Below are positions 1 through 64,000 of a DNA stretch of 64,000 nt, one piece after another (within the stretch, counting starts at the first letter, position 1; the number at the start of each line of letters is the position of its first letter). Source of the DNA: Chlorokybus atmophyticus (taxonomy: Eukaryota; Plantae; Mesostigma and Chlorokybus algae); the NCBI GenBank assembly GCA_009103225.1, contig RHPI01001715.1, positions 124,001-188,000 of the forward strand, in the 5' to 3' direction. Below the pieces are notes generated by a model, which saw only the letters and a program-made list of their open reading frames with translations, had not been told where the DNA came from and did no database searches. The position numbers were made by a program, and so were the translations under genes.

Positions 1-3000
1 GTGTGGCTGGCGTTCTGAAAGCTGGGATGTCATCAGAGAAATCGACCACCGGAGTCGAGGAAACAACACTTATCACGCGTAAACCTGCATGCGGGTGCTG
101 GTACTCAGACACAGTGCCTTGGTAGAACAACTAGAGCATGGACTGCAGGCCCCACAGCTCATGCGCCGGCAAGCGCACGCTTACCTTGGTTGTTTACAGC
201 CTGAGTGAGAGACAGGGGGCCGGTGCCGTCGCTTGCAGCAATAAGGACTTGCACCAGCTTAGGTCCAAGCAAGATGCTGGGTACAACAATGAAGTACTTG
301 GCCGTGACCGGGGCTTCTGCTCGGCGAATGGCGTAATTGGCAGTCGCACGCACGCTGCCCAATAGAAATGCATGGGTGACACAGTGTAGTGCTGATTGCA
401 TTAAGGTTAGTATTGTCACCCATGATCATGGTTTGTCAGTATGTAACAGCGCATGGGCGCTAGTTGACAACAAACGCACCACCGGATGCTGAGCAATGTA
501 ATGCCAGATTACATACGTAAAGTTGGAGGCGTACGGGGAGATCACAGCCGCCAATGCAGCAGAGATCTGGGCGTCAACAAAAGGGATGTCGAGGACTTGC
601 AATGGGTTGGCCAGGATGATCGTCAGAGTCCCAGTGATTATCACATAACCGTCCGGAATGGGCGGACAGATTGCTGTTGAACCTCCACAAGCCTGTATTG
701 GAGACAAACGAACTTAGTGCTGCACAGAGACATGCTGTTGAAGAGTGTGCTATTGGCAAGACTCATGACCAGCACCTGCAGCAAGTTGCGCCCTGTGCCA
801 CTGTAGTAATTGTTGTTGTCACCGTTGTTATTGTTGCAGCGGTAATTGTAATCATCGCAACAGCGTTCACCCTTGCGGCCGTTTCTGCTGCTGCCTCGCC
901 AGCAGTCTTTGCAGCTGGAGTCTCCACCGCAATTAGAGTCCTTCGCTGCTTTTGAGAGTTGCTTCTGAATAATTTGCGAGATGAGTCCACTCTGGGAAAA
1001 CGCCTTGGCCACGGTATCAACGCACATTGCGTAGTCGTTACGCATGCGCCAGCAGTTGCCGGTTGTTTGTCGTGCACAAGGGCATAGTTGGGATATAGAA
1101 CAGCCATCCAAGTTCACAACCTGCTCACAGGTGGTTAAGTCGTGCATGTGAACCTGTGTTGAGTGGTGAACAGTGACACTCAACGGCTAGTGCAGCACAT
1201 AGAGGTGTGGCATGAAGTCTTCACCTGGCCTAAAGGGGTTCCTGGGCACTTGTCCTTTGAGTCTGGCACGCGGTCAGAGTCGGCATCAACTGCACCAGAG
1301 AAGTCACTGTGAGGTTATGCAACATGCTTGCGAGCATGTGAAAGGCAGCGTGTGGTGGTGATGCCTCAGGTTACGTCCGGTGACCACCAAGGCATACAGC
1401 ATTCTGACTGTCACTGAAGAGACCAAGCTGTGACTGCACCTTTTGCTAAGGCAGCGAGGGCGTCAGCGAGACCGAACCCGGACAAAAAGTCAAACCCGCT
1501 GATGCCAATGTTAATGCTGCTGCTGCGCATTGCTGCAGACAACAAAGGTGCCTACAGCAAACACGAGTGTCTGAACTTTCTGCCAGACAACAAGCAGGCG
1601 CGCGTGCTGAGATGAGAGCAGTGCAATGAGAGAGAAAAATTGCAAAAGTGCTGCAGCTTCACTAGGCACTGAACAACTTGTCGCTGGGATGCAAAGCGAT
1701 CAACAAGCTTTCAGACGTGTACCGTACCGTAGCCGATGGATAGACACCCCTGAAGAGTGCCGCTGCAGCAGCGAGGTGCGGTGCAGCAGCGCTGGTGCCA
1801 ACAAAAGTTGGTCGCCCGCACGGGGGCAGAATGTCCGCAGTCACGCCCGGTGAGAAGAAAGAGACGTCGACGCCGCTCGGCCCGACAAGATCTGGCTTTT
1901 GACGGAGAATGGGCTGTGCCAAACGTGTGCCGTCATTGCCAAAGAGAATTGGGACTCCTCCAATGCTGCATGGCAATGCTCGGTTACTGTGCAAGTCACC
2001 CAGCACAAGCATGCATATTGTGGGAAGGGTCGTCAGCACACCACGGGCCAGCAAGACTGTGCGCACACGTACACTCTCAAGTTGCACAACAAGCACCTTT
2101 GTGCTCACCTTGAGAATGATGCCAGGACTGGTGGGCAAGTCCCAAAGGCTGGTGTGTCCTTGTAGTCCACGGCGCCAACTGCCAGCGCACTGGCTGAATT
2201 GGGGTGGCCAAACACAGTGCCAGCTCCCCAATTCCTCGTGTCTATAGGTGCAGACTGACCACCAGAGCTCTGCAAACGGGATGAGAACAGGCAGTAGTAC
2301 AGCTTAGCAGGTCTGAGTAGAGCTGCCAGGTGACGCCAAAGCAGATATTGACTAAGCGTACAACGAAACCTACCACAAGTATGTACTTCATTCGTTTGGG
2401 AGCAGCTCCTGCTGCAAGGGTTATTTGCAGATAGATTGTGCAGGCTATATTTTGTGCAGGCTGGCATTGGTATGTCACGAGTTCAAACGCCCTGCCGGAG
2501 ACCACATTGTTGTCTGTGCTGGAGGCCAAGGGAGTGGCGGTCTGCACAACAAGAAAAGGTTGAGTGCGACACAGTCACTGGAGGCCAGAGTCACTTGTGC
2601 AGTTTTAATACTTGGAACATCAACCACACATTTGCTAATGTGGCGCACATGTGTACCTCAGCAGTGGCAAAGATGGCGATGTTGACGTCGTTCTTGGGTC
2701 CAACGCCATTGGTGGCTGAAGAGAAGGGCTCATCCCATTGAAAGGCGATAGAGACCGTGCAGCTGTAGCAAACTGATATCGCTTGACGGTAGACTCCAGC
2801 GGAGAAGGCATACGCACTGGACGGGCCACCAAAGGTGCAGCCATTCGGACACGCAACCTCCCACGAATTGCCTGCGACAGGTGTGCGTGTTGGTGCTGCT
2901 CTTCACTACGAGGTGTAGTATTACTTAAGTAGTCACTGACCAGCATCATTTCCAGCAGCGGAGTACCACACAACGCCCTGAGCAAACAGCGTGTTGGCTG

Positions 3001-4454
3001 CTTGCGCTAATGCGCCATCCATAAAGAAGGGTTCCTGACAAAGGTCACACGCATGTCAGCACAAGGTGACGACCACAGGAGGCCATCCACGTCGTCAGGA
3101 GGTTGTACATTGCTTACCTCATAGAAGCCAAGGTCGTCAACTATCACATTGATACCAGCGGCTACAATCTGGTCTACGGCACTAACGATGCTCAGCGGGC
3201 CTTCGTAACCGCTGAAAAAATACAGTTGAGCCCCAGGCGCGACGTCATAGACAATCTGTGTAAAAATCATTTACATGGATATGGCGGAGTACGAGTATTG
3301 TCAATGCTCATATGCTGATCACGCCGAGTACACATTCTAGGTGCAGGCATGGCTAGGGACCAACAGCACTGTTTGGTACCTGCAGCATGGCTCGACCTTC
3401 ATCGCGGCCAGCAATGGTTGACGACAACTCCCTCAGCACTACCACTGAGCTGTCACCACTCGGAAGATCGGCTGTGAACTGGTCAGCATGCAGCCCTTGC
3501 AGTGAGTTGAACGAGTCCGATAACACAAGTATCTTGGTGCCAGCACCTGCTCATTGGAAAGGTGTTCAGCTTCACACATGTTTCGTTACGCTCGACTCCA
3601 AAACAGAAGATTATGTTATATTGCGGACAGCCAAAAAGCTGGCTGTTGACAGCTTTACACAGGTCTTGACACGGATGATCACACCTGTGCGCAATTCGCA
3701 CCATAGGGCAGCACCAAGCAGAGCCACAAAGCAGCACCACCGTGAGTGCGCTCATGTACCTGTAACTTGGTACTGTTGTCTGATAACATCAGCATAGATG
3801 GCCTGGTCACCGGCCGTAGCTGCAATGCCCTGAGCTCTTCGCGTGGGGTACGACCGGTCGGCATGCTGCAGATGGTCCAAAGTGTCCAAAAGCAGGATGA
3901 CAGACTTAGGTAAGACACCGTTGATGTGAAGCCCGTGCCTGTACAAAACAGACGTGATTATGGCTCAATGCAGTGCAACAACAGCGCAGCGGCATGGACA
4001 TACCTGCCAGACAGCTCGAAACTGAGCGGCACTAGCTCATCCAGTAGCAAATCCGTGTCGTACTTCGCAACCAAGTTTACTACTACGTGTTTTTCACCAA
4101 GGCCATGCGAGTGCACAACCGGCCCTTCAGCCAGCCTTCTTCCGCGCGCGGCATGCTGCTCAGCAACAAGGCGAAGGCCGCTGCTGACTGTCGACAAAGC
4201 TGGCAAAGCAGATAGTGTCGTTTAGTTGGGATGTCCCTTGAGCAAGCTTATCTTGCCACAATGTGACCGATAGCAAAGATGACAGATGTCACTCACTATG
4301 GCACCACACTGTACACGTGTGCATTGAATGGTGCTCTGCAATCGCAAGTGCAGTGTAATACTACCATGAGTCGCTTACGCAGAGTTGCGTGGGCTGTGCT
4401 GAGCAGCAATGTGGAGAAGAGGGCGAGCCGTTGCAGTGCGGTCCATGTGCACAT
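1..4454 (-). CDS. Secreted S8/S53-like serine peptidase of bacterial type, multi-exon, with TSP3-like repeat and C-terminal extension; continues past the left window edge
   Basis: Minus-strand exons read in order: putative signal MCTWTALQRLALFSTLLLSTAHA (ATG 4454, tentative); prodomain; VLSDSFNSLQG (~3520); GRDEGRAMLQ|IVYDVAPGAQL..VIVDDLGFYE|EPFFMDGALAQAANTLFAQGVVWYSAAGNDAG; FQWDEPF (~2735); VFGHPNSASALAVGAVDY..TPAFG; GGVPILF..RQKPDLVGPSG..FVGTSAAAPHLAAAAAL (~1700, catalytic Ser motif); GFDFLSGFGLADA; DADSDRVPDSKDKCPGTP (~1260-1300). Last exon GLRVISVVSSTP.. stays open to position 1. Confidence 0.88.
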
Positions 4455-6594
4455 GGAAAACTGAGCGGAGCGCATTGCTTGCGATACGATTTGGCTCTGG
4501 TGGTTACAAGCAGCAAAACTATCATGATAAGCATAGAAAGCGTCCCTTGTCAAAGGCACTACCAACATGCCATGACACATACGCTGGCGAAGCACTCACC
4601 TGTCAGCAACTACCTATCACTGCGGTTTGAGCACCTTTCATCCGGACAAGCTTGCCCTTATGTTAACCTGCGCAAACAGGGTGAGTGTCAGCTTCAGTGG
4701 CAAGGTTGTCTGTAACACGCTCAACAACATGGGTACTGGTACTTGGCTGCACAGCTTGCGTGGGCAAGTGTCCAGCACACCCACTACACCTAGCTAGGTG
4801 TGCTCGGTGTGTTGGACACTTGCCCCACACAGCCAGCGTGGTGAACCTGACAGCTGTGGCCTAGCACCTGCTCAACCAGCTGCTCGCACTACTGCACGTA
4901 CGAACTACACCAAGCTGCCAGGGCTACACAAACACAAGTCAATCATTCAGCCAAAAAAATTGCTATGCGACTACCCATGCAGCTGCTCGTTGCTGTGGTC
5001 TACCAAACCGCTGCCAGCAGTAGCTCGTTCCTACCACTACAAGCGCAAGCGCTTGACAAACTGGTGTTGCTGGTACCCAACTTAAACCGACAGCAACGGT
5101 CATGGCGCCTACTAGTGGTAGTTTGCCGCTAGCAACGTCAGACAAACGGTAGACCAAGCTAACCACACGAAGGAGGTGTTGGCATTAACCAGCTACTACT
5201 GCTGGCAGTGGCATGCTGTCATGCGTGGCTCAGTAAGCATTGAACTCTAATGACAGGCTTCCTGTTGCTAGAAGGGGGGCTTCGCCTCTGGCGTGTCAAC
5301 ATTGCACGTCGCCAGCCCCATGCTGGACAAACCTTCTTCTCTAAACTGGAGACTGCGACAGCATGCCCTCAAACCTCATGAACAAACGCAAGAGTGCATG
5401 CCAGTTGACAAGCAACCTGCTTCCTGCAGATTATGCGCAATTGTATACCACCACACCTTACCTTGAAGCTGCCCCCGCTCCAACCTTGCACCCTCAACTC
5501 AACCGAGCTAACCTGTGCAATGTCTAGCTAGCCACGCAGGCAGCTGACCGCGAGTGCACGCGAGCTCTGCGACTCCAATTTCCTCCACCCGCCACTTTGT
5601 GCTGTGATGGAAACCCAACGTCAAGGCACGAACAGGCTAACAACGTCGTCGGGGTGGACGAGGGCGTCGCTCAGGGCGTCGGCGGCGGAGGGCGGCAGCT
5701 TCTGGGCAACGCACGGTGCGACGAGTCCACAAGTAATGGCCGTTCTGTGACGGTCACTGAACGCAGTTCAGCCGGTCGTCGCTTCACAACTTCGCTCTCG
5801 GAATGGGACTCAGAATCGGACTGTGGCGGCCAGTTTGACCGATGTGGACTCTTGCAGTTCCGAAGAAAACCGCTCAGGCTCAGCCCTCGCACGGCAAGGA
5901 CAGCCCTTTCTAGGCAGTCATGACGAAAGTCATTCATGCCGTGTCCGTTCAGAGTGCGGCGCACGCTGTGGCAGTCAGCTTCTGAACACGTGCGCGGCGG
6001 TGCGTTCGCAACACTTGTACGTACACGTAACTGAAGCCGCGGACTTCACCAACGCCAACTCGAATCACATTTTGACATTCACCAAGCGACAGTGAGCGCG
6101 GCTTGGCACGCCAAGCGTGTGGACTCCACACTGCGGAGCCCTACTGTTTGTGCCGGAGCATGTTCCGCAGCAACCTGTTTCGTTGTAATGAACACTGCGT
6201 GTCACAACGATTGCCCGTCTACTGTACGCAATGAGGTACTAAATACCTTTATAAACCTTTATTGTGAAACAAGACGACCGTTTCATCTGCTAGTGACACA
6301 TTGTTGCTACATGACGATGCGTGTAATACAAGATCTTACCATGGTCACTTACCGTAGTGTCAACAACTTTTGCTGTAAGTTGCTAGATATTAAACAACTC
6401 CGCAAGGGCACCTTACAATGGTTGGTTAACGGTTACAGATGGTGGATGCCGGTTACAAATGACTGCAATGCATAAGTTGCCAGATTTAAGAATCTGCCTC
6501 CAGATAATAATAGTAGTAAATGTTTCGACAAAGCTTTTTAATGAATTTTGAACCATCACGTCAATAACATTGATACATGCATGTTATCCTGGTG

Positions 6595-7116
6595 TGTAAC
6601 GGGAAGGTACATAAAGAGACCACAAATTGACAAGAAAGCACCAAGTCTTTTATGGTCGAGTGGGCAATGACATTGGTCATCGGACCTTGAGACCCGGGTT
6701 TGATGCCTACCTTGCACACAATTTCCGCGGTCGTTGTTTCTCGATCCTGTAACGTTGTAACTGTCACTTCATAAGTGCCATCATCGATGAGTCGCGACTT
6801 GCCTAATGGCAGCGCCAAACTGAGCAGTTCGGTCGCCGCGGCATCGATGGGACGCGACCTGCCTATCGCGGCGATGCGACCCGGGGGCCGACAACGACGC
6901 GCTTGGCGCGCGGTTGACCGGTATGGGCCCGGCCTTGACAGTAGGGCCGGTGACCGACCCTAACAAACCCCTGGGATGATTCTCCAGCTGAGCATGGGCA
7001 GCTGCCGAGGATGTCAGTGTGCTTAAGTGGGGGGAATGTAACGGGAAGGTACAATAAATAACCACAAATCGACAATAAAAGCACCAAGTCTTTTATGGTC
7101 GAGTGGGCTGTGACAT
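6595..7116. repeat. Two ~80-bp direct repeats (6595-6672, 7037-7116) flanking a GC-rich, palindrome-rich spacer
   Basis: TGTAACGGGAAGGTACA...CACAAAT.GACAA.AAAGCACCAAGTCTTTTATGGTCGAGTGGGC..TGACAT occurs twice, 442 bp apart. Confidence 0.85.
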
Positions 7117-8898
7117 GGTGTGCACGTTTGCAGTTGTACTTTAACGCTATGCTTATTGCTGTCGAACGACATTTATATATCTTAGTTGAGTAGAAAGCAA
7201 CTCACGTGTACTTTTATTAACGTAGTAGCTACACCGGAGAACCAATCAATAGTTATAATATGGCTTGGGTTGTAGTTGGTTAGTAATTAATTAGTTGATG
7301 GTTGATTAAATACCTTATTAATAACATCAACTTCAATGCATTTACTTCATCATTGACCATAACATTTGAAGCTTGAAGTATACATTACCTCGTCAAGTGA
7401 GCGTGAGTCGTAAGCTTAGCATATGCGGCAACTCTACTGCCGCTACCAATGGTGGTGAGTTACAGTGCATCGACACTATAATGGTAGAGCCCCCCCCCCC
7501 TCCCTACCTCTAAATTTGCCCCGCAGGGCGGATACGCCATGTTTGCCTCAACTATAACGAATATAAGAGTTGGCCGCAGACGTCACGTACGGTTCAGACT
7601 GAGACACAACAGTTATGTTCCAAAACATTTAAAAAATAAAACACGTTCTATATGCATGACGCATATAAGGAACCAACATTTTACGGCTATATAATATCAC
7701 GCAGAGTTGCGCTGCAAAGCGCTTTGCAGCGTGACTTTGCGTAACACGTGATGCAACGTGACTCGGCGTCACACCATTGTCAAGTACACGCATTGTTACA
7801 CATGTTGTTCGACGCAGTAAATGCGGTCAATGCTGCAATGCTTCGTGTACAACGTTGATTGATGCATGTAATCGTGCCGATAAATGTATGTCTTGTTATG
7901 TAATGTATGTATATTGAAATTACGGTTTTATTTTCCATTTTGGTGGTTTTTAGTTTTAATAGTTCGTGTGTTGTTGCTTCTGATTGTCGCATAATTTGCT
8001 TTAACAATATAAGCTTAAATGAACCTTAACATAACAATGTTGTTCGGAGTTTTATTCTTTGTTCGTTCGGTCATGCTCAAACCTATGTTTAGCCCTAGCC
8101 CTGCTTGCGGCAGTTAATGATGACGATGGTTAAGGAAAACGACATATAGCTACTCATGTAGCAAAGCAAGCCATAATGAATTTGGTGATCAGGCTTGCAA
8201 TCACTTTTGGTGCGATTTACGATTATGATTTTGATTTCATGTCAACCATCTCGATGAATGCGTTAGTGGGGCTTTACTAAACACATTGCCTTACAGCACA
8301 CGAATATTATCGCCGCGCGTGCACTAGTCTTTGCACACAACAACCGTGTGACAGGTAACCACGCTAGTCATGCATGCATGACTAGCAGGTGGGCGGTAGA
8401 GGTTGCCTAAAGGGCAGAGCGTAGGTAGCTCGCCAGCGCGTTGCTTAGCGGTGGGTGTATGTGGCGTTGAGGTGAATGTGTTGTGCAGTGTGAGGTGTTG
8501 CATGCGTGGTGTATTGCGTGCATGCGCGATTGCCCTTCTCAGTTACTGTACATGTTCGGTATAACAGTTTGCGCTAATTGGCAAATGATGGAGTGAAGTG
8601 CAATAATCAGCAGCAAATGTATTTGTACAACAGCAGCGCCTCCAGGCAACAATCGTGGGGACCATAACAATCACCCAATGTATCACAGCATGCAACAACC
8701 TCCTTCTTGCAAGGTGCTGGTTGTTATATTGCGTGCGGGTCTTCCGCGCGTTTGCTGCCACATCGCTCCGTTCCCTTCATGTTACTGAATACAAAAGCAC
8801 ATCAGGGCCATGAGTAACCTGGGGCATGCGGCCAGTCAAGCCGACATGAGAGCAAACTGAACATAGCAGTGGAAAACGCAAGGTGTGATGCTGTCTGG

Positions 8899-11800
8899 CT
8901 AATGTTGCAGCATGCACGCATGCACGTGCCTCAAACTGTATACCTTCTTTTTGCTCTTTTTCAAGGACAGTGTCGCAAAGGCTGCTGTTGCAGCGCTGAT
9001 GTGTGTGAGGGATGCGCTAGCTGCTTTCCTTCCAGCTTTGACCAGCAGCTCTTCCAGGTTTTTCTTCTCTTCAGTCACAGCATGAAGATCCTTCTGCATG
9101 CTCGCATTGCTCTGTCTTGAATTCAGCAGTTCCTGCTGAAGGCTTGCCAGCTCGCTCTGTTTGGAAGCAAAGTCCTTTTTTGATGTGCTGAGCTCCTGCA
9201 TTACACAATCATAGTCAACGCTGCAATCACACTGCTGGGCATCCCATATGCTTTCATACCAGCCACGACAGTCAAGTTTTGTGACAAATGTGAGTCAGCA
9301 AGCTGTGATGATGCGTGTAACCTGTTGCAAGCGCTGGTGGTTTCGCTGTCTTTGAGACCGTTGGATGACCAGGGCAGCAGCAGTACGCGTGGCATCCTCT
9401 GAATGCAGCTGAAGCAACCCACCGCATCACATCTGTTTGCAATCAAGCCGACAATGCAAATACCTGGATGCAATCAAATGTATGCCTACCTGGATCGCAG
9501 TCTCATAACTGGCAATGCGCTGCTGCATCTCCATCAGTTGCTGCTTCTGTGCTGCTATTTCTGTTAAGAGGACCACATGTTGATGCGTGACAGGCCAATG
9601 TCATGTCAAACACAACAGCTTACCATTGTTGGCTGTGTCCAGGGAAGCTGCTACTGTGTCTCTGGAGGCAGTAGTTGCTGCCAGCTCATCTTGCAAACCC
9701 TGCGGTTATATCGGTTAAGCACACACTAATCACAAACATGCCAACATGTGCCGTGAGGAGTCACCACAGCATGTCCATACATCTCGAAGCTTGCTCAGTT
9801 CCTTTGCTTGGCCTTCTGCAACCAAGTACTGTTGATGCCACTTGCTGCTCTCCTCGCGAGCGGCAGCCAGTTGCACATTCAGCTCCTGACAGTTTGCCAA
9901 CAGGTCATCACGCTGTTTCTCCAAGGCAGCAGCGCTAATCGCTGCCTCCACAAGCTGTTGCTTGAGCAGGAGACACTGTTCAGACAGGCCGGCGGACTCC
10001 TCACGTGTCGCCTGTAATAACTGAATTAAACAATCCCGCTCTGTCGTACGCGCAGCTGCCTCTGCCGTGAACTGCTTTACATGTTCAGACAACTGCCGAC
10101 ACGATTCTGATAGAGCGGCGGACTCTTCCCGCGAGGATTTGAGTGAGTAAGACAACGACTCTCGCTCTGTTGTCAGCTCAGCTGCCTCTGCTGTAACCTG
10201 CTTCACGCGCTCAGACAGCTGCCCACACTGTTCCGACAGAGCGGCAGACTCTTCCCGCGAGGCTTTGAGTGAGTGAGACAGCGAGTCTCGCTCTGTCATA
10301 AGCGCAGCTGCCTCTGCTGTGGACTGCTTCACGCGCTCAGACAGCTGCCGACACTGTTCCGATAGAGCGGCGAACTCTTCCCGCGAGGATTTGAGTGAGT
10401 GAGACAATGACTCTCGCTCTGTTGTCAGCACAGAGGCCTCTGCCATGGACTGCCCTACGCGCTCAGACAACACATTCCTATGCTTGCTGAGAGCCAACAC
10501 TTCCGCTTGAGCAATTCCTAACTGTTCGGCTAGGTTGAGCCGCTGCTTCGACAAAGACTCTATCTCAGCCACAAATACCTGCAACCCACACTTGTCGGTG
10601 AGCAACAGCTACAAAGCATGGTATGGTGATCGTATGCTTACTGTTGTGCGCAACTGCATGCTTACCTTGTGCTTCTGCTTATGTGCAGCAGCTTCCTGAA
10701 ACAGCACAATCGACAGTCAGCAAAGCGGATGGCATACTGTATGCGATCACAAGCCAGGAGATGACTTAAACATGCAGGACAATCCTATTGTGAATGTGCA
10801 ACTTGAGGACATGACAGACAAAGCAAACATGTCACTTTCAGTAGTGTACCTGTTGCAGTCTCTCTTCGTGCTTTGCTTCAACGGCAGATAACCTGCAAGC
10901 ATAGTAGCAGTGAGGAACATCCCGCTCTGACTGGAGAAAACATATGCACTGTCTTCAGCGCACCTGTCTGCCCACTGTGCCGTGAGAGCCGACAGCTCCT
11001 GATGATGAGAATCCCTTTCTGACTTGAAAGCCCTTTGCATGGCCTCCTTCTCTTGTTCATGCAGTTGCAACCGCTGCTTTGTAAGGGACAGCTCTTCCTC
11101 TCTGGTCAAGACTACTGCCTGCGTTGCCACGTCAGCTGTGGCAAAGCTTTCTATGACAACCCGCTCATTGCAAGCAAATGTCGCACACATTGTGGCTTCC
11201 TCTCACACACACAGCGTTCAAAAATGCGCAACCAACTTCCCCTTGTGTTGGCAAATTCGGTAAAAAAACAACTGCCACACAGTGTATACCTCCAGGGAGT
11301 GCAGCTTGTCATTATGCATATCCAGTTGCTCCTGCCATGCACAGCACGATAAGACAGAGTACCGTTGTTGCCAACAACCTTGCAATGCTGGTGTGCCATC
11401 CCATGGCTTGAGTAAATGGTTGCTGCGGACCGTGCCCGAAGTCCACGGGGGAACGTTCTTCAACAAGATACAGGGTTGCAATAAAACAAACTCTGTGACT
11501 TGACTTTAACTGGCACCGTTCGACTGACATTAGCCATGTTGGCACAGACCATCCAACACACTTATATCGCTTACCTGCAGGCTATCACTGAGCTCCTGTA
11601 AATCAACAACTTCGTTGACGATGGCTTTCGTCTTGACCTTCATTGCCTGTGGTCCCCAGTATGCCATCAATCGCTCTATTACGAACCAGCGATAGCATCA
11701 TGCGCTGTCGTGCAAAGACTGTACCCTTTGTCCAAACTGCAGGGAGTTCAAGCTTTCCTCCGCATGCATTTGGCAGGGTCCCACATTGACGATGAGTGAA

Positions 11801-14437
11801 GTTTTGGCGTTGCCTGTGACAGCACTTGCATATCGCCAGTACAAACATCAAGTCACATGTACTGGCCCGGACATACCCCCAAGAGACTCTTGAAGCAGTC
11901 GTGTCAGCTTGCTGTCGCGGAATGGAACGTGACTGGCATTTGGGTCCGCTCGTGCGTTGATACATTTGCCTGAAGCATATCGAAGACCAGAGTCCACCAA
12001 GTCAGCCCGCTCAGACACAATTGTGCTCTCAGAAAGTGTTAACGTTTACCTAAGCATGTTAGGGACAAGTTGATACTCTTTGCTTCGCTTGCCCTTTGGC
12101 CTTCAGAGCCTGTGCCAAACCCACAGCTGTTGCGTACAGAGTCACAACACATACAGGACTATGACACCAGCGACAAGGAGTGTAGAATACACGTGTCATC
12201 CACATGCGCGAGTTGTTTGTACCTGACTTCTTCAACCGCTCAGAGCCTACAAGCACAACCAGCCATGTCAGCAAAAGCAAGCAGCGTGGTGACTTGACGA
12301 GCTGTCGGTACACGATTATTACCTGCCAGGTCAACAAGGAACAGCTTGCCAACGATGACCCTATATGAACAGCCAGCGGATCAGTACACATGAGCCAGCT
12401 GCATACTGCACCGCAAAGCAGCCTACATTTGCTTCGCGGCCGTTGCTGGGGACGACTTGGGTGCCCTACGCGTTTGCAGTCCTTGTTTCAAACGCTTTTC
12501 CACAGTCAAAACGACAATAGCATGACTTCTACTCGAATGCGCATTCTGCACATGTACGTTTAATGAGAAGTCCAACGCATCATTAGAAACGGTAAAGAGC
12601 TGGGCACAAAGCAGATTGCCGCACCAGCTTTGTGTTGGCAAAAGTGCGGTTGCGTTCGCCAAGTTGCAGCAAGCGCAGACAGTCCTCAACGCTTTGTACA
12701 AAAACCTGACAAACATGGCTGTCAGCTTACAGGTACCGATGCAAACATGACAGGAATGCAGAACTGCCTACCAACCTCTTCAGCGCCAGCAACATAAACA
12801 CCCGTTTCCCCTTCGCGAATGGACAGGTTGCTGCTTTCTGGCCGCAGCAAATCCTGAAGCTGAGTAGTGACAGATCCAGGTTTAGGATATTGCACTTTTA
12901 TGGTTGCATGGCACTTTGGGGACCCACTACTTCAATGAGCGGGTACAACGTGAAGGCTTCACACAGACAACCTACACAGCGGAGATGCACAGTGTGTCAC
13001 TCACCATTTCCATATATATCTGGACATATGACATCATGACTCGGAAGTCATACTCCCAATCTGCCTTTGCTGCCACAAAGATTTCTGCTGTAGCTCGTGG
13101 AATGATGCCTGCGAACAGGTAGACAACATTCACAGCACCTCAGTCGACACAAGTCGCTTTGTCCTTGGCTGCACACTTCCAAGCATGGCCATGCAGGTGC
13201 TATGGTAAACGCATAGCTACTTACCGACTTGGGCGGAGTACGCGCTTGCCAGTGTGTACGTTTTGCCTGCCCCGGTCTGACCATAGCACATGATCGTGCC
13301 ATTGTAGCCAAGCAGCACGTCCTGATGAAGACAACGCAATCAGAGTACAGTGGCCAGTGGCAATCCTGTCTTGGCCAGGCTGTTGACGACACGCATGACT
13401 CACTACTGCCGCAATTCAAATGTAGCTGGCATAAACAACAGTATGCACCTCAACAATTGGCTTAGCAGCTGCGGTGTACACCTCAGCCTGCGTTGACTCC
13501 GGCCCCAACACATGGTCAAAAGAAAAGTCGTTCTGCTCGACTACAGCATTCCTGCACAGCAAACATGGAAGCCATAGGTTAACAGACAAGTTACGGGTGC
13601 CTTTGTGTAGTGCATACGTCTTCTAACAGAGCCAGCATGATCTGTTCATCTGCGATGCTGAACATACAACACATGCCGTTTACGCACTCAACAACTACGG
13701 TTAACCATACAACAGCACGGCTGCTTGCATATGCACCGCTACTGAGCGCAAACTGCAATGGGCAACTGCACTCACTTGCGAAAGACCACACAAGTGTTTT
13801 CAACACTGTCCCCCTCGATGACCACCCCTCCACCTGGCTGATCAACCTCCTCGGGGGTGGGCGGTCGTATGCGCACAGTCGTTTGCACACGCTCTGCATG
13901 CAACACGTTGACACTCAGCCACAGGCATCGTGTGCGTACCCTTGTACCGCTGTCCACCTGACACTGATCAGACTACTGCAAGTGAACATACATGCATGAA
14001 TATCCCCGCCCATTGCTTGCCTGCAGCAAACTCCGCCTCAGCAGCTGGCGCCGACGCCCTTGATGAAACCCTTGGCGTATCAGCAGGGGAGCTGGCAGGC
14101 ATAGCAGCAAACGGCGGAGGCGGAACCCCATCCCGGCTGAACCTTCTAGGCGTAACGCTCTCGCTGTAGCTCGAGCGCCGGCTGCCGCCGTCTCTGTCGA
14201 GGGACGACGGTGGCGTCGGTGACGGGGCGACCCTGGGTGACGGCGACGCCGACCCTGGCCTGCCATTTGCTTGCCTGCCCCCACGCACACAAATGTACAC
14301 GTCAAACAGCAAGCAACGTTCTCATTGGTACGATGGGACACTGCCTTGAGCCAGACAGATTTGCTTCAATACCTTTTCTGACCCCGACTTTTCATGCAAC
14401 TTTGAGCTGACCTGATAGGCGTCGTCGTGCGCTTCAT
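8899..14437 (-). CDS. Kinesin with N-terminal motor (resembles the ARK-type motor) and long coiled-coil stalk, multi-exon
   Basis: First exon ATG AAG CGC ACG ACG ACG CCT ATC AG|gtcagc splices in frame to RQANGRPG. Motifs: [27 protein letters not shown]-loop [13 protein letters not shown] (~13250-13290), [11 protein letters not shown], switch [11 protein letters not shown], switch II LVDLAG|[52 protein letters not shown]; then heptad-rich exons down to ~8900. 3' end approximate. Confidence 0.93.
9960..10470 (-). repeat. 126-bp (42-aa) coding tandem repeat, ~4 copies, in the kinesin stalk exon
   Basis: TTTGAGTGAGT.AGACA recurs at ~10138, 10264 and 10390. Protein unit approximates [42 protein letters not shown]. 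Confidence 0.9.
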
Positions 14438-14809
14438 GCTTGGCCAGGCTACAGCTCCCAGGCTTATGGACGGCGGCTACACACTTCAGCGAAGGTGTCG
14501 CCCGACTGCTGGCATGATGGATTTCAAGGGAACGCAAAACTCGCACAGCAAAATGCTTGTAGCCAGATCTCCTGTCGTTCAACCTCCTCCGCCTCCTCCG
14601 CCTCCTCGTCCTGCTCCCTCTCCGCCGCCGCCGCCGCCGCCGCCGCCGCTTCTGCTATGCCACTTGCTTGAGGCAGACTGGATTTGAACTTGAGCAGTTG
14701 GCGCGAACGCTTGCTGCATGTGATGATGTGTCACAATGCTGCCGTTCCGTTTGCAGTCGTCAAGTTGTTGTCGCTGCTGTTAGCGACGACACCACTGGCG
14801 CAGTCAGTG

Positions 14810-16987
14810 ATGGCGTCGTCCTCGTCGCCGGCGGCGCTTGCAGCCCTGACGCCTGTGCCTTGCATGCGAGGCTTGCGGCGGGATGGGGGACAGCAGAAAT
14901 CGCAAGCCACAGCCAGAGCCACAGCCAGAAGCCTCCATGGCAGCAGGAGGAGGGGCATGCCGCCGGTGGTTGTCGGCGCCCAGGACGATGGTGCCGCTGC
15001 CAGCAGCAGGAATGTGTTATCGGTGCTGTGCCCTCTGCTGCGCCTCATTGGGGTGACCACTGCTTGTTTCCCCAACACCAACTAGAATTGCGAACGTGTA
15101 TGGCCTGCGATATCATGCATGGATGGATGCTCATGGTGAGGGGGAAACAACCCAGCTGATTGCCATGTGGCAGCCTCCCAAACTGACGCTATACGTCCCA
15201 TTGTGTGGCAGGGAGGTGACCCCGCCGCACCACGCAATCGCACACTCGAGGTGAGCACATGCACCCAACCGGCACAACAATACCACGCAGGCAGCTTGCT
15301 CTGTGTTAATGTGATTGTGCTGCTTTACCTTTGGGAGGGCAGGTGGCTACCTCTGGAGTGGCCAGCCTCGCACGCCTTCCCTATGGTTCCGTGGTGCTTG
15401 ACAATACTCGACACGACAAAGCAAGACCGAAGCTACCACTGCAGCTGTACGAGTTTGGTAAGCAAGGGGTAGTAGTGATGCCACGTGCAAGGCGATCAAT
15501 GCGTGTGCATGCGCTAAGGTTGATGAGTTGTGACTGGCGAAAGACAGATTCTGTTCTGGTGCGTGGCAGAAGCATGCCCCTTTTGCAGGCGAGTGCGCGA
15601 AACGCTCACTGCGCTCGACTTAAACGCTGAGGTACAGCTGCACAAGGGCGAGTGCGCGGTTGCGTGAATGCCTGCATGTCTGCGTGCGTGTCAGCACGGC
15701 TTGCTCACAGGCTCCGATCAACCCGTGATGTGTGTCTACTAGTCATAGTCTGACACCAGGAAAGCCGTAGCGCAGATCTACCCGTGTCCGAAGGATTCTT
15801 TGCGACATCGTGCCAGAGTGCAGGCCCTTGGAGGCCAACAACAGTACGTACGTATGCACTGTTGTGAATGTCACTAAAACTGCAAATTCGGCCACACATG
15901 CTAGCTGTGGCACACATCACCGCTCAATAAGTGCTTTGTTTTCGGCACACACACACACGCGCGCATGCGAGAGAGCCTGCCCTCCCGCACATGCTCACAA
16001 CAACAGACACGCACACACGCGCACGTGCACGCAGGTTTCCTTTTCTTGTGGATCCCAACTCTGGACGGCACCTGTATGAAAGCGGTAAGAGTGTTCGGTC
16101 AGCACTCCCCACAGAACGGTGCAGACAAAGTTAGCGCATCCTGTCTTCATCAACAGGTGACATCGTGAAATACTTGTATGAGCAGTACGGTGGAGCAGCG
16201 GCTGCTACCCCACCGTCCGGCTTCCTCACAAGGTGCAACACAGTAACTAGACTGCTCACCCTGCTGCCCTTCCTGCTGTACCCACTGAAATGCTGTGGCT
16301 GTTGTTGCTGATAATGTTGCACGAGCACAGCACGTATGTGACGGGGTTCGTGCCGACTTTGGTGCGCGGGGGCCGAGGCATGTCGCGTTACTCCAGAGCC
16401 GCGACAGAGCCCCCTGCCCAGCTCCTGAGGCTGTACTCGTACGAGAACAACCAGGTGTGGGTGCCACTTGGTAGCAATTGTCAATGCCATGTGGACCGAG
16501 GGTGAGTTTTAGCGACAGAGTTATTGCTTTCTTGCGCAGTTTGCCAGGCTGGTGCGTGAAGCACTTTGCGAGCTGGAGCTGCCATACTTGCTGGTAAATT
16601 CTCAATCCTTTCTTGCACATCTACCGAGTATCACGTTGCCGGATGCATGGTGACTTTGCTATACTTTGCACACACAGAGCCAGAGTTGTTGCTCACATGG
16701 CTGCAGGTTTCGACTGGCAAGGGGTCGGCGCAACGGAGTGACCTCGCAAAGATTGCCGGCTCAACACAGGTACGTCACCTGACGTGCATGTTTCATGCTT
16801 CATCGATCCCTGTGTGGTGCAGAACGCTGAGCTGCTGCATCACATGTTGATGATTTCCTGCTCGCAGGTGCCGTATCTGGTCGATTTAAACACTGGCGTG
16901 CAGATGGGGGAGTCTGCCGACATCATCAACTACTTGTTTAAAACTTACTCAGCAGCAGTGCCAGCAGAGAGCGCCGCACGATTGTAA
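14810..16987 (+). CDS. Plastid-targeted double GST-N/thioredoxin-fold protein (At4g10000-like), multi-exon
   Basis: Ser/Ala/Arg-rich transit-like N-terminus MASSSSPAALAAL; PKLPLQLYEF; IYPCPKDSLRHRARVQALGG; FPFLVDPNSGRHLYESG|DIVKYLYEQYG; VPTLVRGGRGMS..LRLYSYENN|FARLVREALCELELPY; VPYLVDLNTGVQMGESADIINYLFKTY, stop at 16987. Confidence 0.9.
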
Positions 16988-17726
16988 CAGCAGCTCTCTC
17001 CCCTGTTTTGCCCACCTTCACATATCCAACAATTGCAGCCCTGGTGACGCGACAGCGCATGTGCTTGCTGGCCATTGATTGTCGCGGCGCACAGTTTCAT
17101 CTGTACATGTACATGAAGAGACGAGTGTGTCAGGCTAGAGTGCTTGTGTTGCTGGGATAGTGTTAGGGCTTTGACACTGGGACCTTGTGACCGGTTGGTA
17201 TAATAGAGAGGGAGGATCGCTAGCGCACAAAGCGCAGCAGAGCAGCAACAGTCATAGATATAGCAGCGGTGGATAAGCTAGCTCGAACGCTAAGCTCTGA
17301 CTGGCCAACTGATGTGGGCAAACTACGTAGGCAACTAGTAGTAGACGTGCAATAGTGCTACTCTGGCGCAACAGACCTCCATACTACTCAATGGCATGAA
17401 CTGCCAATGTACAGTACACACATCCATCCTCCCAAGTACTCTCATCAAGGCCGCATTGCAGCCAAGAAGGTTGTAGTATAGACCGTGGTACATGTGTAGG
17501 TCAAATACCAGCAAACGGCTTTGTATGATAAACTACCAGTGTGCTGCTCCATCATATTTCATTAAGGTTGCTGTCAAGCTTAGGCAACGGACAAACTAAC
17601 TTTACAAACCTATATAACTAGTGCGGTATTTGGTCTAGCAATACAACAGACTGCTGTATTGCTGTAGTAGGTCTATTACTAATATAGCATTCAAGCAAAG
17701 AAGAGTGGAGATGCGAGTGGTGGTGC

Positions 17727-20570
17727 TCAGGGCAGCTCCATGTTGTCTGGGCGCTCTGAGATGGCCCGCATGTCGATTGCGATGCCCGAAGAGGGGCTGG
17801 TGGAGCTGCTGGTCATGGTCTTAAGCTCCTCCCCGCAACGCAGCACGGCATCATGTACCCGCACAAAGATCCAGTCGCGGCCAATGAGATCCACCACGCC
17901 TGTCGTCTCCAAGAAGCCCATCACGGTGCGTGCGGGGTTGGAGAGCACAATCTGAACGCCGCGCGCATGGTACTCTTCGTTGAGCTCCTCAATAGCCTGC
18001 AAAAGAGTGAATATTGTGTTAGCCATGACGCCAATATTGATCAAGAGTACCAGGTTACCAGTCAAGTGAACTTCACGCACCCGGACACCACTGGTGTCAA
18101 TGGATGAGACGGGGCTGAGGTCGAGGATGATGAACTTGATGGGTGCCACGGACGACTGCTCAATGGGCAAGCTGTCCAGCTCGAGGGACTTCGTGCGGAG
18201 GAGCCTGTTGTCCGCAAGCTCAGCGGTGGCGCGGCCGGCCTTGAGCTCGACGCGGCGGATATAGTCCTTGAGGTAGTGCACGTTGGCGAAGTAAATGGGG
18301 GCATCGATACGCAGAATGACCATGCCCTCGGGGCTCTTGGCCTCGGGGTACTGGCGGACGTTCCTGTACACGGTGCTGTGGGGTAGCCTGCCAAGGATGG
18401 CCGTGTGCGGGTGGCCCGACTCATACAAGATGAACAGCAGGGACAGCAGCACACCAATCCCAATGCCCCACTCAATGCCCGCAAACGCCGTGAGAGCAAA
18501 CGTGGTCAGCGCCAGGAACAGGTCGCGCTTGGAAACCTTCCACATGTACTTCCACTCCTCCTCGTCAATCAGACCAAGCACGGCGGACACGATGATGGCG
18601 GCCAGCACCGCTTGCGGCGTGTACTTGAAGAGGGGCGTCAGCAACATGATGACAACAAAAATCATCGTCGCGGTCACCACTCCAGCAATCTGGGTCTTTG
18701 CGCCAACCTCATTGTTGACCGCAGAGCGTGAGAAAGATCCTGCATGCAAGGATACGACTGTCATGATCGTGAAGGCTCAGTGCTGAAGACACGGCTACAG
18801 GAAACAATGTCATCATGCCGGTAACACTGCCCATGCTTACCAGTGATGGGGTAGGAAGAGAAGATGGCACCAAACATGTTGGCAGCACCTAGGCCAACGA
18901 GCTCGTGGTTGTGGCTGAGTTCATATCTGTGCTGGATGGCCAGCTTCTTGCCGATGACAATAGACTCCACGTGACCCAAGACGGCGATGATAATGACATG
19001 CCTCCACATCCCGTCTTTCAGGTTGTCAAAACTCCAGTCGCTTACGGACACTGGAGGGGCGCCACTGGGGATCTTGCCAACAACCTTGACCCCGTGCTGA
19101 TCGACATTGGAAACGATGACAAAAACAGTGCTTAAAATGATTGCGAGCAGCGGACCCACATAACGCAGCACACGCAACCTTCGAACGCGCTTGCCCTGTG
19201 CACAAAAACCAATGCATGAGCCAAGGGGCATAGCACCGAGAAGGCACTGCAATCAGCACTGACTGTTGCGAATTCTCTGCACATGCGCTTTGTCAGGGAA
19301 GGTGTTGCATGCTTGTCGCGCATGTGCTGCTCACCAGCAGCTTGAAGGACACCAACATTATCAAAAAGAACACGAAGATGCCCACCGTTGGCCCATTAAT
19401 CTGCGATGCAAACCAGAATTCTGTGGTCAGAACCAGACAATCAAGCTCAATAAGCCCCACATGAAATGATTGACATGCATGACGTGTTGCACTACTTAAT
19501 AAAATTCACATGTACGCAACACAGCACCTGTGAAATGTCCTTGAATATATACTTGAGGTTCTCATGGATGAGCTCGGAGCGCGGGATGTTGTAGCCGAGT
19601 GCATTCTTGGCCTGCTGGGCCATGATGATGATGGCTGTGGCAGAGATGAAGCCCGTGACCACGGCGTGCGACAAGAAGTTGATGAGGAAGCCGAGCTTCA
19701 GCAGGCCAACGAGCAAGACGAGGAAGCCATTGGACATGGCAAGATAGACGGCAATCTTGACGGCCTCTGGCGACAACGGATCCGCTTTGCCCTTGATGGC
19801 ATCACTGACAAGCAAAGAGATGATCGCAACGGGGCCGACCACAAGCTGACGACTGGTGCCAATGAGGGAGTAGATGTAGGGGCCGGAGAAGCCAGAGTAG
19901 AGGCCATACTGAGGCGGCAAGCTGGCAATGCCAGCGTAAGACAGCCCCTGTGGGATAAGCATGCAGCCGACAGTGAGGCCAGCCAGCAGGTCAGCGCCGA
20001 AGAGCTTCCACGTGTAGTCAGGCAGCCACTTGGTGAAGGGGAAGTACATGTTGAGGATGCGGATCACACGGGCCTTGGGGGGCTTCGCCATGAACTTCTG
20101 AAACTCCAGCTTCTTGTCCTCCACAAACGCCTGTGTAACTGTGCGGCTGTCCCGGAATCCATACTTGGCCTGCCCCACAACAGCAGCAGCACGCACAATA
20201 ATCAGAAAACGAATAAAGTCAACTGTGCGGGAGGAGGGCATCAGTTCAACTACTACCTTGCCCCAATGTCATGACAAGCATTGAACATGCCATGATGTGT
20301 CATGCACGCTTGCTCTGGGCGCGGCCAACGTTTGCAGTTCTCTGTGAATGCATGACACGCAGTCACTTGGTACCAGGAGAGCCACAAACACCGTCTGATC
20401 AGTTCCACTGTGCACTTGCACACTGGCCAGTCGCTCACCCGATGGACAACGCCAGAGCTGGACTTGCCCAGGAAGGCCTCGTCCTGCGGTGGTTCCGTGT
20501 CGGCATACTCCGTCGTAATGGCGCCGCCCCCACCCACCGGCGTCACCTCGAGGTCGTTCTTGTTGGCCAT
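17727..20570 (-). CDS. SULTR: SulP/SLC26 sulfate transporter with C-terminal STAS domain (SULTR4-like)
   Basis: ADLLAGLTVGCMLIPQGLSYAGIASLPPQYGLYS..GTSRQLVVGPVAIISL; NHELVGLGAANMFGAIFSSYPITG|SFSRSAVNNEVGAKTQ; PHTAILGRLPHSTVYRNVRQYPEA; LRIDAPIYFAN; ILDLSPVSSIDTSG (STAS). ATG of MANKNDLEV at 20570. Confidence 0.95.
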
Positions 20571-22129
20571 CGCACCCGCAGCAGCGCCGCCGCCGCCGCC
20601 GCTGCCTAAGCCTGCGTCTTTGCTTTCACCTCTGCTGCCTAGGCTTGCGTCTTTGCGTTCACCTCCGCTGCCTTTAAGCCGCGGCAGCGTGCACAAGTTG
20701 CAGTTTAATGCGGAATCTTCACAGCTTCACAACCCCAAACCCTAGTCATCGCCCTACAGGCTGCGGTCAACTGCGATTAGCTGACCGCGAACGAACGCAC
20801 ACTGTGCGAAGCAGCGAGACGCGCGCGGGAGGGCAGCAGTCGCGACACTGAACAGTCATGCATTGTTCGTGCAATGAAATAAATGATCGTAAATGATCAC
20901 GCCCACCTGCCAGTACGGAAGTGCTCGTGGCGCCCCTCGCCAGTAGCGAGTCGTCCTTCCTTCGCCGACAACGCACGCGCGGCTTCCCGCGTAACGCAGC
21001 GCGGAACGAAACTTTTTCTGCTGTAGGAGTCCCATCGTCAACGTCAATGCGCTGAGTCCGGTCAGTGCATGCATCACCGGACACCTTGACATGTGGGTCC
21101 ATTCCCGCGCTCAAGCGTCAACGCACTGACCGAACCCCACCTGCGTTCCGCCCGGGGTGGCCGCAGCGGGAGCTCCACTTTCGGTCACATGGGTATAGTC
21201 GCGCCTGTGTGTAGCCTAGCAAGCTGCAGGACCGCCCACGAGGCGACCACCAGCTGCAGCGCGCTGACTGCTGGGGTCACGCACGCATGGGGTAACAAGC
21301 AAGGCTCTTCTAACCGGTGTCGTTAACTCTGATGGTTTAGCCAGTAAGTTGTCAAGTACGTTGCCTGGTTACCCATGCACAGTCTTCCCCGGCTATCCGA
21401 ATCACATTGTTTCCATGACTTCACTTCCACAACCTTAGCTCCAGGAAAAATCCAAAGTTCAACAGACGAAAGTTTTACTAGCGCTCCTCTACTAGCGGTC
21501 TGTTGAAGGCCGGCAATGCAAGTTATAGTGTCAAACTTCTGTAAACCGCTGGATAGGCTTATTCAAGGTAGATGCCTTACTTAGGGCTGTTATGGCTATT
21601 ATGACTATTTAAATTGAAAAGTTGCAGCGCTTAAGACACAACAGTTGAACTTGACACTATTGTCGCAAATTAACATAGAGCGCGATATTCTTAGTACTAC
21701 GATAATACTGAAACGGGGGTTATGCTTTTGGTGCATAGAAGAAAAAGGTCTCGCTTGTGATAGAGTAGTAGTTGGGTTAATAACATAATATCCATTTGAA
21801 TGATCATAAGCCACGATGTTACAGGCTAACATAATAGCATATATAAATTGCTGTATGTATGTATGACATTATTGGTGGTATGTTATATATCGTAGTGACA
21901 CGAACCATCCATTACTATTATACAAGGTATGGACAGCATGAAATCAGTTTTATCATGCTCGATGTGTAAAAGTGCATCTTAAATAAACTACACGAAACTG
22001 CAACTTTATTTTGATGCGTGCATAGAGCTGCGGGGGTTTTAATTCAACTTGCAATATGTGACGCAATAAAAACTATAATAAATATTTTTAGATATATTTT
22101 TGTTATCATCCCTAACAAACATGAATGTC

Positions 22130-22350
22130 AAGTGCTGTTTATATGCACGCACGCATACACGCACGCACGCATGCACACACACTTACACACACACATATTA
22201 TATATATATATACATTGTATCATATATACACATGTATCTGTTTATTATGTATACATACATATGGATGTTTATGTACCATAATAATATAAATATATATTAC
22301 ATATGTATATTTTATGTATATATGTATATATGTTTGTATGTATATGTCGG
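22130..22350. repeat. Degenerate (TA)/(CA)/(TATG) low-complexity tract
   Basis: Runs such as CACACACATATTATATATATATACA and TATGTATATATGTATATATG. Confidence 0.8.
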
Positions 22351-25300
22351 TATACATATACTTTTATACTTTCGAGTGCGGGCTGGTCTTATGGCCCTTA
22401 AGTTATGGTTATGTTATGGGGAGATTATACTATACTATTAATAGTGTCTTACGCTCCAGTATCACACATTACGGAAATGTTCTCGTGGCCTACAACATTG
22501 GAAGCTCTGCGATTTGTGATAGTAAAGGCGTTAATCTCATCTATCAAAGTCTCTTGACCGGGGAAGCCTATAGTCGCCTCCTGGTAGTTGACCACCCACT
22601 TGGTTGGGTTGGTAACCACCTGCCATTGACTTAACCGATGGTCCCTCGTAGCAAGCGTTGGTTATCGTAACTGGTCAAGCTTGCATGTGGATGGTTGCTG
22701 TCGTCCGATGGGGCTCGTCCCCAACGCTACCCATCAAGTACGACTTCTGTACGAAGCGGAGAGCTTGGCGTCGCTTCGGTCTGCGCGTGGGGCTGTTGTG
22801 CAACGCAGCGCCAGCGACCTTAACTAGTTTCAGGGTCGTACAATTTAGACCGCTCGTGCGTCGTTGTCCGTGGCTTAACGACAAACGTGCGTTCTTGATG
22901 CACGGAAGCCAGTACCACCACGGATGATGCGCATGCGCAAGTTGCAACAGCTTTCTCGAGTCCGGAAAAGTGTAAGGGCATTGCTTATGGCAAGCAACTT
23001 GCAAGCAACAGAGTTCTCGAGTCAGAAAGCATTTCCTCTAAGCAACTTGGAGGAACAAGTGAACAAGCATACGTTTCGTTCATAAAATGGATGGAATTGG
23101 ACTGCTTGAAGTTGCTTGAACTTTCATAACGACGAAGCCACGCATTGTGAATATGATATTCGTATATTTCAAATGGATTACGTCGTCAATTGCGGATTAT
23201 TTGTTAGGTGTTGTAAGATGTGATAGAGCAGCTCGTCATGTGCATCAATAACACGCGCATGTATACATATATATACCAGTTTGTATGCTTTTACATGTTT
23301 AATCTCATCCAAATGTTGAAAAATAATATGTTTAAGTCAATATCAATAATCATTTAATATGTACAAGATAAACACGCCTATTACAACTTATAATAATAAC
23401 ACATGCGCTTATGCAACCACAAGTTTTAAAATGCAAATTTTATCCATGTAACATGGATAGCAATAATGTCTTCTTAAGCCGCATAAGGATGATTGTATGA
23501 CCGTAAAAACGCATACTATTTATCAATGAAAAAACCTTGAAAAGATGCGCTTGTTGTAATCATACAGTATGTTGAGCATAATACTTCATTGTTGTGACTG
23601 CTTCACAACGCACATGTTGAAGTGTGCCAATCAACTGTAGCAAAGTTTACTATTCAATGAACTTACTTATGGTTGCTGTCGCATACTACACAAGAAGACT
23701 CACCTTGCAAATTACTCCCCTTGCTCCCCACCCCCCCGCTCCTCCCATTTGTATGACATGTGCGTAAATCACAATGCTACATATCCAAGAAAGGTTGCGA
23801 CATAGTTTAGCGCGTGGTTTAGGCGGTGATATGTGCTACATGTTGCACGAATAGCCAACACATGTTCCACATGACGTAAGCGCAATATATACTATGATAT
23901 ACATACCATAATGTATAACTTTACGGCATCATATCATATATGTTATGATACAACCTATGGTATCACATTTATACAACATGAAACATATGCTGTAATTGTA
24001 AAATTGTACTTAAGAGATCTAGACTCTTATATTAAGTCCTCTGGTCTTACAGTTGGGTTATAATAGCAAATTTCGCTACCATAACAAGCTGGATATTCGG
24101 CATGTGGCTCCACTCATGGCTTATGTGAAGCCGGACATGATATATGTCTCATAGTCATAAATCAGACGTGATAGTACGCAAAACTGATTAAATCAACATT
24201 ATTAAGCTTATAGTAATAAGATGATACAAAGCAACATGGTAGCACATGTATGCGTGCGTGCATACGTGCGTGCGTGTGAGACACATATAAAGATAAAACG
24301 CAATCTTTAATTGTATATAACGTGACGAGGCTTAAATGTCAGTAATGTGATGTTTGCACACAAACTTACTTGGGTGATCAGCTTGGCAAGCAAATGCACA
24401 AGCATAAAAACTTACAACATCTCAGGTAGTATTGATGGAATCCCATCAGTATCTTAAGTCTCACCAACCACCAATCAGTGCAGCACCTCGCATCAGAGTC
24501 ACCTCACTATCATAGAAGGAGAGGACGCCCACCTCAGGAGCACATTCCCACGTCACTACTCACATAAAGAAATGAGAGGATGACCACAGGCCCCTCCCCT
24601 CAGCGCTAAACCAAGGCACACACATGCACCTCAAAGGGCGCACACAAACACATACGCTAGCACCACAAGGGATGAGAGCCCCTTCAACATTAAATAGCCA
24701 GGCACCCCATGCACAAGTGGCCCTCTCGCAAAGTTTTCACACACAGCAATCGACCCTACAAGGTTGCAACTTAGCTTTTATAGCACATGTTGCTCTCGAA
24801 CCTAGCACACGATGTTCAAGGCCACCAAGGCCTTGTCACTATGCGCTGACTTGTCACATGACATTTCCCCACATATGCAAATATAGCGGCAGGAGCAGCA
24901 GCAGCACAAGCACGATCAGCGTAAGCATTATAACGATAAATTCATGCACGGTAGGGTAGGCACATGCCATTAAGTTGAAAAGACATGTAAAGCTAAACAA
25001 CGATAGCAAGGTTGCAAGTGGTGCACGTGCGTTGGGCCCCACAGCAGCACTACCCACAAGCGAGCACGGCTAAGACAACATTGCCGTACCTGTGTGGTGA
25101 GTGCCTAATATAGCGACGTCCAAAACATGGGCTATATAGGGGTCATCAAACTCCATTTTTGGAGTGCCACATATCATGGCCCGGCGTTTGAGTAATACCT
25201 CTATTCCATCATACATTTAAAATATAGAATAATATGTAATAATAATATGTAATAAGCAGCCTGTTTGGCAACAGACATAAACATTCGTGTTTCCGTGCGC

Positions 25301-27295
25301 TTTAGGGAGCGCTTAAAAACATCCATGTTCATAAACATGCTGATAAACTACTTTTTATGATGTGTCTTGAAGCATGAATGTTTCAAGCAATTTGCTTTAT
25401 TTATAGCCCTTCACAAAAATGTTTGAGACGCTATTGCAATATGCGATTAGCACAACATAATCACTGCCGTGTATTGCAAACACCACTTGTAATGCAATAG
25501 ATTGCATTACAAGTGGTCCTCACGAGGCATTTGTACTCAAGATTTTAACACATGTAGTCACCACTACCTTAACCTATACCAACCTATCCTGCTACTACTA
25601 CAACTGATCACAATTAGTCGAATCTATACCGCCGCCGCCGCCGCCCAGCATGCCATAAGCGCCAGCGCCGCCGCCAGCAACCAGCGTGCCACCAGTCCCC
25701 GCTCACGCCGCCGCCGCTGCTGCGCCCTTATAAACGCCCGTTTTAAGTTCCGACCGCCGCATATGCTACAGCGGCGGTCGGAACGCGAACAACACTTCTT
25801 ACCTTGTACCACAAATTATGATATGATTCATAAGTATAATACTACATGTAACATGTCCGTTTAACATTTATTGTATACTCTGTATGTATGCGCATATTAA
25901 TGTAAGTAACACATGTAATGCATAAGATTATACCGATATCAAAGCAGTCTAAAACTGTGAATGGTGTGCTTGCGCAGACTTACACACAATTGCAATGTTG
26001 CATATGCATTAAAATCATGGTTTTATTGGATTGCATCATAAACAGTTGCAATGATATTAACATTTGTCAACAACAATAACAAAAAAACCACGTATGAAAA
26101 GCATTCTACCAAGTGACTATAACATGGTATGCAAATCATGATTAACACAAGGGACTAACACATCATTAAGTGGTTGACGTCGCCGCCGCCGCCTGCCGAT
26201 GGATCAAATACACCAAGTGCCAAACACTTAGTACATGTGACGAAGTCGAAACGTCTTGAGAACGTTTGGATAACAGCAACATACGATAAGCGTTTTGATT
26301 GTGTCTTTGAACTGTTTATGATGAAACACATTTTAAACACCAGAAACCTATCAAGCAACTACTGTAAATCCAAACAAATTGCATTTGATGTGCCTCACGA
26401 CATGTACAAGACATTACGGGATAGTTGTCATTTTGTCAATTACATATGAACGGCAACACCGCAAAATACGAAAGTAAGGGTTCCAATAAGCTAATTTTGC
26501 GAGCATGTTTTGGAACTGTTGCCGAACAGACCGCTTATTTTCAGATGTAATGTATCATAACGCTGATGCTATTAACTATTGGGTATCGGTTAGTTAGGTC
26601 ATGTCCCCTTTGCTTAAATATTGGGTACCTTACAGGTACCGATTTGGTAGAGTCAGTTTCTTTATGCATACGGCCGCCGACTGATGGTGACGGCTGTTAT
26701 ACCCAGGTCTCTGTGTTAAGACTGCAGTGGACTGAGCCACGACGGTCCAAATGGGTATCCTCAGATGCACGGCTGTTGCCACTTTTTAGTTGGCCGGCAG
26801 GGGAAACATTTTGCGACGTAGTATGCAAAAGACAATTTCCACTTTTAATGATACCAGATTTAAGCGCCCTACATGTTTCCCCTTCGATGAAACCTTAAAG
26901 AGGAATAAGTCCCTATTGATAATTGCATGCAAAATTTGCATACTGTAGGGAGAGTAATTCATGCGCTATCGGTTGAATGAGTTTTATGTCATGAATGTAT
27001 AAATATAAGACTCAATGACGTGCGGCGCATCATTGACAAAAACTTTTTATGAAAAGATCCAACCTAAAGTAGCCATAGGTATGGGACATGTTTATAGTCA
27101 TATATCCATACACCCTCACAAGATGTAATAGTGTGACAATTACACCTCCGACGCTTGAAGGTGCCCCTCTCCCCTCCGCCTTCGGGTAACACATAGGACC
27201 ACGCGAGCTTTCGCACTGTTTAATGCAGTAACTTACTGTATAGAGACTTGAAGTCCCTGCAACTTTCCATTAGTTGTTGGTTGCAATTGAAGTTC

Positions 27296-27375
27296 AATTA
27301 GACACGCCACTTGCATGTGTCGTGTCTAATTGGTAATGCCGCATCGTGTCAGCCTGACACGATGCGGCACTACCA
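27296..27375. other. Two adjacent stem-loops
   Basis: AATTAGACACG..CGTGTCTAATT (27296-27331), then TGGTA-A-TGCCGCATCGTGTCAG-C-CTGACACGATGCGGCA-C-TACCA (27331-27375). Confidence 0.85.
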
Positions 27376-27694
27376 ACACATAATCTTTACTACCACATTG
27401 ATTTTACCGATATTTAATTAACCTTATAGTTGCAATCAAGCTTAGCAATGAAGCACGCAAACAAATGCATGCTGAATAATTGAGTAACATATTGAAGGAT
27501 ATTTACCAAATGATGCCCCGCTTACATGACAACGTGTCACGTAAGCTATATGATACATTAATTTTATTAAGGTCGTATTGATGTATGCTGATGTATAAGC
27601 AAATGTTTGCTTACATATACTCTGAGAGACGATTTGAATGATGGTTCATACATTAAAACTTGCTTATTAGTGCGCGCACGCGCACGCGAGCGTG

Positions 27695-27697
<3 letters not shown>

Positions 27698-27742
<45 letters not shown>
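27698..27742. repeat. (TG)n microsatellite
   Basis: About 20 TG units. Confidence 0.9.
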
Positions 27743-27743
<1 letters not shown>

Positions 27744-28466
27744 TTTTGTGTGTCACAATGTGGCGAACAGCCGTATGTGCACGCGAAAGACTCCTCAGCA
27801 TACATAGTTCATGGCACTTGCGCATTGCTATGATAAATGACAGGTTTGCGAGGTTGTTCAGCGTGTTATGCAAATCAACAATGCGTGATGTGCATAATTG
27901 CTTTAATACAAGGCTTGCGCATGCTGAGGATCGACGCCAACATAAACATGCAAAAGTTGCATTAATACTGGCCATCATTTCATGCCAATGCAGAAATGCA
28001 TTGTATTTGATACGGCACATCATGCACATGCCTAGCGCGTTTGCATGCAAGTTTCCATGTTAGGCCGTATTGCGAGCTTTATTGATGACCTTGCCGCACA
28101 TTGATGACCTTGCCAAGTTTTAGCATGTTGTATCCCTTGCATCATAAACACCAACGGACACACCCTACAACGAACTCAATAACACACACGGTAAACATGA
28201 GCCATATATAACAGTTTTCTCAGCCTCTAATAAACAATATTTGTGCACTTAGCAAGTCACTAACAACGCTAGCACTATGTAGCACTCATCGCAAGTATGT
28301 ACAATATCCGAGACGAACTGTCGCTTTGGCATGCAAAGTGCTCAAGAGCGCGATATCACAACACTCGCTTTCTCAATATAATCATGCACGCACGCGCGCG
28401 CGTGTACACACTCGCACACACACGCTGGCATGCTGCCGCTCCACCCTCGTTGCCATAACCAGGCCC

Positions 28467-30568
28467 TTAACGGGAGATGGGGCAGAGCACATTGCCACGG
28501 CAGCACCCGTAGAGGCTTGGATTGTAGGCTGCGGTGCCACAGCAGGAGGTCTCGCCGCGGGAGACGGCGCCGTTGTGGAGGACCCCGTTGCAGCAGACGG
28601 ACTTGAAGCTGGAGTAAGGCCTGTTTCCGCAACACGCGTCGAACTCGCTGGCGTCGTACAGCACCCCGTTGCAGCAGGTGAATGTGGCGCTGTCGTAGGG
28701 CTTCCCACCGCAGCATCCTGTCCACTCAGTCATCGTGTACGTGTAAATCACGCCGCTGCAGCAAAACGCCCTGCATTGCAGCCAACAAGTTCAGCGGATG
28801 ACTCTGTGAGGTTGAGACACAAGAACATTCGCACGCACGTGCACGGGCACGCACGGGCACGCACGCACAACAGTTAACACGCACTTGGAGGGGTCGTAGG
28901 CCTTTTCGTCGCAGCATCGGTAGGTAGAGGGTGGGAAGTTGTTGAGTACTCCAGCGCAGCAGAGCTGCTGCCTTGGTTGGTAGGGCCTCTTACCGCAGCA
29001 TTGGAAGGTGGTGGATGGGTTGTTGTAGATCACGCCGACGCAGCAGATCTGCTTGTTGGGGTCAAACGCCTTCTGTCCGCAGCACTTGTTCGTTGTCGAG
29101 GGCACGTCGAACACAGTGGTGCCGCAGCAAGTTTGCTTCGCAGGGTTGTAAGGCTGACGGCCGCAGCACTTGTACGTTGTGGAGGGGAAGTTCTGAACCA
29201 CATTGGCGCAGCAGATCTGCTTATCCGGGTTGTAGCTCACGGTGTTGCAGCACCTTGTGCGCCCGACGCTTTGCGACTGGATCACATTGTTGCAACACAG
29301 CGACTTCGTTGGATCGTAAGGCTTGCCGTTGCAGCAAGCGATGGTGTTTGGATACACCACGCCGCAGCAGATCTGTGCAAAACGTACACGATTGAAAACA
29401 TCAGTCAGGCTCGCGCCCTTGCTCTATGTGTGTGTGTGTGTGACTTACCTGTTTGCCAGGGACGAATGATACAGTGCGGCAGCACTTGGTGTAACCGGCA
29501 GATGGGCCGTTGTCATTCACCGTGCTGTTGCAGCAAAGCTGCACAATGCAGTCGCAACAGGGCAGTAAGCACACACGTGAACGCAAGGAATAGCTATCAT
29601 ACACGCATGCTCAGGCACACGCGCGTGGTTGTGTGTGTGTGTGCGTGCGCGTGCGCGCGCGTGTACGCACGCACCTGCTTGTCAGGGTTATAGTTCACTT
29701 TCCCGCAGCACCTCGTTTTCCCTCCCTCCACACTCACCAAACTCCCTTCACAGCACACGTACTTCCCCGAGTCGTACGGCTTCCCCGCGCAGCAGGCGTC
29801 CTGCACTCCCGGTCCCACTATCGGACTAAGCGTCTTCCCGTCGCAGCACAAATACTTGCTCGAGTCATATGGCTGGGCACCGCAGCAGGCGTCGTAGTCG
29901 GTGGGGTAGAGATGGTCAGAGCAGCAGAAGAAGGTGGCGCTGTCGTAAGGCTTGCCGCCGCAGCAACCGGTGTACTCGGAGGAAGAACGGTCGTAGACCT
30001 GGCCGCTGCAGCAGAAGGACCTGGAGGACATGTGGGGAGTGTGTGAGAGAGATGTAAGTCTGTAGGTATTAAGCGGACAGTGGTGACGGAGGGTGAGGGG
30101 AAGTGTTGGCTTACTTGCTGGGGTTGTAGGTTATGCGGCCGCAGCATTGGCTGATGCCGTCGTTTGGGTATAGCTGACCGTCGCAGCACTGTTGTGAACA
30201 TGGACAGACACAAGACAAGACAAGACAACAGAGTTAGTTGACAGGCCGTCAATGTGTGTCTCGCCCTCCGCTCTGGCAAACAGAGCAAGGTGGGCAAATG
30301 TGCATATGAAAAACTATGCTTGTGGACGTCATTCTAGACTGGTGGCGGGGTGCAAAGCACAGCAGCAGTGATATGGCAAGTGCCAGCAGCATGCAGGCCA
30401 AGGGCACCATGGGGCACGGCAGGTGGCAAGGGTGATGCTGGAAAGAAGGAGGGTGCTTACGATGTATGTGGCGGGATCATACTGGCCATCCACGCACTGC
30501 GCCTGCGCCGTCACCGCCGCCGCCGCTGCCAGCAGCAGCGCTGCCAGCGCCAGATGATTGAAGTTCAT
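28467..30568 (-). CDS. Secreted galaxin-like dicysteine-repeat protein, multi-exon
   Basis: Signal peptide MNFNHLALAALLLAAAAAVTAQAQC. Roughly 20 CC-containing units such as CCGGKPYDSATFFCCSDHLY, CCNTVSYNPDKQICCANVV, CCGQKAFDPNKQICCVGVI. First in-frame stop at 28467. Confidence 0.88.
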
Positions 30569-32319
30569 CGTCACCCAACACCTGGCAATGCAACACATAA
30601 GCCGGAGTTAGGTACTGGCCAAAGCCACAGCAACACGGAGTTACATGAGCTTACTACATGCTCAACCTACCAGCGACCTTGCCGGATGGCTTTACCACCG
30701 CCGCCGCCGCCGCCGCCGCTGCCTGCACAGCCCACAGACAAACTATCTTCTTTGAGGTAAGCAGAGATGCCCACTGTTTTTTTGCTAGTGAAGCGAACAG
30801 TGACTGAGACTGACGTGCAGTGCGTGGCTACTGGTCACCACTTCTTGGGGGGCCAAACCGGCCCACAGCTCAAACCGCCGGCCACTTAAGTGAGTTCTGG
30901 GCTGCAGCGGCTGGGCGTTGACGGAACCATTAGCGGTTTATAACCGGTAGGAGACCGATGTACCGCCCGGTTTTGTCGGTACTCGCGGTGGCGCTACGGC
31001 TTGCGAAGCCACACACGTACACCTTGCACGCCATCACCCGCGCGTGACCGAGATCTGTCCGAACTAACTGCCCTACCGGTTACATATTTAGCGCCTGACC
31101 AGCTGGCGGTTGAGTCGAGGCGCCATGTTATTTGACCCATGTGCATTACGGGCGGATTCATGACGGTAACGTGACGCTGTGTAACCAGTCACATTAGCGT
31201 ACCGGTCGGTGGTGCTACGGAGTCATCGCAGCGTGTGTCAGTCCGACGTACCGGCTACAAATGCGGAGACCTAATGCTGACGGCTGCGGTACGGCGCACG
31301 CAACAGTTCAGCATCCCTGCCTATCTCAGTCAGGACGCCAGACGCCTTTTGCTTATGCCGGCTTGCTGAGATTGCTCTGGATGGACGGCTTCGATGGCGC
31401 TCGCGACGGAGATAGACCGTGAACCGAATGTGAACACCTCTGATCGTTACGCGTTCACCGCCTTTTGTCGGCGCTGTTCCCCTTTGACCGCCGTGCGTTA
31501 ACGGCTGTCAATCAGCTGTGTGGCGTCAACGACCAGTGTAGTGCATGAAGTCGTTCGGCTGTTGACCATGTTTGATGACGCAGTAACTATAGTGTGTAAT
31601 CAATTAGCGTTAAAGGGTAGAGTGGATTAGTTAGAACAAGGGTGAGTAGTGGCGGCATGTCTTTGGGGTATGGGGCCTGCCCCGACCTCGTACCGCCAAA
31701 AACGCGGCCGTTTTAACCACTAACTGTGCCGCAATTGCACTAAATCCCTAGCAATTTGGGTCGCCGTTGGTAAGCGGTTGCCGCTGAGATATTTTTCAGC
31801 ATCTTTTACGCATCTTTGCAATGATTGGCCATTTTGCTGCCTTTTTGAGCAACTGGCTGTTGTCACCGTTGCGATCCCATTTGATCAATCTCATGCGTGA
31901 CCAAATGGTGGCCTAACGATGCGATTTTTCGTTTGGTTGAATCTTAACGTTAAGGTAATTCAGGTTAGCATTATTTTGATGGTCGTAACCTCGGCATTAT
32001 TTACTAAAAATCGCAGCACGTACCGTGGCGTGAACGTTACGTTGATTATTAAGTTTTAAAACACTTAACAGCGTTTGCTAAATACATGGCACCATGTTGC
32101 GCCATATCGCCGCATATGTAATCATATGGCACCATGTTGCACCATATCGCCGCATATGTAATCATGTCGCAAAAGTTTACTACACATCAGAGATATTGTG
32201 CATGTGGATTTGCACCTTTGCACGCCCTCATTGCTGGACTGTGCCGAGATGGTTCTTTTGGATGGCGACAAATGCCAGGGCGGTTGATATGTTCCTGATG
32301 TGTTGTTTCGTCATCCGCT

Positions 32320-35300
32320 ATGACTTATGAGCAACATTGCGATTTGTCTCAGCATTGCGAATTGTGGGACGACTGCGATGATTTGCTTTCCTGTTGGCAA
32401 GATGCACAACGTAAGTTTGTCACGCGAATGCAATGTTGTTCGTTGTGCGGGCATGTACAGTTTTACTCTGCTGCTGCTACTTATCGTCCAATGTATCGAC
32501 GATCAGTATCCACCGTTGCACCATATGATTTGGCTAATGTTTTTATGTCCGATTATACCAAGTGTGATAGTGATTACTACCAATGCCATCGATGCAGTCA
32601 CGGGTCGGAGCGTTCTGTTACATTGTATTACACAGCGCAGTGTACATTCGCAAGTTGTTGGAGATACATCCAATGGTAGTGCAGATGTTGTCCCTTGTTA
32701 ACACGTCCATGGCGCTTTGCGACTTATATAACTCATACAGTTTCACTTCGGGCCAAATTCAGCAGTTGAATATGATTAACGGTCCGTTTATCACTTGGGA
32801 TGAGTTTACACATCAGAACCAACATGCCATCTTGTTGCTGGAGTTGTTGAGCGAGCTATTATCGTCCAACACTCTGGTTCAGAAATATCAGACCTTGGCA
32901 GAACAACCATTTGGTTCTGACGGCATCCCCACTGTCGGTTCATCTACTATTCGTAGCATCATGCAATGATTGTGTCTCGTGCACAGGATCGTAATCCTTT
33001 GAACATTGCTGGTGAATCAGCATACACATACGTTTTAACCACTTTGTTGCCATTTCCTTCGCGCAGCACAGTTGAAGTCACAGTGGACACCATGTTGCGC
33101 GTTGGACATATGTCGCTGCGTGAGCCTTGTTTTCCTCTTTTGATACACATGGATACAGGTGGTGTGTACAATATTCCTGGTTTAACTGTTGAGTCTGCTC
33201 TGTTTCCCATGTTGTTTCCGCACAATCGTGGGTTCTTTGATGGTAATGTGTACAGCAGACTGTCAGACTATGTCAAGTTCCGTCTTACACAATCGTTCTC
33301 AGTTTTCACATTGTACAAGCCTTATTTGCTGTTGATGTACCAAATCCGTCAATCACTTCTTACAGTCAGAAAGTGCCGCGAAGTTGCTGTGGACGCTGAT
33401 ATTGAAAAGTTCCTCAAACAACGACCTACTGCCACAATCAACGATGCCATCAAAAACGCTGTAAAATTTCGTGTCCCTGGTGACATCATTGGATCTCCGA
33501 GTTGGCATCGACAAAAGTTGAGTGAGCTGCTGTGTCTGGTTGAGCATTGGGGTATGCCTCATCTCTTTGTCACCATGACTGCAGATGAAGTGTCCAGTAC
33601 CAACTTCCCTGAGATCATTGATTTGCAGAATGTTCTCCACAATGTCTCCACGCAACTTAGTTGGCGCGATGCCCCTGTGGAGTGCGCACGTTTGTTTCAT
33701 CATCGGTTCAGCACCTTCTTTAAAGAATATATCATGCAAAAGGATATCCTTGGACGTGTGATGCACTATGTTATCAGGTATGAAACACAACACCGTGGAT
33801 CTTTGCATGCACATGTTATGTTGTGGTTACATCCCGACGATGTTAAACGAGTTTGCAGTGAAATCACTGCGTTTATCCCCGGAGATTTTGACCATGCAAA
33901 TCAGCAAATAATTGTACCAACTGATTCTAAACTGCGAGTCCTTTATGAATATGTTGTACGCAAGCAAATGCACAAGTGTTCTGATTTTGGCAGTGGCTGC
34001 AGAGCATTTGACAACAAGTGCGACATGGGCTTTCCGTATCCCGTACAACCAGATCGTCGACCTCAGTTCAACACAGAAACGCGCAGGTACGATTATTACA
34101 GACCACGCACTTGTGACCGCAATGTTGTTCCCACACATCCAGTGCTTTTATTGTTGTGGGGTGCTCATTGTAATGTGTTGCAAGTCACTGACAGTCATTG
34201 GAGCAAGTATTTAGTCAAGTACACAACAAAAATGGAACCTTGTGGCACTGTTGATGATGCATTAGACACCAATGCACTCGGTTTGCAAGGATTGACTGTT
34301 AACGAATTGCGCATATTGAACACAATGTACTTGTCCAAACCCATTGCTCCAGCTGAAGCTGCTTTGATATGTTTAGATATTCCCATCATGCAAATGTCGT
34401 CCAATGTAACATATGTTGACACGCGTTTGCCTAACAATCGTTCTCGCATAGTGAACAGTCGTGCACGGACAGTAATTGTGCATCCCATTCATCGTTATTG
34501 TGTCAGGCCTGACGAGGTAGAAAGAGTCACAATGTACAACTACTTTCGACAGTACATGCACCGAGATGGAGACACTGTGCCACATAACACTGTGCGTACT
34601 CTAAGAGACAGACTGAATGCATTCGTTTATGAGTTAGCTGTCCCGCGCATCATCAGATTCACGGATTACCATCCTGTACTTAGCATTGAAGGGTTTTGTT
34701 TCAATTTACTTCTTCAGCGGGTTACTTTTCGCTTTGAAGTTGATATGATTTCTTTGAACAACCAATCACGCACTTACTATAAAGAATGTGTGTTGCGGGG
34801 TTTCATCAACAACACAAACCGCAGTTTGTTGACACATGTCACGCGCTATGCCGAATGTCATCTATACAATGATGTTAAGATTCACCATATGATAAATGCC
34901 ATAATGCAGACCACTGATAATGCTATTAATGCCTTGTCTATGGCTGCAGCTGGTCCGACAAATAGTCAAACTGCACCAGAACGTACCACGCAGTATCCAA
35001 CAGCTTCATCATCCAATCCTGCATCTCCAGCTTCAACTGTGACAACGGACTCAGATGTATCGGCGCCGATGTTTCAAGGTACATTGAATGTTGAGGAGTT
35101 TGCGTTTGCGAACAATCTCTCTTTGACCAGCCAGCAAGAACGCACCGCAAGTAGTATCATTGCAACACCGGTTGGTCAACATGTGATATCTGGTTGTCCA
35201 GGAACAGGCAAAACATTTTTGACCAGATTCATCACTCACAAGTTGCGCGTTGCTGGGATACCTGTTTTACTCAGTGCTACAACTGGCGCTGCGGCTTTGC

Positions 35301-36388
35301 GGCTCAGCTCATCAGCTTCAACTGTACATTCCAACTTCGCAATACCTGTCAACGGTCAGCAACTCCGGTTTGTAACTGCTATGGATGATGCTTACAAACT
35401 GTTACATCATTGTCGAGTATTTATTATTGACGAGTTTTCTATGATGACATCGCGGTTGTTTGACTTGGTGATGCTGCGCTTACAGCAAGTTCATGGACCC
35501 GAATATCTACAAACAATCGGCATTGTATTGGTTGGTGACCACAAGCAACTGCCAGCAGTTTGTGGACACAAAGTCCAAGACACATCGCAGGTTTGCCACA
35601 AATGCCATATTTCTGCATCACAGAGGTGGCCATTACGTAAGCAACATTTTTTATCTGTTTCAGTGCGTCATGCTTCAGACCCTCTGTTTGCTGAATTCTT
35701 GATTCAGATTCGTTCTGGCATACCCAGTTCAACAGAGATAGCAGATGCGTTAGGTGGCTGTCTGGTCACTTCGGAGTACTTACAACAGTTACCAAGTGAT
35801 GCAACCATATTGTGTTCACATGTACAAGACACACTGGCTTTCAACAGCATGATTGTGAGACAACGTTTTGCAGCCGATACCATTGTGCCAATACAAATTA
35901 CTTCTAATGCAGTGAACGTGCCCGAGCTACACGACTGGATTCACAAGCCCAAGTTCAACTTATTACCTTCAGTCGCCAAGGGAGCAAAGGTGTTGGTTTT
36001 AGAAAACGTTTCACTGCAAGATGGTGTAGCCAATGGGTCTTTGGGAACAGTGACGCAGTTTAGATACTACAAAGGTAATGTGAGCAGTATACAAGTTACA
36101 TTTGACCATTTGGCAGACTCCATGTGGATGCGCCGAACAATACAGCAAACAACAACGTTTCAAGGCAAAACGTACTACAAAGCTGTGTTTCCTTTGCAGC
36201 TAGCGTATGCAATGACAGTGCACAAGTGTCAAGGTGCAACGCTGCAATCAACTACTGTTGTCCACATGCAGGAAGCTTTTGCTCCTGGATTGTGGTATGT
36301 GGCGTTGTCGCACGTGACAAACAGGGCCTATTTACGGTTGACGCGTTTACCGCGCCCTGAAGAGATGACGCCCGTTCCTGGGGATTGA
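32320..36388 (+). CDS. Helitron Rep (HUH endonuclease)-PIF1 helicase; main ORF 32966-36388, N-terminal part in frameshifted ORFs 32320-32679 and 32583-32969
   Basis: ESALFPMLFPHNRG; motif 1 GMPHLFVTMTAD; DAPVECARLF; HUH YETQHRGSLHAHVMLW; motif 3 KYLVKYTTK; Walker A GCPGTGKT; Walker B IIDEFSMM; LVGDHKQLPAV; QLAYAMTVHKCQGATL; YVALSH (motif VI, normally SR). Confidence 0.93.
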
Positions 36389-36419
36389 CGTTGATAATTG
36401 GTAAGTCCAGTTAGTGTTG

Positions 36420-36720
36420 CGCAATAGTGTGACATATGTTGCATCATTTCGCGATATGATACGATGTTGCGCAACGTTGTTTGATATCGACGCATATCGC
36501 GAGTGTTTGAGCATGTTAGATCGATGTTGCACAACATTGCACTACATGCTGCCAAGTTGGACGATATTGCTTTAGGCGACATGGTACGCTGTTGCGCAAC
36601 GTTGTTTGATATCAACGGATATCGCATGATGTTTGTGCATGAATGAACGATGTTGCAAAACATTGCGTTATATGGTTCCATGTTCGACGATATGGAACCA
36701 TATCGCGTAAGATGAACTGC
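36420..36720. repeat. ~120-bp tandem duplication rich in GATATCG motifs, just 3' of the RepHel stop
   Basis: TGTTGCGCAACGTTGTTTGATATC.ACG.ATATCGC occurs at ~36465 and ~36590. Confidence 0.8.
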
Positions 36721-37136
36721 ATCTCATGACCACACTGTACGCATGTACGGTTTGATGACATGGCACATTCAGTTGATTGCCGTATCACCCGTCATCCAAC
36801 CATGCTTTGTATGCAATCATCTCCTCCATCCCATCAACTCTTCTGACCAATCGCATGGCGGCATGGCTTAGCACGTGGTGTTCTGCCGACACAGACCCTT
36901 TTCCTTGCCACGCAGATATACATTGGCAATATATCTAGCGCTGCTGTAAATGTACACCAGTTGAAACATCAAGTCGCAGGGCACTGTGCATACATGCCTG
37001 TCGCATCACCTGCCTCAGACACCTGCCCATTGTCGGAAACTGTCACCTCAGCCAGACACAGGTAACAACGTGGCTCAATTGGCCTCTGTTTGATCTCGAA
37101 CCTGTGAGTCATTAGTTGGCGAGCGTTACATTGACA

Positions 37137-37846
37137 ATGCACTTGGTTGACAGCATGGACTTTAAGGGAAAAGACCTGTTCGAGAGGCTCCACGCTCAAA
37201 TTTCCAATGACGAACCTGGCTCTAAGCGTCCACGTACCAGTAGCTCTGGAGGTGATGCGCCTGGTCGTCCGCTGACAGCGAAACAACTGGTAGCATGTGA
37301 CTCAGCAGGAATCACTCCCGACAAGCTTGAGGGGCTATTCACCAAGCCAGAGGCCGATAAGTTAATTCGCCCTGCCAAAGAGAGAGCTCAAGAGTTTCGC
37401 ATAAACCACGGGGACTCTATTGCAACTGGTGAGAAGCGGAAAATGTACACTGACACACTGTGGTGCATGTGTTAACTGATGCAAGTATGTGTAGGAACAT
37501 GCATCTACTACCTCAGAAAGCTCGGCATCGACATTTCTGATGACCTGAAGCGCCAAGTAGCTTACAAGCTGTGGGACACTCTGATGCGCAAGGACAACCC
37601 AGAGCTTCCTGATAATGCAGAGCCAATTTACGCTAATCAGGTATGTATCAATGTGACACTGGGTCATTGGCCAAATACCTGTACTTAACAGATGTTTCAC
37701 AGGTGTTCGAGCTGGTTCACATTCGCAAAGTTTGCAACTGGGAGACAGCGCGTTTCATGTCGCAAGGAAAGGCAGAAAAAATCATTGAGCAAATCAACAA
37801 AGCAGACCCAAGGGAAGCTCCAGTAGCAAATGTTGCTGCCAATGAG
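37137..37846 (+). CDS. Spliced ORF of unknown function (at least 3 exons) with three related helical repeats; 3' continuation uncertain
   Basis: In-frame splices GCAACTG|gtgag..tag|GAACATGC, AATCAG|gtatgt..cag|GTGTTC and AATGAG|gtgtgt. Repeats: LTAKQLVACDSAGI..TKPEADKLI; IATGTCIYYLRKLGI..RQVAYKLW; IYANQVFELVHI..SQGKAEKII. Confidence 0.65.
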
Positions 37847-38244
37847 GTGTGTGGTTATCCAAGTTGATGATGGGATTACTGTGCTTGCCAAGATTAGTCG
37901 CGATGCGTGAGAATGCTATGGTTGCGTAGCAGAGTTCAACAACAATGGGCACATCAAGCCAGAACCCATGCAGTCGCTCCATCTTTTGTTACACTTCTGT
38001 TTTTGCATTGGCTCCCTTTGTTCATATCCTGTACCCGTGGTCTGTTGCCTTGCTTCTGCTTCGCTACGCATATATGTTCCATATTCAACATCAATCTCGG
38101 ATGTGTACTGCAGCATTCATAGTACCATTGTTCTTTGCAGGTAAACGATGAGGTCCAGATGATCCTGCGATCCTCGGCAGCAAGAAACAGCATCAATGCC
38201 AACACCAACATTCGCGCCTCTGCACGTAACTCAAAAAACGTGCG

Positions 38245-38613
38245 CAACCCATAAACACAGGTGTGAAGTTTATCTACAAGTTGACGCATGTGGCAACACA
38301 AAAAATATATATCGGTCAAAGTAACCACCCAGGTCGACGTGATAAGGAACATCGTAGACACCCGCCCAAGAAGATGTTGCCTGACTTAAATAGCAGTAAA
38401 CCTTTTGAAGAGCAAGTGCAGTTGGAAGTATTAGATAAAGGACATTGCAAGGCGTGAATAGATTGGTTAGAAGCTATGTATATCGCCCAATACGACTCTC
38501 GAGGGTGCAAAGGTTATAATATGGATGAAGGCAACCCAGCGAGGTTCAAAGCATTTTGGGCGCGCCGACGTAGTGGTAGCGGTTTTGGCAATAACAAAAA
38601 GAAAAAAGAATGA
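38245..38613 (+). pseudogene. GIY-YIG endonuclease domain with in-frame stop
   Basis: TGVKFIYKLTHVATQKIYIGQSNHPGRRDKEHRR...KA*IDWLEAMYIAQYDSRGCKGYNMDEG. TGA at 38455-38457; upstream TAA at 38227-38229 in the same frame. Confidence 0.8.
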
Positions 38614-38750
38614 AACTGGCTGTTGTTTGAGTAGGTCACCATGTGTGTTGGACAGTTTGTGTGACACCATGCTTTGGTGTCGATATAATCAATGGGTGCA
38701 TATTGGTGGTGAGCTTCATAAATGTACGTACGCTACGTATGCAAGAACTC

Positions 38751-38918
38751 GTCATGCGACACTGCCCCATACCATTCCATATCATAACATATGGTGTCAC
38801 AGCGATTGATATGCCAACATATGATGTCATATAGCAAGATATGGCAAAATGTCGCGCGACGTCAATGGACATTGTGAGTTCCCTGTGCGTCATGTTAACA
38901 CACGAGCAAAATGGGTTC
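38751..38918. repeat. Left arm of ~165-bp inverted repeat (partner 41271-41432)
   Basis: CATGCGACA..TTCCATATCATAACAT.TG.TGTCACAGCG..ATATGCC..CATATGATGTCATAT..GGACAT.GTGAGTTCCCTGTGC..CATGTTAACA matches the reverse complement of 41271-41432. Confidence 0.85.
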
Positions 38919-38930
38919 CATGATACAGGT

Positions 38931-41090
38931 CTACTCAGGGGGGGGTGGCTGCGAAGGCCCAGCGCCAGCAGCACCGGTATTGTGTGTGTCAACATCCTCA
39001 TCATCGTCACTGCTGCTGAGTTCATATACAGGGAAATCGGGGAGCTCTACACCACGTGGTGGGCGCTGCATAAAAATAAGTTGAAAGCGGCGGCAGAAAG
39101 GACACTCAACTTGAGGGTGAGATCCTGTGCGCAGCTTCTTCAAGCACTGACGGCACAGTGTAGCTCCGCAACATGGCATTGGTAACAACACTTCCACTGG
39201 CTTCTGCTCGCAACAGATCCCGCATGTGTTGTCTTCACTGTCTACCACGCGCTTGCCCTTGTAGTCCTGGCGCACATGTTGCTGCATTTCTTCGGTTGTT
39301 GCTGCTTCATGCAACAACGGGGCAACTGTGCAGAGGTAGGTACAAAGCTTCTCCCATAGTGTTTGGTATAGTTGCGGTTGCAGCTGCCTTTTAACATCTC
39401 TGCGATTGAGGAGCGATACCTGGCACACCAACCAATGAACACCAAGGTGTTGCATTTGTTGATAATTGTCATAATTGTAATTGTTCAGTACCTGTCCGTC
39501 AAGGTCGATCTCTTTCAACATGTATTTTGCCAAGCTGTCCAACTCCTTTCTGGTGACTTCCAGTTCCTGCTGGAAGCTCTCGAACTGCACGCCATTGGGT
39601 TCAACACGCTCACGAAATCGCCAGTTTGCCGTTTGAAGACGCAGGACGCTTGTCAACTCTGAGATCTACAACAGAATGTCAGTTGCTGAAAAATCTAACA
39701 GTGCAGCAACACACACCTTTTTTTTTTGTGCAGCAATTGTCTGGTTGGCTTCTCCAATCTGGCATTGCAGGCGCGCCAATCTTGCATCATTACGCTCATT
39801 GTGTTGCTGCAACTGTGTGGCCCTGCGCTGAACTTCTGTCAGCTGCTTGCGTAAACCCACGATGCTTGCTGCGTCTGCGTTTTTGACACTTTCTGTCATT
39901 TTAACGTGCTCAGCACGCTCTTCGTGTAATGCACGCTCCAGGTCAGCAGAGCGTTGTTCTGCAGCAGCATGGCCTGCACGCAGACCATTGATTTCACTGA
40001 TCATTTTCAACAGCTTTGCAGCGATCTGGGGATCAGGCTGTGTCTGGTTGCGGCGTAGCTGCTCTGCTTGCTTCAGGTTACGCTCGCGAAGGACTGTGTT
40101 CTCGTCAACTAGTTTGAAATCTGCCAACAATGCCATCAGTGGTGTGTGTCAAAACAATGCCACAATTTCCCTTACTTTCGTTTTGTAGACGAGCGTTGTT
40201 TTGTACTTCACGAGTCAGGTGGCCACTGAAGGTGTCGATAGCAGCACGCATAAGCTCAGGTGTAAATTGGTGAGTTGGCAACCGCGGCATTGCTTCCCCT
40301 GCGTTCATATAATTCACGGATCAGGTGGGAACCTCTGCAACGATGACATTGATCACCTGTTTCAGCGTCAGTGACATAAGACGTGGTGGGAGTATCAGGC
40401 GCCATAGACAAATTCCTACGGCGCTTAGACGGAGTCACACGAAGACCTGTTGGGATACATGCATTCAATGAAACCGTTACTGTCACCACGAAGCAGTCAC
40501 ATACCTGTGGGCACCGTCAAGGCACTGGCATTGGAGTCTTCAATAAGATTAGGATCGTATAAGATTTCGACAGGATGCAGAACATCATGCAGCGACGGTG
40601 GCAGGGGGGTTGGTTGCTGCAAAGGCCACGTTCCAACAACTGGCATAAAGGCACCCACAGTAGGATTGAAGTTGTGTCGTGCCACTGCAGCCCGACCCTA
40701 AGTGGCAACAAGTACATAGATGATTACAATCCCACATAAGTCCATCCCATGTGCCATCATGCAAACAGCAACATGCACTCAAAGTAAATTGACAGTGACA
40801 TTGCGCATTGTTAAACTCTCAAGCTGTGGAACAGTTTACTATTCAAACATGCACAATGCATGCTACCATGCAGGACTCACCAGATCCAACCAGTACTTCA
40901 GCAAGTCGTCTTGCTGTTGGCGTGTTAGTGCATTGAAGGCGTCCTTGTGAACACCGCTAGCAAGGTGAGACCTGAAATTTTGCACTCCCACTCTGGCGAT
41001 CCAGCCTTTGTGTAGGCCCGTGAGGTTGCAGCCATAGATGCAAGGGACGAAGTAATTTTCGAAGGTGGCAACACGCCGAGAACCCGCCAT
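38931..41090 (-). CDS. Six-exon gene: N-terminal C2H2-like zinc finger, central coiled coil, C-terminal RING-like finger and acidic tail (putative E3 ligase)
   Basis: All five GT-AG introns, mostly ~55-70 nt, rejoin in frame: ..YWLDL|GRAAV..; ..VPTG|LRVTP..; ..AETG|EAMPRL..; ..QNEN|FKLVDEN..; ..AQKKK|ISELTS... Zinc finger PCIYGC..FRSHLASGVH; RING CGICCEQ..PCCGATLCRQC..CPFCRR. Confidence 0.82.
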
Positions 41091-41270
41091 GGACCTGAGA
41101 AAGAAGACGACGCAATGCACAAACGAACAACGCGGCCGCTAAGCTCGACAATCTTGGCGTCACTGCTGTCCAAGAGCTTGCATGCAACTTGGTTTCCGGG
41201 CCGTGGTAGTCATCGATCATATCGCCCGGGCGCGTATGATATCCCATCATACGCAGGACACATTACGCAC

Positions 41271-41432
41271 GAACCACAGTTTGACTGAATCTCTGTTAAC
41301 ATGTTGCACAGGGAACTCACGATGTCCAGCGACGCCGCGCCATATTACGTCATATGACATCATATGCCGGCATATTTCCGCTGTGACAACACATGTTATG
41401 ATATGGAACGATATGGTGCGATGTCGCATGGC
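41271..41432. repeat. Right arm of ~165-bp inverted repeat (partner 38751-38918)
   Basis: TGTTAACATGTTGCACAGGGAACTCACGATGTCC..ATATGACATCATATGCCGGCATAT..GCTGTGACAACACATGTTATGATATGGAA..TGTCGCATG. Confidence 0.85.
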
Positions 41433-42944
41433 ATGTCGTAAGTGTTTGATTGGCAGAGTTCAGTTAAAATGTGACGGATAACCTCAGTTAATATGACGGA
41501 ACCGAAAATCATGTTTGATTGACCTGAACTGAAGCGCATTCCACGCAGGATACCATATGTGTGATATCCAACATATGCTGTAGAGCATATCGCGACATAT
41601 GATGTCGTATGCTAGCACATCATACGATATGTGATCAAGTGACGCCTTATGCTGTGCTGCAATGCCGCGCGTCGCGTATCATTCGGCGAGATTTGTTGTG
41701 ACTGGGCCGGCCGGCATAGTGCACCCAGACACATCACCGCGCACCACGCACGACGGCCCAGTTACATACGGCACCCGCGCCTCTCATTGGTTAGGCGTCA
41801 ATAGGTATCTGCCGTTCGATCTGTCGCCCAATCAGCCGCACCGCTAGTTTGTGTTGGTCGTGGCTCGACGGTGTATATATATCCTGTATAATATAATTGT
41901 CAGGAATATGGTGTTACTACAACAGATATGTCACGTACCATGCATGTAATCTCTACCGGGAGCATATGCATTTACGTAGTGCAATTGGTCTGTTTATTAT
42001 TATGTACTCATTAACATATTGCCTGAACATTACATGTATACAAACATGTGGGGTGAATTAATACGATATAAATTATAGAATTTATATACACTTATTAAAC
42101 ATGATGGGTATATACCATATTACTACAAGTAATAATACATGTGACTGTGATATCGTTATTATGTACTATGTTTGTATACATAGTACATAATAACATCACA
42201 ACTCGAAGTGTATACCGCGTGGTAGTATGATAATGCCGTGCATCAATTTCATGCCAAATCAAGCCCATTTATAGTACGTGCCGCAAGCAACTGCTTATCC
42301 ACAGCGGTGACCACCGTTTTTACATCAGTAACAACGGGTGATCAACTGATGTGCACGCATGAAGGCCGCGGTTAAACCGCTGATCGGCAGCGCAAAGCCG
42401 ACAGAGGTCAAAGTTGTATCGACGCTAATCGATTAGCGTCAGCCGTGCATCTTTCACCGCCAAACAACAGTCGCGACTACCACCTAAGCGCTGCTAATAA
42501 ACATATTAACACAATAAAACTACATTAATTCATGCGGTCCACTGGCGCAACACTGGAGGTTTCACGCTTGACACTGATGATGGGGCCGGCAAAGCTTTTG
42601 CCGACCCCATCATCGTGCGCGTCTGGTGTCTGGCGTTTGGCGTCTAGACTTGACGGTCTACTTCAGCGAAGATGCCTGCCTACCACTGGTCTCAACTCCA
42701 AAATTGGCTCTATCGTATACAAGATGCGGCAGCAGGTTTTACTGAGCACTGCATGCTGCTGCACAGCACGCACATAGCAGGTAGGCTGCGTACTGACAAT
42801 AATTGGCACTGCCAACTTGGCAGTCACAAGTTGTGCCCAACCATTTATTATTGACAACTTGTGATTTTTGCTTGCAAGTGCTGAAGCTTTTATATGTAAA
42901 TAAGCTTACCTCAATTGACAACACATCGATATAAATCATGCTGC

Positions 42945-43190
42945 ACAGTGCCATGTAGGTTTTAATTGCATAAAAAGTAATGTATTACGTTACGTGATAT
43001 CAAGTGCTCTTGTATCTTAATATATGGGGTGCAATAAAGCAATGCACCCTATAGCTGTTTCGTGCACAGTGCATTGTGCCACGTAGGTTTTGAATGCATA
43101 ATAATCAATGAATGTTACGTAATATCAAGTGCTTTTGTATTCATATAAATAGGGTGCAACAAAGCAATGCACCATGTTGCTGTTTCGTTC
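42945..43190. repeat. ~125-bp tandem duplication
   Basis: TGCCA.GTAGGTTTT..TGCATAA..TTACGT.ATATCAAGTGCT.TTGTAT..GGGTGCAA.AAAGCAATGCACC..GCTGTTTCGT occurs twice. Confidence 0.85.
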
Positions 43191-43724
43191 TATCCAAGCT
43201 TCATGCTGTGGAGCTATCTACGTAGCACATGATGATTGGGAAGAATGGATAGAACGAAATAGCAATTGATTATCCCCCCTTCCTCCCCCGCCCCCCCNCC
43301 ATCTCCTCCATGGTAGACATAAAACGTCACGGTATCGCACGCTGTTACAAACACGACAGCAGCTACAATCGTTGCCACCGCCGCTGCTACCGTTGCAGCT
43401 TTATGCAAAGGACCCCTACAGCTCGAGCTCATTCTATAAAGAGTTTAGTAGGAAGCCCTAAATATGCAAATGAGAAAGGTTCTTGCTTGCTTCTTTTGCT
43501 GTGGTGAATGCTGGCATACGTGTGTGCTGGGTACAGTGTACACTGTACCCAGCACATGTGCTGAGTGCTCTATGTAATGTATGTACCAGCGTTGAGTGAT
43601 GACGCAACAAAAGCATAAAAATATACACAAGCCACTTTTAACAACAATCAGAAAGAAGCCCTAGCTCAAGGGGGACTGCTCCAAAACTGATTAAACTGAA
43701 CTTTGGCACTAAGCGTGCGTGCGA

Positions 43725-43945
43725 ACCTCACCCACTCGCATCAATATTGCTCACGCATCGCTTCTTGTACTACAAGAATAGTAGCGCGCGCACCGCAGGG
43801 GGGCCATAGAGAACAAGCGATACACTTCTATAGCCCCCGCAGCTGTGCGCACGCTTCACCAGCGCCTTGAGTACACAATAGTAGAGCATCACTCACACAC
43901 CCGCGCACACACAAGAAACAACAACGTGTCACAATGCCACTCAAA
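43725..43945 (-). pseudogene. Diverged duplicate of the last intron, last exon and start of the 3' UTR of the TYW gene (source 52850-53080)
   Basis: GGCCATAGA..A.GCGATACACTTC....CCCCGCAGCTGTGCGCACGC..TCACCAGCGCC..AGAGCATCACTCAC..CAACAACG.GT.CAC.ATGCCAC.CAAACC is shared in the same orientation. The copy has a stop and an indel. Confidence 0.8.
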
Positions 43946-44333
43946 CCAGAAAGCCAGAGCACTTGCGAGCTGGAGGTGTGGCGCTGAAGGCCGCCGCGCC
44001 AGTAGCACTGCACAGGTGGTGCTGCCTACCCTCTCCCCCCCTCCCCTGCCTCCAGCTGCTTGCTTCCCTCAGGGGAGAGTCTCGCTTCCCCAGGTCGTCC
44101 CTCTTAGTTCGCATGCAAGTAGTATGTATAGGTCTGTTAACCAACAGACTCTAACACACTGTCACTGGTCTCTCTCTTCGGTGTTCTGAGCTTACGCAAA
44201 CGATTGCTACTTTGCTGATCACGCAACAAACTTTCCCCAACGTGGGTTCTGGAGGGGAAACCGACACCACTATAGATTCTATGCATACAATGTAAGCACA
44301 AGGATGCACGTCGTCTTCGATGATTGCAATCAA

Positions 44334-47594
<3,261 letters not shown>

Positions 47595-48581
47595 TGGCAC
47601 GCGCGAGGTCGGCCGCCAGAGCTAAGCGCGACTGACCCCAATGTGTCAAGGAGGCGGAGTGGGAAGAGTGTGTATCACGTTCAAGCAGAGCGCAGGCTAG
47701 TAAATAGTGCCTGAAGAGGAAGGACAGCACGCGCATGCGCGGCTCGCGCATCGCCGGATGGGTTGCCTTTTACCAGTCTACATCTCTTATGTTTCATTGA
47801 CGTGCGCCGCTCCGGCACAACGTCACTGCGACCGCTGCCCCAGGCACCCCGCCGCCCAGAGTCTGGGCCCACCAGAATCAAGAAGTGAAGTGCACTTTGC
47901 ACTACTGCTGGTCTCCGTGATGGGTCAGCACAGAGAGCGCCGAGCAGCAGGGTACCGCATAGTACACCGCACCACACTACGGTACAAGCATGCTGTACCC
48001 CTGCCACAGCCTGTAGTACACTGCTGTACTGTTGTACGTTTTGCGCATGGGGTACATCAAGTGTAATCGCACCAGTTACACACTGTGCTTACGTACATTA
48101 TGACAGTCTACCCTCGCGAATAGAGCACACAGCATATCACGTCACACCCTGTCCTACCCATCACGCCCCTGTCCATGACGGCCCATGGATGGGCCCGCTG
48201 CTTCCGTCAGTGACGGTCCATCACACGGTAACCCTTCGACTACACTCCATCACGTTCATCATCAACATGCGCTCTGTCCATGACCCCACTCCGTAATCCG
48301 AACACGCTCATTGCGCTTCACGCGCTACAAGTCGTACGTCACACAAGCCGCGTACTTGAGATTTCGCTGACAGCCACCGCGCGACATTGCTGTCGTGGTC
48401 GGTCCCGCTGTGTGAGAGGGGCCGCGGGAAGTGTCGAACAGACAGACACCTCCCACCCATAAACTTGTACATGTGTGCACTGGGAGTCCGGTCGGTAAGT
48501 TAGTGAGCAATTGTTGGCGAGCAAGGCCGAGACAGAGCGTCGCAGGCCTAGCTAGCGGAGAGGGAGACTGCGGCTGCGACG

Positions 48582-50389
48582 ATGGCGGGGAATGGTTCAG
48601 TAGAGCACTCCAATGCACCACGCGCAGGCGCCTTGGACATTAGGGTGGAGGCCCCGGACCGAGACCACACGGTCAGCGTCACCACCCCGGCGAAACTGTC
48701 CAACACCACCAGCACCCGTGCCCGACTTCTCCCACCCTCCGTGCCGAGGTCCACGCCAGGTGAGTCTTGTCACCGGCTTGTTTGAGAGCAATGCATGCAC
48801 ACCAGAGACGCAGTTCAACACCAAGTTGGTGTGACGCAAATGTTGCGAGCGTGACACAAGCTATCGTACGCTTGCAATGGGAACAGAAAGTAACCTAACC
48901 TTTATGGTAGTACATGCAGATAGCCTAGGCCTGGAACGTCTGCAGAACGAGCACGTTACTACCAAGTGTTGTGCCACTCATGTTGCAGTCTCAAGTCACT
49001 GGACACTGTATGTAATACACTGTGTACGGATTGAAGGTTGCATATGGAGTGGTTAGGCTGATTTAATTGACACCACCTTTGATCCAGCACTGGGTTGGCA
49101 ACTGACGCGTGTATTCAGGCTGTCAGTCATTGTGCAGATGCTAGCTTAGCTTGAACACACCTTACTGACACCGCTTTTGGCCTTACCCGTGTATAACGCA
49201 GCTGCCCGCACCACTTCTGATAGCTTGGCTGCGTGCAGACAACAGCATACAACTAGGGCAGCAGCAGCAGCAGCAGCAGCAAGACAACGAGAAAGAGCCT
49301 CTGCCTTCTGAGAAGCAGGACAACGAAAAGCAGGAGGAGGGTGGGAAATCATGCTGCAGCTCGCTGCTGTTGCCCGTGGCGACAAACAACTTCATCCGCG
49401 ACTTTGCAAGCGTGGACCGCATTACCAGGGCAAACTATCCCCCGGAGGAGGGCGCCAAGTTCAATCGCGCAGTGAGATGGAGAGCAGGCTTGGGTATCCT
49501 GTGCATTCTCATCGCTCTCGGCGCGGGTAGTGCATCTGCGGCTCATCAGTGGTTCTACAACCGCAATGTCACCGCCATCGACTACGATCTCCCTGCCACG
49601 ATCAACCCAGACCAGCTGGCTACCAGTGCCGTATGCCCATGCTCGACGCGTAGGCAGCCTGTCAAGCTGCTCTATGGCACATATGACCAAATCTCCTCCG
49701 TCAAGATTAAATCCCACTGCGAGTCGCTGGTCAACACCTCCTCCTCAGTCTCTCTTGCAACCCTCAGCTTCTGTCAGCAGATGTTCACCGACTTGCAGTC
49801 TTACCTCGTTGAGCTCGGGTCCACCCAAGACAAGGGAACGGAGTTGGGCTTGAGCGTGGTGAATGCCCTCACGCAGTCGCTGTGGGACCCGACGCAGTTA
49901 CTCACCCTCATCGCAGGGCAGATGGCAGAAGTCATGGTTGGCACGGTGCGAACGAGCCTCAACGCCCTCACCATCGTGTGGTCCTTCCTCCCACAGGGGA
50001 CCATCAATCTGCAGCAGACTCAGCCGTTTACAGACTCCCTGAACGACATTGTCAATGCCACGAGCTTTGTCACAGGCGCGATCTCTCAGAACTGGCAGCA
50101 CGGGTACGACAGCGCCTCAGGCACGGCGCTCATCGCATTCGAGCTGCCGCTGTTCGGCGTTGTGGGGCTCTCATGGGAAGCCTACAGGGATTATATCTGT
50201 GCGCCGAGGTTCTGCATCCGCACCCACCCCATCAGCATCCTCTCTGCCATCACCGATGCCGGCATTCTGACCAACACCGTGTTCTCAGCAGCGACGGCCG
50301 CTGCCTGCGCTCTCCTGGCATGGTTTTTCAAGTGTCCTAGTGACGAGGTCAAGTCAAGTCAAGTTACAAAGACAGCATCATCACCCTGA
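48582..50389 (+). CDS. Two-exon membrane protein with two TM segments flanking a Cys-containing ectodomain
   Basis: Exon 1 MAGNGSVEH..RSTP|gtgagt. Exon 2 is a ~1-kb open frame: TM1 AGLGILCILIALGAGSASA, AVCPCS, CESL, SFCQQM, YRDYICAPRFCIRT, TM2 ILSAITDAGILTNTVFSAATAAACALLAWFF. Confidence 0.75.
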
Positions 50390-51255
50390 GGAGGGCGCTG
50401 TGCAACTGAGTAGTAATGGTGTTGGCAGTCAAGGTCTGAAAGCCTTAATGCGCAAGGATACACTGAGGCTGTGTGACGAAAACTACTTCCTAGTGTCTAC
50501 GAACGGTAGCTCTGCTGAGGCACGCATCATTGACTGTATCGTTGGACTGCAAGTTTCTCAACAAGAGTCATTGTTTCTTTCTGGGAGTGCTCTTGCAATT
50601 GTCCATGTGTGGCATACTCTGGCGCCACATGTGTCGAGCGGTAGAGCTAGCACAGACTGTGGCTACACAGCTCACAGCAAAGCACTCTGTGTGCAAGCAC
50701 AGCGTGTGCCCGTTTGTACTGTCATTTGCAACAGACAGGTTCAGAGCAACGACATTTCCAAGTCCAATGAAGCAAGTTACTCTATTGGATATGTCACACT
50801 GTCACAGTACGCATTACTGCAGATGCTGTATGTATGTTAAACACGTGCACATCTGCATTGACGAAGTACTGCACGCCAGCTGCCCCATAAGCGTGCCTTT
50901 CGATCAATGTACACTGTGGCAGTCATACACAAAGCTGCAATATGCATAGCCACTTCAACCATGTATGCAATGATGAACAATGGAGGGCCGGGTATCTAGG
51001 GCCTGGTGTCGTACTACATGCGCTAAGCAGCAGCAGCAGCAGCAGCAGTGGTGCACTTGGCAAGTACTTGTACAAGTTGGGCCCCTGGCGATATGCAAGC
51101 ATGTGCAAAGACACCGCCGGACATACGCGCCGCAATTCAAAAACATTCCTACGGTAGTGTCTACTGAATAGTATTAGCAGCATCTGCATGCGACTGTCTG
51201 ATCTTGTTTGACAGTAGTCACTGGGCATTCAACCGGAAGCTGCTATTATAACAGG

Positions 51256-52061
<806 letters not shown>

Positions 52062-52873
52062 TTACTACCAGCAGCCTTTCTTTCTTTCGTGTTTCCTTTC
52101 TTGCTTCCTTTTTGTCTCTTACACGCAACAGACTGCTTTCTTCCCAGCATCTTTCCTTTTTAGGCACGCAATTGACAGTAGTGTATCAAGAACAAACAAA
52201 GGGGCAAGAGTCGAGAGCCAGCTACAGGCTGAATGAGGACTAGAACAAGAGTAGAAGCTAAGGAGGGGAGGTAAGTCAGCACATAAGGTGAGCTGCAAGA
52301 AAGCAGAGTGATTAGAGTGAGACAACAGTCAGGGATGTTGAGGGGAGCCGGGAACCGCGTCGTGTGCAGCGCAGTGGCATTGATTCAATATCTGCCATTC
52401 ACATAACCAACCAGGACAAGTATTGCTACTGCGTCGTCCATGATTATAAGCAGTTTTCCTGGTCTGATCAGTCAAGCGTATGAGGACAGTTGTGAGTGGG
52501 ATTCAGAGCAAAGGTCTACTTTACATAATCGCACAGGCATCATTGAAATGACATGCATTTCTAATATGCTACGCGTATATTACACCACAACAGTAGTTTA
52601 ACATCGCATGTTCGTAGGCAAGTTGCTCATGGACAGCACGTTCAATACTGTTGTACCGCCAGCACCGGATCGTAATGGTCAATCAAAAAACGGTGTTTTG
52701 AAAAGAACCAACAGCTTCGCTCCAGTCACATTGAACAAACTTGTTGCTGCGCATGCGCATGTGGACCGACCAAATCGATCCAGTACCAGAGTTCCAAGCG
52801 ATATCGCTCACAATCTCACCCCAACAGCAACACAACCGCAACAGTCACAACCCTCACCCATTCGCATTGTGTC

Positions 52874-55800
52874 TTATCGCCCACGCATCACCTCTTCTAG
52901 CACACGCACTGCGCGGCGGCCATAGAACGAGCGATACACTTCCGGCAGTCCCCGCAGCTGTGCGCACGCCTCGCTCACCAGCGCCAGTGCCTTGCCTGAA
53001 AGAGGAGAGCATCACTCACTTACTCACTCACACACCCCACGCACACGGCAACAACGAGTTCACGATGCCACACAAACCTGCGGCAACTGGGTCCGCGTTG
53101 CCATACAAGTCTTTTCTGGGATACTCTTCGGACGAAAGGTCCCTCCAGAAGACGTTCACGGAGACGCTCAAGTCCAACGCAACCACGTTGTGCATCCACA
53201 AGGGCGGTATGTACAGCGCCTGATGTGGACACTAGGGTCACTCCATATCGTCTCTTTACAGAATTGGCGTATGTTGTGTTTTACCCTTCCTCACCTGACC
53301 AGGTTGGAGCACGCACTCGAACCCTGTCGTTTTTGCGAACAATGGGAACGTTGTTGGGTCCGGCGTGTCAATGTCGAGCACACGTGAGGACGATCCCTCC
53401 ATGTACATGAAGGGCTCCTCGCTTGGGGGAAACAAAACCACTCTCTTCGATCCAACTACCTGTCAAAGCAATCGAACACGTCAACCAATGACACATGACT
53501 CAGTCTGACCCACATGTTGACACAACAGCACGCCACCTGTATGAGCACGTTGGCCATCACGTCATAATGTGTCCACAGCCGGCAGCCTTTCGACCCCACT
53601 CTCAGCACGCTGGAGAAGAATTTATCTCCCAACATGCCAACAAACCTTCTCACAACACTCAACTCCCCCGCCAGATGCGGGAACAGCGCTGCGAAATCCG
53701 AGGGCTCTTTGCGTGGGTTCGCATTGATAGACCTCAGGTATAGAAACTCTTTGGCACTACTATTATCTGAGGCGCGTGCGATGAAGTCGCAAAAAGGCAT
53801 GACTTCAAACTTGAAGTTGCGTGTAGTAAAGTCGAGGCAAGGGTCGGTGCAGACGTGCGCGGAGATGAGCCGATGCGCGTCGGGACAACGCATGAGGTAA
53901 GTTGGGGTCCATGTGCGTGAGGCGGGAGCGCAGTCCAGACCCGATATCACCACCGGACAGCCGGTATCAACCAGTTCCTGCAAAACATGAGACGATATCA
54001 GACCTTTCGAATGTCAACCCATGTCAACAATAGTGCTTATGACGGAGAAGAAAAAGCGTGCTTACTGGCCACCTTCATGGCGCATGCGAGCGCTTCGTCA
54101 TCACCTTCACAGGTCTGTGAGAGATTCATTTGTTCAACGGCACCCCATCGACGGTTGTTGTTGTTGTTGTTGTTGTCAATGCTGCTGTGCACGCTGCTGT
54201 TGGCAGAGGCTGCGGCGCCGACATGAGGGCAGCAGGCGATGTCCGCCACGACATGACGCACGTGCGGAGCATACCTATGTGACAACATGCATCACATTTC
54301 ATGTACACGCGCACATGCGCACACGCACAAGTGCAAACACACATGCGCACACGCACGCGCAGATGTGCATGCATGCAAGCGCGCATAGACAAGCACACAT
54401 ACACACATACACATATTACAGAGTTGGACCTTACCACTTGACTTTCTCCACATGTGCGAGTGACACCTCCCACGCCAGCCCTTCGCTCTCAGCAATGCTC
54501 GCGATGCTCTTCACCACTTCCTGCGCCCACGCCTGCTCGCTCCCTTTGCCGCCGCGCAGGGTGTCCACATTGCCATGGACGTGCAGGACTCCACCCGAAG
54601 CGGGCTTCAAGCACTGCACGGCCGTCCTCCACGCCCTCGCACTCGAAGGCAACAACCCCAAACAGACCCTATCCGCAACACCCTGGAAGAGAGTAGTGGT
54701 TGTACACAAGTGGACATTGGCAAACATATTGGGATGTGTGCTGGTGTGTCCTACCTTTGGGGCGGTGAGTGTGTTGTCGCCTTCATATACGGTACATCTA
54801 TCTGCGTGTACACGATTGATGTGTAGGGCTCGTTTGAGTGCCGTGACGGCATGGGGGTTCCAATCGCACGCATGCACGTGCTTCGCCCTCCCTTTCACCA
54901 GAAACTGCAGCGTGTAGTACCCGATGCCTGCGAATAGGTCCACCACAACCTCCTTGTCTGGTGTTGATATCGCGCGGCCCATACGCTGGCGCTCGGTCGT
55001 GTTGCCAGATGAAAACATGCATCGAGTCACGTCAAAGGCGTATATCACGCCGCCCTCTTTGTGCTCAACCCAACCGGCAGCATCGGTAGCGACGTGGCCG
55101 GGAGCATATAGCATCGATGCTCGGCTGCTGCGGGTATCGTCGGAGGCCACAGACGCCTGGTGTGAGATACATGTTGGGTGCGAGTATACTTGCAATACAC
55201 ACACGCGCGCACGCACACACGCGCACACGCGCCCCAGCCACTCACCCACACATAAACACGCGGACGCACGCACGCGCGCGTGCCCCACCCACTCACAGCC
55301 ACACACATAAAGACATATACACGTACATGGACACGCACATATGCGCACGTACACGCAATGTAGCACTTGCATGCGCGCCTGTACACTGGCACATACTCGC
55401 ACGCCGCCATACGCACGCAGAGAGCAACACTCTCACACAGCTACACACCACACTTACCTGTCTGGCAACGCGCGTGACGCTTAGCGCCTTTGCCACAGCC
55501 GGCCAGAGCGCTTCAGCCACATCCCCTCTCACCCACATGACATCCGCGAAGGCATCCGCTGGCAGCATGGCGATATCACCCCCAAGAATCTCCCACCTCT
55601 TCGGCACCTCCAACATCAACCCTTCCAACACATCGATATCAACCCCACACTCGACCGATCTCTCTCTCACAGCCGTGCTGAGTCTTTCACACGGCGACAA
55701 CGTTGCTTTGCCGTTCGCTACGGGCGTGCATTGCATCGAGGCCATGCGGAAGTCACGGATGATATCGCTGTGGAGGACGCTGATATCGGTTGTTGCTGCG

Positions 55801-56904
55801 GCGTCGGTGATGGGGAATGCGACCGTGTCGGTGGCGAAATCCACAAAGGGATGATAGGCGCGGTCGAGCAAGCCGGCGGATTTCAACGCGTCTTTAAGAC
55901 GCTTGGCTGCTGACTTCGGTGCGATGATGACGGGACGAACAGAGATATCACTCCTCACCTCCTCCTCCCCGCCTGCCGACAACAAGTCCACACGTCAACG
56001 CAGAGGAACTTGATGAGCAACACATCGAACATGCAACACACACATGACAACCAGAAAACAACCAGACGGAGCAAAGCATCACATCCAACAAATACGCACA
56101 TGTGCATGCACGCAACACCGTGCCACTCACTCTGCTGGCTGCTGCTGCTTGCCGCAAACTGGCTCACACGTCTTTCGACCTCCCCAACCCGTCTCAACAC
56201 CTCCCTCTGTCTATTCTCCACCACACCATACCTCCCCTCCACACCATCGCCCCCACCCCCACTCACCACTCCCTTTTCCCCCATGAACATTTCAATGAAT
56301 GCGGTGTGGAACCGCGCGATGCGTGCGAGGTTGGCCTCCTGCTTGGCGTTGCACTGGGCGATGAGCCGTGCGACGTACGTGGCTGAAGCAATCACCTCGC
56401 CGCGCACGGCGACGGGGGCCTCGAGACGGATGGAACAGCGCACGTTGATCACAAAACGACCCTTGACGCAAGTTATGCCTGACAGGGAACACAGCAATAG
56501 TGCGAGTGAGAAGAAGTTTGTGTGCATGCATGTGCGTGTGCGTCTGCGTGCGTGTGCGCACGCGCATGCCTGCGTGGGCGTGGGCGCGGGCGTGGGCGTG
56601 CTCGTATGCGTGCATGCGCGTGAGCGGGTGCGTGTGTGCGTGTGAGTGCTCATGTGCTTGCGTGCGTGCATGTTACAAAACCTCACCGGATTCGCGGTAA
56701 CCGCACGCGCGTGCGCACTGCACGAGGTCCGAGGCAGTATCAAGGGAATCGCACTCGGCCGCGAGTATGAACGGCTCGTACTTCAGCGTCGCGTCGTTCT
56801 CACCGCCACAAACCGCCTGCAGCGCCTCCCACACGCTGTCCGCGTCCGCACACTCGTGACTCACGTACAGAAACACGCAACCTTTGGACTTGGAGCTGCT
56901 GGTG

Positions 56905-56936
<32 letters not shown>

Positions 56937-57515
56937 GGTGGTGGTGGTGAAGAGGGATGTGCGGCCTGAGCATGAGGAGAGTGTGAAGCAGCGGCTGCAG
57001 GAGTTGATGTCGGCCACCAGTGCGGATATCGGCGCGTCCACGGAGCCTGCCCCCAACACGGCCGCAGCACAATGACAAACACTCGTGACAAACGCTTGTG
57101 CAAGGTGTCGCATGCACACGGCAGCGGCATGGTGTGGAGGTGCATGATGATGCGTGCAGGCTAGGGCTGCTTCCTATGCTGTGTGTATGTTTGCATGCAT
57201 GCAGGAAGCGAAAAACAGACTGCACTTGCACCCATGCCGTGTGCATGAGCGACAGTGTGTGGAACATAATTGCGATGGGATTTGGTCTGCTCATGAAGTT
57301 GAATCTGCGTGAGGTGTGTGCGTGTTGGTGTATGTGAGCGTAGTTGTCAGAGCATGCGTTAGTGCCGCCACCAAACGCATGAGAGTGCGTTGTGTCCTTA
57401 GGTGTGCACCTTTAATGGAGCGGTCTTGGTCGCCGTCCTGCAGCGCCCGAAGCGTGGCGGCCCTGCGCTCCGAGAATCCCGACGCGGACGCCGAAACCGA
57501 CGCCGGACGCCCCAT
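52874..57515 (-). CDS. TYW3/TYW2/TYW5: tRNA-Phe wybutosine biosynthesis fusion: TYW3 methyltransferase + TYW2 (Trm12/Met-10-like ACP transferase) + TYW5 JmjC hydroxylase
   Basis: TYW3: DRSIKG|SVDAPI..TLSSCSGR..YEPFILAAEC..CGYRESG..NVRCSIRLEAP. TYW2: PKRWEILGGDIAMLP..WVEHKEGGVIYAFDVTRCMFSSGNTTER..VVVDLFAGIGYY..ACDWNPHAV..ADRVCLGLLPSS..LHVHGN..VKW|YAPHVRHVVAD. TYW5: PVVISG..WTPTYL..LDFTTRNF..YLRS..FSSVLRVGS..LWTHYDVM..WMHNV..VSVNVFW..KDLYGNADP..LPEVYRSFYGRR. Confidence 0.9.
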
Positions 57516-57829
57516 GATGGGTGAGAAGCACGCCGGCACCGCCACCGCCGCCGCCGCCGCCGCTGCGACGGTCTGGAGTGAAGGGTGTAGGACGTAAGTA
57601 TGTTTGGACCAAAATGCCAGTCCACAACGTCGCGGCCGTTCCGTTCAGTTCTGAAAGGAAGTCCCAGTCTGTTCAGGTGTCCTATGCATGGGCGGTGGAG
57701 GAGGCATGGTGTCCACGCATGGCTCGGCCACCATCGACTCTGCCGCGTGCGTTTTCTGGAGGGCTGTACAGACCACACAATCAGTATTGGCATCATGGAT
57801 GTCTGATACTGACAGCGCATGCATGTGCA

Positions 57830-60800
57830 TTACATACTGGACATGCTGTCATCACTCACCAGCACCATTATCTCCTCAGCAAGTGCCCGATCAGCGGTAG
57901 AGGTCAACTGTGTTGATGTTGCATGAATATCTCCGGTCTTCCTGCCCTTATGACGTGCCTGATGACCAGCTTTGATGTCCAGATTATCGATAGATGCTAG
58001 CACATGAGTCGTGAGCCGTGCCTGCAGATGCGACACAGAGTTGAGATTATGAGAGCCTGAGTGTGTATGTGGCGATCGATGTAACTGCGGCCAACTGTCA
58101 CCCCCACTCGGTTGAGAGTTCCAATCAACTGGTTGCTTTTAAGGTGGGTGTCAACTTCGTTATTGACTATTAGCTGGATGGGCGAATAGGCGAACTTGCT
58201 CCTCGCATACAAGGTAGAGTGCAACAAGAACGGTGTCTTGTTGCGTAGCATCGTCAAGGCACGTGCCCTTTGCGGGCCAGGCACAGGTGCTCACTCCATC
58301 TGTCTGTAGCCGGTGAGTGTTCCAAAGAAAAAACTGTCGCACTACAAGACCGCAACTCTCCCACTCAGCTTGCCAATCCACACGGCAAAGGTCAGAGTCC
58401 ATTTTATTGCGCTCCACATGCCGTTGCCTCTCCACCTTCATCACCCTGGTCAGCGTGCGCAAGACAGCATCGGATAGTTCGTCTCCATCAACTGCACTAT
58501 TACTTTTACACCCTGTCTGGTGCTAGCAGGCACTTCGGTAACCCTCATGCCGCGACGCTGAAGGCATGCTAGCTTCATCGGCCCAGGCAGCAATCATGAG
58601 TGTGCCTTGTTGCTGGCACCAGTCACCACCACCACAGCCCCCGGCAGGCGCTGAAGCACCGCTCGCACATGAACACCGGCAGGGGTGATGTGATAATTGA
58701 CTGCGACAGTATGCCGAAAGACAACTGCATCGCGTTGCAGCAGCTGGGATGCCACATCTCTCACAGCACACGCCAGAGGCACACTGCACATTCCTCATTT
58801 GCTGCATTATTGACGTCATCTTCAAACAACTGCCGCACCTCGTCCGCAATGCATGCATCATGCTGAGATGGCTGTAAGGACCTATTGGTCCTCAAAGTCT
58901 CACGCAATTCAGTGATCACATCTTCCAGCTCAACCAACTTGCCCCGATAACCCTCCACGTCGTGTCCAACCTTCAGTCTATATCTCCTCTTTGCGTTGCA
59001 TGCATCTGTTGCCTCACGCACACTAGTTTCCAACATCATGATACATGATTGCCATCAATCATCCTGGCCCTAGTACATAGTCATCAGACAGGAATATGTT
59101 ACAACACCAAACTTGCCTCCACATGCAAATGTACACCATCCAACTCCTCCTCCAGATGCCGCATAGCACATGCGGCATCCTGGCGGCGCTTGCCATCTTG
59201 GCTGACATGTCTGCTGAGCTGACAGCGTATGCTCTCGCAATTCCTATACCACGGAGCTTAGAGTAAGTAGCACTCCCTATGCTGCTGACCTGACGGCGTA
59301 TGCTACACATGGCTACACTCACCTCACACTGTCTGCGCAACATCAACACCTTTAGCTGAGATTCACGCAAGGGACTGCTGCTGTCGTGGCATTGTTTGGT
59401 CTCCACCGCATGCAGTGCAGCGCGCACGGATTGTAAGTCCTGGCTCACTTAGTCTCTATCTTGTATGACCGCGGCAAGCTCTACACGCAATCCTTGCAAT
59501 TCCTGCCTTGAGCATTGGATGTAGACACACAGTCGCACACGGTTGCATATGTTTGCAAGTTTGTGTAGCTATCTGCCATGTATAGAACAGCGCATCCAGT
59601 CCACTCATTGCAGCGTGCATGCATTACTAGATCTTATACAAGCAGGCACTGCATGAGACATAACTTGCAAACACACACTTAGCCAGATATGGATGAGTTG
59701 TTTTTGCTTTGCAGCTGCATTGTGTGTGCCCAGGTAGCATGGTGTAACAATATCACAGCTGCTTTTATCAACAACCAAGTATCTTAAGCTCGCTAAAAAC
59801 GCGGGTCTGCTTGTGCGCATCATTCGCATGCACATTACCAGGCCCAACTTGGTCTGCACAGACAACATCCATAAGACAGGGTGTGACGACACTATATAGA
59901 CATTTATTACATCGAGTACGCTATACCGTCACCTACAGAACATGCATGCGGATAGCTCGAGTGCTCTGACTATGACACAATACATTACTAGCCTGAGCGG
60001 CTCGGTCTAGTCATGTATTGTGTCATAGTCAGAGCATTGCCAAGTGGGCGCTGAGCGCCCACCTGGTAATGTGCCTAGTGGTGTCTTGGGAGCTATAGGG
60101 ACTCCCCTCGCAGCGTTGTTCATTCGAGAGTGGGTTGAACCAAACACGAAACGATTCCCATGTCTATCGGTGCAACAGTTTGCAGGCGGAGTCTAGTGTA
60201 GTGCAGCACTACCAAGCACCTGCTGTTGCAGATCTGGTTGATAGTGCTTTTGCTTCTTGCGCAGCCGAGACGCTACACGAGGGAAGTCTCCTGGTCCTCC
60301 TCCTCATCCGACTCCCCCAACTCAACATCATCCTGCTACGCATTGGCCATGATGCGGCGTCAGTTGCCAAACACGTCCACTACTGCCAGATGCAACATAC
60401 ACAGTCAGAATGTCACCTGAGCACCAAATACAGAGTGTTTGCCTGACTGAAGCAGAGGGACATCCTGCGCAACAACTCAGTAACACAGAGTACCACTTCA
60501 TCAATGCACATTACACACATATCATAGGCAACGTGCACGACAGTGGACACAAGCTTCAAAGCATACTATACACACATGTGCGCCCAACTGACAACCATAC
60601 ACTCGCCCCACATATCGAGCACAAAACCAAAATGTCGCCTTGCCATCACCAAGTCTTCTCGTAGGTCAATGCATGTACAAATACCCCTGTAGCGTTCATT
60701 ATCGTCTTCAACAGACCACACCCCTTCGTCAACTGCTGGATGTAATGCTTATCCTCCGCCCGGCGTCGTTTGGCAAAGTCGCGCTGGTTGTCAATGCGAC

Positions 60801-60900
60801 CCATCCTCGCAGCCTCGACAGCCTCGAGCTGTCGACGCTGCTCCTCGATCAGCAACGCCCAGCCTCGTCAGCCATCACCGCCGCCGCCGCCACCGCCGCC
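57830..60900 (-). pseudogene. Degenerate coding remnants, possibly transposon-derived
   Basis: Protein-like fragments (LIEEQRRQLEAVEAARMGRIDNQRDFAKRRR; DDVELGESDEEEDQE; KLVELEDVITELRETL; KSNQLIGTLNRVGVTVGRSYIDRH) are broken by stops, some of TAG/TGA type. No family recognised. Confidence 0.35.
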
Positions 60901-61494
60901 ACCGCCGCCACCACCTACTTCCTGGGTACAATTATCGCCCGCAAACAACCCGCCACACACACAATTGAACTGTCAAACCGCCGTTGCCCAGCGGTATATC
61001 AACTCTCGCGCTACGTAACACCAGTACTTTATCGACACTGAGCAACGCTGGCCTAAAACGACACTAAACACCAAACACACCTATCTGTTAATGCAACACA
61101 ATTAACTACCAGCCGTTGGCAAACATAGTACTACTTAACAACATCGTCGACAACAAGCGCTGTACGCGCCCACAACTGTCAATTACTGCTGCTTGAGCAC
61201 CTCTCACGCTCTACATACGTTGCCAGCCTTCATTGCAGCCGTCCATTTCCTCAAATCTGCCATAGGGAAGCCGTCTGGCGTTTATAAGTCCCAGACCTGC
61301 ATACCGCGAACACCATCAATAATAGGATTTGAGACATAGGTAGTCACCATAAACTTGCACTTTTCGAGTTGTATACATCAATTGATGTGGTCGTCGTCTC
61401 TTGCCTAATAGCCTAAGGTACGATTATGGTTGTGCTCAGCCAAATGACAACAACCGATGACAGCATAGACAACGTACACCCGCACGTGCACGCG

Positions 61495-62190
<696 letters not shown>

Positions 62191-62979
62191 CTTGCACTTG
62201 CACACTCACACGCGCTCGCACACACACGCAAAGCTGAAACAGCCCCTCCCCATTTAATCATTACACCATGACAACACCTGAGGGGCTAGCTATGGGGATT
62301 AGTTATGTGCAATGCAAGACGGGAAGGCGCAACGGTTGAAAAGGGATGTGAGATTGACGCAAGCCTGCCTTGTGCTCTGCCTGTACATACAATGCGGACT
62401 GCAAAGGGCATGCAACCGTCATCGCAACATTGGTGTGACTGCGTTGCGACTGCCCTGTGCTTGCGCACAACTCATACACGACTCAAATATTACATCACAA
62501 CACTTCACCATAACCTAAACCACCGCATCACTCGATAGCACTGTTAGGTTGCGCTCATGCGGACCATCTCCTTATATGATTCTGATCTCTGGCAGACGCC
62601 GATGCCTTAATAGAGGCAAAGACACTGGCAGAAGAGGTGTATAACATATAGGGTGCATTGACATTATGAGCATTGACAAGCATGTGCCTTGCAGCGCAAT
62701 GCTCATGCTGCGTGCGCCTCCTATAGCGACAGCATCTTTTGCTACTATGTAGCCTGGCGGTTGTGGAACCCTCCTGGTGCAATCAAACTGGTTGTCTGCT
62801 GTGAGTTTTTAACTGCCAATCAAATGGCTGTCTTATGCATGCTCACATTTGCACCTAGCAAGCCCTGTACACACAACCTTTGAATGTCAAGTTGGTGTGG
62901 GTGTGAGTGAAAGCATTATTATTGTTGATGGGCACATTAAACCGGGAGTGTATCAAAGGCAATTGGGGTTTGCGTTACC

Positions 62980-63155
62980 CCATGCTTAGATGCATGTTGC
63001 TTGTATACCAGTCAATTCTTACACTAATAACCAAGTACTCAAAGCAACACCCCATGCGGATCTCTATATATTTAGATGTTGCTTGTATACCAGTCAATTC
63101 TTACACCAAAAACCAGTACTCAAAGCAACAACCCATGCGGATCTCTATATACATA
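62980..63155. repeat. 82-bp tandem duplication
   Basis: ATGTTGCTTGTATACCAGTCAATTCTTACAC..CCA.GTACTCAAAGCAACA.CCCATGCGGATCTCTATATA starts at 62994 and 63076. Confidence 0.88.
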
Positions 63156-64000
63156 TTTTACCCACAAATAATGCCCCCGCAAGCAAATGCTCAATACAGG
63201 TATGGCCAGGCAGGGACACAAGTGCTCCGAACCTGGCGCGTTCCATTACACTGCCCCGCGCTCCACAACAGGTTGCTATGCACGTTATGTCTAGCAAACT
63301 TTGTTATGCCCAGCAACCGTGTGCAGGTGCATGGGCAAAGGAAGTTGCATAATTGCATGAGTCAATCTACCATGCCGGTGGCTACAATATCAGAGCTAGA
63401 AACAATAAATGGGCATGCACAAGATCAGTGCAACTGGTACCATATGTACAGCGGCTTAACATGCATATCCGTACACTAACTAGACAACCGAGAATGCTGA
63501 GCCACCCCACAATATAGGGTGCATCGGTGCCAATCAACATAGCAACCATCACCACATGGCTCATGGCTCGATGAAAGTCCACAGATGAAAGCTCCAGAGA
63601 CCGCAGACGCGCTAGTCATTGTTTGCATCTTCCTGGGCAAGCTTCTCATTTAGCATTGCGTTTAATCGGCGTTCCAGTTCCACATTCCGCTGCTTCATTG
63701 ACTGATTCTCTTCCATTAGGGAGGCAACCTGTGAGTGCACCCATTGTCTCCTTCAGCACAATGGTCGCGCATCGCATCATGAAAGCAAGCAATTGCAGCA
63801 AGGATGCAAGCAATGAACCTGTTGCTGAAGCTCCTGTATCCTCTGCAAAAGCTCCAACTCGTTGTGCACATCAAACATCCCAGCCCGGCCGCGCATGGCC
63901 AGCATATGCTGTGTGTCAAACTGCTAACACCATTGCTGTTGTTAGATAGACATGCAGAGGTACTGACCAGCATGATGCACGATGAGCAGCAAAGCTACAA

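Follow-up and report, generated by a model that had tools for sequence, protein, structure and literature searches.

A probable Helitron-like transposon in Chlorokybus atmophyticus and the widespread partnership of its transposase family with a GIY-YIG nuclease

The partnership between Helitron transposases (RepHel) and a GIY-YIG nuclease is real and widespread, and it had previously been described in passing in one paper. It was encountered here in a 64-kb stretch of DNA from the alga Chlorokybus atmophyticus (hereafter the window), part of which is in our view likely to be a Helitron-like rolling-circle transposon that has decayed recently and probably belongs to the HLE2 (Helitron2) group; its core consists of RepHel and a gene for a repeat protein with a GIY-YIG nuclease, accompanied by a RING unit particular to Chlorokybus. 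This copy of the element is about 10 kb long and slightly broken, and its GC content is 0.44-0.49 against 0.52-0.58 in the flanks. Its features, in coordinates of the window, are the following.

31900-32319, no strand: spacer A, upstream of RepHel, with a 40-bp tandem duplication and a phased CATAT(G) array at 32103-32153.
32320-32616, plus strand: RepHel N-terminal piece 1, CxxC...CxxC zinc-finger-like, in another frame than the main ORF; located by tblastn with P0001/P0004 and by the consensus of alignment A1.
32619-32966, plus strand: RepHel N-terminal piece 2, in the third frame, with frameshifts at about 32617 and about 32966.
32966-36388, plus strand: RepHel main ORF, 1140 aa, with HUH (HAH), YxxxY tyrosine pair and Walker A and B of a Pif1-type helicase.
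36389-37136, no strand: spacer B, with a 125-bp tandem repeat (36451-36693), CGATATG motifs and AACGTT palindromes.
37137-38254, plus strand: gene 2, repeat protein, 231 codons plus TAA; exons 37137-37428, 37495-37640, 37703-37846 and 38141-38254.
38230-38613, plus strand: I-TevI-like GIY-YIG nuclease domain, in the -1 frame with respect to exon 4 of gene 2, frame open from 38230.
38753-38900, plus strand: left arm of an inverted repeat (module S), with a phased ATATG array at 38778-38839.
38931-41090, minus strand: RING gene (ATG at 41090, stop at 38931), 533 codons, intact; seven coding exons, 40881-41090, 40505-40616, 40357-40446, 40176-40298, 39717-40120, 39492-39665 and 38931-39419.
41294-41430, minus strand: right arm of the inverted repeat (module S), upstream of the RING gene.
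41540-41640, no strand: an additional cluster of CATATG/CGATATG palindromes.

A preliminary description of this DNA had recognized a Helitron-type element with a RepHel transposase, and HUH, two-tyrosine and Pif1 motifs were indeed found, together with the three Rep motifs that it had quoted (LFPMLFP and PAEAALICL among them). The RepHel ORF matched the Pfam families Helitron_like_N (3.7e-25) and PIF1 (1.4e-19), its top solved-structure match was Helraiser (7lcc, 3.2e-26), and human and bacterial Pif1 structures matched it at about 1e-20. The HAH and YxxxY residues are invariant in alignment A1 (H281, H283, Y415, Y419), while Walker A (GxxGxGK) and Walker B (DE) are conserved in the Pif1-type SF1B helicase, which belongs to the same polypeptide as Rep, with Rep N-terminal to it. 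The ORF had been called full, but it is not: about 215 N-terminal codons conserved in relatives are split over two other frames upstream of the main ORF by two frameshifts, as judged against P0001, P0002 and P0004 (conserved coding in piece 1 is placed at about 32365-32616), and the RepHel gene is therefore not intact.

The three further coding units originally proposed are all real, with the amendments that the GIY-YIG domain carries an in-frame TGA and that the RING gene, whose strand had been left unstated, lies on the minus strand. The repeat protein is the product of a clean four-exon gene with GT-AG introns of 62, 66 and 294 nt and consistent phases, and comprises three helix-loop-helix-type repeats followed by a basic linker. 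The repeat unit can be aligned across the window and the related loci L001, L002, L004 and L006; a fold search with the repeats gave no significant match (all Z below 5) and lends no support to the LEM/SAP likeness read from the sequence pattern. That the repeats may bind DNA is a guess drawn from the sequence. The nuclease frame overlaps exon 4 by 25 nt, including an A6 run (38233-38238), and is interrupted by TGA at 38455-38457. The identity of this unit as a GIY-YIG nuclease is nonetheless borne out by both Pfam and the I-TevI profile: the Pfam E-value is 2e-4 for the window copy and reaches 1e-10 in relatives, PF01541 is matched by all nine family members (best 1.1e-10), and the family profile spans the whole I-TevI catalytic domain (1mk0/1ln0, about 1e-5; I-TevI residues 4-92). 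The catalytic Tyr, Tyr, Arg, Glu and Asn positions are retained in the family, and the window copy keeps FIY, YIG, RR..EH, E and GYN. With two frameshifts in RepHel, a nuclease both out of frame and cut by a nonsense codon, and the RING gene as the only intact one, this copy cannot be autonomous.

RepHel, which nicks the element and unwinds it during rolling-circle transposition, is generally taken to suffice for Helitrons, and extra genes are usually seen as captured passengers. We compared 86 loci of RepHel relatives (29-45% identity). Edaphochlamys, Trebouxia and Pyramimonas contain relatives of this RepHel, and many of the GIY-bearing relatives appear, by their sample series, to derive from metagenomes associated with mosses. 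The same I-TevI-like GIY-YIG subfamily adjoins RepHel in at least 11 divergent lineages (the window, L001, L002, L004, L006, L085, L023, L034, L041/50, L071/82 and L036/37/66). Together these take in every major clade of the RepHel tree, with which the GIY tree is not at odds. The nuclease is an old partner rather than a local capture, and its proposed standing as an accessory of the family is upheld. Collinearity between L001 and L002 is confined to RepHel, gene 2 and GIY. It is rather unlikely, in our judgment, that the gene is a selfish passenger of the homing-endonuclease type, spreading by cutting Helitron copies that lack it and taking no part in transposition, as could be argued from its closest solved relative, the homing endonuclease I-TevI, from its absence from many related RepHel loci with long flanks, and from a placement relative to RepHel that varies by lineage (downstream of it in either orientation, or upstream and antisense; five lineages have the nuclease gene antisense to RepHel or upstream of it). 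Its presence across the whole RepHel tree, with a compatible GIY tree and conserved catalytic residues, speaks against such a passenger, as does the succession of RepHel, repeat protein and GIY, which does not change among the five lineages closest to the window; since Helentrons retain an endonuclease too, a role for this one in transposition is plausible by analogy (PMC11417382). That the nuclease has stayed beside RepHel down to about 30% RepHel identity, in green algae and in apparently moss-derived lineages, argues for such a role, in parallel with the AP endonuclease of Helentrons and with the swapping of endonuclease modules among retroelements. The GIY-YIG protein is a concrete candidate for an enzyme that cleaves the second strand or the target when a rolling-circle element transposes.

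As to how the nuclease domain is joined to the repeats, gene 2 and GIY are connected in L001 and L002 by a predicted splice, AA|GTGAGG ... TGCAG|G, while in L006 the repeat ORF ends at an in-frame TGA-CAA-CCA (a stop-CARYYA context) and GIY follows 12 nt on in the same frame with no intron. The linker ORF terminates at a stop in all five lineages examined, and since default reading ends there in every one of them, we infer that the nuclease domain may be made sparingly, being added by splicing or stop bypass only. Production by translational recoding instead of splicing, i.e., by stop-codon readthrough or by a -1 frameshift at the in-phase A_AAA_AAC of the window, would accord with these stops, with the arrangement of L006 and with the -1 frame of the window nuclease, whose overlap with exon 4 holds that heptamer. 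This is quite improbable for this family, given that the parts are in different frames in L002 and that the 333 nt intervening in L001 contain stops, so that only the splice joins them; no stable RNA structure lies downstream of the slippery site (z about 0), and the window is more simply accounted for by the gain or loss of one nucleotide in the A6 run, the copy having decayed already. The second protein would bind DNA through its repeats, and its I-TevI-like domain would provide the element with a second DNA-cutting activity, corresponding to the role of the AP endonuclease in Helentrons.

In the Chlorokybus family, a RING protein would be encoded by a third transcription unit, opposite in strand to RepHel and gene 2. 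The spliced gene first read as zinc-finger, coiled-coil and RING is real: its seven exons are separated by GT-AG introns of 51-72 nt plus one of 264 nt, and the encoded protein begins with a CCHH-like part, followed by a coiled coil, a probable RING in which the canonical His is missing, and a tail that is acidic and hydrophobic. The domain matches Pfam zf-C3HC4_3 at 1e-4, below the cut-off; seven Cys are aligned, and the canonical His is replaced by Ala here and by Arg in the paralogue P0041. The predicted structure adopts a RING fold, with pLDDT 86-92 across the domain, and matches the RINGs of Not4, RNF168 and TRIM32 (target TM-scores 0.38-0.67, rmsd 1.8-3.1 Å). Given this combination of CCHH-like N-terminus, coiled coil and RING domain, the product is a probable ligase of the ubiquitin or SUMO pathway; anti-silencing by this ligase and target nicking by the GIY-YIG nuclease, both previously put forward, are guesses.

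Of the accessory set formerly proposed, the GIY-YIG gene stands, whereas the RING gene is not supported as an accessory of the family: it is antisense, has its own inverted repeats and is Chlorokybus-specific, with no counterpart in any of the 86 related loci. A search of 1.84 billion proteins yielded a single specific homologue, a Chlorokybus paralogue of 44% identity that is annotated at another place in the genome as an ordinary gene. These observations, together with its being the sole intact gene of a decayed element, would suit a RING gene that is not cargo at all and that came to lie beside or inside the Helitron by nesting, either as an independent host-derived gene or as a separate mobile unit bounded by the inverted repeats of about 148 bp. 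We hold this to be somewhat unlikely, as no target-site duplication was found at the outer ends of the repeats, the gene lies in the same low-GC block, and its flanks share 10-bp-phased CATATG arrays with the spacer upstream of RepHel; three of the six phased arrays of any 5-mer in the 64 kb are these CATATG arrays. The right arm contains a GTGAGT donor, with the acceptor CTCAG just before the RING ATG, and is therefore probably a promoter with a 5'UTR exon of the RING gene.

The related CGATATG-rich spacers of the initial reading do exist: CGATATG occurs 15 times in the window where 5.1 are expected, none of 100 shuffles reaches 15, and 10 of the 15 occurrences are within spacers. CATATG motifs are found in all four spacers, and the distances between them are whole multiples of 10 bp; element-specific arrays with this phasing lie in A, C and D. 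All three genes would be preceded by spacers with CATATG one helical turn apart, a phasing that points to common regulation. A bolder reading would combine these traits in a green-lineage class of Helitron2 type, in which a repeat/GIY-YIG protein is an ancestral and required second endonuclease, counterpart of the Helentron AP endonuclease and kept scarce behind a stop, while Chlorokybus added the RING gene and the three promoters are tied by phased CATATG bound by an element-encoded protein; taken as a whole it is speculative and we give it little credence. New here are the RING gene and the phased arrays of motifs, details whose importance is so far confined to one alga.

The element is probably a member of the HLE2 group, on the indirect evidence of its green-algal and apparently moss-derived relatives and of a published Sphagnum HLE2 family with GIY-YIG. 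Helentrons, which had been offered as a possible class, are ruled out because no Pfam match to an AP endonuclease (Exo_endo_phos) was found in RepHel or in the other scanned ORFs of the element. The 5' end would lie somewhere upstream of spacer A and the 3' end somewhere downstream of the 41540-41640 cluster. No second copy occurs within the 64-kb window, and inverted matches of 9-10 bp between the two flanks are about as many as expected by chance; a candidate terminal pair at 31891/42354, followed by a GC hairpin, is unsupported. For this single copy, both the extent of the element and its HLE2 label are inferred.

Among known systems, the nearest is HelenSM92 of Sphagnum magellanicum, likewise a green-lineage RepHel element bearing GIY-YIG, the one HLE2 family in which the HELIANO paper (NAR 2024) reported this domain, in one sentence and as a capture in a single family (PMC11417382). 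The combination had been thought undescribed, which holds in part only, a GIY-YIG domain in a Helitron2-type family being already on record. In contrast to HelenSM92 as described in that paper, GIY here spans the RepHel family and is part of a repeat-protein gene, with RING and phased spacers added in Chlorokybus. Helitron2 of Chlamydomonas and others, defined by asymmetric terminal inverted repeats and two hairpins, are similarly green-algal RepHel elements (Bao and Jurka, 2013, PMC3627910). Helentrons are comparable as rolling-circle elements keeping a second endonuclease besides HUH, but their AP endonuclease is fused to RepHel, whereas the GIY-YIG domain here is in a separate gene. The likeness to the I-TevI/Seg-type homing endonucleases covers the full-length catalytic domain with its catalytic residues, although the gene here is eukaryotic, spliced and transposon-borne, and I-TevI has its DNA-binding part, a zinc finger and helix-turn-helix, at the C-terminus, where the putative one here is formed by N-terminal repeats. 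Penelope-like elements are eukaryotic mobile elements that also use a GIY-YIG endonuclease, but there the nuclease forms one protein with the reverse transcriptase of a retroelement, and the sequence link does not go beyond the superfamily. SLX1 unites GIY-YIG and RING in one protein, while here RING is in a separate antisense gene, and it matches the GIY-YIG profile weakly, in the first motif only (E 0.01-0.4). ANKLE1/LEM-3, finally, joins a LEM motif (a helix-extension-helix DNA-binding motif) to GIY-YIG, and its likeness to gene 2 is one of sequence pattern without backing from the fold search.

The window carries a decayed copy of a Helitron variant barely touched on in the literature. The GC content of the window is 0.44-0.49 across ~31900-41700 as compared to 0.52-0.58 in the flanks, and three transcription units lie inside this low-GC block, whose features are as follows:

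~32365-32616 and 32619-32966, plus strand: CxxC...CxxC region of RepHel, upstream of the main ORF and in two other frames
32966-36388, plus strand: ORF of the Helitron transposase RepHel, 1140 aa (Pfam Helitron_like_N 3.7e-25, PIF1 1.4e-19)
37137-37428, 37495-37640, 37703-37846 and 38141-38254, plus strand: exons of gene 2, a repeat-protein gene, 231-codon ORF with TAA stop
ATG 41090 to stop 38931, minus strand: RING gene, seven coding exons, intact 533-codon ORF
38753-38900 and 41294-41430: inverted repeats around the RING gene, ~148 bp, 77-91% alike

A preliminary description had placed a cargo-carrying Helitron- or Helentron-like element of ~10 kb here. The objects it named were largely right, and the three Rep motifs it quoted are all found in the RepHel ORF, but strand, intactness and gene structure had to be corrected: RepHel is frameshifted, the GIY-YIG domain is cut by a TGA and the RING gene lies on the minus strand. 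Among solved structures RepHel matches the Helraiser transposase best (7lcc; 3.2e-26) and Pif1 helicases next, and its alignment with 18 relatives shows no variation in the HUH histidines, the YxxxY tyrosine pair or the Walker motifs. Such relatives measure 1100-1600 aa and start with a CxxC...CxxC region; since in the window this region occupies two other frames, each piece abutting the next without a gap, the RepHel gene is not whole, with two small frameshifts.

The 64-kb window holds no second copy of the element. Further copies in the Chlorokybus genome were sought by exact look-up with the RepHel ORF, with no match, and a word-indexed homologue search with the RepHel C-terminus gave no close match. 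Candidate terminal inverted repeats in the flanks of the element matched only at chance level. One 9-bp inverted match, at 31891-31899 and 42354-42362 (TCATGCGTG / CACGCATGA), would delimit an element of ~10.5 kb, chance alone predicting matches of this length; GC-rich hairpins (-15 kcal/mol) directly follow its right-hand copy. Just past the last spacer, 41650-41890 is GC-rich, with two CCAAT boxes and a TATATATA run on the plus strand, and no coding ORF follows. Next come an AT-rich block (41990-42200) with long perfect palindromes, e.g., a 16-bp stem at ~42156-42195, a 125-bp tandem repeat (42942-43188) and a C-rich run with an N in it (~43270-43300). Just upstream of the element, ORFs on the minus strand (28467-30031) encode a repeat protein rich in cysteine, whose units follow the pattern CC..KPYD...CC.

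In a search of 5.8 billion sequences the closest RepHel proteins, from the green algae Edaphochlamys, Trebouxia and Pyramimonas and from metagenomes, were only 41% identical. The set of relatives comprised 86 fetched loci (L-numbers), in which members of the GIY-YIG subfamily beside RepHel were located with a nuclease-domain profile:

L001, L002, L004 and L006: GIY-YIG 1.2-2.2 kb downstream of RepHel, same strand, arranged as in the window
L085: order RepHel fragment, GIY-YIG, RepHel (profile match)
L023: GIY-YIG downstream of RepHel, opposite strand (profile match)
L034, L041/50, L071/82 and L036/37/66: GIY-YIG upstream of RepHel, opposite strand (profile match)

The profile aligns to the entire I-TevI catalytic domain (PDB, ~1e-5) with catalytic positions retained, and nine of nine nuclease family members match Pfam GIY-YIG. 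Lineages bearing the domain are scattered across all major clades of the RepHel tree, with which the tree of the short nuclease domain, itself poorly resolved, does not conflict. The nuclease is absent from many loci with long flanks, in most of which RepHel is fragmentary. The repeat unit of gene 2 can be aligned among the window, L001, L002, L004 and L006, and L001 and L002 are collinear for RepHel, gene 2 and GIY-YIG and not beyond. Given this recurrence beside RepHel, the shared repeat and the collinearity, the conserved core consists of two genes. To judge from these comparisons the nuclease partner is family-wide, which is a new point of the present analysis. At L085:303-4388 Gag-like ORFs (PEG10_N-capsid) adjoin the tandem RepHel fragment, GIY-YIG and RepHel in a transposon cluster; the sequences of L085 and L086 are identical, and a comparison of the two was uninformative as to the element boundary. 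In L023, an ORF of 538 aa that includes a poly-Q run lies between 6004-6740 (minus strand) and 7986-9602 (plus strand).

How the nuclease domain is joined to gene 2 seems to differ among lineages. Spliced models of gene 2 and of the RING gene were searched exon by exon. The introns of gene 2 in the window are all GT-AG with fitting phases, and its product carries three repeat units (~hydrophobic helix, G-I, loop, L-S/T, A-E/K helix) and, after them, a basic linker. Reading these repeats as helix-extension-helix is a guess, because in a fold search with a poor model (pLDDT 61.5) no match exceeded Z 4.6, and the Rho N-terminal domain came up at Z 3.8 only. Directly after gene 2, the -1 frame, open from 38230 and overlapping exon 4 by 25 nt, holds a GIY-YIG domain which retains FIY, YIG, the Arg/His cluster, Glu and GYN and is split in two by an in-frame TGA (38455-38457). 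The overlap contains an A6 run (38233-38239 site), read A_AAA_AAC in the phase of the last exon. A programmed -1 frameshift at this site is the less likely reading, as a stable RNA structure was looked for downstream of the A6 run and none was found; the frame offset is most simply read as a decayed copy having gained or lost 1 nt in its A run.

In L001, L002, L006 and L085 a TGA ends the linker ORF. In L001 and L002 a donor (AA|GTGAGG) overlaps this stop, and the GIY motif is immediately preceded by an acceptor (TGCAG|G). Since the linker and GIY-YIG parts are in different frames in L002, and stops fall within the 333 nt separating them in L001, splicing alone can join the parts there, and the nuclease domain of these two loci would be acquired in this way. 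A context of the TGA-CAA-CCA type favours readthrough. The intron-less gene 2 of L006 (L006:3748-4815) has a 248-codon repeat-protein ORF followed by TGA-CAA-CCA (stop-CARYYA context), with an intact GIY-YIG domain 12 nt past it in the same frame, and of the lineages compared only this one supports stop readthrough as the joining route. In every lineage, default expression would yield a product without the nuclease, which suggests that the amount of nuclease may be kept low.

The introns of the RING gene are all GT-AG with consistent phases, five of 51-72 nt and one of 264 nt. From N to C terminus the product shows a Cys-Cys-His-His pattern, a coiled coil, a RING-like domain and a tail in which Ser/Asp/Glu come after a hydrophobic patch. 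Matches to Pfam RING families are below cut-off (1e-4) and Ala replaces the canonical RING histidine ligand; the domain is predicted confidently (pLDDT 86-92), and the model superposes at 1.8-3.1 A on the RINGs of Not4, RNF168 and TRIM32. The preliminary description had proposed a GIY-YIG nuclease and a RING protein as the accessory set; the former does occur beside RepHel family-wide, but the latter has no exon homologue in any of the 86 related loci by tblastn, blastp or a RING regular expression. Minus-strand ORFs downstream of GIY-YIG in L001 and L002 have no Pfam match, and a word-indexed homologue search with the RING ORF gave no close match. Searched exhaustively with HMMER, a set of 1.84 billion representatives returned one specific homologue (E 2.5e-23, 44% identity), the Chlorokybus atmophyticus protein P0041 (EukProt P007982, Chrsp76S09204), likewise without the canonical histidine, all remaining matches being generic RINGs. 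This fits the origin of the window from the streptophyte alga Chlorokybus. Atlas searches gave generic RING clusters only, and a likeness of exon 1 to cytochrome c was judged spurious. As the 86 loci hold no homologue and the one specific match is from Chlorokybus, the RING gene is specific to this lineage; it is no more than candidate Helitron cargo.

The inverted-repeat arm upstream of the RING gene has a GTGAGT donor, and a CTCAG acceptor lies directly before the ATG, on account of which the module is read as a putative promoter and 5'UTR exon; the second arm is directed into the gene's 3' end. No target-site duplication was seen at the outer ends of the repeats, and the RING unit as a TIR transposon was rejected on this ground. 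The window contains 15 copies of CGATATG (5.1 expected; none of 100 shuffles reached 15), 10 of them in four spacers: A upstream of RepHel, B between RepHel and gene 2, and C and D flanking the RING gene. Same-strand spacings of CATAT(G) are all exact multiples of 10 bp in A (32103-32153) and C (38778-38839), mostly so in D (41341-41371), and 20 and 60 in B. A strict test on any 5-mer found six phased arrays in the 64 kb, three being those of A, C and D; none was found in relatives. These arrays are the window's best evidence for a single system that includes both the RING-gene flanks and the stretch upstream of RepHel.

Helitron-like elements are divided into two groups, HLE1 (canonical Helitron) and HLE2 (Helitron2 and Helentron), the latter with short asymmetric inverted repeats, two hairpins and T|T targets, and Helentrons carry an AP endonuclease (PMC3627910, PMC11417382). 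The window element is no more than a candidate member of the HLE2/Helentron group. We found no paper on Chlorokybus Helitrons, nor any that describes a Helitron carrying a RING gene. New here are the family-wide nuclease partner, the splicing that probably joins its domain in two lineages, the restriction of the RING gene to Chlorokybus and the 10-bp-phased CATATG spacer arrays. Among known systems, HELIANO lists 20 recurrent extra domains, those of the ubiquitin system being OTU, UCH, F-box-associated and Ulp1, with RING not named, and one sentence states that the Sphagnum HLE2 family HelenSM92 "captured" a GIY-YIG domain (PMC11417382). A GIY-YIG nicking domain together with DNA-binding repeats is also found in the plant EFFECTOR OF TRANSCRIPTION factors, which date back to mosses (PMC6585611).
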